The notes under the pieces: model-generated | What the model was told of the DNA's origin: nothing | Databases searched by the model: none | What the model saw: the letters and a program-made list of their open reading frames with translations, nothing else | Part shown: piece after piece, positions 1-64,000 of the stretch | How the letters are laid out: each line of letters begins with the position of its first letter | Numbering within the stretch: the stretch's first letter is position 1 | Assembly: GCA_913057685.1 (NCBI GenBank) | Contig: CAJXOA010000007.1 | Coordinates: 3,123-67,122 of the forward strand | Direction: 5' to 3' | Length of the DNA stretch: 64,000 nt | From: an uncultured Trueperaceae bacterium | GTDB taxonomy: Bacteria; Deinococcota; Deinococci; Deinococcales; Trueperaceae | Program-made: the position numbers and the translations under genes

Positions 1-74
1 ACGGGGGCGCCGTCGGCGCCGGTCCCCGCCAGGGTGCAGGTCTTGGCCAGGCCGCAGAAGGAACAGGCGTTCAC
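1..74 (-). CDS. hypothetical protein, N-terminal fragment only (continues off window); begins VNACSFCGLAKTC
   Basis: The GTG at 74-72 forms a GTGA junction with the stop of the upstream FeoA-like gene. The frame stays open to position 1. The fragment is too short to assign a family. Confidence 0.3.
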   Translation of the reverse strand, partial: MNACSFCGLAKTCTLAGTGADGAP

Positions 75-415
75 GGCAATGCCTCCTCGGGGACGGGGTC
101 GTGCGCCTCGTCGTTCGCGTCGACGAGGATGTGGGCGGCGTCGTCGGCGCGGACCATGACGTGGACCGAGCCGGCGCGGAGGTGGAGCGGGCCCTGGTTC
201 GGCGAGCGACCGACCACGTGACAGACCGTGCTGGGTCGCACGCCGAGGGCGAGGAGGCGTTTGACGGTGCGGGGGGCGCCCGCCAGCTTCACGATGCGCG
301 CTGCGCGTCCGCAGGCCAAGCGGTCGAGCCCGCACAGCTCGCAGGGGGCGTCGCGGGCGCCGTCGTCCGGCGGGGGCGCCGCGGAAACTGGAGTCCTGGG
401 CTCAACTTTTTCCAT
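71..415 (-). CDS. FeoA-domain (SH3-like) protein with an N-terminal CxxC...C segment
   Basis: ORF 71..448. The C-terminal stretch IVKLAGAPRTVKRLLALGVRPSTVCHVVGRSPNQGPLHLRAGSVHVMVRADDAAHILV has the FeoA/DtxR-C pattern. The ATG at 415 is my chosen start; 448 is an alternative. Confidence 0.6.
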   Translation of the reverse strand: MEKVEPRTPVSAAPPPDDGARDAPCELCGLDRLACGRAARIVKLAGAPRTVKRLLALGVRPSTVCHVVGRSPNQGPLHLRAGSVHVMVRADDAAHILVDANDEAHDPVPEEALP

Positions 416-514
416 GGGCCGAGTCTGCCCCGCCCCTCCGGGGCGCACCCAGGGACATTCCTACCGCGGCGCTCGGGAATGGTCGGGCGGCCGCCCCGCG
501 CGCTACCCTGCCCC

Positions 515-1300
515 ATGCCCGAGCGCGCCCCCCACCCCCCGTCCGTCGACCTCGCCGCCGACGCCGGCGAATCGTTCGGCCCCTGGAGAATGGGGGACGA
601 CGAGGCCCTCTTCGCGTCCCTCAGCAGCGCGCACGTCGCCTGCGGCGCACACGCCGGCGACCCCGGTACCCTCCGCCGCACCGCCCGCCTCGCCCGCGAG
701 GCCGGCGTCGCGGTCGGCGCCCACCCCGGCTACCCCGACCGCGTCGGCTTCGGCCGCCGCGAGCTGGCGATGACGCCCGAGGAGATCCACGACGCGGTGC
801 TCTACCAACTCGGGGCGCTCGCCGGCGTCCTCACCGCCGAACGCCTCGCGCTGCACCACGTCAAACCGCACGGCGCCCTGCACCACCGCACCGCCGCCGA
901 CCCCGGCGCCGCCGCCGCCCTCGCGCAGGCCGTCGCGACATTCGACGCCTCGCTCCCCCTCGTCGTCCTCGCCGGCCCCGGCGGCGACGTGCAGCGCGCC
1001 GCCGCCCACGGCGCCGGCCTCGCGACCCTCGACGAGGGTTTCCCCGACCGCGGCTACCTCGCCAGCGGCCGCCTCGCGCCCCGCGGTCGCGACGGAGCGA
1101 TGGTGCACGACCCCGACGCCGCCGCCGCGCGGGCGCGGCACATGGTGCACGGCACCCCGTTCGCCGCCGTCGACGGCGGCGAGGTCCAGGTCCGCGCCGA
1201 CACCCTCTGCATCCACGGCGACGGCCCCACCGCCCCCGCGATCGCCCGCGCCATCCGCGCGGTGCTCGACGCCGACGGCGTGGCGGTCCGGCCGGCGTGA
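515..1300 (+). CDS. pxpA: 5-oxoprolinase subunit A (LamB/YcsF family)
   Basis: Internal ATG of ORF 101..1300. Motifs VDLAADAGESFG, ACGAHAGDP, HHVKPHGALH and TLCIHGDGP are typical of LamB/YcsF. Confidence 0.85.
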   Translation: MPERAPHPPSVDLAADAGESFGPWRMGDDEALFASLSSAHVACGAHAGDPGTLRRTARLAREAGVAVGAHPGYPDRVGFGRRELAMTPEEIHDAVLYQLGALAGVLTAERLALHHVKPHGALHHRTAADPGAAAALAQAVATFDASLPLVVLAGPGGDVQRAAAHGAGLATLDEGFPDRGYLASGRLAPRGRDGAMVHDPDAAAARARHMVHGTPFAAVDGGEVQVRADTLCIHGDGPTAPAIARAIRAVLDADGVAVRPA

Positions 1301-2841
1301 CGCCCGCGCCGCCCCGTCCCGCCCGCGTCCGCAGCCGCACCGTGCGCGTCGCCGGCGACGACGGCGTCGCGGCGCAGGCGCTCGCCGCCGCCCTCCTCGA
1401 GGCGCCCCTCCCCGGCCTCCTGGACGTCGTCCCCAGCTACGCGTCGGTGTTCGTCGAGAGCGACGCCGACGTCCTCCCCGACGCCGTCCTCGAGGCCCGC
1501 CTGGCGACCGCCGCGGCGCACGCCGCCCCCCCGGCCGGCCGCGAGGTCCGCCTCCCCGTCCGCTACGACGGGCCGGACCTGGCCGCCGTCGCCGACGCCC
1601 TCGGGACCGACGTCGCCGACGTCGTCGCCCGCCACGCCGCCGCGACGTACCGCGTCGCCGCGCTCGGCTTCACCCCCGGGTTTCCCTTCCTCACCGGCCT
1701 CGACCCGACGTTGGCGCACCCCCGCCACCCCCGCCCCCGCGCCCGCGTGCCCGCCCACGCCGTCGCCATCGCCGACCACCAGGCGGGCATCTACCCCGCG
1801 CCGTCCCCCGGCGGCTGGCAGCTGCTCGGCACCGCCCTCGAGGCGGTGTACGCCCCCACCCGCGCGACGCCGTTCCTCCTCGCGCCGGGGGACGCGGTGC
1901 GCTTCGTGCCCGACGACGGCCCCACGCCGCCCGAGCCCGCCGCCCGCCCGCTCCGCCCCGACCTGCCCGACCACCCCCGCCTCGAGGTCCTCGAGGCCGG
2001 CCTCGCCGACCTCGTCGTCGACGGCGGCCGGCCGCTCGCCGGCCGCTTCGGGCTGGCGCGCGGCGGCCCGCTCGACGCGCCCGCGGCGCTCCGCGCCCAA
2101 CGGGCGGTCGGCAACCCCGCCGGCGCGCCGCTGCTCGAGGTCGCCCACGCCGGCCCCCGCCTCCGCGCGGTCGACGACGTCGTCGTCGCCTTCGCCGGCG
2201 GCGGCGTCCGCCCCCTCCGTAACGGCGCGCCGCTCCCGGACGGGACCGGTGTCGCCCTGGCGCGCGGCGACGTCCTCCACCTCGCGCCCGGCGCGCCCGG
2301 CGCGCGCGGCTACCTCGCCCTCGCCGGCGGCCTCGCGTCGGACACGTTCCTCGGGTCCGCCACGACCGACCTCCGCGGCCGCATCGGCCGGCCGTTGGCG
2401 GCCGGGGAGGTGCTCGGCGTCGCGACGCCCCGCCGCGCCCGGCCCGGCTTCGCGGTCCGCGCCCGCGCCCCGCTCCGCAGCCCCGGGGGCGTCACCTCGC
2501 TCCGGTTGACGGCGGGGCCGCACCCGGACGCAGACGCGCTCGCGGCGCTCCTCCGGGGACGGTTCGTCGTTCGGTCGGCCGACCGGACCGGCGTCCGCCT
2601 CGACGGGCCCGACGTCCCGGGCGGGCAGGGCGTCTCGGAGGGCACGCCGCTCGGCGCGATCCAGGTGCCGCCCGGCGGCGCCCCGACGATCCTGCTGCAC
2701 GACCGCGGATCGCTCGGGGGGTACGCCCTCCCCGCGCGCCTCCACCCCGCCGACGTCCCCCGCGCCGCCCAACTCCGCGCCGGGGACGTCGTCCGCTTCG
2801 CCTTCGTGCGGGGTCAGTACGCGACCTCGTCGATCGCGTAG
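1297..2841 (+). CDS. fused 5-oxoprolinase subunits B+C (KipI-KipA / allophanate hydrolase subunit 1+2 fusion)
   Basis: 514 aa. The N-terminal half (PSYASVFVE, LGFTPGFPFL, IYPAPSPGGWQLLG) is KipI-like. The C-terminal half (VLEAGLADLVVDGGR, GYLALAGG, SADRTGVRLDG, LGGY) is KipA-like. The GTG start overlaps the pxpA stop (GTGA). Confidence 0.85.
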   Translation: MTPAPPRPARVRSRTVRVAGDDGVAAQALAAALLEAPLPGLLDVVPSYASVFVESDADVLPDAVLEARLATAAAHAAPPAGREVRLPVRYDGPDLAAVADALGTDVADVVARHAAATYRVAALGFTPGFPFLTGLDPTLAHPRHPRPRARVPAHAVAIADHQAGIYPAPSPGGWQLLGTALEAVYAPTRATPFLLAPGDAVRFVPDDGPTPPEPAARPLRPDLPDHPRLEVLEAGLADLVVDGGRPLAGRFGLARGGPLDAPAALRAQRAVGNPAGAPLLEVAHAGPRLRAVDDVVVAFAGGGVRPLRNGAPLPDGTGVALARGDVLHLAPGAPGARGYLALAGGLASDTFLGSATTDLRGRIGRPLAAGEVLGVATPRRARPGFAVRARAPLRSPGGVTSLRLTAGPHPDADALAALLRGRFVVRSADRTGVRLDGPDVPGGQGVSEGTPLGAIQVPPGGAPTILLHDRGSLGGYALPARLHPADVPRAAQLRAGDVVRFAFVRGQYATSSIA

Positions 2842-4004
2842 CGCGCCACCCGCGCGGCGGGCGCCGCCCGCCGCGCCGCGGCGCGCAACGCCGCCTCCTG
2901 CGCCGCGAGGGCGGCGTCGTCCAGGTCGCGCAGGCCGTCGCGTTCGGCGAGGGCGGCGTAGCGCGAGTCCCCGTGCCGGACGAAGGGGGAGAGGTAGACG
3001 ACGTCCTCCGCACCGAGCGGGAGGCGCGCCAGCAGCGCCTCGGTGTCGCGCAGGTGGCCCTCGGCGAAGCGGTGCCCCCCGACCCCGACCATCAGGATCG
3101 CCGCGACCTCCAGGCCGGCGCGTTTGAGGTCGCCGACGAACGCCGCGGCGGCGTCCGCCCCGCCCGGCTTGTTCAGGTACGCCAGCAGCGGGTCGTGCCC
3201 CGTCTCGAGCCCCACCGCGACGCGCCGCACCCCCCGCGCGCGGAGCGTCCGCCACGCCGCCACCGGCGTGCGTTCCCCGCCGAAGACGTCGACGAACCCC
3301 GTCACGTCGCGGCCCGGGAAGGCGCCGTGCACGACGTCGAGGACCTCGAGCAGGCGGTCCTGGGACAGGACGAGGGCGTTGCCGTCGGCCAGGAAGACGC
3401 TGCGGCGTCCGGCGAGCGCCCGACCGAACAGGGCCCGGACCGCCGCCACGTGCGCCTCGAGCGCCGCGCGCGAGCGGACCTGGAACGGGCGGTCCTGGTA
3501 GAAGGTGCAGTACGTACAGCGGTTCCACGCACACCCGAACGTCGCCTGCACCACCACCGCGCCGTACGCGTCCGGCGGCAGGATCGCGATCGGGGCGTAC
3601 GCCGCGGCGAAGCGGTCCGCCTCCCCGCGCAGCGCGTCGGGCGTCCACCGCACCGCGTCGCGCAGGCGCGCCGCGAGGGGTGCGGCGTCGCCCGCCACGC
3701 CGTCGGACGCGTCCCGCAGCCCGCCCGCCGCGTGCGCGGCGGCGGCGTCGGCGGCGACCTCCGCGGCGCGCGCGAAGCGCGCCTCCGCCTCGGCCGGCGA
3801 TAACGTCCAGCGCCGCCGGACGCCCCCGACGGTGCGCCGCGCGACGACGTCGCTGGCCAGCGTCCGCTTGTACGTCGTGCCGCCCTCGAACCAGGTCTGC
3901 GGGCGCCCCTCGAGGTCGTACGCGACGACGACGTCGCGGTGGGGGCTGAGGGTCGTGGCGGTGGGTCGGACGGTGACGCGCCACCCCTCGGGCGTCGTGG
4001 GCAC
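2814..4004 (-). CDS. radical SAM domain protein with an about 140-aa N-terminal domain of unknown function
   Basis: 396 aa. The Cys cluster GCAWNRCTYC (nt 3507-3533), followed by FLADGNAL, GLETG and ILMVGVGG, reads as a radical SAM TIM-barrel core. GTG start at 4004. Confidence 0.75.
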   Translation of the reverse strand: MPTTPEGWRVTVRPTATTLSPHRDVVVAYDLEGRPQTWFEGGTTYKRTLASDVVARRTVGGVRRRWTLSPAEAEARFARAAEVAADAAAAHAAGGLRDASDGVAGDAAPLAARLRDAVRWTPDALRGEADRFAAAYAPIAILPPDAYGAVVVQATFGCAWNRCTYCTFYQDRPFQVRSRAALEAHVAAVRALFGRALAGRRSVFLADGNALVLSQDRLLEVLDVVHGAFPGRDVTGFVDVFGGERTPVAAWRTLRARGVRRVAVGLETGHDPLLAYLNKPGGADAAAAFVGDLKRAGLEVAAILMVGVGGHRFAEGHLRDTEALLARLPLGAEDVVYLSPFVRHGDSRYAALAERDGLRDLDDAALAAQEAALRAAARRAAPAARVARYAIDEVAY

Positions 4005-4020
4005 GGGGCCGGCCGTCCGT

Positions 4021-4497
4021 TCAGTCGCGGGCGTACGTCCCCACGAGCCGGCTCATGCCCAGCAGGTGCGGCTCCACCTCGCGCAGCAGCGTCGGCAGGT
4101 CGATGCCCGCGGGCAGCGTGAGGTCGGCGTCGAGCGCCAACAGCCAGAAGTAGTAGTGGTGCTTGCCGTGCCCCTCGGGCGGCATCGGCCCGGTGTAGCC
4201 CTCGCCGCCGTGGTCGGCGAGGCCGTGCGTGCCGACCTGCGCCCCCTCGGGCAGTTCGCGCAGGTCGCCCGGGAGGCCTTGGACGATCCAGTGCACGAAG
4301 CCGTACGCCCCGTTCTTGACGAGCGGCGCGTCGGGGTCGTGGCAGAACAACGCGAAGCTGCGGGTGCCCTCCGGGACCCCCTCCCAGTGCAGCGGCGGGC
4401 TGAGGTTCTCCCCGTCGCCGGCGTGCCGGGTGGGGATGGCGGCGTGGTAGCCGAACGCGGAACTGCGGAGCTTCATGTCGGACGGGGCGAACGCCAT
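4021..4497 (-). CDS. YbhB/YbcL family Raf-kinase-inhibitor-like (PEBP) protein
   Basis: Motifs NLSPPLHWEGVP, FALFCHDPDAP, FVHWIV, YTGPMPP..GKHHYYF and LLALD are typical of the bacterial PEBP family. Confidence 0.85.
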   Translation of the reverse strand: MAFAPSDMKLRSSAFGYHAAIPTRHAGDGENLSPPLHWEGVPEGTRSFALFCHDPDAPLVKNGAYGFVHWIVQGLPGDLRELPEGAQVGTHGLADHGGEGYTGPMPPEGHGKHHYYFWLLALDADLTLPAGIDLPTLLREVEPHLLGMSRLVGTYARD

Positions 4498-4539
4498 GGC
4501 GGACCTCCTCGCGGCCGAACGGGGCCGCATGGCGCGATG

Positions 4540-7011
4540 CTACGCCCCCCGGCCCTCCGCTGTCGCGCGGTCGCGCACGTCCCCGCCGCCCGGCGGGGGG
4601 GTCGTCTCCGCCGCCCGCGCGGCGGCGGCGATCGCCGCCTGCCCCAGCGCGACGCCGCCGTCGCCGGGCGGCACCGCCCGGTTCCACCAGACCTCGAGGC
4701 CGGCGTCGGCGAGGTCGCGGGTCGCGAGCTCGTGCAGCAGGCGGTTCTGCCACACCCCGCCCGACAGGACGACCGCGTCGTACGGCGTGGACCGCGCGAA
4801 CGTCTCCGCGGCGGTGCGGACCGCCCGCGCGACCGCGGCGTGGAAGCGCAGCGCGACCGTCCGCACGTCGGTCCCGGCCGCCAGGTCCTCGAGGAGCGCC
4901 TGCAGCAGCACCTCGGTGCGCCACACCCCGCCCCGCGCCGGCAGCTCCGGTGCGGCGTCCAGCCACATTCGGGCGGCGTCGTGCGCCAGCCGGCCGTCGG
5001 GGCCGAAGGGCGGCGCGCCGTCCGCCGCCCACGCCTGCGCCTCGAGCCCCATGGCGGCCTGCCCCTCGTAGCTCATCGTGCCCTCGAACCCGCACAACGC
5101 CGCGACCGCGTCGAACGCCCGCCCCATGCTGGACGTCATCGGGGTGTTCAGATCGGCGTCGATCGCCTGCTGCGCCATCGCGACCCGGCGGGCCTCGAGG
5201 CGCGGACGCCACAGGTCCGGGTCGCACGCCTGCAGGAAGCCGGTCGCCGCCTGTGCCGGCGCGCGGGCGGCGGCGTCGCCGCCCGGCAGCGGGACGGGCG
5301 CCAGGTGCCCGACGCGGGCGTAGCCGACCTCGACGGAGCCGTGCAGGATCTCGCCGCCCCACACCGTCCGGTCGCGCCCCAAGCCGGTCCCGTCGAAGGC
5401 GAACCCGAGGACCGTCGCGCCCCACGCCCCGCGCTCCGCGGCGACGCTGGCGACGTGCGCCTCGTGGTGCTGCACCGCGTGGGTACGGCCCCCGAGCGCG
5501 TGCGCGTGGCGGGTGGAGGGGTAGCCCTCGTGCAGGTCGTGCGCGATCCACGCCTCGTGCGGCGCGACGTCGTACATCGTCGTGAGGTCCTCGACCGCCT
5601 CGTGGAACGCCTGCAAGGCATCGAAGTCGTCGAGGTCGCCCAGGTGTTGGCTTTGGAAGGCGTAGCCGTCGGTCGCGAGCACGACCGCGTTCTTCAGCAT
5701 CGCGCCGACCGCCAGGAGCGGCGCGCCCCACGCCGCGTGCCGCGCGACCGGCGCCGGGGCGTAACCGCGGGCGCGGCGCAGGACGACCGGCGCGCCGGAC
5801 AGGACCGTCGCGACGCTGTCGTCGACCCGCCGCGCGATCGGTCGTTCCCCGGTCAGGAAGCCGTCGGCGAGGCCGCCCTCCCCCCCGAGCCGGGCGATCG
5901 CCTCGTCGTCGCCGTAGGCGATCGGTTCCCCCGCCCGGTTGGCGCTGGTCATGACCAGCAGCGGCGGCGCGCCGGCGTCGAACAGCAGGTGCTGCAGCGG
6001 CGTGTAGGGCAGCATCACGCCCAGGTCGCCGCTCTCCGGCGCCAGGCCACCGGGCAGGTCGTCGCGGGCGCGGGGCGCGAGGACGATCGGCGTCGCGACG
6101 TCGGTGAGCAGGGCGTTCACGGCGTCGGTCGCCCGCACGGTGCTCATCGCGACCGCCCGGTCGCGGGCCATCAACGCGAACGGCTTGTCGCGGCGCGCCT
6201 TGCGGGCCCGGAGGGCGTCGACCGCCGCGGCGTTGCGGGCGTCGCAGGCGAGGTGGTATCCCCCGAGCCCCTTGATCGCGAGGATCGCGCCGTCGCGCAG
6301 CGCGGCCGCCGTCGCCCGCACCGCCGCGTCGCCCTCCGCCGTCACGACGCCGTCGCGGTCGCGGGCGTGCACCTGCGGGCCGCAGGCGGGGCAGGCGACC
6401 GGTTGGGCGTGGAAGCGGCGGTCGAGCGGGTCGTGGTACTCCGCGGCGCACGCGTCGCACAGCGCGAAGTCCGCCATCGTGGTCAGCGGCCGGTCGTAGG
6501 GGAGGCCGCGAATGATCGACCAGCGCGGCCCGCAGTTCGTGCAGTTGACGTACGGGTAGCGGTACCGCCGGTCGTCGGGATCGAACAGCTCCCGTCGGCA
6601 GTCGGGACAGATCGGCAGGTCCGGCGCGATCAGCGTCGTCGGGTGGCCCCCCTCGCCGCTCGCGCGGATCGTGAACGCCGGCGCGTCCGCCGCCGGCGCG
6701 GCGCGCGCCGCGTCCGCTTCGGCGTCGGTGGCGGGGCGGCGGTCGTGCACCTCGACCGCCTCGACGACCGACGCGAACGGCGCCTCGGCGTCGAGCGCGA
6801 CGGCGAAGGCGTCGAGGGCGTCGGGCGTCCCGGTCGCTTCGGCGAGGACCCCCTCGCCGTCGTTGCGGACCCAGCCGGCGAGGTGGTGGGCGTTGCCGAG
6901 GCGGTAGACGAACGGGCGGAAGCCGACCCCCTGCACCACCCCCCGCACCCGGAAGCGGGCGGTCTCGTACGTCGGGACGTCCGGCGGCGGCACGCCCCCA
7001 TGATGCCGCAT
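4540..7011 (-). CDS. hypF: carbamoyltransferase HypF
   Basis: Acylphosphatase domain (VRGVVQGVGFRPFVYRL). Two CxxC-x18-CxxC zinc fingers (CPDCRRELFDP..RYRYPYVNCTNCGPRW and CDACAAEY..RRFHAQPVACPACGP). YrdC-like and Kae1-like halves follow. The ATG at 7011 was verified in frame. Confidence 0.9.
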   Translation of the reverse strand: MRHHGGVPPPDVPTYETARFRVRGVVQGVGFRPFVYRLGNAHHLAGWVRNDGEGVLAEATGTPDALDAFAVALDAEAPFASVVEAVEVHDRRPATDAEADAARAAPAADAPAFTIRASGEGGHPTTLIAPDLPICPDCRRELFDPDDRRYRYPYVNCTNCGPRWSIIRGLPYDRPLTTMADFALCDACAAEYHDPLDRRFHAQPVACPACGPQVHARDRDGVVTAEGDAAVRATAAALRDGAILAIKGLGGYHLACDARNAAAVDALRARKARRDKPFALMARDRAVAMSTVRATDAVNALLTDVATPIVLAPRARDDLPGGLAPESGDLGVMLPYTPLQHLLFDAGAPPLLVMTSANRAGEPIAYGDDEAIARLGGEGGLADGFLTGERPIARRVDDSVATVLSGAPVVLRRARGYAPAPVARHAAWGAPLLAVGAMLKNAVVLATDGYAFQSQHLGDLDDFDALQAFHEAVEDLTTMYDVAPHEAWIAHDLHEGYPSTRHAHALGGRTHAVQHHEAHVASVAAERGAWGATVLGFAFDGTGLGRDRTVWGGEILHGSVEVGYARVGHLAPVPLPGGDAAARAPAQAATGFLQACDPDLWRPRLEARRVAMAQQAIDADLNTPMTSSMGRAFDAVAALCGFEGTMSYEGQAAMGLEAQAWAADGAPPFGPDGRLAHDAARMWLDAAPELPARGGVWRTEVLLQALLEDLAAGTDVRTVALRFHAAVARAVRTAAETFARSTPYDAVVLSGGVWQNRLLHELATRDLADAGLEVWWNRAVPPGDGGVALGQAAIAAAARAAETTPPPGGGDVRDRATAEGRGA

Positions 7012-7120
7012 CGCCCCGGTGGGGGGCGGGGCGGGCGTCCCGCGCCGGCGCCCCCCACCGACGCCGCCCACCCATGCCGGCGCGTCCGGCGGCGCCCGGC
7101 CGCGTTGGTAGCATCCGTGC

Positions 7121-7729
7121 GTGCCCGCCCCCACCCGTCCCGCCACCGCCCGGTCGCCCCTCGACGCCCCCCCGCCGTTCACGGGGGCGGTCCTGGCGGG
7201 CGGCGCCTCGCGGCGCTTCGGGACCGACAAGTGCCTGCACCCCTACCGCGGAACGACCCTCCTGCAGCACGCCCTCGCCGCCCTCGCCGCCGCCGACGAA
7301 CGCCTCGTCGTCGGGCGGGAGGCGACCGAAGGGCCCGGCGCCCGCTGGATCCCCGACGCCCACCCCGGCCTCGGGCCGGTGGGCGGCGTGCACGCCGCCG
7401 TCGGCGCGGCGCGCCACGACTGGGTCGCGACCCTCGCGTGCGACATGCCGTTCGTGACGCCCGCCCTGTGGCCCGCCCTGTTCGCGTACGCCGACCCCGG
7501 CGCGCGGGTCGTGATGCCCGAGGGGCCGAGCGGCCTCGAGCCGCTCGCGGCGCTCTACCACCGCGACCTGCACGCCGACCTCGCGGGGCGCGTCGCGGCG
7601 GGGGAGCGCATCCCCTTGCGCTGGCTCCGCAAGGAACCCGGCGGCGTCGTCGTGCCCTGGGACCTCCTGGCCCCCCACCTGCCCGACGCGACGTTCGTGA
7701 ACGCCAACCGACCGGAGGACCTGCCATGA
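7121..7729 (+). CDS. mobA: molybdenum cofactor guanylyltransferase
   Basis: Motifs GAVLAGGASRRFG.DK, GLGPVGG and LACDMPFV; 202 aa; GTG start. Confidence 0.85.
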   Translation: MPAPTRPATARSPLDAPPPFTGAVLAGGASRRFGTDKCLHPYRGTTLLQHALAALAAADERLVVGREATEGPGARWIPDAHPGLGPVGGVHAAVGAARHDWVATLACDMPFVTPALWPALFAYADPGARVVMPEGPSGLEPLAALYHRDLHADLAGRVAAGERIPLRWLRKEPGGVVVPWDLLAPHLPDATFVNANRPEDLP

Positions 7730-8367
7730 GGACCGACCGCGGCGACCCCGACCGCCCCGACGACGCGCTGACGCCGGCCGTCCGCGACCGGCGCAGCCGC
7801 GTCGCCTTCGCCCCCGACCCGCTCCCCGCCGACGTCGAGCGGCGCCTGTTCGACGCGGCCCGCTGGGCGCCGTCGGGGGGGAACGGCCAACCGTGGCGGT
7901 TCGTCGTCACCCGCCGCGGGACCCCCGGGCACGACGCCCTCGCGGCGTCGCTGCGGCCCGGCAACGCCTGGGCGACCGCCGCCCCGCTGCTCGTCGCGAC
8001 GGTCGTGCGGACGGTGCACGTCCACCCCGAGAAGCCCCCGAAACGCAACCGGCACGCCCTGCTCGACCTCGGCCTCGCGACCGGCAACCTGCTGGCGCAG
8101 GCGACGGCGGACGGCGTCGTGGCGCACGCGATGGGCGGCTTCGACCGCGACGTCGCCTTCGACGCGATCGGCGTGCGCGCGCCGTGGGACGTCGGCGTCC
8201 TGGTGGCGCTCGGGTGGCCCGGCGACCCGGACGCCCTCCCCGAGGAGGTGCGCGCCAAGGAGACCGGACCGCGGGTCCGCCTCCCCCTCGACGCGCTCGT
8301 CTTCGAGGACCGCCTCGACCCGGCGGAGGCCGCCCCCGACGACGACGCGGAGGCGGGCGGAGCGTGA
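7726..8367 (+). CDS. nitroreductase family protein
   Basis: Motifs RRSRVAFAPDPLP and ARWAPSGGNGQPWRFVV. Its ATG overlaps the mobA stop (ATGA), and its stop overlaps the moeA GTG. Confidence 0.8.
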   Translation: MRTDRGDPDRPDDALTPAVRDRRSRVAFAPDPLPADVERRLFDAARWAPSGGNGQPWRFVVTRRGTPGHDALAASLRPGNAWATAAPLLVATVVRTVHVHPEKPPKRNRHALLDLGLATGNLLAQATADGVVAHAMGGFDRDVAFDAIGVRAPWDVGVLVALGWPGDPDALPEEVRAKETGPRVRLPLDALVFEDRLDPAEAAPDDDAEAGGA

Positions 8368-9629
8368 GCGGCCGGACGCCGGAACCGCGCCGCATCGTGA
8401 CGATGGACGCCGCCGTCGCCGCGGTCGCCGCCGTCGCCCCCCACCGCGGCAGCGAGGTCGTCCCCGTCGCGGAGGCCGCCGGCCGGACGCTCGCGGAGGA
8501 CGTCGTCGCCACGACCGACCTGCCGCGCAGCGACGTCTCGGCGATGGACGGCTACGCCGTCCGCGCCGCCGACACGGTCGGCGCGACGCCGGAGGCGCCG
8601 GTGCGGCTGCGGCGGGTCGGTGGGTCGTACGCCGGCGCGCCGCTCGAGCAGGCGGTCGGTCCGGGCGAGGCGGCGGCGATCGCGACCGGCGCGAGCGTGC
8701 CGGCCGGCGCCGACGCGATCGTGCTGCTCGAGGCGACGACGTTGGACGGCGACGTCGTCACCCTCACCGACCCGGGCGCGCCGAAGCACGTGCGGCGCCG
8801 CGGCGAGGACGTCGCGGCGGGCACCTCCCGCACGCCGGCCGGGACCCGCGTGGGGCCGGCCGGCGCGTCGCTGTTGGCGGCGATGGGGCACGCCGACGTC
8901 CCCGTCGTGCGGCCCCCGCGCGCCGCGGTGATCGTGACGGGCAGCGAGGTCGGGCGGACCGCCGGCGGCGCCCGCGACGGGGTGTTCGACAGCAACGGGC
9001 CGCTCCTCGCGGCGCTCCTCGCGCACCTCGGTGCGGAGGTCGTGCACCGCGACGCGGTCGCCGACGACGCCGAGGCGCTCGCCGCGGCGTTGGACCGCGC
9101 GGCGGCGTCCGGCGCCGACCTGATCGTCACGACCGGCGGCGCGTCGGTCGGACGCTTCGACCTCGTGCGCCGCGCGCTCGGGGCGGACGCCCCCGCCGGG
9201 GCGGAGGGCGCCCCCGGGTTCGACCGGGTCCTCGTCAAGCCGGGCGGGCCGGCAATGCTGGGGGCGTACGGCGCCGTGCCGTGGTTGGGGCTTCCCGGGA
9301 CGCCGGTCGCGGTGACCGTCGTGGGCGGGCTGTTGCTGGACGCCTGGGTGCACGCCGCGCTCGGTCGGCGGGGCGCCCCGGCGTGGGGGCGCCCGACGGC
9401 GGCGGTCGTCGATGCGCCGGTGCGGGGCGACGCGAAGAAGACGGCCCTCTGGACCGCCGAGGTCCACGTCGACGCGCAGGGCGTGCGCCGCGCGCGGGAG
9501 CTCGGTCGCGACGGCGCCAGCCGCCTCGCGAGCTTGCCGTCGGCGAACGGCCTTCTCCGCCTCCCCGCCGGTGCATCGCATGCAGCGGGGGACGTCGCCG
9601 AGGTCCTGCCCGCTCCGTTCGGTGCGTAG
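8364..9629 (+). CDS. moeA: molybdopterin molybdenumtransferase MoeA
   Basis: Motifs DLPRSDVSAMDGYAV, ATGASVPAGADAIV, RRRGEDV and VTTGGASVGRFD. GTG at 8364 (GTGA overlap); ATG at 8403 is an alternative. Confidence 0.85.
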   Translation: MSGRTPEPRRIVTMDAAVAAVAAVAPHRGSEVVPVAEAAGRTLAEDVVATTDLPRSDVSAMDGYAVRAADTVGATPEAPVRLRRVGGSYAGAPLEQAVGPGEAAAIATGASVPAGADAIVLLEATTLDGDVVTLTDPGAPKHVRRRGEDVAAGTSRTPAGTRVGPAGASLLAAMGHADVPVVRPPRAAVIVTGSEVGRTAGGARDGVFDSNGPLLAALLAHLGAEVVHRDAVADDAEALAAALDRAAASGADLIVTTGGASVGRFDLVRRALGADAPAGAEGAPGFDRVLVKPGGPAMLGAYGAVPWLGLPGTPVAVTVVGGLLLDAWVHAALGRRGAPAWGRPTAAVVDAPVRGDAKKTALWTAEVHVDAQGVRRARELGRDGASRLASLPSANGLLRLPAGASHAAGDVAEVLPAPFGA

Positions 9630-9694
9630 CGCGAATCCGGCGGCGTCGGGCGCCCCGCGTGGGGGTGTAGGCATGCACCGTGCGGTGCAAAACG

Positions 9695-9724
9695 TTGCAG
9701 GGGGGCGCCGTCGGTCGGTACAGT
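9695..9724 (+). promoter_or_regulatory. candidate sigma-70-like promoter TTGCAG-18nt-TACAGT upstream of the ABC binding-protein gene
   Basis: Hexamers at 9695-9700 and 9719-9724, about 95 nt upstream of the ATG at 9820. Sequence resemblance only. Confidence 0.25.
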
Positions 9725-9819
9725 GCTCGGTACGCGAGGGGCGGCCGTCCGAATCCGCGGACGCCGGGGGAGCCCCCCCATCGCCCCTCGACGCACATGT
9801 CTTTCAGGAAGGGATCTTC

Positions 9820-11346
9820 ATGAAGCGACTCGCTCGTATCGGCTTCGTGCTGCTCGCCGCCCTCACGCTCACCGCGTGGGCGTCGGCGCAGAACCTCGTC
9901 ATCGCGCAGGGGACGGACGCCGTCACCCTCGACGCGCACGACGTCACCGACTCGCCCACCGCCTCGATCGTCAGCCACATGTACGAAACCCTGTTCGAGC
10001 TGATGCCCGACGGCAGCATCGAACCGCACCTCGCGGAAAGCTACGAGGTGTCCGACGACTCGACCGTCTGGACGATCAACCTCCGCGAAGGGGTCACCTT
10101 CCACGACGGCACCCCGATGACGGCGGAGGTCGTGAAGGGCAGCATGGATCGCTTCCTCGATCCGGACAACGCCTTCACCTTCCGCTTCCTGCTCGACCGC
10201 ATCGACGAGGTCGTCGTGACCGGTCCGCTGCAGATCGAACTGCGCCTCGCGACGCCGTTCGCGCCGCTGCTCGCGCACCTGACGCACAACACGACCGCGA
10301 TCGTGCTGCCGAGCGCCGTCGAGGAGTACGGCGAAGCGTTCGGCGAGAACCCGGTCGGTACCGGCCCCTTCCAGCTCGAGAACTGGGACCGCGGTAGCCG
10401 CATCGACATGGTCACGTACGAGAACTACTGGGGCGACGTGCCCGCCATCGACGGCGTCTCGTTCCTCGCGGTGCCGGAGAACACGACCCGCATGGCGCTC
10501 GTCGAGTCCGGGGAGGCGCACGTCGCCGTGCGCGTGCCGCCGCAGGACATCGCCCGCCTGAACGCGGCGCCCGACATCACCGTCGAGAACGTCTCGAGCC
10601 TCCGTACGATCTACATGTACTTCAACCACACCCTCGAGCCGTTCGACGACGTCCGCGTCCGCCAGGCGTTCAACTACGCCGTCGACAAGCAGGAGATCGC
10701 CGAGTTCGTGCTCGGTGGCGCCGTCCGCCCGAGCGACGCGGCCATCGCCCCCGGCATCTTCGGCTACACCGACGTCGGCGAGTACGAGTACGACCCCGAG
10801 CGCGCCCGCGAACTCCTCGCGGAAGCCGGCTTCGAGGACGGCCTCAGCACGACCCTGTACAGCCCCTCGGGTCGCTACCTGCAGGACATCCAGATCACCG
10901 AAGCCATCCAGAGCCAGCTGGCCGAGGTCGGCATCGACGCCACCATCGAGACGCTCGAGTGGAGCGCCTACCTCGACAAGACCCGCGAGCCGGCCGGCGA
11001 GAACGACGTGCCCGTCGCGCTGCTCGGGTGGGGCACCGTCACCGGTGACGCCGACTACGGCCTGTACGCGCTGTTCCACACCAGCCAGCACGTGCCGGAC
11101 GGCAGCAACCGCGCCTTCTACAGCAACCCGGTCGTCGACGACCTCCTCGACGAGGCGCGCGTGACGCCGGACCCCAGCGTCCGCGAGTCGCTGTACGCCG
11201 ACGCGCTGCAGATCGTCCGCGACGACGCGCCGTGGCTGTTCCTGCACAGCGAAACGCAGCTCGTCGCCGTCAACGACGCCGTCGAGGGCCTGGTCATCCA
11301 CCCGACCGAACGCGTCCTCGCCTGGAACGTCACCGTCTCCGAGTAA
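9820..11346 (+). CDS. ABC transporter substrate-binding protein, family 5 (peptide/nickel/opine type)
   Basis: Signal peptide MKRLARIGFVLLAALTLTAWASA. Motifs LVIAQGTDAVTLDAH, WTINLREGVTFHDG, GTGPFQLENW and NYWGD. Confidence 0.9.
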   Translation: MKRLARIGFVLLAALTLTAWASAQNLVIAQGTDAVTLDAHDVTDSPTASIVSHMYETLFELMPDGSIEPHLAESYEVSDDSTVWTINLREGVTFHDGTPMTAEVVKGSMDRFLDPDNAFTFRFLLDRIDEVVVTGPLQIELRLATPFAPLLAHLTHNTTAIVLPSAVEEYGEAFGENPVGTGPFQLENWDRGSRIDMVTYENYWGDVPAIDGVSFLAVPENTTRMALVESGEAHVAVRVPPQDIARLNAAPDITVENVSSLRTIYMYFNHTLEPFDDVRVRQAFNYAVDKQEIAEFVLGGAVRPSDAAIAPGIFGYTDVGEYEYDPERARELLAEAGFEDGLSTTLYSPSGRYLQDIQITEAIQSQLAEVGIDATIETLEWSAYLDKTREPAGENDVPVALLGWGTVTGDADYGLYALFHTSQHVPDGSNRAFYSNPVVDDLLDEARVTPDPSVRESLYADALQIVRDDAPWLFLHSETQLVAVNDAVEGLVIHPTERVLAWNVTVSE

Positions 11347-11354
11347 CGCCCTTC

Positions 11355-11386
11355 GCCGTGAAGCCCCGGATCCGGGGCTTCACGGC
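11355..11386 (+). terminator. perfect 32-nt palindrome (GCCGTGAAGCCCCGGA|TCCGGGGCTTCACGGC) between the binding-protein and permease genes; intercistronic stem-loop or partial terminator
   Basis: The arms are exact reverse complements (checked base by base). It is followed by CTATCTTTC, only a weak T-tract. Confidence 0.45.
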
Positions 11387-11437
11387 CCTATCTTTCGCCC
11401 GTATCTTCTTGCGACCTCGTTCGCCGTAGGGACTCGC

Positions 11438-12358
11438 GTGTTCCAGTACACCCTCCGCCGGATCCTCATCGCCCTCCCCGCCATCTTCGGGGTGATCGTC
11501 GTGGTGTTCGCCATGGTGCGCCTCGCGCCGGGCGATCCCGCCGTCATGCTGGCCGGCGAGTTCGCCGACCAGGCCACGATCGAACGCATCCGCGAACGCT
11601 TCGGGCTCGACCGCTCGATGCCGGAACAGTTCCTCACCTTCGTCTCGAACCTCGCGCAGGGCGACCTCGGCCGCTCGACGCGCACGAACCGTCTCGTGAC
11701 CGAGGACCTGGCGCAGTTCTTCCCGAACACCCTCGAGTTGGCGCTCGGCGCGATCCTGGTGGCGCTCGCCATCGGCATCCCCGCCGGAATGCTCTCCGCC
11801 ATCAAGCGCAACACCTGGGTCGACGCCGCCGTGACGTTCGTTGCGTTGCTCGGCGTGTCGATGCCGGTCTTCTGGTTCGGCCTGCTCGCCATCCTGTTCT
11901 TCAGCGTGGAGTTGGGGTGGTTCCCCGTCGCGGGACGGGGGTCGTTCGCGCATCTCGTGCTCCCCGCCATCACCCTCGGGGTGTCGAGCACCGCGATCAT
12001 CGCCCGCATGACGCGATCGTCGATGCTGGAGGTGCTCGACCAGGACTACGTCCGCACCGCCCGCGCGAAGGGCGTGCAGGCGCGCAGCCTCATCGCCAAG
12101 CACGCGCTGCGCAACGCCCTCGTGCCGGTCGTGACGATCGGCGGCCTCGAGTTCGGGCGGCTGTTGGCCGGCGCGGTCCTCACCGAAACCGTGTTCACGT
12201 GGCCCGGCGTCGGGCGGCTCCTGGTCGACTCGATCCTGGCGCGCGACTACCCGGTCGTGCAGGGCGCGGTGCTCGTCATCGCCATCTCCTTCATTCTCGT
12301 CAACCTGCTGGTCGACCTCGTCTACGGCGTGATCGACCCGAGGATCCGTTATGACTGA
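11438..12358 (+). CDS. ABC transporter permease (DppB/OppB-like)
   Basis: 306 aa, multi-TM. Motifs YVRTARAKG and LRNALVPVVT form the BPD-transporter EAA loop. Confidence 0.9.
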   Translation: MFQYTLRRILIALPAIFGVIVVVFAMVRLAPGDPAVMLAGEFADQATIERIRERFGLDRSMPEQFLTFVSNLAQGDLGRSTRTNRLVTEDLAQFFPNTLELALGAILVALAIGIPAGMLSAIKRNTWVDAAVTFVALLGVSMPVFWFGLLAILFFSVELGWFPVAGRGSFAHLVLPAITLGVSSTAIIARMTRSSMLEVLDQDYVRTARAKGVQARSLIAKHALRNALVPVVTIGGLEFGRLLAGAVLTETVFTWPGVGRLLVDSILARDYPVVQGAVLVIAISFILVNLLVDLVYGVIDPRIRYD

Positions 12359-13436
12359 CGCGACGACCGACGCGACGGCCGGCGCGGCGAACGCCGCGCC
12401 CGCCGGCAAGCCCCCCGCCCGCTGGCGGAAGCGCCTGCGCCGCAACCCGCTCGCGGCGCTCGGGTTCGGGATCATCGGCTTCTTCCTGATCAACGTCGCC
12501 TTCGCGCCGTTCCTCGCGCCGTACGACCCCGCCGCCCAGGAGCTCCGCACGACCTACCTGCCGCCCGGGACCGGCGTGTCGCTCGGGGGGCCCGACGGCG
12601 AGTTCGGCCTGTGGGTCTCGCCCGCCACGCGCAGCCCGATCGGGGGGGTGTCGGTCGACGAGGGGGAGGCGTACCCGGTGCAGTGGTTCGTGCGCGGCGA
12701 ACGCTACGAATGGCTGGGGGGCACGATCACGTCCGACCTCAAGCTGTTCGGGGTGGACGGTCCCGTCCGCTTCCACCTGCTCGGCACCGACGAACAGGGC
12801 CGCGACGTCCTCTCCCGCCTCATCCACGGCGCCTGGATCTCGCTGTTCATCGGCCTCATCAGCGTCTCGATCGGGGTGGGGGTCGGCGTACCGCTGGGCG
12901 CGATCTCCGGCTTCTTGGGCGGCGCCTTCGACATCATCGTCCAACGCGTCGTCGACGTCATGCTCGCCTTTCCCGGCATCCTCCTCGCGATCGTCCTCGT
13001 CGCGACGTTCGGGACCGGCCTCGCCAACGTCATGATCGCCGTCGGGATCGCCTCGATCCCCGTCTACGCCCGCCTCGTGCGCGGCAGCGTGCTGTCGGTC
13101 AAGAGCCGCGAGTACGTCGAGGCCGCCCGCGCGATGGGCAAGGGCGCCATGCCGACGTTGTTCCGCCACGTCGTCCCCAACGCCCTCGCGCCGATCATCG
13201 TGCAGTCCAGCCTGCAGATGGCGATCGCCATCCTCTTCGCCGCCGGCCTCGGGTTCCTGGGGCTCGGGGCGCGCCCCCCGCAACCGGAGTGGGGCCTGAT
13301 GTTGGCCCGCGGCCGCGAGTACCTCGCCGTCGCCCCGCACGTCGCGACGTTCCCCGGTCTCGCCATCGTCCTGGTCGTGCTCGGCTTCAACCTCGTCGGC
13401 GACGCCCTGCGCGACGCCCTCGACCCGCGCGGCTGA
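12351..13436 (+). CDS. ABC transporter permease (DppC/OppC-like) with an extended periplasmic N-terminal region
   Basis: 361 aa. Motifs LGTDEQGRDVLSRLIHG, EYVEAARAMG and RHVVPNALAP. There is an 8-nt overlap with the previous permease gene. Confidence 0.9.
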   Translation: MTDATTDATAGAANAAPAGKPPARWRKRLRRNPLAALGFGIIGFFLINVAFAPFLAPYDPAAQELRTTYLPPGTGVSLGGPDGEFGLWVSPATRSPIGGVSVDEGEAYPVQWFVRGERYEWLGGTITSDLKLFGVDGPVRFHLLGTDEQGRDVLSRLIHGAWISLFIGLISVSIGVGVGVPLGAISGFLGGAFDIIVQRVVDVMLAFPGILLAIVLVATFGTGLANVMIAVGIASIPVYARLVRGSVLSVKSREYVEAARAMGKGAMPTLFRHVVPNALAPIIVQSSLQMAIAILFAAGLGFLGLGARPPQPEWGLMLARGREYLAVAPHVATFPGLAIVLVVLGFNLVGDALRDALDPRG

Positions 13437-13442
13437 ACGTCC

Positions 13443-14105
13443 TCAGGCGTCGCCCGCCGCCTCCGCCGCGCCCTCGGGCGCGGCGGGGCCGTCCCCGAAC
13501 CGCAGCAGGTCGACGAGGCTCTTGGCGCCCAACTTCCGCATCAGCCGCGCCTTGTAGGTGCTGACGGTGCTCGCGGCGAGATCGAGTTCGTAGGCGATCT
13601 CCTCGAGCGTCAACCCGAGCTGCAGCAGGCGCATGACGTTGCGCTCGCGGTCGGAGAGCGCCTCCAGGCCGCGGGTCGGGACGTCGCTCGCCTCGTCGCG
13701 CAACAGCCACGCCGTCGCGGTGTCGCTCAGGTAGCGCCCGCCGTACGCCACCGTCCGCAACGCCCGCACCAACTCGTCGTCGCCGACGTCCTTCGTCAGG
13801 TACCCCGAGGCGCCCTCGCGGACCGCCTGCACCGCGTAGCGGCGTTCGGGATGCATCGACAACAGCAGGACCGGTGGGGGCGACCGCCACGTGCGGACGC
13901 GAGCGAGGACCTCGAGGCCGTCGACGTGCTGCATCGTGACGTCGAGCAGGAGCACGTCGATGCGCCCGAGCTTCCGCGCGTCGCGCAGGAAGTCGCGCCC
14001 GTCGGCGTACGCCGCGAGCACGCGCACGTCGCGGGTCGCCTCCAGGACGGTCGTCAACCCCCGACGCACCAACGAATGGTCGTCCACCACCACCACCTGA
14101 ATCAC
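13443..14105 (-). CDS. LuxR/NarL-family response regulator
   Basis: Receiver domain (VVVVDDH, LLLDVTM, GASGYLTKD) plus a LuxR helix-turn-helix (LSDRERNVMRLLQLGLTLEEIAYELDLAASTVSTYKARLMRKLG). Confidence 0.9.
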   Translation of the reverse strand: MIQVVVVDDHSLVRRGLTTVLEATRDVRVLAAYADGRDFLRDARKLGRIDVLLLDVTMQHVDGLEVLARVRTWRSPPPVLLLSMHPERRYAVQAVREGASGYLTKDVGDDELVRALRTVAYGGRYLSDTATAWLLRDEASDVPTRGLEALSDRERNVMRLLQLGLTLEEIAYELDLAASTVSTYKARLMRKLGAKSLVDLLRFGDGPAAPEGAAEAAGDA

Positions 14106-14129
14106 GGTGTCGCCTCCCTCGCACGAACG

Positions 14130-15545
14130 TTATGCCCGCCCCGGCGCGGGGGGGCGTAGCGACTTCGCCACACGCCCGGCGCGGTAGCGCGGCAGCGCGA
14201 ACGTCGCGCGCGTCCCACCCCCCGCCGCCGGCCCGAGCGTCAGGCGGCTGTCCATGCGGTCCAGGAAGGTCCGCACCACCAGCAGTCCCAGGCCGGTCCC
14301 CGCCTCGCCGGCGGTGCCGTGCGAGGGGGTCGCGACCGGCGTGCGGGCGTCCGCCTCCACGATCGCGCGCACGCCCTCGGGCGGTCCGTCGCCGTCGTCG
14401 TCGACGTGCAGCACCACGCGGTGCGCCTCGACCTCCGCGCTGAGGCGGGCGCGCCCCCCGGGCGGCGCGAACTTCACGGCGTTCCCGAGCAGGTTCTGCA
14501 GGACCGACTGCAGCATCGCGGGCTGCGCCATCATCAGCACGTCCCCGGGGAGGTCCACCTCGAGGCGGACGTCCTTCGCCGCCGCGCGCAGCCGCAACCG
14601 CTGGCGGGCCTCGCGCACCTCGTCGTGCAGCGAGACCGGTTCGAGCGCCCCACCGGGCGCGCCGGCGGGCGCACCGGCGGGCCCCTCGGGCGCCCCGACC
14701 GCCATGAGGTTGTCGATCACCTGGAACGCCCGGTCGTTGGCGACCTCCAGCTGGTCGGGGAGGGCGGCGACGTCGGGGCCCAGGCGGCCCGCGTCGCGCT
14801 CCGCTTCGAGCAACCGAACGGCGCGACGCACGTCGACGAGCGGGTCCTTGAGGTCGTGCCCGAGCGCCTGGAAGAGGGTGTCCTTGAACGCCGACCAGTG
14901 CAGCAGCTCGCGGCTCTTCAGGAACGCTCGGATGCGGAAGCGGTCGTACGTCAGGTAGCCGACCGTCACCAGGCCGACCGTCAGCGGGAGGTTGAGGCGC
15001 ACGCTCACCTGGTGCGCCGGGTCGGTCCCCCACGCCTCCGACGCAGCCAGGATCGCCGCACCCCCGAGCAGGTACGTCCACACCAGGTGGCGTGGGCGTT
15101 CGTACGCCAGCACGACGATGATCGCGCCCGCCATCGCGAAGATCACGTACGACCCGGTATCGCGTTGGTTGATGACGGCGAGGGCCGCGCCGACCCACAC
15201 GAAGTTCACGACCGAGGCGAGCACGACGCCGCGGTGGATGGCGGCGGTCACCGGCCAACGCCGGTGCGCGAGCAGGTACGCGAGCGCGGCGAGGCTGGTG
15301 AGGACGATCCACCCGTGGACCGCCATCACGGCGTACACGACCCCCGCGGGGCGCGCCTCGAGGGCGAGGATGCGCAGGTCGGCCCAGAAGTAGATGGGGG
15401 CCAACGCCAGGTTCACGCCGGCGACCACCCCGAGGATCGTGCGGCGGAGCGGCAGGTTCGCCTCGCGGAACGCATCGGCGTCGGCGCGGGTGTACGGGGC
15501 GCTCCTCACCCGCGCAGCGTAGCCCGCCCGTCCGGTTCGCGCCAT
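14130..15545 (-). CDS. membrane-bound sensor histidine kinase
   Basis: The N-terminal half has about 6 hydrophobic segments. H-box FQALGHDLKDPL; N/G boxes LLGNAVKFAP and VDDDGDG..GTGLGLLVV. Confidence 0.85.
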   Translation of the reverse strand: MARTGRAGYAARVRSAPYTRADADAFREANLPLRRTILGVVAGVNLALAPIYFWADLRILALEARPAGVVYAVMAVHGWIVLTSLAALAYLLAHRRWPVTAAIHRGVVLASVVNFVWVGAALAVINQRDTGSYVIFAMAGAIIVVLAYERPRHLVWTYLLGGAAILAASEAWGTDPAHQVSVRLNLPLTVGLVTVGYLTYDRFRIRAFLKSRELLHWSAFKDTLFQALGHDLKDPLVDVRRAVRLLEAERDAGRLGPDVAALPDQLEVANDRAFQVIDNLMAVGAPEGPAGAPAGAPGGALEPVSLHDEVREARQRLRLRAAAKDVRLEVDLPGDVLMMAQPAMLQSVLQNLLGNAVKFAPPGGRARLSAEVEAHRVVLHVDDDGDGPPEGVRAIVEADARTPVATPSHGTAGEAGTGLGLLVVRTFLDRMDSRLTLGPAAGGGTRATFALPRYRAGRVAKSLRPPAPGRA

Positions 15546-15605
15546 CCCGGCCGCGCGCCCTCCAGCGTGCGCCCTCGACCGCCGGCGCCCGCCGGCGCGC
15601 GCGAC

Positions 15606-16067
15606 CTACCGCTCCGCGGCGTCGGCGCCCACGACCATCACCGGGCAGGTGGCGAACTCCAGCACCCGCTCCGCGACCGAGCCCAACCGCACCTGCCGGC
15701 GCGGCCGGCGACCGACGTGCCCCATGACGATCAGGTCGGCGTGCATCTCCTGGGCGTGCGCGACGATCTCCTCGAACGGGTCGCCCCGCCGCACCCGCGT
15801 GGCGACCTCCACCCCCATGCGTTCCGCCTCCTCGCGCAACACCTGCAGGGTGCGTTCCCCCTGCTCGCGCAGCTCCTCGCGGATCTCCTCGAGCTCGCGG
15901 TGGTCGAACCGCCGCATCTCCTCGCACAGGAAGGCATCGACGACGTACACCAGGTCGACCTGCGCGCCGCAGTTGCGGGCCATGCGGAACCCCATGCGCG
16001 CCGCGGCGACCGACGCGTCGGACCCGTCGGCGGCGACCAGCACGTGGTGGAACAGCGCTTCATGCAT
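15606..16067 (-). CDS. universal stress protein (UspA family)
   Basis: Motifs HVLVAADGSDAS, ADLIVMGHVGRR, GSVAERVL and CPVMVV. The ATG is preceded by GGAGG, and the gene overlaps the V-ATPase subunit D stop by 8 nt. Confidence 0.85.
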   Translation of the reverse strand: MHEALFHHVLVAADGSDASVAAARMGFRMARNCGAQVDLVYVVDAFLCEEMRRFDHRELEEIREELREQGERTLQVLREEAERMGVEVATRVRRGDPFEEIVAHAQEMHADLIVMGHVGRRPRRQVRLGSVAERVLEFATCPVMVVGADAAER

Positions 16068-16707
16068 CGTCGTCCTCCGTTCGCGCCGCCTCGAGGCGCG
16101 CCTTGACCCGTTTGCTGCGCACGAACGCTTCGCGTTCGGCCTCCTCCAGCGTCGCCTCGATCGCCGCGATCTGCGCCTCGAGCTGGGGCAGCACGACCTC
16201 CTCCAGCGACCGCACCCGCCGCTGCGTCCGGGCGAGCTCCGCCGCCACCCGCCAGACCGCGCCGTACGTCTCCGACCAGGTCCCGAGCGCCTCGACGACG
16301 TCGAGCCAACGGCGGCGCGCGACGTCGAGCGTGGCGGGCGACGCGCCCGCCGCCGTCGGGAGGGGGTCGCGCTCGACGTGCAGGTCGACCTGCGGCAGGT
16401 CGACCCCCATCAACGACCGCACCCCGACGTCCGCGACGCAGTGCGCCGACGGCGCCCACGACGCGACCCACGCGACGTCGCGTCCCGCCTCCACGCGGGC
16501 GGTGCGGGCGGCGGCGTGCGCCGCTTCGAACGTCGCGCGGAGCTCCGTCTCGCGGTGCGAGGCCGCCCGCATGAGGTCCCACACCTCGCGCAGCAGGACC
16601 TCGCGCTTGCGTTCCAGGAGGGCGTGCCCGTCCCGCGTCTCGTCGCGGGTGCGGCGCACCTCCAGCCAGGCGGCGCGCGTCCGTGCGGCCTGCATCGCGG
16701 CGCTCAC
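16060..16707 (-). CDS. atpD: V-type ATP synthase subunit D
   Basis: Coiled-coil central-stalk pattern ([13 protein letters not shown]..., [18 protein letters not shown]). GTGA overlap with the subunit B stop; ATG at 16695 is an alternative. Confidence 0.85.
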
Positions 16708-18128
16708 GTCGCGTCCCCCGCACCGCCGTGCCCGGCCCCGCCGCCGTGCCCGGCCCCGGCGCCGTGCCCGCCCCCGTAGTGGGCGGCCAACGTCGCCTCG
16801 CTCACGCGCCCGAGCTCCGAAGCGGGGAGGTGCGACAACGCCGCCCACGCCAGGTCGAGGGTGGTGTCGAGGTCGCGTGCCTCCTCCGGGTCCTGCGCCA
16901 GCAGGCCGCTCTCGAACGCCTCTCCGAACGCCAGGTACGTCCGGTCGGTCGCCGACAGGGCGTTCTCGCCGAGGATCGTCGCGAGGCTGCGGACGTCGCG
17001 CAGGCGCGCGTACGCCGCGAACGTCTGCGCGGCGACCTCGGCGTGGTCGGCGCGCGTCGCCCCCTCGCCGATGCCGTCCTTCATGAGCCGCGACAGCGAC
17101 GCGGGCACGTCGACCGGCGGGTAGATCCCCGCCCGGTGCAACGCCCGCGAGAGGACGATCTGTCCCTCGGTCACGTACCCCGTCAGGTCGGGGATCGGGT
17201 GGGTGACGTCGTCCCCCGGCATCGTCAGGATCGGGATCTGCGTGAGCGACCCCGGTCGCCCGCGAATCCGACCGCACCGCTCGTACAGGCTGGCGAGGTC
17301 GGTGTAGAGGTAGCCGGGGTAGCCCTTGCGGCCGGGCACCTCGTTCTTGCGGGCCGACAACTCCCGCAACGCCTCGGCGTAGTTCGTCATGTCGGTCAGG
17401 ATCACCAGGACGTGCCGGCCCGCCTCGAACGCCAGGTGTTCGGCGAGCGTCAACGCCGCGCGCGGCGTCACGATGCGCTCCATGGGCGGGTCGTCGGCGA
17501 GGTTCAAGAACAACGCCGTGCGGCCCGCGAGGCCGGACCCCTCGAACCGCTCGCGGAACCCCGCCGCGACGTCGTGCGCGATGCCGAGCGCCGCGAACAC
17601 GACCGCGACGTCCTCGTCCTCCCCGCCGCCGGCCTGCAGCGCGATCTGGGTGGCGAGGGCGTCGTGCGGCAGGCCCGCCGCACTGAAGATCGGCAACTTC
17701 TGGCCCCGCACCAACGTGTTCATCGCGTCGATCGCGCTGACGCCGGTCCGGATCACGTCGGACGGGTACGCCCGCGCGGCGGGATCGAGGGCGGCGCCGT
17801 GCACGTCCGCCGTCACCGCCGCAGGCGGCGCGGGCAGGCCGTCCCGCGGGCGCCCCAGGCCGTCGAACACCCGCCCGAGCGACGCGGGCCCGACCCCGAG
17901 GCGCAGCGTCTCGCCGCGGAAGCGGACCGCCACGTCCTCGGTCCGCAATCCGGTCGTGTCGCCCCACACCTCGATGATCGCGGCGTCGGTCCCGGTCGAC
18001 AGCACCTCGCCCAGGTGCGTTCCGGTGGGGGCGGTCACCTCGACCACCTCGCCGTACGCCGCGCCGGCGAACCCCTCGACGACCAACAGGGGACCGTCGA
18101 TGCGGTCGACGCCCACGACGTCGATCAC
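16704..18128 (-). CDS. atpB: V-type ATP synthase subunit B, with a Gly/His-rich C-terminal tail
   Basis: Motifs [50 protein letters not shown] and [30 protein letters not shown] start overlaps the subunit A stop. Confidence 0.9.
16723..16776. repeat. three tandem 18-nt units (CCGCCGTGCCCGGCCCCG x2, plus 1 variant) inside the atpB 3' end
   Basis: Read directly from the sequence. In frame on the minus strand they encode the G-A-G-H-G-G-type hexapeptide repeats of the tail [25 protein letters not shown]. Confidence 0.8.
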
Positions 18129-19912
18129 GTCGCCACCCCCTCCCGCTCCGCGCGGGCGGCCTCCGCCGCGCGCCGGACCGCCGCGACGGCGGCGACGGCG
18201 TCGTCGCGCGCGTCGTCGATGCGCTCGCTCTCGTCGTCCGGCACCGCCTCCTTGAGCCGCCCGAGGGCGGCGACGTCCACCGCCTCGCGCAGCCGCAGCC
18301 ACGCCACACCGGAGCGGATCGCCTCGAGGCCCGCCTCGTACAGCTCGACGACCAACCGCACCAACCGCACCTGCTTCGCCGGCGCGCACGAGGCGTCGAT
18401 CGGGTGCAACGCGTTCTGGCGCAGCACCCCCTCCTTCAGGAGGTCGGCGAGGAGCAGCGCCCAGCGCTGCCGGTCGGGCAGCGCCTCCGCGCCGACGAGG
18501 CGCACCATCCGCTCCAGCCGGGCGTCCTCCTCGAGGAGGTCCCCCGCGCGCCGGCGCAGGTCGCGCCAATCCACGCCGGTCGCCTCCCGCCACCACGGCG
18601 CGACCGCGTCCTCGTAGAACGAGTAGCTGCCCTGCCAGCGCACCGCCGGGTAGTGCCGGGCGCTGGCCAAGTCCCGGTCGAGGGCCCAGAACGCCCGCGT
18701 GAAGCGTTGCGTGTGCTGCGTCACCGGCTCGGTGAAGTCCCCGCCGGGGGGACTGACCGCCCCGATGAGGGTGACCGACCCTTCCGCCCCCGCGAGGGTG
18801 GTGACGCGCCCCGCCCGCTCGTAGAACGCCGCCAGGCGCGAGGGGAGGTAGGCGGGGTAGCCCTCCTCGGCCGGCATCTCCTCGAGGCGTCCGGCGATCT
18901 CGCGCAACGCCTCCGCCCAGCGGCTGGTCGAGTCCGCCATCAACGCGACGTGATGGCCCATGTCGCGGTACGCCTCGGCCAGGGTGACGCCGGTATAGAT
19001 GCTGGCCTCGCGGGCGGCGACCGGCATGTTGCTGGTGTTCGCCACGAGGATCGTGCGGTCCATCAGCGGCCGACCGGTCCGCGGGTCCTCGAGCTCCGGG
19101 AACTCCCGCAGGACCTGCGCCATCTCGTTCCCCCGCTCGCCGCACCCGACGTACACGATCACGTCGGCGTCCGACCCCTTCGCGAGGCTGTGCTGCAGCA
19201 CGGTCTTGCCGGCCCCGAACGGGCCCGGAAGCGAGGCGCTGCCGCCGCGCGCGATGGGGAAGAAGGTGTCGAGCACCCGCTGGCCGGTGATCATCGGTCG
19301 GTCCGCCTCCAGGCGGGCGGCGAACGGGCGGGGGGTGCGCACCGGCCAGCGCTGCGCGACCGTCACGTCGCGCTCGTCGCCCGCGTCGGTGCGGACCTGC
19401 GCGACGACGTCGTCGTGGCGGACGTCGCCCGCCGGCGCGACGGACGTCACGGTGCCCTTCGCGTCGGGCGGCACCAGGACGGAGAACGTCACCGACGGCG
19501 TCTCCGGGACGGTGCCGACGACCGCGCCGCCGTCCACGGCGTCCCCGACCGCGACGGTGGGGGTGAACGGCCACGCCCGCTCCGCGTCGGTCGACGTCGC
19601 CCCCGGCACCAGGTACGGTCCCGCGTCACCCACCCCGAGCGGACGTTGGATGCCGTCGACCGTCGCCCCGACGATGCCCGGCGCGATCGTGACGGACAAC
19701 GGCGCGCCGGTCCCCTCGACCGGTTCGCCCGGCCGTAGGCCGGCGGTCTCCTCGTAGATCTGCAGCGTCGCGCGGTCCCCGTCGAGGGAGATGACCTCCG
19801 CCGCGAGGTGGGCGTCCCCGACGAACACCGCCTCCATCACGCCCACCGGCGCCTCCAACGCCACCTCGGCGATGGGGCCGGTGATGCGCCGGAGTCGCCC
19901 CACCCGCGTCAC
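18125..19912 (-). CDS. atpA: V-type ATP synthase catalytic subunit A
   Basis: Walker [10 protein letters not shown], plus [12 protein letters not shown] and [16 protein letters not shown]. The N-terminal non-homologous region is typical of A subunits. GTGA overlap with the E stop. Confidence 0.9.
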
Positions 19913-20568
19913 GCGCCCGCCTCCGCGTCCGCACCGTCGTGGAGGCGGGCGTCGACGTCGGCGCGCAGCCGCACGCGCGCCCGCTCGAGGCGCCCCTCGA
20001 GCGTCCCGTCGACGCGGGCGCGCCCCTGCCGCACGATCGGCCCGTGCGCGGCGTCCAGCGTCGCGTCGGCCAGCGCGAAGCGGTGCGCGCCGTCGCTCCA
20101 CCCGCCGACGTCCGCCTCCGCGACGAGGCGCGCGCGGCTGGCGGCGTCCAGCACGACCTCGACCGGGCCGGGGGGCAGCGAGGTGGCGGCGTCGGTCGCG
20201 AGGCGCCGCAACGTCGCGACGTCCAGCCCGTCCGCGCCGCGCGCCGCGAGCGCGGCGGCGGCGTCGTCGAACACCGCCCGGATGCGGGCGTCGCGCGCCT
20301 CCAGGCGGGCGTCCCGCCGTTCGCGTTCGGCGTCGGCGAGGCAGCGCCGGCAGGCGGCCTCCGCCGCGCGTTCGCCGCGCGCGCGGATCTCCGCCGCCCG
20401 CCGCTCCGCCTCCTCGGCCGCCTCCTCGAGGCGGCGTTCGGCGGCGGCGTCGGCCTCGGTGCGGCGCGCGAGCGCGCGCTGCTCGGCGCGCCGGCGGACG
20501 CCGGCGAGGAGGTCCTCGAGGTCGCCGTACAGCCCGTCCCTCGGGCCGCCGGTGGGTGCGTCGTTCAC
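19909..20568 (-). CDS. atpE: V-type ATP synthase subunit E (peripheral stalk)
   Basis: 219 aa. Long charged N-terminal helix (AERRLEEAAEEAERRAAEIRARGERAAE) followed by a globular C-terminus. Operon position; GTGA overlap with the F stop. Confidence 0.7.
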   Translation of the reverse strand: MNDAPTGGPRDGLYGDLEDLLAGVRRRAEQRALARRTEADAAAERRLEEAAEEAERRAAEIRARGERAAEAACRRCLADAERERRDARLEARDARIRAVFDDAAAALAARGADGLDVATLRRLATDAATSLPPGPVEVVLDAASRARLVAEADVGGWSDGAHRFALADATLDAAHGPIVRQGRARVDGTLEGRLERARVRLRADVDARLHDGADAEAGA

Positions 20569-20897
20569 GGCGTCGCCTCCGTCCGGTCGGCGGCCTCCTC
20601 GAGGCCGAACCCCAGCAGCGCCTCGACGCGCTCGAGCAGCGTCGCGTCCGCCCCACCGCCCCCCGGGTCGGGGATCTCGACGACGAGGGCGCCGCCCTCG
20701 TCGGTCTCCCGGCGGTCGCTCCAGACGTCCCGCCACCGTTCGCTCAGCAGCACCAGCGCGACGTCGGCGCGGGCCCGCGCCGCGTCGAGGGCGGCGCGCG
20801 CCTCCGCGCCGTCGCGCACGACCGCACCGTCGATCCCGACGAGCGCGAGGCCCTCGACGGTGTCGGCGGGACCGACGACGTAGCAGCGTCCCCGCAT
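20565..20897 (-). CDS. atpF: V-type ATP synthase subunit F
   Basis: 110 aa. VVGPADTVEGLALVGID...VALVLLSE is the ATP-synt_F pattern. Confidence 0.8.
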   Translation of the reverse strand: MRGRCYVVGPADTVEGLALVGIDGAVVRDGAEARAALDAARARADVALVLLSERWRDVWSDRRETDEGGALVVEIPDPGGGGADATLLERVEALLGFGLEEAADRTEATP

Positions 20898-20900
20898 CGC

Positions 20901-21215
20901 TCAACCCCCCAGGATGATGAAGGACACGATGAGGCCGTAGATGGCGATGCCTTCGGCGAGGCCGACGAAGATCAACGTCCGCCCCACCAACTCCGGTTTC
21001 TCGGCGATCGCGCCGATCGCGGCGGCGCCGGCGATGCCGACGGCGATCCCCGCCCCGATCGCGGCGAGGCCGGTCGAGAGGGCGGCGGCCATCGGTGCGC
21101 CGACGAGGGCGGCGTCCCCCTGCGCGACGGCGGTCCCGAACCACGGGGCCGCCAGGACCCCCCAGCGGCGAAGGGGGCGGAGCGGGCGGGGGGCGTGCGG
21201 GGCGGCGTCAATCAT
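20901..21215 (-). CDS. atpK: V-type ATP synthase proteolipid subunit K (c-ring)
   Basis: 104 aa. Two-helix hairpin with a Gly-rich helix (GLAAIGAGIAVGIAGAAAIGA) and the carboxylate helix FVGLAEGIAIYGLIVSF. GGAGG lies 5 nt upstream of the ATG. Confidence 0.85.
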   Translation of the reverse strand: MIDAAPHAPRPLRPLRRWGVLAAPWFGTAVAQGDAALVGAPMAAALSTGLAAIGAGIAVGIAGAAAIGAIAEKPELVGRTLIFVGLAEGIAIYGLIVSFIILGG

Positions 21216-23121
21216 GGGGGCCTCCTGCGAAAGCGAGGGGACGGAAGCGGACGCCCCGCCCCCCGAAGAAACGACCGAAGAACTCGTAGTACGACAGGCG
21301 CAACGCCTGGATCGCGACGATCAACCCCTCGAAGCCCACGATCAACGTCGTGCCGAGGAGCAGGACCGCCCACCCCGACGGCCCCTGGCCGTAGGACAGG
21401 ACCATCTGCGAAAGGCCTTCGTGCGCGACGGCGAAGGCGCCCATGCGGACGAACGACAGGCTGTTGGAGACGTTCCCGATCGTCGTTTCGAACAGCTCGA
21501 AGAAGCCGGGCACCAGGTGCTCGCCCCAGCGTGGGGGGACCCCGGCGAGGACCGCCTCCAGCGGTTCGCGGAGCATCACCGCCGCCGCCAGGGGCAGCGC
21601 GACCGCCGCCCACGCCGCGCCGGGCAGGGCCCCCAGGAACGTCGCCGCCCCGCCGCCCAGCAACGCCCAGTAGAAGGCGACGTCCAGCACGCCGTACTTC
21701 CCGATCCAGAAGCGGACGCGTGCGCCCGCCCGCCAGGTCGTCACGAGGTTCAACACCATCGCCGCGTTCACGATCGCCACGCCGGCCAGGACCGCGGCGA
21801 TGAGGATCTCGAAGATCGCGTGCAGCGGCTGCAGCCACGGGGCGGGGAACACCTCCGCGCCGAACGCGACGCCGTACGCCGCCCCGAACGCCATCGCCGC
21901 CCCCCCGGCGGCCGCCACCACGACCCCGAGGCGCACGCCCCGCAGCGCCAGGACCCCCCCGATCGCGGCGAGGATCGCGCCGTGCCCGAGGTCGCCGAAC
22001 ATCATCCCGAACGTGAACAGGAACACCGCCGTCACGAGGACGGTGGGGTGCAGCTCGCGGTACTCGGTCGTGCCGAACGTGTCGACCAACGTCTCGAACG
22101 GCCGCAACCACCGTGGGGTCCGCACGAGCGTCGGGACCGCCCGCGGGGGCGCCCCCGGCGCCCCGCCGCCCGCCGGGAGGGCCTCGACGACCAGCGGCCG
22201 GGTGGCGACGGCGTGCAGGTCCGCTTCGACGGCCGCGCGGCGGGCGTCGCTCAGCCACCCGCCGACGACGTACACGCCGTCGCGGAAGGGGAAGCGACGG
22301 ATCGCGTCGCACAGCTGTACGTGCGTCGCGATGCGCGCCCGGGTGCGGGTGGCGAGGTCGGCCAGCTCCTCGCGGAGCGCCTCCCCGTCCGCCCGGATGG
22401 CGGCCAGGCGCTCGCGCGCGTCGGCGAGGGAGGCGTCGAGCGCCCGCTTCGCGGCGTCCGGCGCGCCGGACGCCTCCGGGGGGAGCGGGGCGGGGTCGAA
22501 GAACGCCGCCCGCAACGCCCGGTCGAGGACGTGCCCGTCCTCGCGCGCCGTCGCGGCGGCGACCAGCGTCGAGGTGACGCCGCGCTCGAGCGGGATCAGG
22601 ACGAAGGGGACCTGGAACAGGGCGGCGGCGACCCGCTCGACGTTCTCGCTGGGTAGCGACCCGATCGCCAGGTGGTGGTGCTCCAGGTCGCGCAACGCCT
22701 CGACCGGCGTCCCCAGCGGCGCGAGGAGGGCGACGCGCTCGCGCGCCTCCTCGAGCTCCGCGACGCGCGCCTCCGCGGCGGCGAGGTCGTCCCGCCACCC
22801 GCCGGTCCGCGTTTCGAGGCGGAGGACGTCGCTCTCGAGCGCCGGACGTTCGCGTTCGGGCCGGAGCGGGGCGTCGCCCCCGTCGCGCAGCGGTGCGTCG
22901 GCGAGCCCCAACGTCCGCGCGACGGCGTCGGCGCGGTCGCGGAGGGCGCGGTAGGCCTCGGCGTGGTCGGCCCACGCCGGGTTCGGCGTCCACCGTTCGG
23001 TCTCGCTCACGTCGAGGTGCAGCGCGGCGGCGCGCATCAGGGCGGCGGTGACCGGCGCGACGTCGTCCTCGGCGACGAAGACGCTGACGTGGGCGAGCGG
23101 TTCGGGGGTCAGGAAGCTCAC
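21208..23121 (-). CDS. atpI: V-type ATP synthase subunit I (stator a-like)
   Basis: 637 aa. Soluble N-terminal half, multi-TM C-terminal half, and the conserved IQALRLSYYEFFGRFF motif with its essential Arg. GTGA overlap with the C stop. Confidence 0.85.
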   Translation of the reverse strand: MSFLTPEPLAHVSVFVAEDDVAPVTAALMRAAALHLDVSETERWTPNPAWADHAEAYRALRDRADAVARTLGLADAPLRDGGDAPLRPERERPALESDVLRLETRTGGWRDDLAAAEARVAELEEARERVALLAPLGTPVEALRDLEHHHLAIGSLPSENVERVAAALFQVPFVLIPLERGVTSTLVAAATAREDGHVLDRALRAAFFDPAPLPPEASGAPDAAKRALDASLADARERLAAIRADGEALREELADLATRTRARIATHVQLCDAIRRFPFRDGVYVVGGWLSDARRAAVEADLHAVATRPLVVEALPAGGGAPGAPPRAVPTLVRTPRWLRPFETLVDTFGTTEYRELHPTVLVTAVFLFTFGMMFGDLGHGAILAAIGGVLALRGVRLGVVVAAAGGAAMAFGAAYGVAFGAEVFPAPWLQPLHAIFEILIAAVLAGVAIVNAAMVLNLVTTWRAGARVRFWIGKYGVLDVAFYWALLGGGAATFLGALPGAAWAAVALPLAAAVMLREPLEAVLAGVPPRWGEHLVPGFFELFETTIGNVSNSLSFVRMGAFAVAHEGLSQMVLSYGQGPSGWAVLLLGTTLIVGFEGLIVAIQALRLSYYEFFGRFFGGRGVRFRPLAFAGGPHD

Positions 23122-24197
23122 GCGGCCACCTCCTCGGCGGCGGAGTCGGAATCGAAGCGGGCGGCGAGGTGCGCGCGCAGGGCGTCGCGCCCGAGGTCCG
23201 CGGCGTGCCCCTCGAGGAGGGTGACGAGGTCGTCCGCTTCGGCGTCCAGGCGCGTCAGGTACGCCAGCGGCAATCCCACGCCGAACGGGGCGCCGGACGT
23301 CCGGGTGCGGGCGTCCCGGCGGCGCGCGACGTCGGCGTGGTGCTCGAAGGCGCGGATCGCCGCTTCGCCGCGCAGGTCGGGGGGGACGTCCTCGAGCCCG
23401 ACGGCGGCCGCTTCGGCGACGAGGGGACCGCCGGCGGCGATGCGTTGCACGGCGGCCCGCCCGCCGCCGGCGATGCGGTGCAGCGTGAAGGCGACGATCC
23501 GCTCGGGGCGGACCCCCATCAGGTCGCGGTAGCGCGCGGCGGCCAGCAGGTTGCGGCGCGCCAGGGGGCGTTCGACGAGGCGGGCGGCGTCGCCCGCGTC
23601 CCGCCCCCGGAGCGCCGCGACGCGGGCGACGAGGTCGCGCCCGTGCGCCAGCTCGAGGGCGACCTCGAGGTAGAACGCGCGCCCCTCGGCCTGGTAGCGC
23701 GGGTACGCCCGCGCGAGGGCGGCGCCGTAGCGGCCCTCCTGCGCGGCGGCGACGAGGTCGGCGACCGTGCGGGCGGCGCGCCAGCGGGCGACCTCCGGGG
23801 TCGTGGCGGGATCGAGGATCGAGGCGGCGTCGGCGTCGGCGGCGGGGCGCCCGTGGTGCAGCGCCCGGATCCACGTCGTCAGGTCCCGCACGAGGGTGCG
23901 GGCGGCGGACGCCCGCAGCAGCTCCGCGGCGCGGTGCGGCACGTCGTCGGCGAGCTCGAGCGTCTCGCGGTGGACCCGCCGGCGAATGCCGCGCAGGGCG
24001 TGCTGCACGACGCCGTCGGGGGTCGCGTCGGCGGGGGGGACGGTGGCCTCCGCCCACGGCGTACGCGCGAGCGCGTCGAGGGCGCGGGCGGCGTCGCGTG
24101 CGTCGATCAGTCGCCCCCAGTCGGCCGGCGTCAGCAGGCGCGAGGTGCGGGCGCGGACCTTCGCCTGGACCGACGCGTACGCGGCGGCGGCGAACAT
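23118..24197 (-). CDS. atpC: V-type ATP synthase subunit C (V0 d-like)
   Basis: 359 aa, all-helical; operon position between the G-like and I genes. Confidence 0.7.
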   Translation of the reverse strand: MFAAAAYASVQAKVRARTSRLLTPADWGRLIDARDAARALDALARTPWAEATVPPADATPDGVVQHALRGIRRRVHRETLELADDVPHRAAELLRASAARTLVRDLTTWIRALHHGRPAADADAASILDPATTPEVARWRAARTVADLVAAAQEGRYGAALARAYPRYQAEGRAFYLEVALELAHGRDLVARVAALRGRDAGDAARLVERPLARRNLLAAARYRDLMGVRPERIVAFTLHRIAGGGRAAVQRIAAGGPLVAEAAAVGLEDVPPDLRGEAAIRAFEHHADVARRRDARTRTSGAPFGVGLPLAYLTRLDAEADDLVTLLEGHAADLGRDALRAHLAARFDSDSAAEEVAA

Positions 24198-24198
24198 C

Positions 24199-24588
24199 TC
24201 ACGCCCCGGCTTCCGGGGTGGGGGACGCGGGGTCGCCTGGGTCCGCGTCGGTCCCGCCGTCGCCGAGCACCCAGGCGACGACGTGCGCGACGGCGTCGTC
24301 GTGACGCGCCGCGGCGCGGTCGGCGGTGGCGGCGAGCTCGTGCGCGAGGGCGTCGGCGGCCGCGGCGCGCTCCGCTTCGCCGCGCGCGAGCGCGGCGTCG
24401 TGCAGCGCGCGGGCGTCGCGCTCGGCGGCCTCGACCGCCGCCTCGATGCGGCGTTCCGCCTCGCGGTCGGCGGCGTCGAGCCGTTCGCGGCGCTCGTCGT
24501 CGGCCGCCGCGACCCGGTCGCGGACCGCCTGCTCGTTCTCGAGGAGGCGACGGAGGGCGTCGCGCGCAGCGGCCGACCGGGGGGCCAT
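24199..24588 (-). CDS. V-type ATPase subunit G/H-like peripheral-stalk protein
   Basis: 129 aa, charged coiled coil (RRERLDAADREAERRIEAAVEAAERDA). It is the first gene of the operon. ATG at 24588 was verified. Confidence 0.55.
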   Translation of the reverse strand: MAPRSAAARDALRRLLENEQAVRDRVAAADDERRERLDAADREAERRIEAAVEAAERDARALHDAALARGEAERAAAADALAHELAATADRAAARHDDAVAHVVAWVLGDGGTDADPGDPASPTPEAGA

Positions 24589-24799
24589 GGGGAACGCTAA
24601 GCAGGCCGGCCCGAGGCCGGGGAGGGGCGAACGTCCCGCCCGCGGCGCGCGCGGCGCGGGGGCGTGGCGCGCGGCGCGGCGGGGGACGCGGGGGTGGACC
24701 GAACCATGCCTCCAGCCTGCCCCGCCGTCCCGCGGCGGGGGGTACCGATGCACCGAGCGCACCGACGCCCGGTGCTGCAATGCCCGGTAGGAGGTCGTC

Positions 24800-27204
24800 A
24801 TGCCCGACGCACCGACGTACGTCCGACCGTTCGCCACCCTCGACGCCGACGACGTCGCCATCGTCGGCGGGAAGAACGCCTCGTTGGGGGAGATGATCCG
24901 CCACCTCGCGGCGGAGGGCGTCGCGGTGCCCGACGGCTTCGCGACGACCGCCGACGCCTACCGCGACCTGCTCGACGCCGCCGACCTCACGCCGGTCCTC
25001 ACCCGCGAACTGGACGCCCTCCACGAGGGGCGCAAAGCCCTGCACGAGGTCGGCGAGGCGATCCGCCGCGCGATCCTGCACGCGACGTGGCCCGACGCCG
25101 TCGCGGACGCCATCCGCGACGCCTACCGGACCCTCGGGGAGGGGGCGGGGGAGGCGCCGCTCGCCGTCGCGGTGCGCTCGAGCGCGACGGCGGAGGACCT
25201 GCCCGACGCCAGCTTCGCCGGCCAACAGGAGACGTTCCTGAACGTCCGGGGGGAGGGGGCGCTGCTCGACGCCTGCCTGCGCTGCGTCGCGTCGTTGTTC
25301 ACCGACCGGGCGATCGCCTACCGCGAGGCGCAGGGCTTCGACCACCTCGAGGTGGCGTTGTCGGTCGGGGTGCAGCGCATGGTCCGCAGCGACCTGGCGG
25401 GCTCCGGCACGATGTTCACGCTCGATACCGAAACCGGCTTCCCCGACGTCGTGATGATCGACGCCGCCTGGGGGTTGGGGGAGACGGTCGTGCAGGGCCT
25501 CGTCGATCCCGACGCGTACGAGGTCTTCACGCCGCTCCTGGACGACGCGACGAAGGCGCCGATCATCGGCCATCGGATCGGCGCGAAGGAACGCAAGATG
25601 GTCTACCGCACCGGCGGGACGGCGTCCACGAAGTTGGTGGACACGACCGACGCGGAACGCCGCGCCGCGGTGCTGGACGACGACGAGATCCTCCGTCTCG
25701 CGCGCTGGGCGGCGCGCGTCGAGGCGCACTACGGCCGCGGGATGGACCTCGAGTGGGCGAAGGACGGCCGGACGGGGGAGCTGTTCATCCTGCAGGCGCG
25801 CCCCGAAACGGTGCAGTCGCGCCGCGCCGCCGCGACGATGAAGACGTACCGCTTGCGCGAGTCCGGCGGGGAGCCGCTCGTCTCCGGCCTCGCGATCGGC
25901 GAGGCGATCGCGACCGGCCCGGTGCAGGTCATCGAACGCGCCGATGCGATTCAGTCGTTCGAGGACGGCGCCATCCTCGTGACCGGCATGACCGATCCCG
26001 ATTGGGTGCCGATCATGAAGCGCGCGTCGGCGATCGTGACCGACCACGGCGGCCGCACCTGCCACGCGGCGATCGTCGCGCGCGAGCTCGGCATCCCCGC
26101 GATCGCGGGGACGGGCGACGCGACGCACGCCCTGGAGGACGGGCGGACGGTGACGGTCTCCTGCGCCGAGGGCGAACGCGGGTACGTCTACGACGGGGCG
26201 AAGGCGTACGACACCGAGGACGTCGACCTGGACGCGTTGCCCGAACCGCCGACGACGTTGATGATGAACGCCGCCGACCCCGCCGTCGCGATGCGGTGGT
26301 GGCGGCTCCCGGTGCACGGCATCGGCTTGGCGCGCATGGAGTTCCTCGTCAACGCCGAGATCGGCGTCCACCCGATGGCGCTCGTGCGCTACGACGCGCT
26401 GCCCGCAGGCCCCGAGAAGGACCGCATCGCCGAACGCACCCGCGGGTACGACGACAAGCCCCGCTACTTCGTCGAGCACCTCGCGCGCGGCCTCGCGAAG
26501 ATCGCCGCGTCGCGCTGGCCCGACCCGGTGCTGGTCCGCACGAGCGACTTCAAGACGAACGAGTACGCCGACCTGCTGGGCGGCGCGGCGTTCGAGCCCG
26601 AGGAGGCCAACCCGATGATCGGCTTCCGGGGGGCGGCGCGCTACGCGAGCGACGCCTACCGCGAGGCGTTCGCGCTGGAGTGCGCCGCGCTCCGCGAGGT
26701 CCGCACCACGATGGGGTTCGACAACGTCGTCGTGATGATCCCCTTCTGCCGCACGGTGCAGGAGGCCGACCGCGTCCTCGAGGTGATGGCGGAGCACGGC
26801 CTGCGGCGGGGGGAGGACGGCCTCGAGGTGTACGTCATGGCGGAGATCCCCGCGAACGTCTTCGAGGCGCGCGCCTTCGCCGAGCGCTTCGACGGCTTCT
26901 CGATCGGCAGCAACGACCTCACCCAGTTGGTGCTCGGCGTCGACCGCGACAGCGACCTGCTGGCCGGCGCCTTCGACGAGCGCGACCCGGCGGTGAAGGG
27001 TGCGATCCGGACGTTGATCGAGGAGGCGCACGCCGCCGGCGTCAAGGTCGGCATCTGCGGGCAGGCGCCCAGCGACCACCCGGACTTCGCGGCGTTCCTC
27101 GTCGACGCCGGCATCGACTCGATCTCGTTGAACCCCGACAGCGTCGTCGGCGTGATCCGCCGCCTCGCGGGGGAGGGCGCGGAGGCGCGGGGTACCGTGC
27201 CGAC

Positions 27205-27208
<4 letters not shown>
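24800..27208 (+). CDS. ppsA: phosphoenolpyruvate synthase
   Basis: 802 aa. Motifs VGGKNASLGEM, VAVRSSATAEDLPDASFAGQQETFLNV, the phospho-His loop TDHGGRTCHAAIVARELGIPA, and GFSIGSNDLTQL. Confidence 0.92.
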
Positions 27209-28233
<1,025 letters not shown>

Positions 28234-28236
28234 CGC

Positions 28237-28262
28237 CCGCCCCGCCGGCGCGCGCGGGGCGG
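28237..28262 (+). terminator. GC-rich hairpin (9-bp stem CCGCCCCGC/GCGGGGCGG, 8-nt loop) after the aldo/keto reductase gene
   Basis: Inverted repeat read from the sequence. No T-tract follows. Confidence 0.3.
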
Positions 28263-28285
28263 ACGCCCTCCGGTAGGCTGCCGCC

Positions 28286-29269
28286 ATGACGCACACGCCG
28301 GGTCCCCTCGCTCGTTACCTGCGCCGGCACTACCGCCACTTCAACGCCGCCACCGTCCTCGACGCGACCGACGCGTACGCCGACCACCTGGCGGGGGGCG
28401 GCGCGATGATGGTGACCCTCGCGGGCGCCATGAGCACCGCGGAGCTCGGCGCGTCGCTCGCCGAGATGATCCGCCGCGACAAGGTGCACGCCATCAGCAC
28501 GACCGGCGCGAACCTCGAGGAGGACGTGTTCCTCTACCTCGCCCGCTCGCACTACGAGCGCCTCCCGCACTACCGCGACCTCACCCCCGCCGACGAGGCG
28601 GCGTTGGCGGCGCGCGGCCGCAACCGCGTGACCGACACCGCCATCCCCGAGGGCGAAGCGATGCGCCGCCTCGAGGGGGCGCTCCTGGAGGCCTGGCGCG
28701 ACCTGGAGGCGCGCGGCGAACGGCGCTTCCCGCACGAGGTGCTCTACGACCTGCTGCGTTCGGGGGCGCTCGCCCCCGACCCCGCGGCGGACCCGCGCGA
28801 ATCGTGGCTGCTGGCGGCGGCGGAGCGCGACCTCCCGATCGTGACGCCCGGTTGGGAGGACTCGACGACGGGGAACATGTTCGCGGCGCACCTGATGGCG
28901 GGCGACCTGCGCGACCCGCACGTCGTACGCGGCGGCATCGAGGCGATGACGTTCCTCGCCGACTGGTACCGCACGACGTCGGCGGAGCGGGCGGTGGGGC
29001 TGTTCCAGATCGGCGGCGGCATCGCCGGCGACTTCCCGATCTGCGTCGTCCCGATGCTGCACCAGGACCTCGGCCTGCACGACGTACGTCCGTGGGCGTA
29101 CTTCTGCCAGATCTCCGACGCGACGACCAGCTACGGGTCCTACTCGGGGGCGGTGCCCAACGAGAAGATCACGTGGGGGAAGGTCACGCCCGACACGCCG
29201 CGCTTCGTGATCGAGTCCGACGCGACGATCGTCGCGCCGCTCGTGTTCGGGGCGTTGCTGGGCGACTGA
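28286..29269 (+). CDS. deoxyhypusine synthase family protein (bacterial DHS-like / homospermidine-synthase-like)
   Basis: 327 aa. Motifs TLAGAMSTAELG, ISTTGANLEEDVF, GWEDSTTGN, FQIGGGIAGDF and DATTSYGSYSGA..NEKITWGK match the DHS fold pattern. Confidence 0.75.
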   Translation: MTHTPGPLARYLRRHYRHFNAATVLDATDAYADHLAGGGAMMVTLAGAMSTAELGASLAEMIRRDKVHAISTTGANLEEDVFLYLARSHYERLPHYRDLTPADEAALAARGRNRVTDTAIPEGEAMRRLEGALLEAWRDLEARGERRFPHEVLYDLLRSGALAPDPAADPRESWLLAAAERDLPIVTPGWEDSTTGNMFAAHLMAGDLRDPHVVRGGIEAMTFLADWYRTTSAERAVGLFQIGGGIAGDFPICVVPMLHQDLGLHDVRPWAYFCQISDATTSYGSYSGAVPNEKITWGKVTPDTPRFVIESDATIVAPLVFGALLGD

Positions 29270-29275
29270 GGCGAC

Positions 29276-29773
29276 TCAGGGCGCGTACGTCACGGCGTCG
29301 ATCCGCACGCGGCGGGGCGCCCCGCCGACCTCGGCGGTGGCGACGTCGCCCACCCGCAACCCGAGGACCGCCGCGGCGAGCGGCGCGGTGAACGCGATCC
29401 GGCCCTCCAGCGGGTCGGCCTCGTCGACGCCGGTGATGCGGACGGTGAGGGGGCCGTCGTCCTGCACGAGCGTCACCGTCGCGCCGACCCGGACGACGTC
29501 GTCGGGTGGGTCGGGGGGTGCGACGACGACGGCGCAGGCGCGGCGCGCCTCGACCTCCGCGAGCTCCTCGCGGACGACCGCGAGGCGCTGCGGCGCGTCC
29601 CCCGTCGCGTCGGCGAGGAGGGCGTCCATCTCCGTGCGGAGCGCCGCCTCCTCCGCCTCGAGGGCGGCGAGGCCGGCGGGCGTCACCAGGTTCTCGGCGT
29701 GCTCGGGGAGCGGCGGCCGGGCGGGTACGAGGACCCGGCCCGGCGCGTCGTCCTTGACGAAGGCGCGGCTCAT
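29276..29773 (-). CDS. GreA/GreB-family transcript-cleavage-factor-like protein
   Basis: 165 aa. N-terminal coiled coil (LTPAGLAALEAEEAALRTEMD) and a C-terminal FKBP-like domain (VRVGATVTL..., ISFTAPLAAAVLGLRVGD). Confidence 0.7.
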   Translation of the reverse strand: MSRAFVKDDAPGRVLVPARPPLPEHAENLVTPAGLAALEAEEAALRTEMDALLADATGDAPQRLAVVREELAEVEARRACAVVVAPPDPPDDVVRVGATVTLVQDDGPLTVRITGVDEADPLEGRIAFTAPLAAAVLGLRVGDVATAEVGGAPRRVRIDAVTYAP

Positions 29774-29804
29774 ACGGCCGTTCTACCGCGCCGCGCGCGT
29801 CGGC

Positions 29805-31139
29805 TCAGTCGCCGCCGCGCGACGCGTCGCGCGCGCCGCCCGATCGTCCGCCGCGGCGGGTGCGGCCGCCGCGCCGTCCCCCCCGACGGTTGCGGGGGCC
29901 GCCCGAGGGGCGTCCGCCCTCGGCGTTCCCCCCGCTCGGGGCGCCGCTGCGTTGGGCGTGGCGTTCGCCGCCGCGCCCGCCCCGGCCGGACCCGCCGCCC
30001 TCGCGCGGGGGGCCGGGGACGCCGGGCGCGTCGAAGCCGTCGACGGTGACGCGATTCACGGCGCCCAAGCGCCGTTCGATGGCGCGGACCTGCTTGCCGT
30101 CCTCGCGGGTGATCAGGGTGAGGGCGTCGCCGCTGCGTTCGGCGCGACCGGTCCGGCCGATGCGGTGCGTGTACGCCTCGACGGTGTCGGGCACGTCGTA
30201 GTTCACGACGTGCGAGACGCGCGTGACGTCGATGCCGCGGGCGGCGATGTCGGTCGCGACGAGCACGTCGTAGCGGCCCGCCTTGAAGCCCTCGAGCGCC
30301 TTCTGGCGCTTGTTCTGCGACAGGTTCCCCTGCAGCGACGCGACGGCGTACCCGGCGCGGTCGAGCTGTTGCGCGAGGCGCTTGGCGCGGTGCTTCGTGC
30401 GGGTGAACACCAACGTCGAGCGCACCTCGCGGCGGTCGAGCAGGTGCTTCAGCAGGCGGGTCTTGTCGTCCGGCGCGACCGGGTAGAGCGCGTGCTCCAC
30501 CGTCTGCGCCGGCGCGCCGTGGGCGATCTCCACCGTCAGCGGGTCGTGCAGGACCTCTTCGGCGAGGTGCCGCAGTTCGCGCGGCATCGTCGCGCTGAAC
30601 AACAGCCGCTGGGCGTCGTTCGGCACCTGCCCGACGATCCGGCGGATGTCGGGCAGGAAGCCCATGTCGAACATGTGGTCCGCCTCGTCGAGGACGAGGA
30701 CCTCGACGCGACCGAGGCTGCCGACGCCGGAGCGCAGGTGGTCCAGGAGGCGTCCGGGGCAGGCGACGATGATCTCCGCGCCGCCGCGCAGGGCGCGCTC
30801 CTGCGGCTTCTTGCCGACGCCGCCGTACACCGTCGCGCTGCGCAGGCCGGTTCGGCGTCCGAGCCGCTGGATTTCGGCGTGGATCTGGTCCGCCAGCTCG
30901 CGGGTGGGGGCGACGACCAGCGCGCGGGTGTGGCCGCGCGGTCCGCCGACGAGGCGGTTCAACAGCGGCAGCGCGAACGCGGCGGTCTTGCCGGTCCCGG
31001 TCTGCGCCAGGCCGAGCACGTCCCGTCCGGCGAGGGCGTCGGTCAACGCCTTCGCTTGGATGGGGGTGGGCTTCTCGTAGCCGGCGTCGTCGACGCCGGC
31101 GCGCACGCGGGTGTCCAGGGGGTAGGGGTCGAAACTCAT
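29805..31139 (-). CDS. DEAD-box ATP-dependent RNA helicase (RhlE/CsdA-like) with an RGG-rich C-terminal tail
   Basis: Q motif GYEKPTPIQ, motif I AQTGTGKTAAF, motif II VLDEADHMFD, then SAT, ARGID and HRIGRTGR. The tail reads GGRGGERH...RRGGRRGGRTRRGGRSGG. Confidence 0.92.
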   Translation of the reverse strand: MSFDPYPLDTRVRAGVDDAGYEKPTPIQAKALTDALAGRDVLGLAQTGTGKTAAFALPLLNRLVGGPRGHTRALVVAPTRELADQIHAEIQRLGRRTGLRSATVYGGVGKKPQERALRGGAEIIVACPGRLLDHLRSGVGSLGRVEVLVLDEADHMFDMGFLPDIRRIVGQVPNDAQRLLFSATMPRELRHLAEEVLHDPLTVEIAHGAPAQTVEHALYPVAPDDKTRLLKHLLDRREVRSTLVFTRTKHRAKRLAQQLDRAGYAVASLQGNLSQNKRQKALEGFKAGRYDVLVATDIAARGIDVTRVSHVVNYDVPDTVEAYTHRIGRTGRAERSGDALTLITREDGKQVRAIERRLGAVNRVTVDGFDAPGVPGPPREGGGSGRGGRGGERHAQRSGAPSGGNAEGGRPSGGPRNRRGGRRGGRTRRGGRSGGARDASRGGD

Positions 31140-31216
31140 GGGGTCACGTGTCCTTGCCGCTCACCGCGCCAGGACGCGCCCTGCGTCGACCGGGAGCCGG
31201 GGCGCGCCGCGGGGCG

Positions 31217-31287
<71 letters not shown>

Positions 31288-31295
31288 CCGACACG

Positions 31296-31327
31296 GCGGT
31301 GCGCCCCGAACCTCCGGGGCGCACCGC
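31296..31327 (-). terminator. 12-bp GC-rich hairpin, 8-nt loop, 17 nt downstream of the csp stop; candidate csp terminator
   Basis: Arms 31296-31307 and 31316-31327 are reverse complements. No U-tract follows; on the minus strand it is followed instead by the C-tract. Confidence 0.45.
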
Positions 31328-31343
31328 GGTCGGACCGAAGCGA

Positions 31344-31568
31344 TCAGTACGCGCCGGGGGCCTTCTTCGTCACGCGGACGTTCTGCGCCTGCGGGCCCTT
31401 TTGGCCCTGCCCGACGTCGAACTCGACCTCGTCGCCCTCGTCGAGGCTCTTGAAGCCGTCGCCCTCGATCGCGCTGAAGTGCACGAAGACGTCGCCGTCG
31501 CCGTCGGCGGGGGAGATGAAGCCGTAGCCCTTGTCGTTGCTGAACCACTTCACGGTGCCGTTACTCAT
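31344..31568 (-). CDS. cold-shock protein (CspA family)
   Basis: 74 aa. [18 protein letters not shown] (RNP1) and DVFVHFS (RNP2). ATG at 31568 was verified. Confidence 0.95.
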
Positions 31569-31749
31569 GGTCGTTCCATTTCCGGCTCGCGCCCTCGGGC
31601 CGAGCCCATGCTGAAGTCCGGGTGCAACGCGCACCCGCCGTTCTGAAAAAACCGGGATGGGTCGTTCCGGAACGCTGTAGTGTAGCGCATCGCACGGTTC
31701 GGGGGGCGTTCCGCGCGACGCGGCCCGGCGCGCGGCCTCACCCGCCCCC

Positions 31750-32742
31750 TCACCCGCCCGACGGGTCGCCCCCACCCACCGTCGCCTCGAACGCCGCGCG
31801 GACGTCCAGCAACTCCGCCGTCACCTGCGCCTGGCGGGCGGCGCGGTAGCGGCGCTCCAGCGTCTCGAGGCGGCGCTCCACCCCCTTCTCCGCCGCCTCC
31901 ATCGCCGCCAGGCGGGCGGCGTTCTCCGCCGCCAACGACGTCGCGAACGCCCGCACGACCGCGGACGCCACCGTCTCGCGCACCAGCCCGCGCAGCACCT
32001 CCTCGGGGTCGCCCAGCAACACCGGATGGCGCCGCGACGGCCAGGTGCGGCCGCGCAAATCGCGCAACCACGAGCGGTCGAGCGGCAGCAGCTGCAGGGC
32101 GGTCGCCTCGAACGTCGTGCCGCCCGCCGGCCGACCGTGGACCAACACCAGGCGTTCGGCGCGCGCGTCGGCCCGCCACGCGTCGATGCGGTGCAGCAGC
32201 GCCGCCGCGGCGGCGTCGACGCCGCCCGGCCCCTGCGGCGCGGCGGTGGTGTCGGTGGGCGGCCAGCCGCGGCGCACCAGCTCGCGGTCCATCCGCCGCC
32301 CGATCGCCAGGATCGTCGGCGCCGCCTCCGGCGCGCTGCGGTCGGCCAGGAGGCCGGCGGCGTGGTCGGCGATGCGGCCGACGAACGGGCCCGACAGGCC
32401 GCGGTCCGCCCCGAACACCACGACCGCGAGGGGGCCCGGCGGGCCGGAGGCCGGCCCGCCGCTCGCCCTCCCCGGACCCTCCGCCCCATCCGCCCCCTCC
32501 GCTCCACCCGCCCCACCCACGCGGTCGCGTGGGCCGCCGAGGAGGGGACGCACGACCTCCGGGTGGCGGGCGATGAGCGCCTCGAACGCCAGCTCGAGGG
32601 TGCGGGTCGACGCCGTCAAGCCCTCGACCGCCTGCCGGTGGCGGTGCACCCGCACCGACGCCAACGTCTTCGTCGTCGCCACGACCTCGCCGAGGGTGCG
32701 GGTCGCCTCCAACCGCCGCCGGACGTCCCGCAGGCGGGTCAC
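31750..32742 (-). CDS. atpG: N-ATPase (atypical F-type) gamma subunit
   Basis: 330 aa. The N-terminus [30 protein letters not shown] and C-terminus [44 protein letters not shown] are gamma-like. GTGA overlap with the alpha stop. Last gene of the operon. Confidence 0.8.
32481..32516. repeat. four tandem 9-nt units (CCGCCCCAT-like) within the gamma gene
   Basis: Read directly from the sequence. On the minus strand they encode GAE/GAD-type tripeptide repeats within the Gly-rich insert [16 protein letters not shown]. Confidence 0.6.
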
Positions 32743-34349
32743 GACGCGCTCCCGTCGCCGCCCTGCGCCGCGCGGACCTCGTCCACCACCGTCGCGATCC
32801 ACGTGCGGGCCGCCTCGCGGTCGTCCTCCCTCAACGCCGCGCCGGAGCGGATGCGCTCGGCGAGGGCTTCGTGCCGCGTCCGCATCGCCTCCCGGATCGC
32901 CGCCTGGGCGGCGTCCAGGGCCGCCGCCTCGACGTCGTCCAGCAGCCCCTCCGCCGCGGCGAACGTCGTCGCCCACTGTTCGCCCTCGTCGACCGTCTCC
33001 AGCGCGTCCTGCGTCAGGACCGCCCGCACCCGGCGGCCGCGACGGAGCGTCGCTTCGGTGTCCGCATCGAGGTCCGCTCCGAAGCGGGCGAACCGCTCGA
33101 GCTCCTCGAACTGCGCGACGTCGAGGCGGAGGCGTTCGGCGACCGAGCGCAGGGCGGGGCTCTGGGCGCGCCCCCCGACGCGGGAGACGCTGCGCCCGAC
33201 GTCGATCGCCGGCATCGCGCCGCGCGCGGCGAGGTCGGCGTCGAGGAGGACCTGCCCGTCGGTGATCGAGATCAGGTTCGTCGGGACGTACGAGGCGAGG
33301 TCCTGCTCCACCGTCTCCAGGATCGGCAGCGCCGTCACCGAGCCGCCGCCCGCCTCGGCCCGGCGGCGGGTCGCGCGCTCGAGGAGGCGCGCGTGGAGGT
33401 GGAAGACGTCCCCCGGGTACGCCTCGCGTCCGGGCGGACGCCGCAGCAGCAGCGCCACCTCGCGGTGGCTGCGGGCGTGCTGCGTGACGTCGTCGATCAC
33501 CAGCAGCGCGTCCTGGCCTTGCTCCATCCAGGCCTCCGCGATGCTCATGGCGGCGAACGGCGCGCGGACCCGGAGGCCCGGCGGGTCGTCGCCGGCGGCG
33601 ACGACGACGGTGGTGTGCGCCAGCGCGCCGGTGCGCCGCAGCGTCGCGACGAGCGACGCGTTCGCGGGGCCGCGCCGCCCGACGCTGCACCACACGCACG
33701 GCACGTCGCGGCCGCGCTGCGCCAGGACCGCCGCCAGCGCGAGGCTGGTCTTGCCGGTCTGGCGGTCGCCGAGGATCAGTTCGCGCTGCCCCCGACCGAT
33801 CGGTACGAGCGCATCGACCGCCTTGACGCCGGTATGGAGGGGCGCGTCGACCGGCGCCCGGTCGCGGATCGGGGTGGCGGGCCGCTCCAGCGGCCGCCGC
33901 TCCCGCGCGCGGGGGGCGGGCCGCGCGTCGCGGGGCGTCCCGAGCGGGTCGACGACCCGCCCGAGGAGCGCCTCCCCGACCGGTGTCGTCAGCGCCTCCC
34001 CGGTGCGGTGCGCCCGCAGGTCGGCGGCGACGCGCGCCGCGCCGTGCAGCAGCACCACCGCGACGGCGTCCTCGGTGAGGTCCTCGACGCGCCCCCAGGC
34101 CGGCGCGTCGGCGCGGCCGGGCGGCGGGTCGATCGCGACCCGTTCGCCGGGGAAGGCGCCCGGCAACCCCCGAATCCAGGCGATCCCCCCGGACGCGTGC
34201 AGGACGCGCCCCACTTCGCTGCGGGTGGGCGCCGCCCAGCGGCGGCCGGTCGCCCGCCGTCCGGCCGCGAGGTCGCGGAGGACCTGCGCGGCGGGGTCGC
34301 GGTCGAGGGGGGTGGGCCCGCCGCCCGGGCGTGCGCCGCGCTCAGCCAC
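32739..34349 (-). CDS. atpA: N-ATPase alpha subunit
   Basis: Walker A GDRQTGKTSLA, plus LLVIDDVTQHARSHREVALLLRRPPGREAYPGDVFHLHARLLER and TALPILETVEQDLASYVPTNLISITDGQ. Confidence 0.9.
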   Translation of the reverse strand: MAERGARPGGGPTPLDRDPAAQVLRDLAAGRRATGRRWAAPTRSEVGRVLHASGGIAWIRGLPGAFPGERVAIDPPPGRADAPAWGRVEDLTEDAVAVVLLHGAARVAADLRAHRTGEALTTPVGEALLGRVVDPLGTPRDARPAPRARERRPLERPATPIRDRAPVDAPLHTGVKAVDALVPIGRGQRELILGDRQTGKTSLALAAVLAQRGRDVPCVWCSVGRRGPANASLVATLRRTGALAHTTVVVAAGDDPPGLRVRAPFAAMSIAEAWMEQGQDALLVIDDVTQHARSHREVALLLRRPPGREAYPGDVFHLHARLLERATRRRAEAGGGSVTALPILETVEQDLASYVPTNLISITDGQVLLDADLAARGAMPAIDVGRSVSRVGGRAQSPALRSVAERLRLDVAQFEELERFARFGADLDADTEATLRRGRRVRAVLTQDALETVDEGEQWATTFAAAEGLLDDVEAAALDAAQAAIREAMRTRHEALAERIRSGAALREDDREAARTWIATVVDEVRAAQGGDGSAS

Positions 34350-35172
34350 CGTCCGCCCCCTCCGGAGGGTCCTCCGCCCGCCCCTCGTCCGCCGCGTCCT
34401 CCTGCTGGGCGACGTCGTCGTGCGCCTGCCGCGCCGCCTCGCGGAACGCCGCCTCGAAGGCGTCGGCGCGGTCGGCGGCGGACCAGCCGTACCGGACGCC
34501 GCCCGCGTCCACCACCGCCCCGAACCCGAGGTCGCCGTCGACCTCGAAGGGCGGGTCGACCGACCGGCCGGCCACCGTCCGCAGCGCCTCCCGGAGGCGG
34601 TCCCGGACCGCGTCGGGGAGGGCGGTGGCGGTCGCGACGCGCAGGTCGCCCGCCTCCGCCGCCTCCCGGAGGGGCGTCCGGTCGTCGTCGCCCAACGCGG
34701 AAAGCCGCTCCGCCAGGACGTCGGCCGCGCGGGCGTCGAGGTCGGCGTCGGCGAGGTCGTCGAGCGCCGTGCGGAGCTCCTCGCCGAGCGCGGCGGCGGC
34801 CTGGCTGCGGACGTCCGCGACGGCGACGTCCAGGTCGTGCGCGAGGGCGTCGGCGTGGGCGGCGCGGGTCCGCTCCGCCTCCGCCTCGATCGCTTCGAGG
34901 CGCGCCTCGCGGCGCGCGTCCAGGTCCGCGTCGAGGTCGCGTTCGCGGGCCTCGCGTTCCTCGCGCCAGGCGGCGTGGGCGGCCTCGAGGTCGGCGCGTT
35001 CGCGCTCGGCGTCGCGGCGCGCGTCCTCCGCCGCGGCGCGCTCCCGCGCGAGCGCTTCGCGGCGCTCGCGCATGGCGTTCAGGACCGGCCGGTACAGCGT
35101 GAGCCGCAACACCGCGAGCAACGCCGCGAAGTTGACGACCTGCGCGAGGACCGTGACCGGATCGAACGTCAC
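34342..35172 (-). CDS. atpF: N-ATPase b subunit (long, 276 aa; no separate delta gene follows)
   Basis: A single N-terminal TM helix (VLAQVVNFAALLAVLRLTLY), a long charged helix, and an extra C-terminal domain. GTGA overlap with the c stop, and an 8-nt overlap with the alpha start. Confidence 0.75.
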   Translation of the reverse strand: MTFDPVTVLAQVVNFAALLAVLRLTLYRPVLNAMRERREALARERAAAEDARRDAERERADLEAAHAAWREEREARERDLDADLDARREARLEAIEAEAERTRAAHADALAHDLDVAVADVRSQAAAALGEELRTALDDLADADLDARAADVLAERLSALGDDDRTPLREAAEAGDLRVATATALPDAVRDRLREALRTVAGRSVDPPFEVDGDLGFGAVVDAGGVRYGWSAADRADAFEAAFREAARQAHDDVAQQEDAADEGRAEDPPEGADGG

Positions 35173-35444
35173 CCGGCGGCACCCCCGCTCGCGGTCCAGA
35201 ACGGGTTCGCGAAGATCAGGATCAACGCGATCACGAAGCAGTAGATGGCGGTCGACTCGACCATCGCCAACCCCACGAACAGCGTGCGGGTCAGGGCGTT
35301 CGTTTCGTCGGGCTGCTGCGCGATGCTGGCCAGCGCCTGCGAGAGGGCGCGCGCCTGCCCGAGGGCCGGGCCGAGCGAACCGATCGCCATCGTCAGGCCG
35401 GCGATCAGGATGGAGGCGGTGGCGACGAGGGTGGCGTCGGTCAT
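35169..35444 (-). CDS. atpE: N-ATPase c subunit (proteolipid) carrying the full Na+-ligand signature
   Basis: 91 aa. LGPALGQARA ... VGLAMVESTAIYCFVIALILIFANPF. Q30, E63, S64, T65 and Y68 line up with the Ilyobacter tartaricus Na+-site residues. ATGA overlap with the a stop. Confidence 0.88.
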   Translation of the reverse strand: MTDATLVATASILIAGLTMAIGSLGPALGQARALSQALASIAQQPDETNALTRTLFVGLAMVESTAIYCFVIALILIFANPFWTASGGAAG

Positions 35445-36133
35445 GCGGAGGCTCCCTTCTCCTCGCGTTCGCCCTGGACGCGCGTGCCGGACGCGATGTA
35501 GACGATGGCGAGGATGGCGAAGATGTAGGCGTGGATGGCGCCGACCAGCAGGCTGAACGCCTGCAGGACGGCGGGGAAGAACAACGGCGCGACGCCCAAC
35601 AGGATCGCGGCGATGACGGTGCCGCTCATGACGTTCCCGAACAGGCGGACGGCGAGCGCGAGGGTGCGCGAGAGCTCCCCGATGACCTTGAACGGCAGCA
35701 TCAGCGGCGTCGGTCGGAGGTACGTCCGGAGGTACCCGAGCGGCCCGAGGCGCGCGATCCCGAACCCCGGCACCGCGAAGAACACGCACAGCGCGAGGGC
35801 GGCGGTCGTCGACAGCGACCCGGTCGGCGGCTCGAAGCCGGGGACGACCGCCAGCAGGTTGCTGGCGAGGATGAACGTGAACAGCGTCCCGACGAACGGG
35901 AGGTACGGCTCGGGATCCTGTTCGGTGACGTCGCGAATCTGCTCCAGGACGAAGCCGACGAGCGCCTCGACGGCGGTCGCGACGAGCGGCGGTCGGTCGC
36001 GCCGCAGCCCCCGCGTCGCCGCCCACGAGCCGGCGGCGAGGAGGGCCATCACGACCCACGTGAAGACGATCGTCGCGTTCACGCTCACGCCGAACGCGCG
36101 GAAGGCGACGATCGTATCGGGCGTCAGGGTCAC
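35441..36133 (-). CDS. atpB: N-ATPase a subunit
   Basis: 230 aa, 5-6 TM. It carries the conserved stator Arg in LALAVRLFGNVMSG. GTGA overlap with the AtpR stop. Confidence 0.85.
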   Translation of the reverse strand: MTLTPDTIVAFRAFGVSVNATIVFTWVVMALLAAGSWAATRGLRRDRPPLVATAVEALVGFVLEQIRDVTEQDPEPYLPFVGTLFTFILASNLLAVVPGFEPPTGSLSTTAALALCVFFAVPGFGIARLGPLGYLRTYLRPTPLMLPFKVIGELSRTLALAVRLFGNVMSGTVIAAILLGVAPLFFPAVLQAFSLLVGAIHAYIFAILAIVYIASGTRVQGEREEKGASA

Positions 36134-36462
36134 GGGCGCACCTCCTCGGGTGGGGCGTCGTCGGGCGGTGGCGGGGACGCCGCCGCGATGGTGGGGGGCG
36201 CCGCGACGCGGACGGCGGCGGCGCGCCCCACGAGGAAGCCGGGGAGCGCCCCGGCGAGGGCGAGGGGCGCGAGCGCCGCCAGGCCGGTGAACGCCGCGGC
36301 GATCGTGAGGACGCGCAGCAGCGACCCGGCGACCAGCGGCCCGCGGCGGGGCGGGCCGGCGCCCGGTCGCGGGAGGCTCACGTGCAGCCAGGCGACGAAC
36401 GCGGCGCCCAACGCCGCGCCCGCCGCGAGGCCGGCGAGGAGGGCGAGGGCCACGTCAGTCAC
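36130..36462 (-). CDS. atpR: N-ATPase accessory membrane protein AtpR
   Basis: 110 aa, two to three hydrophobic helices with a membrane-embedded Arg (SLLRVLTIAA). It sits immediately upstream of the a subunit, as in N-ATPase operons. Confidence 0.65.
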   Translation of the reverse strand: MTDVALALLAGLAAGAALGAAFVAWLHVSLPRPGAGPPRRGPLVAGSLLRVLTIAAAFTGLAALAPLALAGALPGFLVGRAAAVRVAAPPTIAAASPPPPDDAPPEEVRP

Positions 36463-36807
36463 GGTCCACCTCCCGGCGCACCCAGTAGGCGGCGTTGACG
36501 CAGCCGACGACGACGCCGGCGATCAGCAGCGTCAGGGTCCAGGAGCGGTCCGACGCGGTCCGCGCGTCGATCCACCCGCCGAGCATCACGCCCACCAGGG
36601 TCGGGACGGCGACCGACCAGCCGACGATCCCGAACGTCCCCAGCGCCCCCGCGACGCCCCGTCGGCCCTCGGCGCGGTCGCGTTCCTTGCGGCGTTGCCG
36701 GCGCGTCACCGCCTCCAGCATCGGGTCGTCGCGCCCGGCGTCGCTCCGGTCGTCCCGCCGGCCGTCGAACCGGTCGTCCCGCCGATCGTCGGGAGGGTGC
36801 GCGGCGG

Positions 36808-36811
<4 letters not shown>
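36455..36811 (-). CDS. atpQ: N-ATPase accessory protein AtpQ (AtpZ/AtpI-like)
   Basis: C-terminal pattern GTFGIVGWSVAVPTLVGVMLGGWID...WTLTLLIAGVVVGCVNAYW. The GTG at 36811 gives a GTGA overlap with the epsilon stop; ATG at 36721 is an alternative start. Confidence 0.65.
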
Positions 36812-39724
<2,913 letters not shown>

Positions 39725-39748
39725 GCCCACCCGACCCGCCCCCGCACC

Positions 39749-39791
39749 CGCCGCCGCCCCGCGCACGCCTCCGCTGCGCGGGGCGGCGGCG
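39749..39791 (+). terminator. 17-bp perfect GC-rich stem with a 9-nt loop after the SDR gene
   Basis: Arms 39749-39765 (CGCCGCCGCCCCGCGCA) and 39775-39791 are exact reverse complements. No T-tract follows. It ends 17 nt before the next gene's GTG. Confidence 0.45.
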
Positions 39792-39807
39792 TGGGTACCC
39801 TGCCCCC

Positions 39808-40569
39808 GTGCACGACGCGCCGCTCTCGCTACACCCGACGCTGCCCGCCACCGTCCCGCTCGTCGGCGTCGACGGCTGTCGCGGCGGCTGGGTCGCCGCC
39901 CACCTGCCGGCGGGCGGCGACGTCGGTGACGTCCGCGGGCGCGTGGCGCCCGACGTCGCGACGCTCCTGGCGGCCCTCCCCGCCGACGCGGAGGTCGCGA
40001 TCGACGTGCCGATCGGCCTCCCCGACGCCGGACCGCGCGCCTGCGACGCCGCGGCGCGGCGCGCCCTCGGCGCCCGCCGCGCCTCGGTGTTCGCCGCCCC
40101 CGTCCGAAGCGTCCTCGCCGCCGAGACCTACCCGGACGCGCTGGCGCGGCACCGGGCGGCGGACGGGCGCGGTCTCGCCAAGCAGGCGTACTTCCTGCTC
40201 CCGAAGATCCGCGAGGTCGACGCCCTCCTCGCCGCCACCCCCGCGCTCGAGGGGCGGGTGAAGGAGACCCACCCCGAGCTGGCGTTCGCGACGCTGGCCG
40301 GCGCGCCGCTGGCCCACGGCAAACGCACGCCGGAGGGGCGGAGCACCCGCGACGCGCTCCTCGAGGCGCACCTGCCCGGCGCCCTCGCCCGCGTCCGCGA
40401 CGACCTGGCGGGCGCCTCCGGCGTCGCGCCGGACGACGTCCTCGACGCCGTCGCGCTGCTGCTCGCCGTCGCCCGCCGCGCCGCGGGCCGCGACCGGGTG
40501 CTGCCCGCGCGGGCGGCGGACGGCGCCCCGCGCGACGCGGTCGGCCGAGCGATGGAGATCCACGGGTGA
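39808..40569 (+). CDS. DUF429-domain protein (predicted RNase-H-like fold)
   Basis: The pattern VGVDGCRGGWV...IDVPIGLP...R.CD..AR...G.R.SSVF..P matches my recollection of DUF429. GTG start. Confidence 0.6.
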   Translation: MHDAPLSLHPTLPATVPLVGVDGCRGGWVAAHLPAGGDVGDVRGRVAPDVATLLAALPADAEVAIDVPIGLPDAGPRACDAAARRALGARRASVFAAPVRSVLAAETYPDALARHRAADGRGLAKQAYFLLPKIREVDALLAATPALEGRVKETHPELAFATLAGAPLAHGKRTPEGRSTRDALLEAHLPGALARVRDDLAGASGVAPDDVLDAVALLLAVARRAAGRDRVLPARAADGAPRDAVGRAMEIHG

Positions 40570-41819
40570 GCGCCGCCCCGCCCGCGACGACGCCCGCCGC
40601 CCTCGCCCGCGCCGTGAAGCGGCGGGTATGGCCCGCCTCGTGGCCGCTGCGGCTGCGGTCCGCCCCCGGCCTCGAGGACGTCGTCGCCGCGGAGGTGCGC
40701 CGCGCCGCCGACCGCGCCGCGGCGGACCTCGACGTCGCGGCCCTGCGGCAGGGCGACGGCCTGCACGTCACGTCCGGCTCCGTGGCGTTCACGGCCCCGT
40801 TCGACCTGACGTACGCCCTCCTCGCCGAGGTCCGCACCGCCGACGTCCTGTCGGTCCGGGTCGGCGAGCACGCCGCCGCGACGACCGCGATGGCGTACGA
40901 CCACCTCGCGCGCATCCCCTGGGCTTGGTGGCTGCCGGCGCGCGGTCCGGTGCGGTGCGCCGTCCGCAGCCGCCGGTCGCACCTGCGCGACGCGGCCGGC
41001 CTGGAGCGCACCCTGCGCCGCGCCGTGCGGGGGGCCGGCGTCGCGGCGGAGGTGCCGCGCGACGACCGCGGGGCGGGCGGCGCGGAGGACGTCCCGACCG
41101 TCCGCCTCGAGCTGCACCGCGACCGGGCGGCGGTCTGGGTCGACGTCGCGCACGGCCTGCACCGGCGCGGGGCGGGCAAACGCAGCACCGCGACGACGCT
41201 GCGCGAGACGACCGCCGCGGCGCTCGCGCACCTCGCGGGCGCGGCCGACGCCGACCTGATCATCGATCCCTTCTGCGGATCCGGGACGCTCCTGCAGGAG
41301 GCGAGCGCGATCGCGACGCAGCGGCCGGTGGCGGCCGGGCGTCCCGTGGCGCTGCGCACCGCGCCGGTCTGGAACGAGGGACGGCTCCGGCACGCCCTCC
41401 GCCGCTTCGAGGTCGCGCCCGCCGCCCCGGCGCTCGTGGGGCGCGACGTCGACGCCGCCGCCGCCGACGTCGCCGCGGCGGCGCTCGGTGAGGGGGCGGA
41501 CGTCGCGGTGGGCGACGCGCGGACGCTGGATTTCGCCGCGCTCGCCGCGGCGCACGGCGCCCGCCGGCCGCTGCTGCTCGCCAACCCGCCCTACGGGCGC
41601 CGCGCCGCGGCGCGCGGCGGCGCGCCGGACGCGGTTCTGGGCGCCGTCCTGGACGCCCTCGCGCAGGCCGGGGCGGCGGGGCCGGCGTGGCGGTGGGGGC
41701 TGCTCTACCCGCGCCCGGCGGTGTGGGCGGAGCGGCCCGGCGTCGGCGAGGAGGCGGTGCGGCGGATCCGCATTCGCGGCCTGTCGGTGGCGCTCGCGAC
41801 CGGCCGGACGAACGGGTAG
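40566..41819 (+). CDS. THUMP-domain class I SAM-dependent RNA methyltransferase (RlmL/Trm14-like)
   Basis: The N-terminal THUMP-like half is followed by DPFCGSGTLLQEA (motif I) and LLLANPPYGRR (motif IV, NPPY). GTGA overlap with the DUF429 stop. Confidence 0.7.
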   Translation: MSAAPPATTPAALARAVKRRVWPASWPLRLRSAPGLEDVVAAEVRRAADRAAADLDVAALRQGDGLHVTSGSVAFTAPFDLTYALLAEVRTADVLSVRVGEHAAATTAMAYDHLARIPWAWWLPARGPVRCAVRSRRSHLRDAAGLERTLRRAVRGAGVAAEVPRDDRGAGGAEDVPTVRLELHRDRAAVWVDVAHGLHRRGAGKRSTATTLRETTAAALAHLAGAADADLIIDPFCGSGTLLQEASAIATQRPVAAGRPVALRTAPVWNEGRLRHALRRFEVAPAAPALVGRDVDAAAADVAAAALGEGADVAVGDARTLDFAALAAAHGARRPLLLANPPYGRRAAARGGAPDAVLGAVLDALAQAGAAGPAWRWGLLYPRPAVWAERPGVGEEAVRRIRIRGLSVALATGRTNG

Positions 41820-41842
41820 CATGCCGCCGCGGAGGTGCGGGC

Positions 41843-42331
41843 ATGACGAGCGAACGCGGTGCGGACGTGGACTACGCGGCCCTGACGAAGGCCGTCGAGG
41901 CGTTGTGGGCGGGGGAGCCCGACCCGCTGGCGAACCTCGCGAACCTGAGCGCGGCGGTCATGGACGCGCACCCGGCCCTCAACTGGGCGGGCGTCTACCT
42001 GCGGCGCGGCGACGAGCTGGTGTTGGGCCCGTTCCAGGGGAAACCGGCGTGCGTGCGGATCGGCTACGGGCGCGGCGTCTGCGGGACCGCCTGGGCGGAG
42101 GACGCCACCCAGGTCGTCGCCGACGTCCACGCCTTCCCCGGGCACATCGCCTGCGACCCGGCGTCGCGCTCCGAGATCGTCGTGCCGATGCGCGACGGCG
42201 CCGGCGCCCTGCGCGCGGTGTTGGACCTCGACAGCGACCGGCCGGCGACGTTCAGTGACGAAGATCGCGTCGGTCTCGAGGCGCTCGTCGCGACGCTCGG
42301 CCCGACCCTCGATTGGGACGCGCTCGCCTGA
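41843..42331 (+). CDS. GAF-domain protein, free methionine-(R)-sulfoxide reductase-like
   Basis: Motifs LNWAGVYL, LVLGPFQGKPACVRI, GVCGTA, FPGHIACD and SEIVVP..LDLDS. GGAGG lies 8 nt upstream. Confidence 0.8.
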   Translation: MTSERGADVDYAALTKAVEALWAGEPDPLANLANLSAAVMDAHPALNWAGVYLRRGDELVLGPFQGKPACVRIGYGRGVCGTAWAEDATQVVADVHAFPGHIACDPASRSEIVVPMRDGAGALRAVLDLDSDRPATFSDEDRVGLEALVATLGPTLDWDALA

Positions 42332-42340
42332 CGCCGGCGC

Positions 42341-42838
42341 TCACCAGCCCTGCGTGCCCGGGCCGCCCTTGAACGGCCCGACGACCCGCGACGTGACCCA
42401 ACTCCCGTAGAAGTCCCCGCCGACCGGCTGGACGACCTCCCCGTCGACCGTGACCTCGTCCATCTTCGAGGGGTAGAACGTCACCCAGCCGGCCAGGTCG
42501 CGGTAGCGCGGCGTCGGGTCGGGGTACCACCAGGCGGCCGCCGCCGCCCGCCGCCCGCCGGCGACGACGTCGGCGTACGCCGCGGCGCCCTTGAACTCGC
42601 AGAACGTCCGCCGGTCGATCGGCTCCAGCGCGGCGGCGTCGACGTCGTCGGGCGGGAGGTAGTACACCGGCGCGTGCGACGTCTCCAGGATGCGGACGGT
42701 GCGCGTCGAGTCGGCGACGACGACCCCGCCGAAGCGCACGATGACGCGCTCGGAGCTGGGGTCGACGGCGGGCGGGCGGGGGTAGTCCCAGACCGACTCC
42801 TGGCCGGGTCCGGGCGTCTCGGGGGTCGGGCGTCGCAT
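42341..42838 (-). CDS. DUF427-domain protein
   Basis: The pattern ESVWDYPRPP...VADS...LETSHAPVYYLP...T.CE(F/W)KG.A.Y; 165 aa. Confidence 0.7.
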   Translation of the reverse strand: MRRPTPETPGPGQESVWDYPRPPAVDPSSERVIVRFGGVVVADSTRTVRILETSHAPVYYLPPDDVDAAALEPIDRRTFCEFKGAAAYADVVAGGRRAAAAAWWYPDPTPRYRDLAGWVTFYPSKMDEVTVDGEVVQPVGGDFYGSWVTSRVVGPFKGGPGTQGW

Positions 42839-42889
42839 GGGCGCAGGGTAGCGGCCGGCGGGCGGCGCGACCGCGAGCGCGACCCCGGT

Positions 42890-43792
42890 TCAGGCGCGCA
42901 GCGCCAGCGCCCACGCCGCCAGCAGCGTCGTCGCCGCCGCCGACGCACCCACCGCGAGCCGCATCGCGACCCGGAAGTTGCCCGCGACGTCGCCGGGGTC
43001 GAAGCGCGCCGCCCACCGGTGCAGGGCGGCGGCGAGACCGAGCGCGCCCGCGACGACGGCGGCGGCGACCCCCACCCCGAGGTCGCGCGCGACGTCGGCG
43101 GCCAGCACCAGCGCGCCGGCCGGCAGCAGCCCCGCCGCCGCGCGCAGGGCGCGCGGGGCGCCCCAGCGGACCGGCAACGTCCGGTCGCCCCGCGCCGCGT
43201 CCTCGCGCACCTGGTACGCCTGCGTCACGACGTACAGCCCCGCCACCAGGAGGGCGGTGACCGCCATGCGGGCGGCGTTCCAGGGGGTCGCCAGGTCCGT
43301 CGTTCCGGCGACCGTGACCCACCCGAGCGCGAACCCGAGCGCGCCCTGCCCCAGGGCGATCGCCGCCATCGCGAGGCGCGGGTCGCGCTTGAGGCGGACG
43401 GCGGGGTGCGAGTAGGCGGTGAACACCGCGAACAACGCCCCCCAGAACGCGAGGAAGGTCGCCCCGACCCACGCCGCGAACGCCGCGCCGATCGCCTGCA
43501 CCGCCAGCGAGAACGGCAGCAGGCCCCCGTCGACGGCGGGCGGGTGCAGCATCCCCCCGACCGGGCCCTCGTCGCGGTCGTACACGGAGTTGAAGGCGGT
43601 CGTCCCGCCGTACAGGAAGACGTGCAGCGACGCCCACGCCGCCAGCAGCCGCCCGGCCTCGACGCTCACGCCGGTCTCGCGCAGGGCGGCGACCACCCCG
43701 AAGCCCCAGATCGGCGTCAGGATCAGGTTGAACGCGAGGCGCAGGTGGCGCAGCCACGGGTGCCGCGCCGCCCGGCGAAGCGCACGGGCCAT
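42890..43792 (-). CDS. UbiA-family aromatic prenyltransferase
   Basis: 300 aa, about 8 TM helices. An Asp-rich first motif FNSVYDRDE and a second motif QVREDAARGDRT lie in the loops. Confidence 0.75.
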   Translation of the reverse strand: MARALRRAARHPWLRHLRLAFNLILTPIWGFGVVAALRETGVSVEAGRLLAAWASLHVFLYGGTTAFNSVYDRDEGPVGGMLHPPAVDGGLLPFSLAVQAIGAAFAAWVGATFLAFWGALFAVFTAYSHPAVRLKRDPRLAMAAIALGQGALGFALGWVTVAGTTDLATPWNAARMAVTALLVAGLYVVTQAYQVREDAARGDRTLPVRWGAPRALRAAAGLLPAGALVLAADVARDLGVGVAAAVVAGALGLAAALHRWAARFDPGDVAGNFRVAMRLAVGASAAATTLLAAWALALRA

Positions 43793-43801
43793 GCGGCAGG
43801 G

Positions 43802-45043
43802 TTACACGCTGCGCGGTCCGCCGACCAGGTTCCGCATCGTGAAGGCGCGCGCCAGCAGCGCCGCGCTCGGCCCGCGGAGCGCCGCCGCGAGCGCCGCGTC
43901 GCGCACCCCCGCCGCGCGGGTGGGGCGCCCCAAACGCAGGTTGGCCTCCGCCCGGAGGCGGGCGCGGCGCGCGCGGGCGCCCTGGCGCCGCGCGTACGTG
44001 CGCATCGCATCGGCCCGCGTCGCGCGACCCTCGCGGTGCGCGCGCCACGCGTCGACGAGCTCGTCGGCGCCCAACCAGCCCAGCGTCATGCCCTGCCCCC
44101 CGAGCGGCGGCACGACGTGGGCGGCGTCCCCCGCCAACCAGGTGCGGCCGCGCGCCATGGGCGTCGCGCGGCGCGCCTCCACCCCGAACGACGAACGCAT
44201 CGTCGCCGCGCCGGGATCGAGGACGACCCCCATCCGGCCGGCGACGAGGCGCGCCAGGTGCACCGGGTCGGCCTCGGCGGGGACCGGCGTGCGCACCACC
44301 CAGCGGCGCACCCCGCCCGGGAGGGGGAACGCCTCGACGACGCCGGCGGGCGCCAGGTGGATCCACGCCTCGTCGGCCGCCAGCGGCCCCAGGGCGGCGG
44401 GCCACGCCTCCGCCGCCTGCGGCAGGTCGATCATCAGGTAGGCGTCGTCGAACGACCGCCCGGCGCGGCGGCCGGCGACCCAGCGTTCCGCCCCGCCGCG
44501 CGCGCCGGTGCAGGCGATCACGTCGCGGGCGCGGACCTCGAGCGTCCCCCCACCCCGCGCGTCGGTCGCCTCGAGGGTCACGCCGGCGGCGTCCTCGCGG
44601 CGGCCGCGCACCGTCACGCCCCGCCGCACCGCGCCGGGGGCGAGCGCCTCGAGGCGGTCCAGGAGCACCCCCTCGGTGACGTGCTGCGGTGCGGTCAGCA
44701 CGAACGGCCACGGGTCGGGCAGGTGCGCGCCGAAGGCGATCGTGCCGAGGCGGCGCAGGTCGCGGCCCGGCGTGCCGGCGCCGCCGTGCCCCCGCCGGAC
44801 CGGGACGCCCGCCGCGACGAGGGGGTCGGCCGCCCCGACCCGCGCGAGCGCCTCGAGGCCCGGCGGGTGGAGGCCGATGGCGCGGGTGTGGGTCGGGGGG
44901 TCCAGGCGACGCTCGAGCACGACGACCGACGCGCCCAGCGACGCGAGGCGGGCGGCGAGGTAGCTGCCGGTCGCGCCCGCCCCCACGATCGCGACGTCGA
45001 CGTCCGCGGGCTCGCGGACGGCCCGCACATTCGGTGGCGTCAT
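43802..45043 (-). CDS. FAD-dependent aromatic monooxygenase/hydroxylase
   Basis: 413 aa. GxGxxG VAIVGAGATGSYLA and the DG...GDAAH motif WLAGDAAHVVPPLGGQGMTLG. ATGA overlap with the methyltransferase stop. Confidence 0.85.
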   Translation of the reverse strand: MTPPNVRAVREPADVDVAIVGAGATGSYLAARLASLGASVVVLERRLDPPTHTRAIGLHPPGLEALARVGAADPLVAAGVPVRRGHGGAGTPGRDLRRLGTIAFGAHLPDPWPFVLTAPQHVTEGVLLDRLEALAPGAVRRGVTVRGRREDAAGVTLEATDARGGGTLEVRARDVIACTGARGGAERWVAGRRAGRSFDDAYLMIDLPQAAEAWPAALGPLAADEAWIHLAPAGVVEAFPLPGGVRRWVVRTPVPAEADPVHLARLVAGRMGVVLDPGAATMRSSFGVEARRATPMARGRTWLAGDAAHVVPPLGGQGMTLGWLGADELVDAWRAHREGRATRADAMRTYARRQGARARRARLRAEANLRLGRPTRAAGVRDAALAAALRGPSAALLARAFTMRNLVGGPRSV

Positions 45044-45771
45044 GGGGCCTCCGTCTCCCGCAGGACCCGAAGGCGGAAGGCGCCGCGGCGCCGCACGTGC
45101 GCGCCGGGCGGGAGGTGCGGCGCGAGCTCCGGGGGGCGCCACGCCCGCCGGATCGACCGCATCCCGTCGACCCGCACGAACGACCCGCGGAACGGCAGCG
45201 AGAACACCGCGAACGCCGGGAGGGCGAACGGCGTGCGGATCAGGTCGTCGTGGAGGACCGCCCGCGCCGCCAGCGCGTCGGTGGCCGCCAGGAACGGCGC
45301 CAGGTCCGCCTCCGCCAGGTGGTGCAGGACGTGGTTCGACACGACCAGGTCGAAGCGGCGGCCGGCGGCCCGGAGGTCGCCGACGTCCTCGCCCGGGCCG
45401 TCCCCGACGTACGTCACGCCGGTGGGGGTCGGGCGCGTCCGGGCGAACGCCAGGGCGCGGGGGTCGCGGTCGAGCGCCGTCACCTGCAGCGGCACGCCGT
45501 CGTCCGCCGCCCAGCGCGCGAGGCGGCGGGCGAGGTCCCCACCGCCGCACCCGACGTCCAGGAGCGTCGCGCGCCCCGACGCCTCGGCTGCGGCGCGGGC
45601 GTGCGGGCGCAGCACCGTCCGCCACGCCGCCCGCCAGCCGGACAGGAGGTCGTTGAGGAGCCCGAACTGCGCGAACGTCGCCGCGAGCCGTTCGGGGTCG
45701 CACGCCGGGTCGTCCATCCGCTCGCGCAGGTCGTGCGCGCGGGGGAACCGGTCGACGGGGCCACCGTTCAC
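45040..45771 (-). CDS. class I SAM-dependent methyltransferase
   Basis: 243 aa. Motif I LLDVGCGGGDL. GTGA overlap with the type III PKS stop. Confidence 0.8.
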   Translation of the reverse strand: MNGGPVDRFPRAHDLRERMDDPACDPERLAATFAQFGLLNDLLSGWRAAWRTVLRPHARAAAEASGRATLLDVGCGGGDLARRLARWAADDGVPLQVTALDRDPRALAFARTRPTPTGVTYVGDGPGEDVGDLRAAGRRFDLVVSNHVLHHLAEADLAPFLAATDALAARAVLHDDLIRTPFALPAFAVFSLPFRGSFVRVDGMRSIRRAWRPPELAPHLPPGAHVRRRGAFRLRVLRETEAP

Positions 45772-46934
45772 GCGAAGGTCAGGAGCCCGCTGGCGACCGT
45801 CAGGCCGGGCCCGAACGCCATGGCGATCACCGGTTCGCCGGGCGGCCCCGGCGCGCGCAACAGGTCGGCCAGGACGAACATCACCGTCGCGCTCGACATG
45901 TTGCCGTAGCGCGCCAGCACCCCGCGGGAGGCGGCCAGCGCGCCGTCGGGGAGGTCCAGGCCCACCTCCAGCTTGTCGAGGATCGCCCGCCCGCCGGGGT
46001 GGACCGCCCAGCGGGGTACGTCGGCGAGGTCGACGTCGCGGCCGGCGAGGAGCGGACCGAGGGCGTGGTGCGCCTTCGCCCCGACGATCTTCGGGACGTA
46101 CGCGCTCAACGTCATCTCGAACCCGGTGTCGCCGATCGTCCACGCCATGTCGTCGGCGCCCTCGGGCGCCAGGCCGTCGGCGAACGCGTCGAGGCGCAAC
46201 GCCGGACCGGTCGGCGTCCGGCCGGAGACGACGGCGCCGACGGCGCCGTCGGCGAACACGCTGGCGGACACCAACGCGTCGGGGTCGCGGTCGTGCTGGA
46301 GGTGGAGGGTGCACAGTTCCGCCCAGGCGATCAGCACGACCGCGTCCGGGTCGGCCTCGACGAAGGCGCGCGCCATGCGGAGGGCGGGGAACGCCGCGTA
46401 GCACCCCATGAAGCCCAGGTGGTAGCGCTCGGTGCCGCCGCGCAGGCCGAGGCCGTGCACGACGTCGAGGTCGGGGCCGGGGGCGTAGAACCCGGTGCAG
46501 GACACCGTGACGACGTGCGTCACGTCGTCGGGGCCAACGTCGGGCGCCGCCTCGAGCGCGTCGCGCGCTGCGGTCACGAACAGCGGCCCGGCCTCGCTGC
46601 GGTAGCGGGCGTTGCGCTCCTTCGTGCCGGGGTCGCGGACGTCGCCGGCGTCGGTGACGAAGAACCCTGGGCCCGACTGGGTTGGGGGAAGCCGACGGAC
46701 GCCATGGGCGTCGCACCCTTCATCCGCGGGTGGGGTCGTCTCGCCGCCGCGGGGGACGAAGTCCTCGAGCACGCTGTGGCGCGTGTCGATCCCGCTGGAG
46801 GGGTAGATCCGCCGCAGCAGCTTGTCGGTCCGCCGGTCGCCGCCGACGATGCCCTCCATCGCCGCTTGGGCGCTTCCCTGGTCGACGGTGGGGGCGGGCA
46901 CGACGGGCGCGATGGAGTGCAGGTACGCAGGCAC
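45768..46934 (-). CDS. type III polyketide synthase (alkylresorcinol/alkylpyrone synthase-like)
   Basis: Catalytic Cys in VTVSCTGFYAPGPD, His in WAVHPGGRAILD and Asn in YGNMSSATVMFVL. The start is uncertain: GTG at 46934 (VPAYLHSIAPVVP) is preferred, and ATG at 47021 is possible. Confidence 0.88.
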   Translation of the reverse strand: MPAYLHSIAPVVPAPTVDQGSAQAAMEGIVGGDRRTDKLLRRIYPSSGIDTRHSVLEDFVPRGGETTPPADEGCDAHGVRRLPPTQSGPGFFVTDAGDVRDPGTKERNARYRSEAGPLFVTAARDALEAAPDVGPDDVTHVVTVSCTGFYAPGPDLDVVHGLGLRGGTERYHLGFMGCYAAFPALRMARAFVEADPDAVVLIAWAELCTLHLQHDRDPDALVSASVFADGAVGAVVSGRTPTGPALRLDAFADGLAPEGADDMAWTIGDTGFEMTLSAYVPKIVGAKAHHALGPLLAGRDVDLADVPRWAVHPGGRAILDKLEVGLDLPDGALAASRGVLARYGNMSSATVMFVLADLLRAPGPPGEPVIAMAFGPGLTVASGLLTFA

Positions 46935-47035
46935 GTGCGTAGCATAGGCCAGGGGGCCCCTCGCGTCCGAGGGCCGCGACGCAGTCGGACGGTGCGTCCG
47001 CACCACGTAACGTAAAGGCATAGTACGGTGCAACC

Positions 47036-48184
47036 ATGACGAGCGAATGGCACATCGACACGACACCGTTCGGAACCACGGGGCGTGGCGAGCCCGTGAC
47101 GCGGTTCGACCTCGTGGCGCCCGACGGGTCCGGCGTCGCGCTGCTCGATTACGGCGCGACGGTCCTCGAAGTCCGGGTGCCCGACCGCGCGGGCGGCCTG
47201 CGGAACGTCGCCCTCGGGCATCGCGACCTCGGGGCGTACGAGACGAATCCGGAGTACCTCGGCGTGACCGTGGGGCGGACGGCGGGGCGACGCCCCGCCA
47301 CGCCGGTCGACGTCGGGGGGACGACGGTGCACCTCCCGGCGAACGAGGGGGACGGCGTGCACCTGCACGGTGGGCCGGTCGGGTTCCACCGGCGCCTCTG
47401 GAACGCCGAGGTACGCCGGGAGCCGGGGCAGGACGGTCTCGCGGAGGTCACCTTCGCGCGGGTGAGCGACGACGGGGAGGACGGCTACCCCGGGCGGCTC
47501 GAGGTGCGCGTGCACGTCGCCTGGACCGAACGCCACGAACTGCGGATCCGGACCGAGGGGGCGTCCGACCGCACGACCCTGTTCGCACCGACCCACCACG
47601 GCACCTGGAACCTCGAGGGTGCCGGCGCCGGGCCGGCGACGGAGCACGAGCTCAGCGTCGACGCCGACGCCTACCTCGCCCTCGATGACCTGGGCGTCGC
47701 GACCGGCGAGGTGCGTCCGGTCCGCGGTACGCCGCTCGACCTGCGCGACGGGACGCCCGTCGCCACGCTCGTGCCCGGCGACGGGCCACTGCGGGGGCGC
47801 CGCCTCGACGTCGCGGCGACCGGCGACGGCGAAGCGCACGCCGCGGCGGAGTTCCTGCGCCGCACCCACGGCCTCGACGCCGCCTTCGTGCTGCCCCCGA
47901 CGGAGTCGGGGGTCCTCCGCCCCGTCGCGACGTTGCACGCGCCGCGCAGCGGCATCACGATGACCGTGATCACCGACGAGCCGGCCCTGCAGGCCTACAC
48001 CGGGTCGTTCCTCGGGCGGGACGTCCCCGGCACGCACGGAACGCCGCACGTTCCCTACGGCGGCGTCGCCCTCGAACCGCAACGCTTCCCCGGGCCGGCG
48101 TTCCACGACCATCCGTTCGGGGCGGTGCTGGTGCATGGGGAGGGGTATCGGTCGGAGAACGTGTTTCGTTTCGGGAAGGATTGA
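47036..48184 (+). CDS. aldose 1-epimerase (galactose mutarotase family)
   Basis: 382 aa. Motifs VGRTAGR, HLHGG..GF and GYPG.LEV.V.W, plus the C-terminal ALEPQRFP pattern. Confidence 0.8.
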   Translation: MTSEWHIDTTPFGTTGRGEPVTRFDLVAPDGSGVALLDYGATVLEVRVPDRAGGLRNVALGHRDLGAYETNPEYLGVTVGRTAGRRPATPVDVGGTTVHLPANEGDGVHLHGGPVGFHRRLWNAEVRREPGQDGLAEVTFARVSDDGEDGYPGRLEVRVHVAWTERHELRIRTEGASDRTTLFAPTHHGTWNLEGAGAGPATEHELSVDADAYLALDDLGVATGEVRPVRGTPLDLRDGTPVATLVPGDGPLRGRRLDVAATGDGEAHAAAEFLRRTHGLDAAFVLPPTESGVLRPVATLHAPRSGITMTVITDEPALQAYTGSFLGRDVPGTHGTPHVPYGGVALEPQRFPGPAFHDHPFGAVLVHGEGYRSENVFRFGKD

Positions 48185-49030
48185 TCCTGCGGCGGACGTA
48201 GCACGAGCCGTCCGTTGTGCGTGCGGAGCGTTGATTCCAGGTGTGACGGGACGAGACTGAAGCATGCGTGGCGCGGTGATGCCTCGTGTCCTTCCGTGTT
48301 GCGTCACGTTAATGAGTGTCATGTAGCGATACGGCTGCGTTCGAGCCGAAGCATGTCTTCGTTTCTGTCGTATTGCGCCCGAAATGCAGCAGATGCGGCT
48401 AGCGTAGACGAAAACGTGCATCCCACGGGCTTTCAAGGGCGCGGTTCGGGAGTCGTTTTGAGTGCTCGAGTGCCATGTGGGCAATGTCGGAGGTGCGCGA
48501 GTGACGGCATCTACCCACGCCGTACCGTCCCGCGAGACCGTCCACTGGATCTTTGGCCTAGGACAGGTCCTTCGAGGCAAGGCGCCTGACAACGTCGTCC
48601 ACGGCTGGGTTTGACTCGGTGAAGGCAAGGGCTTGAACGCAAGCGTAGCTCGGTATTCGTCGCTCGAGCTCCCGAGCGACAGGCGAATGCCTTTCAGGGG
48701 CGTACGTGTGCACGGTGGACAGGCGCCGTCAGTCACGCTTTGCCTTGAATTCATCGGCGATCACCGATCCATGTCCGTACGTGCCCGGTTCCGAAATCTA
48801 ATGTGCTCCCCATTTGGTTGGGGGTCATGCCTACGGGGCGACCATCTCTACTTCCCCTACTTCACTCAACCGACGCTGTCCCCTCGCATAGTGCGCTGGA
48901 AAGTACGCCGTAGCCCCAAGCAAAAAGTGAAGATTATGGAAAAAATAACGTAGGAATAACACCCTACGAATAGTCTTCTCTCCGCAAGGCGCGCATTCGC
49001 CCGAGCGCCTTATGCACGAAGGGAGTTCGT
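48185..49030. other. 846-bp apparently non-coding, lower-GC spacer at the left edge of the low-GC block
   Basis: The only ORFs are short, Cys/Arg-rich and implausible (48215..48589, 48633..48953). An AT-rich patch lies at about 48935-48975. GGGAG lies 7 nt upstream of the ATG at 49031. Confidence 0.6.
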
Positions 49031-49702
49031 ATGACCATGGCTCGAGGAGTCCTTGCCGCGGCAATCATGTTTGCAGGCATGGGAGTCGCGCAGGACACCA
49101 CCAGCGCGACCGACACACAAACGGTGCAGGACATCAGTTTCGTCGTCGGCAACCGAATTGACGTTCAGATGAGCAGCGGTGCAAGCGCCACGGCTGCGCT
49201 GTCGATCAACTCGGCGGATACGTCCGTCATCGATGACGAAACGATCGACATCGACTACGTGTTTGGTTCGCTTGATGGCGGTATTACGGCTGAAGTGACC
49301 AACTTCAATTTGGACAACACCGATTATACGCCAGGTACGGCCGAAGGCGTGACGCCTGAGGATGCGGGGTTGGGGACGTCGGTTCCCGATCCGGATAATG
49401 AGATGTTTTCGTTGACCAATGGGATTCGCCTTGCTCTATGCATGGGCACGGCGGATCAGTACACAACAACTGCATGTGATCCGCTGGCTGACCCAGGAAT
49501 TGGGTGGAAAAAAGTAAACGTGATGCAAGCGCAACAAGGCGTCTTTGGAGCCGCGACTCTCATGACTGACAACGATGCCGGGGTGGCACAGGAGGGTGAG
49601 GAGCTTTCATTGAAGTTTGCGGCATCGAAGCTCAACCGTGGCCCCGAGCAGGCGATTGAAGATCTCGACCTGACGGTCACCTTCACGGTAGCGGATTACT
49701 AA
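49031..49702 (+). CDS. secreted acidic protein, putative fibre/surface subunit 1
   Basis: 223 aa. Sec signal MTMARGVLAAAIMFAGMGVAQ. Thr/Asp-rich with two Cys. C-terminal strand LTVTFTVADY. Atypical codon usage. Confidence 0.75.
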   Translation: MTMARGVLAAAIMFAGMGVAQDTTSATDTQTVQDISFVVGNRIDVQMSSGASATAALSINSADTSVIDDETIDIDYVFGSLDGGITAEVTNFNLDNTDYTPGTAEGVTPEDAGLGTSVPDPDNEMFSLTNGIRLALCMGTADQYTTTACDPLADPGIGWKKVNVMQAQQGVFGAATLMTDNDAGVAQEGEELSLKFAASKLNRGPEQAIEDLDLTVTFTVADY

Positions 49703-49797
49703 TGGCCGGAGTCATGCAGTGGACTGCGCTGTGGCGTGGCGCGCCCCTCGAAGGCGCCTACACACTAGTCGATCGCGTGAAGAAAGGATTTCGAGTG

Positions 49798-50478
49798 ATG
49801 AGAAGGCGTGGAATCGGTTCGCTTTTCGCAGTGACGATGGTCATGGTGGGCCTCGGAACGACCTTGGCTCAAAGCATCCAAACTCCGAGTAGTGCACAGG
49901 ACGACGTCGTCTCCGCCAGCGACGACGTCACCCTGTCGCTGACATACAGTTTCGTAAACTTCGTCAACGCCGGTGGAGACGTGACCGAACAACTTAGCAT
50001 CGCCGGAGCGGACACCTTCGATAGTGCGCCCGGCGGAACTGTGGAGTATTCCTTTGCTAACGCGACCACACACCTCTATGCCGAAATCGTAAGCGTCAAC
50101 GGGGTTACGCCGACGGATGAGTTGGCGGATTGGTACCAAGATGCGGAAAACCACCTTGAGTTCGGAATCGCCAATGGCGACGTATCCGACCGCTCCGACT
50201 TCAACGGCACGTCGGGGTCCGGCGAAGCTGCTCGGCTTTTCCCCGGAGATGGTAGCGATCAGCCCGTCAAGGCGCTGCTCGATGGTTCTGGAATGTACGT
50301 TGCCGGTAGTCTCAACGACCGGCTCCACGGCACGGACGGGGGAGGGGCCAACTCGTTCGAGTACTCGTACTACATCGCCCAACGTGGGGACGGACCGGAA
50401 ATGGGTTTCGGCGACACAAGCCCAGAGACGACGAACGGTGATTCGGTCACGATCCAGTTCACGGTAGCCTCAGAATAA
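49798..50478 (+). CDS. secreted acidic protein, putative fibre/surface subunit 2 (distant paralog of subunit 1)
   Basis: 226 aa counted from the ATG at 49798, which has GAAAGGA about 10 nt upstream. Signal MRRRGIGSLFAVTMVMVGLGTTLAQ. C-terminal strand VTIQFTVASE matches that of subunit 1. Confidence 0.75.
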   Translation: MRRRGIGSLFAVTMVMVGLGTTLAQSIQTPSSAQDDVVSASDDVTLSLTYSFVNFVNAGGDVTEQLSIAGADTFDSAPGGTVEYSFANATTHLYAEIVSVNGVTPTDELADWYQDAENHLEFGIANGDVSDRSDFNGTSGSGEAARLFPGDGSDQPVKALLDGSGMYVAGSLNDRLHGTDGGGANSFEYSYYIAQRGDGPEMGFGDTSPETTNGDSVTIQFTVASE

Positions 50479-50485
50479 GGCCAGA

Positions 50486-51388
50486 GTGATTCTGGTTCGA
50501 TCCTCTGGACATATCGGCCTGAACGGCTTCCGCGCGCTTGGCCCCACCCTGGAAGGGTGGGGCCGGCCAAGACTCTTGATGCTGCTGGCGTCGTGTGTGA
50601 CGTTCACTGGGTTTCTTGCTTCGGGGCTTGCGATGGCAAACATCGGCATCCTCGAGTCCTTGACGGCGACCATCGACATGATGCCCGGTGAAACGGCCAC
50701 ACGCACCATTACGGTGTTTAACAATGGCGATTCGCCGCAACGCGTACGCGTGCGTCTTCTCGATCGCATACCTGGTGGGGATCCAGAGTACGTTGAACCG
50801 GGTTCCATCACCACATCGGCGTCGCAGATGGTGCGACCTGAGGTGGATGAGTTCATCGTTGCGGACGGCGAGAATCGACGCTTTTCGTTTACGGTCACGG
50901 CGCCACCCGACGTAGACGAACCGGCGACCTATTGGACCGTACTGATGTTCGAACCAGAAGGTGAGCTCGAGGAAGACGTACCGCCCGCCGAGGGTATCCA
51001 AATCCGGACACGCACGCGGTATGCGTACTCGGTGCTGGTGCACGTCGGAGCCCCCGACGTTTCTGGCATTACGATTGGCGACGTCGCGCGCGGTGACGCA
51101 AGCGGTATGGACCGTGACGCCCTGCTCATCGATGCAACACTTCAGGTCGAAGGGCAACGCGTGGCACTCGTCCGCGTCCAAGCACAGGTATTCGATCGTG
51201 CGGTGGGCGACCAAATCTTCTCAACGCCTCCCGCAACGGTACGCCTCTATCCAGGATACGAACGCGAGGTTCGATTCGATCTTTCGGACGTGCCTCCAGG
51301 GGCATACGAAGTTCTCCTCCTCGCAGAAACGGAAAATTCGGACATGTACGCCGTGCGACTGGACTTGGACGTGGGCGGAGAACCCTGA
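50486..51388 (+). CDS. secreted two-beta-sandwich protein, chaperone-like / DUF916-DUF3324-like
   Basis: The hydrophobic signal LLMLLASCVTFTGFLASGLAMA suggests the ATG at 50579 as an alternative start. The strings MMPGETATRTITVFNNGDSPQRVRVRL, RRFSFTVTAPPD and PPGAYEVLLLAE are Ig-like strand patterns. There is no C-terminal TM helix. Confidence 0.7.
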   Translation: MILVRSSGHIGLNGFRALGPTLEGWGRPRLLMLLASCVTFTGFLASGLAMANIGILESLTATIDMMPGETATRTITVFNNGDSPQRVRVRLLDRIPGGDPEYVEPGSITTSASQMVRPEVDEFIVADGENRRFSFTVTAPPDVDEPATYWTVLMFEPEGELEEDVPPAEGIQIRTRTRYAYSVLVHVGAPDVSGITIGDVARGDASGMDRDALLIDATLQVEGQRVALVRVQAQVFDRAVGDQIFSTPPATVRLYPGYEREVRFDLSDVPPGAYEVLLLAETENSDMYAVRLDLDVGGEP

Positions 51389-51450
51389 TGAGGTCGGTGT
51401 TGGCGCGAGACGGGTAGGCCGTCGCGACGCCCACGCTGCGTGGTCCTGCC

Positions 51451-54270
51451 ATGCTCCACCGGCTCATTCTCCCTCTCTTCTTCGCTTGCCTCAGCGGTAC
51501 GGCTGCGTACACGCAGACCGTTGAAGTCCCCGCCAAGCTACCCACGGTCGCGCCGGGCGAAAGCGCGATTCTTCGCGCCGTCCTCGTGCAGCCGCGGGGC
51601 GAGGCCGACACGTATGCCTTGGCGTACGAACGGCCCGAGTTCGTGCGGCTCATTGCTCCACGCGCCGAAATCGACGTAGCCGCAGGAGACCAACGGGCCG
51701 TCGTTCTGCCAATCGACGTGAGCATCAATGCACCGCCTGGACCCGCGGCGGTCGCTGTGACCGCCACGAGCGGCGCTTCAGCTCCAATGCGCTTCGCGGT
51801 TCCATTCATCGTCATGGAACGCATCGCTGGATCTATCGAGGTGATTACCACCCCGCGAAATGCGGTGCGTGGCCCGTACGAGCTGGTAGCGCGCGTCGTC
51901 AACGAGGGAAACGTCCGGGCGCAATTCGCGCTGGGAGGGTCTGCTGTTTTGGAGATCGGGCGAACCGTTGAGCCGTCGGTCCTCGAACTCGGTCCCGGCG
52001 AAGATGGCCAGGTGACGGTCCGCGTCGCTCCCGAGCTTCCCGAGGACACGATCCGGACCGATCGAACGTGGCTCGTCCTGCGGGACGCTACGTCCGGTCG
52101 CCGATTGGACGCTACACGAGTTCCCGTCGACGTCCTACCCAGCTTTGGCCGGCGTGGTCGCGCTGGTCCATTCCACACGATTCCACTCACGGTTCGTACG
52201 GCCGTGAGGACGGGCATCGAGACGGCCGAAGGGACGTGGGTCGTGACCGGCAGTGGCACCCCGACATTGACCACGCAGATTGCGGGCGCATTACTCGATT
52301 CTGGACAGCCACGGGTCCATCTGTCACTTCGTACGCCAATACGGAGGGATCGTGCACCTCGGTTCCAAGCCCGATATCAAGGGGTCGTTGACATTGCCAT
52401 GCAGCTTCCGGGCGCCACGCGTATTGCGCCCCGCACCACCCCCATCTCGGGACTTGGCGGGAGGGTCGATATCCCCATACGTCAAAACGTTCATCGGGCG
52501 AACCGTTTGTCGGTATCACTCCATCAGAATGCGGACGGCGCACATGGCGGGGTTGGGGTTCGGCTTCGCGATGAGTGGGCAAGTACGTCTTGGGCGACAC
52601 ATGTCGGAACGACCGTGCATCCGTCGCATCGATCGTTCGGTGGCACTTTCGGCTTGAGCATTTCGAGTCGCTCGGACGTGCTTATCAGCGGTAGTTTCGG
52701 GCGCCGGTTCGGCCCCATCCTTCCCCGTGCTCAGGGCACGGTGTCCTTTTCCGTCGATGGCGTGAGTGGAAGCCTTCAAGCGCGACGGGTGTGGTCGATC
52801 GATGATGATGACGACGGGGATGGGTTTGCGAGGGTCCGAAGGCAAAGCTACGAGTATCGCCCGCCAACACGACGCTACGAAGGTCGTTGGCTCTCTGGGC
52901 GTGTATCCGGCAGCGTGGCGTACGAGCATACCGTCCGTAAACGGGCCGACGAACCGGTGTCGGCAGCGGAATCTTGGGACGGTGATCTGGATGTTTCTGG
53001 GGAGGCGTGGACCCTTAGGACGGATGCAAGAAGGTCGACCCGCCTGCCGCTCGACGCTACACAGGCCGTGCGTCATGCCGACGCATATCGTGCCCGCGTG
53101 CGGTTGTCTCGGGTGTGGGGGATAGTTGACGTGGGAGCAATCCACAGTCGCACGCTGGAGGCGGGCGTCGTTACGAAACGGAGTGCCGACGTCAGCACGG
53201 GTGTGCGGAATGTCGAGATGGGTGACTTTTCTACGGCGCTGTCCGCGAAGTACCGCACCAATCTGCCCGTCGAGGCCTGCCGCCCAAACTGCGATCCGGG
53301 CCGGAAGGTTCGTATCGAAGGATCCGTCCAGGCGTACGGGGGAACCGCCCGCTTCTCGCTCGAGCCGATCGGCCATACCGGATTGTCATTGGACGTCGGC
53401 TACGGGTACGCGACGACGGTACGGCCGTTCGGGCTGATTCCGATCGACGTGTCCATCGCGGGCGGCGACCGCTGGCTCGACACCGTATCGGCCGACGTAC
53501 GCGGGACGTTCGGATCCAGGTTCGGGCGGCTCGACCTCTCGGGTGGCGTGCGGCACGAGCGGAACGGGACGTCCTCCACGACGTTCACGGCGCGTGCCGG
53601 GTGGTCGTACCGGATCGACGTCCCCGTCTCGTACCGCTCCGACCTCGGGCGGCTCGAGGGCCGCGTCCTCGGTCCCGACGGATCGCCGTTCCCGGACGCC
53701 GTCGTCCGCGTCGACGAACGCGAGTTCGTCACCGACGAGGAGGGACGGTTCACGAGCGACGTCCTCCCCGTCGGGCCCGCGACCGTGTTCGTGGACACCA
53801 CCCGCGTCCCATCGGGGATGCTCGTCGCCCCCAATCCCGTCCAGGACGTCGTCCTCGAGTCGGGGGAAGCGGTCGAGGTCACGTTCCAGCTCGTCGAGGC
53901 GACCGGGGTTCGGGGGCGGATCGCCTACGAGGACCCCCCGACGGACGTCGGCGACGACGTCGTGTTCGGGACCGGCCGTCGCGACGTCGACCCGCTCGTC
54001 GTCGGGGAGCGAACGATCGTGGTCCGCAACGACGAGCGGTCCTACCGAACGAAGAGCAACCCCGATGGCACCTTCGAACTGGACCGCATGTACCCCGGGA
54101 CGTATCGCGTGGAGGTGGTCGAGGACCCCGCCCTCGAGTTCTTCCGGATCGAACCGGCGGTCGTCACCGTCGACGTCGAGGGTCCCGAGCCGGCGTCGGT
54201 GGACCTTCGCATCGTGCCGGAGCGCCGGACCGTCGAGGTGGAGGAGCGCCCCGGGCTGTCCTTCCCGTGA
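51451..54270 (+). CDS. 939-aa secreted/outer-membrane protein: two N-terminal Ig-like domains, a central beta-barrel-like region, and two C-terminal carboxypeptidase-regulatory-like domains
   Basis: Signal or lipobox-like MLHRLILPLFFAC. N-terminal strings APGESAILRAVLV and LGPGEDGQVTVRVAP. The central about 450 aa are R/S/G/T/Y-rich alternating strands with no hydrophobic helices. C-terminal strings GRVLGPDGSPFPDAVVRVDEREFVTDEEGRFTSDVLPVG and RTKSNPDGTFELDRMYPGTYRVEV. Confidence 0.75.
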   Translation: MLHRLILPLFFACLSGTAAYTQTVEVPAKLPTVAPGESAILRAVLVQPRGEADTYALAYERPEFVRLIAPRAEIDVAAGDQRAVVLPIDVSINAPPGPAAVAVTATSGASAPMRFAVPFIVMERIAGSIEVITTPRNAVRGPYELVARVVNEGNVRAQFALGGSAVLEIGRTVEPSVLELGPGEDGQVTVRVAPELPEDTIRTDRTWLVLRDATSGRRLDATRVPVDVLPSFGRRGRAGPFHTIPLTVRTAVRTGIETAEGTWVVTGSGTPTLTTQIAGALLDSGQPRVHLSLRTPIRRDRAPRFQARYQGVVDIAMQLPGATRIAPRTTPISGLGGRVDIPIRQNVHRANRLSVSLHQNADGAHGGVGVRLRDEWASTSWATHVGTTVHPSHRSFGGTFGLSISSRSDVLISGSFGRRFGPILPRAQGTVSFSVDGVSGSLQARRVWSIDDDDDGDGFARVRRQSYEYRPPTRRYEGRWLSGRVSGSVAYEHTVRKRADEPVSAAESWDGDLDVSGEAWTLRTDARRSTRLPLDATQAVRHADAYRARVRLSRVWGIVDVGAIHSRTLEAGVVTKRSADVSTGVRNVEMGDFSTALSAKYRTNLPVEACRPNCDPGRKVRIEGSVQAYGGTARFSLEPIGHTGLSLDVGYGYATTVRPFGLIPIDVSIAGGDRWLDTVSADVRGTFGSRFGRLDLSGGVRHERNGTSSTTFTARAGWSYRIDVPVSYRSDLGRLEGRVLGPDGSPFPDAVVRVDEREFVTDEEGRFTSDVLPVGPATVFVDTTRVPSGMLVAPNPVQDVVLESGEAVEVTFQLVEATGVRGRIAYEDPPTDVGDDVVFGTGRRDVDPLVVGERTIVVRNDERSYRTKSNPDGTFELDRMYPGTYRVEVVEDPALEFFRIEPAVVTVDVEGPEPASVDLRIVPERRTVEVEERPGLSFP

Positions 54271-54313
54271 GCATCGGCGCACGACCCCGAGCCTCGGCGC
54301 ACGCCCAAAAGCC

Positions 54314-57040
54314 TCAGCGGACGGCGTCCGGGCGGGGTAGGTGGGTGGCGACGAGGCGACCGACCCGGTCCGCGAGGTTCGTCCGCTCGTCGGCCAACAG
54401 GGCGTCACGGAGGCCGGTGAGGGCCGAGCGGAGGACCCCCAGGCCGTGGGGCGTGCCGTACCGGGTGAGGGTGGCCTCGAGCTTCGACATCGTTTCGCTG
54501 AGCTCCGGGATGGCCCCGCGCGCTAGGCACGCCCGGGCGTGCCCGAGGTGGGCGCTGGCCTCGCCGATCGCGTCGCCCGCCTCGTGGAACGCCGCCGCAG
54601 CGCGCGCGTACGCTGCGCAGGCGCCCGCGTCGTCGCGGGTTTCACTCAGGATGTGCCCGCGGTTCGTCTCGCAGGCCGCCACCAGCCACGGGTCCCCCGC
54701 GTGGCGGGCGTGCCGCGCCGCCTCCTCCAGGTCCTCGAGGGCGTCGGCGGGGGCGCCCCGCGCGCCATCGGCGGCGGCGAGGTTCATCAGGGCCCGCGCC
54801 ACGCCGGGTTCGTCGTCCGCCTCCCGGCGGGCCGCCAGGGCGGCGGCGAAGTCGTGGCGCGCGTCGCCCGGCCGGCCGGCGTCCATCGCCAACCCCCCGA
54901 GCGCGGTGGCGACCCCCGCGCGTTCGGGGGTCGGGAGGGCGTGCGCGTGCGCGTCGGCGGTGGCGCGGAGGAACCGCTCGGCGAACGGGCCCTGCCCCAG
55001 GCGTTCGTACACCCGCCAGGTGCGGGCGCCCAACGCCAGGGCGGCCCGTGGGTCGACCGCGATGTGCTCGCGCAGGAGGGCGTTCGCGTCGTCGATCCAC
55101 GTCACGGCGTCGGCGAGCGCCTCCGCCTCGCCCGGCCCCTGGAGGGCGTCGGCGACGCGGGTCAGGCGGTCGAAGACGTCGTCGCGGTAGCGCCGCGCGA
55201 AGGCGGCGTCGGCCTCGTCCTGTCGGTCGACGTCCGCCCGAAGCGCCGCGCGGAGTCCGGCGGGCACCCGGTAGGTCGCCGGCCGACCCGCGCCCCCCGA
55301 CCGCGTCACGAGACCGAGGGCCTCGAGGCGGGCGAGGTCGGCCGCGACGGCGTCCGCGTCGCGCGCCTCGGCGTGCGCGAGGACGCCAGGGGGCGCGGGA
55401 ACGCCGACGTACGCCAGCCGCCGCAGGAACGGCGCCAGGTCGCGGGGAACCGCGGCGGCGGCGGCGCGCCCGTGCGCGAGGAGGGACCGCTGGTGCGGGG
55501 GCAGGTCGGGGGCGCCGGCGGTCAGGCGCCCGGCGAGGTCGGGCAGGGTGGTGAACGGGTCGCCCAACGTCCCGCGCGCCCAGGCGTACCCGGCCAACAC
55601 CAGCGACAGCGGGTGGCCCTGCAGGATGCGCGCGGTCAGCGCGACGCTCGTGCGGACCTTCGGATCGAGGTCGGCGGGGGATCCGGTCCACCCGTGCTTC
55701 CGGGCCGACGCCAGGAACAGTTCGGTGGCGGGGGCGTCGGTCATGCGCTCCGGGTCGCGGACGTCGAGGTCGGGAAGCCCCAACGGTCCCGGCGTCCAGG
55801 TGCGTTCGTACGCGTGGCCGATGGGCGCTCGCCCGGTCGCGACGAAGCGGACGCCGGGGTGGCGGGCGGTGAGGGCCTCCGCGGCGTCGGGCGTCACGCG
55901 GCCCGGGGGCAGGTCGTCGAGCCACACGAACGTCGGGGCGTGCCAACCGGCCGGGGCGAGGGCCGTATCGACGGCGCGGGCGACGGCGTCGCCGTGCGGC
56001 GCGTCGCGCACCACGAGGCGCGTCACCCGCTCGCCGGTCCGGGCGACGTGCAGGCGGAGCGCTTCGGAGGCGAGGGTGGAGGTCCCGAGCCCCGGTCCGG
56101 CGGCGAGGGTCAACCACGGTACGCCGGGGTCGGCGAGGCGGTCGAGGACCGCCAGCACGTCCGCTTCGCGACCGATCAGGCCGAACGGGGTGGCCAGCCG
56201 CTCGTCCCCCACCGCGTCGGGCGCGACCGCGCTCGCCGCGGGACGGTGGGCGCCGTCCGCCAACCAGCGGCGGCGGACGTCGTGGAGGAGTTCGACGGTG
56301 GCGTGCGAGGGGTCGGCGTCCAGGTGGCGGCGGAGGGCGTCCTCCGCGTCGAGGTAGCGGCGGACGGCGTCGGTGGGGCGGCCCGCGTCCCGCCGGAGGC
56401 GGATCGCCGTGCGGTGGGTCGCCTCGTCCCACGGCGCGATGCGGCTGGCGACGTCGGCGAGGTGGATGGCGTCGTCGGCGCTGCCGTCGGCTTCGGCGTC
56501 GGCGGCGGCGCGCGTCCAGGCGTCGTGCAGCTCGTACGCCAGGTGGGTGCGCGCGTCGGCGAGCCAGTCCATGAAGGCGGGGGCGTCGGTGAGGTCGATG
56601 CCTTCGAGGAGGGCGCGGGTGGGATCGAGGTCGGTCGGTGCGTCGTCGTAGCGGGCGCCCGCCGCCCCCCACCCTCGAAGACGGAGGACGTCGGCGTCGA
56701 CCGCGTCCCCGTCGAGGCGGACGTGCGTGCGGTCGCTGACCAGGACCTCCCCCAGCGCCCGCCGGAGGGTCGTGAGCGTCACGCGCAGGTTCGTGCGGGC
56801 CTTGGGGGCGTCGTTGTCGGGCCACAGCAACGTCGCGAGGTGGGTGCGGCTCGCCCCCTCCGGCGTCGTCAGGAGGTAGCCGAGGGCCGCCCAGTGCTTG
56901 CGTTGCCGGAGGCCGGCGGAGCCGTGCGCGGCGGTGAGGTGCGGCGGCCCGAGCACCCGGACCGACGGGACCGGTGCCGGGACGCCCGCGTCCGCCGACC
57001 GGGGACCGAAGGTGCCGTCGAGGGAACCGGAGGACCGCAT
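54314..57040 (-). CDS. AfsR/SARP-like regulator: winged-helix DNA-binding domain + BTAD + NB-ARC-like domain + TPR
   Basis: 908 aa counted from the ATG at 57040. Motifs RKHWAALGYLL and LWPD...ARTNLRVTLTTLRRAL, plus the BTAD helices. The P-loop-like GPGLGTSTLA lacks Lys. The C-terminal half has Ala-rich TPR-like repeats. Confidence 0.75.
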   Translation of the reverse strand: MRSSGSLDGTFGPRSADAGVPAPVPSVRVLGPPHLTAAHGSAGLRQRKHWAALGYLLTTPEGASRTHLATLLWPDNDAPKARTNLRVTLTTLRRALGEVLVSDRTHVRLDGDAVDADVLRLRGWGAAGARYDDAPTDLDPTRALLEGIDLTDAPAFMDWLADARTHLAYELHDAWTRAAADAEADGSADDAIHLADVASRIAPWDEATHRTAIRLRRDAGRPTDAVRRYLDAEDALRRHLDADPSHATVELLHDVRRRWLADGAHRPAASAVAPDAVGDERLATPFGLIGREADVLAVLDRLADPGVPWLTLAAGPGLGTSTLASEALRLHVARTGERVTRLVVRDAPHGDAVARAVDTALAPAGWHAPTFVWLDDLPPGRVTPDAAEALTARHPGVRFVATGRAPIGHAYERTWTPGPLGLPDLDVRDPERMTDAPATELFLASARKHGWTGSPADLDPKVRTSVALTARILQGHPLSLVLAGYAWARGTLGDPFTTLPDLAGRLTAGAPDLPPHQRSLLAHGRAAAAAVPRDLAPFLRRLAYVGVPAPPGVLAHAEARDADAVAADLARLEALGLVTRSGGAGRPATYRVPAGLRAALRADVDRQDEADAAFARRYRDDVFDRLTRVADALQGPGEAEALADAVTWIDDANALLREHIAVDPRAALALGARTWRVYERLGQGPFAERFLRATADAHAHALPTPERAGVATALGGLAMDAGRPGDARHDFAAALAARREADDEPGVARALMNLAAADGARGAPADALEDLEEAARHARHAGDPWLVAACETNRGHILSETRDDAGACAAYARAAAAFHEAGDAIGEASAHLGHARACLARGAIPELSETMSKLEATLTRYGTPHGLGVLRSALTGLRDALLADERTNLADRVGRLVATHLPRPDAVR

Positions 57041-57181
57041 CGCTCCAAACCGTAACGGATGAAACGCCGAAGTACGGCGAACCAGACGACAGTGTGGCGC
57101 GGACCGCACCGTACGAGGGGCGTCCTGGACGCGCCGCGCTCTCACGAACCGGGGTGGGCGTTTCGGTATCCTCGAAGGTCC

Positions 57182-57649
57182 ATGCCCACCGGTACCGACC
57201 GCACCGGCACGATCGCCTCCGCCCGCCCCCCGCGCCGGGGCGCGCGCGTCGTGCGCACCGTCGCGATCGCCGTCCTCGGAGCGACCGCCTGGGCCGCCCC
57301 CCCGTGCGAGGCGCTGCTCGAGGGCTTCCTGGTGCGGGACGCCGTCATCGAACGCCCCTGCCTGGTGGACCTCCAAGAGCGCGGCGTGTGCTTCGCCCTG
57401 GAGGGCACGACGTTGGAGTCGTCGGTGCGCCAGTTCGACGCCTACCTGCAGACCACCGGCATCGCGCGGCCCACCTGGGCGTCGCACGAGGGCACCCACG
57501 CCACCCGGGTCGTGGCGCCCCCCGGCGACCGGGTGGAGCTCGTGCTCGCCGAGGACGGACCGTTCGCGACGCTCGGGTCGTGCCGGCTCGCGCCGGCGCG
57601 CGGGGCGCCCGGCGCGGAGCACGACGACCTCGACGACGGCGCCCCCTGA
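57182..57649 (+). CDS. small exported hypothetical protein with four Cys
   Basis: 155 aa. PRRGARVVRTVAIAVLGATAWA looks like a Tat/Sec signal. No recognisable family. Confidence 0.5.
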   Translation: MPTGTDRTGTIASARPPRRGARVVRTVAIAVLGATAWAAPPCEALLEGFLVRDAVIERPCLVDLQERGVCFALEGTTLESSVRQFDAYLQTTGIARPTWASHEGTHATRVVAPPGDRVELVLAEDGPFATLGSCRLAPARGAPGAEHDDLDDGAP

Positions 57650-57671
57650 CCGCGCGCCCCGACGGGGCGCC

Positions 57672-60600
57672 CTAGCCGCCGTAGGCGTAGCCGCGCGCGG
57701 CGACCGGCGCGTCGAGCCCCGCGACGGTGCGGGCGCGCACCGTCCAGGCGCGCCCCTCCCGCCGCAAGATGCCGTCGACGACCAGCACCTGCGCGTCGCG
57801 CAGCACCCGCCACTGCGCGTCCCACAGCTCGGGGGCGATGACGACCTGGGCGCGGTCGGGGCCGTCCTCGATGACGAAGAAGGCGTAGCCCTTGGCGGTC
57901 CCCGGGCGTTGCCGCGCGACGACCCACCCACCGGTCCGCACCTCCCCCTCCTTCGCCGCGGCGAGCGGCGTGACGCCCAGGTCGCGCAGCTCGCCGCGCA
58001 GCAGGTCGACGGGGTGCACCCCCGCCTCCTCGAACCCCTTGAGGCGGTAGTCCCACACGACGCGCTCCGCGTCGTCGAGGGCGGCGAGCGGCGGGGTGGG
58101 GGGCGTCGGGTCGAACAGCGGCGCCTGCCCGGGGGGGACGGTGTGGTGCAGGGCGCGCGCCTGGTAGAGCGCCTCGCGGCGCGCCTGCAGACCGTCGAAG
58201 GCGCCGGCGCGGGCGAGCGCCTCGAGGGCGTCGCTCGGAATGCGGGCGCGCTGGTGGAGGTCGCGCAGGTCGGCGTACGCTCCGCCCCGCGCCCGCTCGA
58301 GGACGACCTCGCGGGCGACGGCGTCGGAGACGCCCGTCGTCGCCTGGAGGGGTGGGACGAGGGTGCCCTCCGGCCCGCCGGGGTCGACCCGCCAACCGGC
58401 GCCGGACCGGTTGACGTCGAGCGGGGCGACCTCCACCCGCCAGCGGCGGGCCTCCTGCCGCAGGGTGGAGCGCGGCCACATGCCGGGGTGTTCGTTCAGG
58501 ACCGCCGCGAGGTACGGCCCCGGGTGGTGGTGCCGCAGCCAGGCGCTCGTGTAGGCGTGCAGCCCGAACGCCCAGGCGTGCGACTCCGCGAAGCCGTACC
58601 CGCGGAACGCCGCCATCGCCTCGAAGATCGCCTGCGCCTCCGCCTCGCTGCAGCCCGCGTGCCGCATCGCCCCGTCGACGAACGCGCGGTACGGCCCGCG
58701 GATCTCGTGTTCGTCCTCGAACGTCGTCACCGCCTTGCGGAAGCGTTCCGCGTCGGTCCAGGACATGCCGGCGACGGCGACGGCGATGCGCATCAGGTCC
58801 TCCTGGAACAGGATCACGCCGTACGACTTGCGCAGGACCGGCTCGAGGGCGGGGTGCAGGTAGGTGACCGGCTCCCGCCCGTTGCGGCGCGCGACGTACG
58901 GGTGGACGGTGTGCGACTGGATGGGGCCGGGCCGGAAGAGCGCCACCTGGTGCGCGAGGTCGGTGAGGGTGCGCGGCTTCAGTTGCACGCTCATGCGCAC
59001 CTGGCCGGGCGACTCGATCTGGAACAGCCCCATCGTGTCGCCCGCCTGGATGCGTTCCCAGACCGCCTCCTCGAGCGGCGGGTCGCGCACGTCGACCCAC
59101 GTCCCGGTGAGGCGGTGGACCTCCTCGCGGGCGCGTTCGAAGACGCTCAGCATCCGGAGGCCCAACAGGTCGAGCTTGATGAGGCCGAGCGCCTCGACGT
59201 CGTCCTTGTCGAACTGCAGGAGCTTGATGCCGCCGCTCGAGCGTTCGAGGGGGCTGACGTGCGCGAGGGGCGCGCGGCTGAGGACCACCCCACCGGAGTG
59301 CGGCGCGACGTGCCGCACGAACTTCGCCTCCATGCTCACCAGGAGGCGCACGAGTTGGGCGCGGAGCGGGGTGTCGCCCAGCACCTCGTCGAACACCTCG
59401 TCCGCCTCGCGCGCCTGGTGGGGGCGCAGGTGCCGGTACGGCCGCCCGAGCGCCTTCGTGAGGCGGTCGCGAACCTCGGGCGGGATGCCGAGCGCCCGCC
59501 CGAGGTCCTGCACGGCGCTGGGCAGGTGGTAGGTGATGCGGTTGCAGACCATCGCTTCGGTGCGCGCCCCGAAGCGCCGTTCGACCCAGGCGAGCAGCTC
59601 GTCGCGGCGGGCGGAGGCGACGTCGACGTCGATGTCGGGGGGCGACGCCTTGCCGCCGTGCAGGAACCGCTCGAACAGCAGGTCGTGCTCGAGCGGGTCG
59701 GCCTGCGTGATGCCGAGCAGGTGACACACCAGGCTGGCGGCGGCGGAGCCGCGGCCGCTGCAGACGATGCCGCGGTCGTGGCAGTAGTCGGTGATCTCCG
59801 CGGCGGCGAGGAAGAAGCCGGCGAAGCCGAGCGCGCGGATCGTCGCGAGTTCGTGGTCGAGGCGCTCGCGGGCGGTGGGGAGGCGGTCGCCGGCGTAGCG
59901 CTCGACGAGCGCGCCGTACGTCCGTCGTTCCAGGTAGGCGTCCGGCGTGAGGCCGTCGGGGACGTACGCGTCGGGGGGCTCGAGGCGGTCGGGCAGCAGC
60001 GGCCAGGTGCACGCCTCGGCCAGCGTGCGGGTGTTCGCCAGCACGTCGGGCAGCAGCAACGCCGGCACCTCCCCGTCGGGCACGCGGTCGCGCAGGTCGG
60101 GTGGGGGGAGGGCGTCGGCGTCGTTCCGGGGTCGGTCGGGGTGCGGGTCGTCGACGGTGATCCCGAGCCGGGCACAGGTGAGCGCGTCGTACAGCGGGTA
60201 CGACGCCGCGTCGGCGTAGCGCACCTCGGGGGCGGCGACGGCGGGGAGGCGGGCGCGGTGCGCGAGGCGGCGCAGGTAGCGCCCGCGGCGCAGGTCGGCG
60301 GGGTGGGCGCCGTGGTAGAGCTGCACCCAGAAGCGGTCGGGGAAGAGGGCGGTGAGGCGCTCGAGGAGACGGTCGAGGTCGGCGAAGCGGCGGCGCACGA
60401 GGAGGGTGGTCGGGAAGCCGGCCCGCCCGCCGGACAGGGCGTGCAGGTCGGTGGTGTGCGCCTCGAGGATCGGGAGGGTGACCTCGCCGCCGCGTTCGTG
60501 CGCCAACGTCAGGAGTTCGTTCAGCGTGGCGTAGCCGCGCCGCGACCCGGCGAGGAGGGGGAGGGGGTGGACGTCGTCGCCGTCGCGCAGCGCGACGGTC

Positions 60601-60821
60601 GCCCCGACGATCGCCCGGAGGCCGTGCTCGCGGGCGGCCTGGTGGAGCTCCACCGCGCCGTACACGCCGCCGTGGTCGGTCAGCGCGAGGCTCTCGTAGC
60701 CGAGGGCGGCGGCCCGCTCGACGAGCCGGCGGGGGCTGGAGGCGCCCCGCCCGAAGCTGAAGAAGCTGTGGACGTGCAGCAGGTCGCGTAGCCGCGGCGT
60801 CGGGGCGGGCGGGGACGCCAC
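57672..60821 (-). CDS. dnaE2: error-prone DNA polymerase III alpha-like, DnaE2 (ImuC)
   Basis: 1049 aa. PHP domain (LHVHSFFSFGRGASSP, ALTDHGGVYGA), polymerase core (PDIDVD, LGLIKLDLLGLRMLS) and a C-terminal OB fold. It sits downstream of imuB. GTG start at 60821. Confidence 0.9.
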   Translation of the reverse strand: MASPPAPTPRLRDLLHVHSFFSFGRGASSPRRLVERAAALGYESLALTDHGGVYGAVELHQAAREHGLRAIVGATVALRDGDDVHPLPLLAGSRRGYATLNELLTLAHERGGEVTLPILEAHTTDLHALSGGRAGFPTTLLVRRRFADLDRLLERLTALFPDRFWVQLYHGAHPADLRRGRYLRRLAHRARLPAVAAPEVRYADAASYPLYDALTCARLGITVDDPHPDRPRNDADALPPPDLRDRVPDGEVPALLLPDVLANTRTLAEACTWPLLPDRLEPPDAYVPDGLTPDAYLERRTYGALVERYAGDRLPTARERLDHELATIRALGFAGFFLAAAEITDYCHDRGIVCSGRGSAAASLVCHLLGITQADPLEHDLLFERFLHGGKASPPDIDVDVASARRDELLAWVERRFGARTEAMVCNRITYHLPSAVQDLGRALGIPPEVRDRLTKALGRPYRHLRPHQAREADEVFDEVLGDTPLRAQLVRLLVSMEAKFVRHVAPHSGGVVLSRAPLAHVSPLERSSGGIKLLQFDKDDVEALGLIKLDLLGLRMLSVFERAREEVHRLTGTWVDVRDPPLEEAVWERIQAGDTMGLFQIESPGQVRMSVQLKPRTLTDLAHQVALFRPGPIQSHTVHPYVARRNGREPVTYLHPALEPVLRKSYGVILFQEDLMRIAVAVAGMSWTDAERFRKAVTTFEDEHEIRGPYRAFVDGAMRHAGCSEAEAQAIFEAMAAFRGYGFAESHAWAFGLHAYTSAWLRHHHPGPYLAAVLNEHPGMWPRSTLRQEARRWRVEVAPLDVNRSGAGWRVDPGGPEGTLVPPLQATTGVSDAVAREVVLERARGGAYADLRDLHQRARIPSDALEALARAGAFDGLQARREALYQARALHHTVPPGQAPLFDPTPPTPPLAALDDAERVVWDYRLKGFEEAGVHPVDLLRGELRDLGVTPLAAAKEGEVRTGGWVVARQRPGTAKGYAFFVIEDGPDRAQVVIAPELWDAQWRVLRDAQVLVVDGILRREGRAWTVRARTVAGLDAPVAARGYAYGG

Positions 60822-61130
60822 TCAGTCCCACGTCCGTTCCGGCCGCCAGGGGGCGTCGGGGACGTCGTCGCGGTGGATCTCGAGGGTGAGGGCGTCGTCG
60901 GGGTCGCCCGGGCGGGCGCCGTCGGGGGCGGCGTCGACGAGGAGGTGCACGGTGGGCGGTTCGCCCCGCCACCAGCGGTTGCCGACCCGCCAGGCGTCGT
61001 GCAGGCGGCGGACCCGCAGGGTCCGGCCGTCGGGGAGGACGATGCGGTCGGGCAGGGCGACGGGGTCGGGGAGGGCGACGGGGTCGGGCCGGGGACCGGG
61101 GTCGGGCCGGGGGTCGGGGGGCGGCGTCAC
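60822..61130 (-). CDS. 102-aa protein between imuB and dnaE2: Pro/Asp-rich repeats plus a WRVxxRWW-containing domain resembling a detached ImuB C-terminal module
   Basis: The GTG at 61130 overlaps the imuB stop (GTGA), and its own stop abuts the dnaE2 GTG. Sequence: PDPRPDPGPRPDPVALPDPVALPD, then LRVRRLHDAWRVGNRWWRGEPPTVHLLV. Confidence 0.6.
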   Translation of the reverse strand: MTPPPDPRPDPGPRPDPVALPDPVALPDRIVLPDGRTLRVRRLHDAWRVGNRWWRGEPPTVHLLVDAAPDGARPGDPDDALTLEIHRDDVPDAPWRPERTWD

Positions 61131-62464
61131 CGGGAGGGCTCCGCGGGTGCGTCCTGCGGCGTCGCGGTCGGGGCGGCGTCCGGCGTGCGGTCGGTTCGGG
61201 GCCAGGGGACCGCCTCGCCGCTGGCGGCGTCCAGCAGCCGCCAGCGCAGGTGGGCGCGCAGGGCGTCGGGGTCGTGCACCTCGAAACGGCGGGCGTGCCC
61301 GGGGAAGCGGGCGTCGAGGGTGCGGGTGGCGCGTTCGCGCCGTTCGCGGTGCGGCCACAACCCCCCCGCCGCGCTGCGGCGGGCGAGCCCGGACGCCTCG
61401 AGCGTCACGGCGTCCAGCCCCAACGCGACCAGGCCGGTGTCGGCGAGCGCGAGGTGGGCGAGGCGGAGGACTTCATTGGCGTCGCGCAGCGGGCGTTTGG
61501 CGCGGCGGGTGGCGTCGGCGGCGACGCCGGCCGCCTCCGCGCGGACGCGGAGCCGTTCGGCGCTGCGCTCCCCGAACGCCGCCGCCATCCGGCGGGCGAG
61601 GTCGGCGAGGACGGGATCGATCTCCATGGGTTCGCGGGCGGGCGCCTCGAAGGCGTGCGCGACGGTGATCCGCAGCGGTGGGGGGCGGAGCGGGACGCGT
61701 GCGTCGCGCGGCCCGTCGAGGGTCGCGGCGAGCGCGGCGGCGGCGGGCCCGAGGAAGGCGGCGCGCTGGCGCGCGCTCCAGGCGCGCAGGTCACCGATCC
61801 GCGTCACGCCGAGCCACGCGAGGCGGTCGCGGTCGGCGTCGGGCAGCCCCAACGCCCGCAGGGCGGCGATCGGGGCGCGATCGAGGGTGGTCCAGGGGTC
61901 CTCGCCGGGCGCGACGGTGCGGACGGTGCCGGGGGGCGCGAGGAGGGCGAGGAGGCGGGCCTCCTGGATCGTGTCGGCCACCCCGACGCGCGCCTCGTGG
62001 CGGGTGGCGAAGGTGTGGGCGTCGGCGAGGGGGGCGCGCAGCGCCAGCACCCCGGGCGCGACGGGCGCGAGGAAGGGGGAGACGTCGCGCGCCTCGTCGA
62101 GGACGGCGTCCCACGCCGCGGCGAGGTCGGGTCCGTCGGGCGTGACGACGTGCAGGTCGGGGAGGCGTTGGCGGGCGCCGGTGAGCGGCGTGCCGGGTCG
62201 GATGCCGGCGCGTTTCGCGGCGGCGTCGGCGTCGCGCACGCGCCGCCCGTCGTCGCTGCTGACGGTGGGGACGCACGGCGCGCCGCGCGCGGCGCGGCGG
62301 CGCCGTTCGCGCCACAACGCGAACGGCTCGAGGCTGGCGACGACCACCCGCTGTGCGGTCGCGGTCGGGGGGTGGTGCGGCGCCGGGGACGGCGGCCGCG
62401 CGGGGGTCGGTCGAGGCCCGGGGGCCGCGTCGGGGGGGGAGGGGGGCGTGGTAGCGTTCCGCAT
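61127..62464 (-). CDS. imuB: Y-family DNA polymerase-like protein ImuB
   Basis: 445 aa counted from the ATG at 62464. Y-family-like N-terminus (VVVASLEPFAL...DADAAAKRAGIRPGTPL) and the little-finger/HhH region (LGLPDADRDRLAWLGVTRIGDL). It sits directly upstream of dnaE2. Confidence 0.8.
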   Translation of the reverse strand: MRNATTPPSPPDAAPGPRPTPARPPSPAPHHPPTATAQRVVVASLEPFALWRERRRRAARGAPCVPTVSSDDGRRVRDADAAAKRAGIRPGTPLTGARQRLPDLHVVTPDGPDLAAAWDAVLDEARDVSPFLAPVAPGVLALRAPLADAHTFATRHEARVGVADTIQEARLLALLAPPGTVRTVAPGEDPWTTLDRAPIAALRALGLPDADRDRLAWLGVTRIGDLRAWSARQRAAFLGPAAAALAATLDGPRDARVPLRPPPLRITVAHAFEAPAREPMEIDPVLADLARRMAAAFGERSAERLRVRAEAAGVAADATRRAKRPLRDANEVLRLAHLALADTGLVALGLDAVTLEASGLARRSAAGGLWPHRERRERATRTLDARFPGHARRFEVHDPDALRAHLRWRLLDAASGEAVPWPRTDRTPDAAPTATPQDAPAEPSR

Positions 62465-62500
62465 CGCAGGTCGCGATCCTTTCGTGGTCTGACGATCCGT

Positions 62501-62542
62501 TCGGACGTACCGCCGGGCCGCCACAGCCACCGGTACGTCCGA
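62501..62542. promoter_or_regulatory. 12-bp inverted repeat TCGGACGTACCG-N18-CGGTACGTCCGA, followed by GCTTTTGG, 37-78 nt upstream of the imuB ATG
   Basis: The arms were verified as exact reverse complements. It lies in the imuB leader/promoter region. Candidate operator or RNA hairpin. Confidence 0.4.
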
Positions 62543-62727
62543 GCTTTTGGGCGTCGGCGCCCGCGGGCGCCCCGGGCGCGACGCCAGGGGAGGGGCGCGC
62601 GACCGGACCCGCACGATACCTTAAAAATGAAGGTAGGGGCAACGCGGCGGTCGCTCTCCCCGCGAACGCCGCGCACGACGCGCGACAGGACGTTCGCACC
62701 TGGCGCCGCCCCACCCCGCTCGCCACG

Positions 62728-64000
62728 ATGCGTCGCATGCTGCGCCGCCGCCTCCTCGCCGCCCTCCTCGCGGCCGCCTTCCCGACCGCCCTCGCCCCCG
62801 CGCAGGCGGCCCCGGACGCCCCGCCGGACGCACCCCCCACCGCCGACGTCTACGTCTTCCACGGCGAGGGCTGCCCCCACTGCGCCGCCGCGCTCGCCTT
62901 CCTGGACGAGCTGCGCGCCGACCACCCCCACGTCCGCGTCCACGCCTACGAGGTGTGGCACGACGCGGAGAACCGGGCGTTGCTCGAGGCGTTCGCCCGC
63001 GGGTACCGCCGCGAAGTGCGCGGCGTCCCGGTGATCGTGCTGGGCGACGCCTGGTGGACCGGCTTCGCCGCCCCCGTCGCCGACGGCCTCCGGACGCGCG
63101 TGGCGCGCGGGACGCCGTTCCCCGACCCCCGCGCCCGCCTCGCCGCCGACGACCTCGCCGCCGCCGTCGACCGCGGTCAGCTGCCGCCCCTCGCCGCGAC
63201 CGCCGCCCCCGCCGCGCCCCTCGCGCCCGACGCGGCGGCCGACACCACGATCGCCGTGCCGCTCCTCGGCACCCTCGACCTCGCCGCCACCCCCCTCGTG
63301 CTGGGCACCGCCCTCATCGGGCTGATCGACGGGGTGAACCCCTGCTCGCTGTGGGTCCTCGCCCTCCTCGTCGGGGTGGTCGTCGGCACCCGCTCGCGCC
63401 GCCGGGTGCTGTGGGTCGGCGGGACGTTCCTGACCGTCACCGCCGCGGTGTACGCCCTGTTCATCGCCGGCACCTTCCAGGTGGCCGCCACCCTCACGAT
63501 GCTCGGCGGGGTCCGCGTCGCCGTCGCGCTCGTCGCCGCCGCCGTCGCGGCGGTGAACCTCAAGGACTACGTCGCCTTCGGGCGCGGCGTCAGCCTCACC
63601 ACCCCCGACGCCGCGAAACCGCGCATCTACCGCGGCATCCGCCGCATCATGCACGCCGACGGCGCCTGGCTCCCGACGTTGGCGGCCACCGCCGTCCTGG
63701 CGTTGGGCGTGACGATCGTGGAGCTGCCCTGCACCGCCGGCTTCCCGGTCGTGTGGAGCACCTGGATGGCCGACGCCGGCGTCGCCGGCAGCGGGTTCTG
63801 GGGGTTGCTGGCGGTGTACGTGACGATCTACCTGCTCGACGAACTCGCGTTGTTCGGCGCCGCGGTCGTCACCCTGCGCGCCGTCCGCATGGAGGAGGAC
63901 GGCGCCCGCGTCCTCAAGCTCGTCGGCGGCGTCGTCATGCTCGCGCTCGCCGTCGCGATGCTGCAGGCGCCCGAGGCGCTGGGCACGCTGCGCGGCACGG
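62728..64000 (+). CDS. thioredoxin/glutaredoxin-fold domain (CPHC) fused to a multi-pass membrane domain with paired Cys (DsbD/CcdA-like thiol-disulfide transfer protein); 3' end off window
   Basis: I translated it by hand; it is absent from the ORF track because no stop lies inside the window. Signal MLRRRLLAALLAAAFPTALAPAQA. Motifs VFHGEGCPHCAAA, GVNPCSLWVL and VELPCTAGFP. The frame is open to position 64000. ATG at 62737 is an alternative start. Confidence 0.7.
   Translation, partial: MRRMLRRRLLAALLAAAFPTALAPAQAAPDAPPDAPPTADVYVFHGEGCPHCAAALAFLDELRADHPHVRVHAYEVWHDAENRALLEAFARGYRREVRGVPVIVLGDAWWTGFAAPVADGLRTRVARGTPFPDPRARLAADDLAAAVDRGQLPPLAATAAPAAPLAPDAAADTTIAVPLLGTLDLAATPLVLGTALIGLIDGVNPCSLWVLALLVGVVVGTRSRRRVLWVGGTFLTVTAAVYALFIAGTFQVAATLTMLGGVRVAVALVAAAVAAVNLKDYVAFGRGVSLTTPDAAKPRIYRGIRRIMHADGAWLPTLAATAVLALGVTIVELPCTAGFPVVWSTWMADAGVAGSGFWGLLAVYVTIYLLDELALFGAAVVTLRAVRMEEDGARVLKLVGGVVMLALAVAMLQAPEALGTLRGT

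Follow-up and report, generated by a model that had tools for sequence, protein, structure and literature searches.

A low-GC operon from an uncultured Trueperaceae bacterium encodes a candidate chaperone-usher-like surface assembly system

The window analyzed here, a 64-kb stretch of DNA, contains four co-directional genes (49031-54270, + strand) within a low-GC island. We lean toward reading this operon as encoding a chaperone-usher-like system with three components, which exports and assembles a fiber or complex on the surface of a diderm member of the Deinococcota. A first-pass annotation of the sequence had made five observations, all of which stand up to checking. It had also proposed that the gene order parallels that of chaperone-usher pilus operons, and this proposal is supported by the usher fold matches of gene 4 and by the synteny of related loci.

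Genomic setting and candidate control elements

Calculated in 500-nt windows, GC content is 0.57-0.66 across positions 48000-53500 and 0.73-0.81 on either side. GC3 values of genes 1 to 4 are 0.64, 0.68, 0.64, and 0.74, against 0.90-0.97 in the flanking genes (aldose epimerase, type III PKS, BTAD regulator, and DnaE2), bearing out the abrupt change in composition described at first pass. An ENA contig (L025; ERZ27241910 k141_265954) with 99.35% identity to positions 48018-58072 crosses both island junctions, which excludes a chimera produced by binning, and the recovery of homologous clusters on contigs of 30-68% GC indicates that the operon genes are real. We read the low-GC operon as horizontally acquired. 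The earlier assignment to a Deinococcota-like host is reasonable, as the V/A-ATPase subunit encoded in the window is closest to that of a Trueperaceae MAG (68% identity).

Gene 1 is preceded by the non-coding leader of the island (48185-49030, + strand, GC 0.584), which gave no Rfam match at E ≤ 1 and in which promoter- and terminator-like sites are no commoner than chance. A direct repeat, TAAC-N7-TAAC, with an 11-bp period (48946-48960, + strand) precedes the gene 1 ATG by ~70 nt and is set within a hairpin (CGTAGG..CCTACG). The repeat occurs once in the window, where 0.02 occurrences are expected, and is also found on the same strand 5' of the first subunit gene in loci L001, L002/L005, and L006. 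We consider it a candidate operator through which the operon may be controlled. A BTAD/TPR (SARP/AfsR-like) regulator gene (54314-57040, - strand; Pfam BTAD, E 1.6e-8, plus TPR_12) is convergent with gene 4 and has a host-like GC3 of 0.90, and whether it belongs with the operon is uncertain. The related cluster of Deinococcus sp. NW-56 is also adjoined by BTAD-type regulators, which are not close homologues of the regulator in the window.

Predicted subunits, putative chaperone, and usher-like barrel

Genes 1 and 2 encode secreted acidic proteins, called subunits A and B here. Gene 1 (49031-49702, + strand) specifies 223 aa with a signal peptide ending near residue 21 (…GVAQ/D), while gene 2 (49702-50478, + strand) has an open reading frame of 258 aa, in which the ATG at 49798 is the likely start and would yield a protein of 226 aa (MRRRGIGSLF…TLAQ/S). 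Both carry an N-terminal hydrophobic signal sequence ending in AQ (signal sequences of the operon proteins were judged by eye) and have a mature pI of ~4.05, in agreement with the initial description of acidic proteins of ~225 aa. No hydrophobic segment was found beyond the signal sequence in either protein, and no transmembrane segment in gene 1. Plain pairwise BLASTP relates the two at only E 0.043; comparison of the two families by hhalign aligns them over their full length (98.6%, E 1.1e-15, 201 columns), and at this level of sequence comparison genes 1 and 2 are homologous paralogues. They have in common an N-terminal S-x-S-D-x-x-T-V/L strand and a C-terminal V-T-I-x-F-T-V strand, the latter already seen at first pass; no other 9-mer in the subunit family is as well conserved.

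The AlphaFold2 (AF2) model of gene 1 is of moderate confidence (pLDDT 73.7, pTM 0.70). Residues 1-17 of the mature protein are among its most conserved segments, yet they are unplaced in the monomer model (pLDDT <50). A conserved N-terminal strand left unplaced in a monomer model is typical of self-polymerizing donor-strand subunits. Among the top 39 Foldseek matches to the model, 33 are donor-strand fiber subunits (CS17/CfaB/CooA, TasA, a Sulfolobus thread, FimG/FimA/PapA/PapE, Caf1, Csu, CupE, and cannulae), and the remaining six, CfaE tip adhesins and PapGII pilin domains, belong to these fibers as well. These matches are weak, with a best E of 1.8e-3 and TM-scores of 0.37-0.48. From the conserved strands and fold matches we infer that the products of genes 1 and 2 may undergo donor-strand polymerization.

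The presence of the TasA fiber, the Sulfolobus 0406 thread, and CanA cannulae among the gene 1 matches raises the alternative of a chaperone-free matrix fiber like those of TasA, archaeal threads, or cannulae, which would self-assemble outside the cell and leave genes 3 and 4 with unrelated envelope roles. We regard this as improbable. The marginal match of AbpX to a narrower gene 3 profile (E 0.12) would also favor it, but that match is lost with the wider profile. In each of the loci studied, subunit genes accompany genes like 3 and 4, the locus in the window has neither a SipW-type signal peptidase nor a Peptidase_M73/TasA Pfam match, and a diderm would still need an exit route through the outer membrane.

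Gene 3 (50486-51388, + strand), which starts at a GTG at 50486 or at an ATG at 50579 (the ENA call), encodes a predicted periplasmic protein that has a signal sequence, two beta-sandwich halves, and no membrane anchor, as first described. Beyond its signal peptide it contains no hydrophobic segment. The suggested likeness to DUF916/DUF3324 proved right: the sole significant PDB sequence match of the gene 3 family is EfmWxLIP1 (E 3.6e-5, or 2.6e-6 with a wider profile), hhalign against seven WxL-interacting proteins (WxLIPs) of Firmicutes aligns both domains (98.1%, E 1.1e-13, 225 columns), and several family members give sub-threshold matches to Pfam WxLIP_PGBD. By profile comparison, gene 3 is remotely homologous over its full length to the WxLIP of Firmicutes (DUF916+DUF3324), and we take it to be a putative chaperone.

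This homology bears on a second alternative, which we hold to be possible but distinctly less probable than the chaperone-usher-like system: a surface complex that does not polymerize and is the diderm equivalent of the WxL/Csc "cell-surface complex" of Firmicutes. Gene 4 would then export the two subunits, perhaps with gene 3, and its Ig and sandwich domains would retain them in a fixed, heteromeric assembly that acts as an adhesin or binds a substrate. Besides the WxLIP homology, the gene complement of two subunits and one WxLIP and the statistical weakness of the pilin fold matches speak for such a complex. The subunits themselves resemble WxL domains in a C-terminal strand motif only (T-F/Y-T-V versus T-W-x-L), a likeness that the first-pass annotation had noticed; in hhalign this strand aligns with small WxL proteins, but it does so alone and below significance, and the subunits have no Pfam WxL match. 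Against a non-polymeric complex stand the donor-strand trait of the unplaced N-terminal strand, the three to five subunit paralogues of related loci, as in pilus operons, and top fold matches to fiber subunits and not to WxL chains.

Gene 4 (51451-54270, + strand) encodes a predicted usher-like outer-membrane protein of 939 aa. Its confident, all-beta AF2 model (pLDDT 81) has the order Ig-Ig-barrel-sandwich-sandwich, as had been read from the sequence. Two N-terminal Ig-like domains of the NEW3/CARDB type (aa 23-230; 51517-52140, + strand) were delimited by DSSP, and homologues match NPCBM_assoc, FixG_C, and Ig_VWA7 (NEW3/CARDB-like) at the aligned positions. The central barrel of ~490 aa (aa 241-728; 52171-53634, + strand) comprises ~30 strands of 7-22 residues, each with a hydrophobic and a polar face, and turns of 2-4 residues alternate with loops of 6-13. 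Two C-terminal CarboxypepD_reg/transthyretin-like sandwiches follow (aa 732-927; 53644-54231, + strand), the first matching PF13620 at aa 735-814 (E 1.3e-13) and the second more weakly. Of the signal or lipobox-like N-terminus proposed earlier, the lipobox is unlikely because the N-terminal Cys is not kept in homologues. The best 11 Foldseek matches in the PDB are all FimD/PapC ushers (E 1.9e-16 to 2.7e-10, ~800 columns), with low TM-scores of 0.25-0.34. Sequence-level PDB matches to the barrel are weak and limited to VDAC barrels, usher sequence models do not detect gene 4, and a search of 1.84 billion representatives gave only 19 relatives at E ≤ 1e-3.

The isolated PapC pore (2vqi) matches gene 4 at E 3e-7, no better than LptD and TonB-dependent receptors (~5e-7 at best), so it is the arrangement of the sandwich domains on either side of the barrel that carries the usher-specific signal. 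The barrel alone is about equally similar to LptD, FemA, BauA, BtuB, and the PapC pore (E ~1e-6 to 1e-7), and SusC-like receptors typically carry CarboxypepD_reg domains, so that gene 4 could be a large channel like SusC/TonB-dependent receptors or LptD, with genes 1-3 as periplasmic or surface substrate-binding partners in an uptake or transport complex. Such a complex seems improbable: gene 4 has no Plug or TonB_dep_Rec match and no TonB box, its CarboxypepD_reg domains are C-terminal and not N-terminal, full-length ushers outscore receptors by nine orders of magnitude, and the partners are pilin- or WxLIP-like, unlike SusD or binding proteins.

Related loci and a proposed assembly pathway

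A gene 3 and gene 4 pair with one to five small subunit genes nearby occurs in ~10 distinct loci of 30-68% GC, so that the genes do co-occur in very different genomes. In all distinct loci with upstream sequence (the window/L025, L004, L005, L006/L007, L008, L009, L014, L015, L016, and L017), the gene 3-like gene adjoins the gene 4-like gene with small secreted subunit genes close by; in L017 the two are separated by a single small gene. One related locus is carried on a megaplasmid of a cultured Deinococcus.

In the chaperone-usher-like system that we favor, Sec would export all four proteins, as their signal sequences suggest, and we infer the steps that follow. The soluble, anchor-less gene 3 protein may capture subunits A and B in the periplasm. 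In PapD-pilin complexes, a chaperone strand is inserted into the incomplete beta-sandwich of the subunit. Gene 3 could act on each subunit in the same manner, by analogy also with AF2 models of WxLIP-WxL complexes, in which a WxLIP strand completes the WxL sandwich in parallel (PMC10599100). Gene 4 would form a large outer-membrane barrel with its two Ig domains and two sandwiches on the periplasmic side, where they would dock the gene 3-subunit complexes and let subunits pass through the pore. There, the gene 3 strand, beside the conserved C-terminal V-T-I-x-F-T-V strand of the previous subunit, may give way to the conserved N-terminal strand (S-x-S-D-T-Q-T-V-x-I-x-F) of the subunit that arrives next. 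The product would be a heteropolymeric or tip-plus-shaft fiber.

Comparison with known systems

None of the four proteins is picked up by sequence models for ushers, PapD chaperones, fimbrial/SCPU subunits, or WxL domains, in keeping with the first-pass annotation, which saw no canonical usher or PapD signatures, and neither profile nor fold searches place them in an unrelated characterized family. We found no published description of such a four-gene system in the literature. The operon is best read as a new, rare, sequence-orphan chaperone-usher-like surface assembly system. The WxL clusters of Firmicutes are believed to produce surface complexes that do not polymerize, so that a fiber does not follow from the relationship between gene 3 and WxLIP. 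The Firmicute WxLIP has a membrane anchor, whereas gene 3 has none. The commonest WxL cluster consists of one WxLIP and two WxL genes, and the operon in the window, with its two subunits and one WxLIP relative, has the same count.

Composition, borders and host of the island

ORF calling places four ORFs, all in one direction, in the 49031-54270 region of the window: gene 1 (49031-49702, +, 223 aa), gene 2 (49702-50478, +, a 258-aa ORF whose likely start, judged by the geometry of the signal peptide, is the ATG at 49798), gene 3 (50486-51388, +, a 300-aa ORF called in ENA as a 269-aa form from 50579) and gene 4 (51451-54270, +, 939 aa). All four proteins carry export signals. Windowed GC falls from 0.73-0.81 outside to 0.57-0.66 at about 48.0-53.5 kb, and GC3 is 0.64-0.74 for genes 1-4 versus 0.90-0.97 for the flanking genes, bearing out the abrupt change in composition claimed in the first-pass annotation. 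A near-identical ENA metagenome contig (L025, ERZ27241910) matches window 48018-58072 at 99.35% identity and spans both junctions, and the island is therefore not a binning artefact. No tRNA, integrase or flanking direct repeats were found at the island borders, Rfam had no match in the island or its leader, and promoter and terminator scans stayed at chance level. An LPXTG ORF and a signal peptidase gene are absent among the island ORFs.

Pfam assigns the flanking genes to aldose 1-epimerase, type III polyketide synthase, a BTAD/TPR regulator, DnaE2 and the V/A-type ATPase. The ATPase subunit is closest to that of a salt-flat Trueperaceae MAG (68% identity), and the earlier guess of a Deinococcota-like host is therefore reasonable. 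Close to the type III polyketide synthase (45768-47066) are a UbiA-family prenyltransferase (42890-43792; window 42890-47066, -) and an ORF bearing a SAM-methyltransferase-like motif around 45040-45770, and this group beside the island could be an operon for lipids of the alkylresorcinol or alkylquinone type. Also on the - strand are a DnaE2-type error-prone polymerase (57672-60821) and then a 495-aa ORF (61127-62614), which has no Pfam match at 1e-5 and may be an imuB-like partner in a mutagenesis cassette. Genes 1-3 have very acidic products, of mature pI 4.0-4.2, and the record names of two related loci, L003 (PR_CR_10_Liq, Cabo Rojo) and L027 (a Salar de Ascotan MAG), indicate a saltern or salt-flat origin. 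Together, these two observations suggest that halophilic communities are home to both the system and its host.

Gene 3, the subunits and gene 4

Gene 3 returns nothing above threshold from Pfam. Sub-threshold matches to WxLIP_PGBD (DUF916, PF06030) recur across several members of its family, covering nearly the whole model, with single-sequence scores of up to 15.7 bits against a gathering score of 27.3. A 7-sequence family profile searched against PDB sequences placed EfmWxLIP1 (9i25_C, 9i1y_A), a Firmicute WxL-interacting protein (WxLIP), at the top (E 3.6e-5), and with a 10-sequence profile EfmWxLIP1 was the sole significant PDB sequence match (E 2.6e-6). Alignment of the family (A10) to seven Firmicute WxLIPs by hhalign (98.1%, E 1.1e-13) extends over 225 columns and covers both DUF916 and DUF3324. 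This two-domain alignment and the EfmWxLIP1 match confirm the DUF916/DUF3324 resemblance noted in the first-pass annotation, and profile comparison identifies gene 3 as a remote, full-length WxLIP relative rather than a Pfam-level member.

This homologue is anchor-less. Gene 3 has no C-terminal transmembrane helix, its maximal 19-residue hydropathy past the signal peptide being 1.2, and it ends in …LDLDVGGEP. A signal sequence, no later hydrophobic segment and the two-domain alignment fit a soluble periplasmic protein with two Ig domains. PapD_N (PF00345) and PapD_C (PF02753) had no match in seven gene 3-family members at E<=10, nor did PapD, FimC or Caf1M appear in the gene 3 PDB profile searches. 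A relationship to AbpX (E 0.12) was rejected, the match having disappeared with the wider profile.

Genes 1 and 2 encode paralogous beta-sandwich proteins with conserved terminal strands. Their pairwise BLASTP match is marginal (E 0.043), and their paralogy, already claimed from the sequence, is established by the family profiles, which hhalign aligns from end to end (98.6%, E 1.1e-15). Both proteins are acidic, with a mature pI of about 4.05, and neither shows a hydrophobic segment past the signal sequence. Across 19 subunits, conservation is found in an N-terminal strand directly after the cleavage site (S-x-S-D-T-Q-T-V-x-I-x-F/Y), a G-x-G-P turn, and a C-terminal strand ([IV]-T-[IV]-x-[FY]-T-[VI]). 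No Pfam family (WxL, Fimbrial, SCPU, DUF4402 or any other) matched these 19 subunits, the WxL model (PF13731) gave no match at E<=10, and subunit profiles matched no PDB sequence.

An AlphaFold2 model of mature gene 1, built from a 12-sequence alignment, has a pLDDT of 73.7 and a pTM of 0.70; residues 1-17 fall below a pLDDT of 50 in this monomer model, though they are among the best conserved. The best Foldseek matches of the model are almost all donor-strand subunits, but weak (E 1.8e-3 to 0.1), and include CS17, CfaB, CooA, the TasA fibre, a Sulfolobus thread, FimG/FimA/PapA/PapE, Caf1, Csu, CupE and cannulae. Compared with six small WxL proteins from Firmicute plasmids, the subunits align by hhalign in the last 10 columns only, without significance (probability 1%, E 0.055), with T-F-T-V set against the T-W-x-L of WxL and its W replaced by F or Y. 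The WxL-domain resemblance first seen in genes 1 and 2 thus shrinks to these 10 C-terminal columns. From the one-sided fold matches and the non-significant WxL alignment it follows that the subunits look like donor-strand fibre subunits by modelled fold and are not demonstrably WxL domains. Matches of gene 2 to TMEM127 and of gene 1 to a phage tail tube, both far below threshold, were discarded.

Several of the folds matched by gene 1 come from donor-strand fibres that assemble without a chaperone (TasA, archaeal threads, bundling pili, cannulae), whose beta-sandwich subunits likewise bear a terminal donor strand. Such fibres need neither a periplasmic partner nor an outer-membrane pore, whereas genes for both putative components are strictly linked to the subunit genes here, and we give a chaperone-free fibre little weight. 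Unlike the SipW-dependent TasA/camelysin fibres, the island has no dedicated SipW signal peptidase and no subunit with a Peptidase_M73/TasA match in Pfam; a 12.7-bit NCBIfam BsaA match to gene 3 is the sole link to that group.

The gene 4 model (AlphaFold2, 16 sequences; mean pLDDT 81) predicts a large barrel with an usher-like domain order: a pair of sandwiches at the N-terminus (aa 23-230), then some 30 long strands in antiparallel arrangement (aa 241-728), and a second pair of sandwiches at the C-terminus. The strands have a hydrophobic and a polar face, and turns of 2-4 residues alternate with longer loops, both features being shared with outer-membrane barrels and in keeping with the barrel proposed earlier for the centre of this protein. 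Short model strands at aa 262-323 could form a barrel insert of the kind that, as the plug domain, gates the usher pore. In a Foldseek search of the PDB the 11 best matches were all FimD/PapC ushers (E 1.9e-16 to 2.7e-10, about 800 aligned columns, with low TM-scores of 0.25-0.34), followed by LptD and TonB-dependent receptors at E about 5e-7. Because the isolated PapC pore (2vqi) scores E 3e-7, on a par with LptD and the receptors, the usher-specific part of the predicted structure is the domain order (sandwich, barrel, two sandwiches) and not the barrel itself. Usher (PF00577) does not match gene 4 at E<=1, nor does the 16-sequence family profile recover FimD or PapC from PDB sequences at E<=10. 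The parallel with ushers first drawn by eye therefore holds for fold and domain order and does not extend to any detectable sequence relationship. A lipoprotein assignment for gene 4 was dropped, the Cys not being conserved in homologues.

SusC/TonB-dependent receptors and LptD share a large outer-membrane barrel with the gene 4 model (barrel-level fold similarity, E about 1e-6 to 1e-7), and CarboxypepD_reg domains are also present in SusC-like receptors. In contrast to those receptors, gene 4 has no Pfam match to Plug or TonB_dep_Rec, its CarboxypepD_reg sandwiches are C-terminal, its partner genes are of another kind, and TonB-dependent receptors ranked far below ushers in its fold search. 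We consider a transporter reading of the system improbable.

Related loci and a candidate operator

Two gene 3 relatives, at 61% identity in a Trueperaceae MAG (L001) and 42% in an ENA contig (L002), are each preceded by two genes resembling genes 1 and 2. An exhaustive HMMER search of 1.84 billion representatives with gene 4 residues 1-735 retrieved only 19 proteins at E<=1e-3. All full-length matches examined agree in architecture, with about 450 unannotated residues between an N-terminal pair of NEW3/CARDB-like Ig domains and a C-terminal pair of CarboxypepD_reg/SdrD_B sandwiches. The arrangement of the window operon recurs on each contig examined, with products, in gene order, of 222, 216, 303 and 937 aa (L004); 273, 243, 289 and 968 aa (L005); 211, 206, 197, 225, 285 and 950 aa (L006); 165, 178, 275 and 895 aa (L008); 169, 309 and 913 aa (L009); 176, 184, 176, 62, 211, 274 and 977 aa (L014); and 153+ (incomplete at the contig edge), 271 and 855 aa (L015). 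The L016 locus is cut by a contig edge. Four to five subunit paralogues are present in L006/L007 and L014 (211, 206, 197 and 225 aa in L006; 176, 184, 176 and 211 aa in L014). In L014 the usher-like gene is directly followed by one for an additional 276-aa protein, which carries two NEW3 domains, and L007 is a second, different cluster from the same metagenome (ERZ27241910) as L025.

A gene 3 tblastn search of plasmids located a further cluster on the 375-kb megaplasmid of the cultured Deinococcus sp. NW-56 (L017; NZ_CP026517.1 305357-323788, genes C3K08_RS15405-RS18840). Profile comparison assigns its 298-aa product to the gene 3 family (99.1%) and its 1013-aa product to the gene 4 family (99.5%). 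The order is a 292-aa protein (ending …TLTYTLT…), the 298-aa gene 3 homologue, a 190-aa protein (ending …MTFTALALP) and the 1013-aa gene 4 homologue; all four are annotated as hypothetical, and the cluster is a diverged version. Other searches were less productive. A word-indexed search with gene 4 alone found the self-match only, and with the gene 4 family alignment was dominated by CarboxypepD_reg repeat proteins; a 3-sequence gene 3 alignment found nothing among genome contigs; a metagenome scan recovered only the L002 organism again; and the gene 4 barrel region had no tblastn match in plasmids.

When co-occurrence was checked, as the first-pass annotation had suggested, the three gene types proved to be genetically linked across distant genomes. 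The loci span 30% to 68% GC, and the module is therefore old and widely dispersed, though rare.

A TAAC-N7-TAAC direct repeat (11-bp period) lies at window 48946-48960 (+), some 70 nt ahead of gene 1 and inside the hairpin CGTAGG-AATAACAC-CCTACG. It occurs once in the 64-kb window, with 0.02 occurrences expected by chance. In three other distinct clusters (L001, 459-473; L002/L005, 839-853 and 170-184, respectively; L006, 358-372), the first subunit gene is likewise preceded, on its coding strand, by this repeat. From this sequence pattern, the repeat is a candidate operator of the system. SARP-type BTAD regulators bind direct repeats spaced one helical turn apart, and a BTAD/TPR (SARP/AfsR-like) regulator is encoded at 54314-57040 (-), possibly extending to 57931, convergent with gene 4 and with a host-like GC3 of 0.90. 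At L017 coordinates 5152-7359 (-) and 15487-15966 (+), the NW-56 cluster is flanked by two regulator candidates: a fragment annotated as BTAD and a large protein, wHTH-like by eye, with no Pfam match. A specific link between the window BTAD regulator and this large protein was rejected, the two not being close homologues.

Proposed assembly mechanism and comparison with known systems

We hypothesize that gene 3 acts as a periplasmic strand-donating chaperone, that gene 4 provides an outer-membrane pore for assembly and export, and that donor-strand exchange by the subunit N-terminal strand would yield a fibre. A conserved gene 3 segment, I-R-T-R-T-R-Y-A-Y-x-V-x-V-H-V, is the candidate for the strand that gene 3 would donate. 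We moderately favour this chaperone-usher-like mechanism as a whole. No description of such a system was found in the full-text literature outside subscription-only papers, and we classify it as chaperone-usher-like in logic and architecture, with a partner of WxLIP lineage and with usher-like and subunit families that are sequence orphans. A broader proposal is more tentative, and we hold it with less than even confidence: that these loci represent a phylogenetically scattered new class of donor-strand fibre machines, in which the chaperone shares an ancestor with Firmicute WxLIP and the usher is either an extremely diverged FimD/PapC relative or an independent invention. If so, monoderm WxL cell-surface complexes and diderm chaperone-usher-type assembly would be two faces of an ancient strand-complementation module.

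Confirmation of the fibre mechanism would extend the donor-strand assembly repertoire to Deinococcota and halophilic communities, and would give the poorly understood WxL/WxLIP clusters of enterococci, listeriae and lactobacilli a mechanistic analogue in which WxLIP is a strand-donating chaperone. With a related cluster on the megaplasmid of a cultured organism, Deinococcus sp. NW-56, the hypothesis is open to experiment. The family is without annotation today, and profiles built on these loci would allow a recurring group of hypothetical proteins to be annotated.

At present, membership in the Usher and PapD sequence families defines chaperone-usher pili, which fall into classical, alternative and archaic clades. 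The island resembles all three (classical Fim/Pap, alternative CFA/I-CS17, archaic Csu/CupE) in operon logic, namely subunit paralogues, a two-Ig periplasmic protein and a large, predicted outer-membrane protein. The gene 4 model shares with ushers the order of periplasmic sandwich(es), a barrel region of roughly 490 aa and two C-terminal sandwiches; the subunits have conserved N- and C-terminal strands, and the best, though weak, matches of the subunit model are chaperone-usher pilins. Thus the same three-part logic and usher domain order appear here with proteins undetected by Usher or PapD models. Unlike chaperone-usher systems, the island shows no sequence relationship to the Usher, PapD_N/C, Fimbrial or SCPU families; its putative chaperone is of the WxLIP (DUF916/DUF3324) and not the PapD lineage, and is homologous instead to a Gram-positive surface protein; gene 4 carries two NEW3/CARDB-type N-terminal domains and CarboxypepD_reg-type C-terminal domains; and the subunits are larger than pilins (about 200 aa mature) and very acidic.

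Firmicute WxL/Csc clusters encode small and large WxL proteins, a WxLIP (DUF916, DUF3324 and a transmembrane helix) and a small LPXTG protein. The main alternative to a fibre is a non-polymeric surface complex analogous to these, a serious but clearly less probable reading. The island has points in common with the Firmicute clusters: the gene 3 product is remotely homologous to WxLIP along its whole length, and the T-[FY]-T-[VL] of the subunit C-terminal strand is similar to the distal T-W-x-L motif. It also differs from them: the host is a Trueperaceae-like diderm and the island includes a predicted outer-membrane barrel gene, with none in the Firmicute loci; gene 3 lacks the C-terminal transmembrane helix of WxLIP, no LPXTG gene is present, and the subunits have no W-x-L motifs, Pfam WxL match or significant profile similarity to small WxL proteins. 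There are two subunit genes for each WxLIP-like gene here, as in the commonest WxL cluster type, which has one WxLIP and two WxL genes (PMC10599100). Insertion of a WxLIP strand into WxL has been predicted in published AlphaFold2 complexes, in which a WxLIP hairpin becomes a strand completing the WxL sandwich in parallel (PMC10599100), the same geometry as donor-strand complementation in chaperone-subunit complexes.
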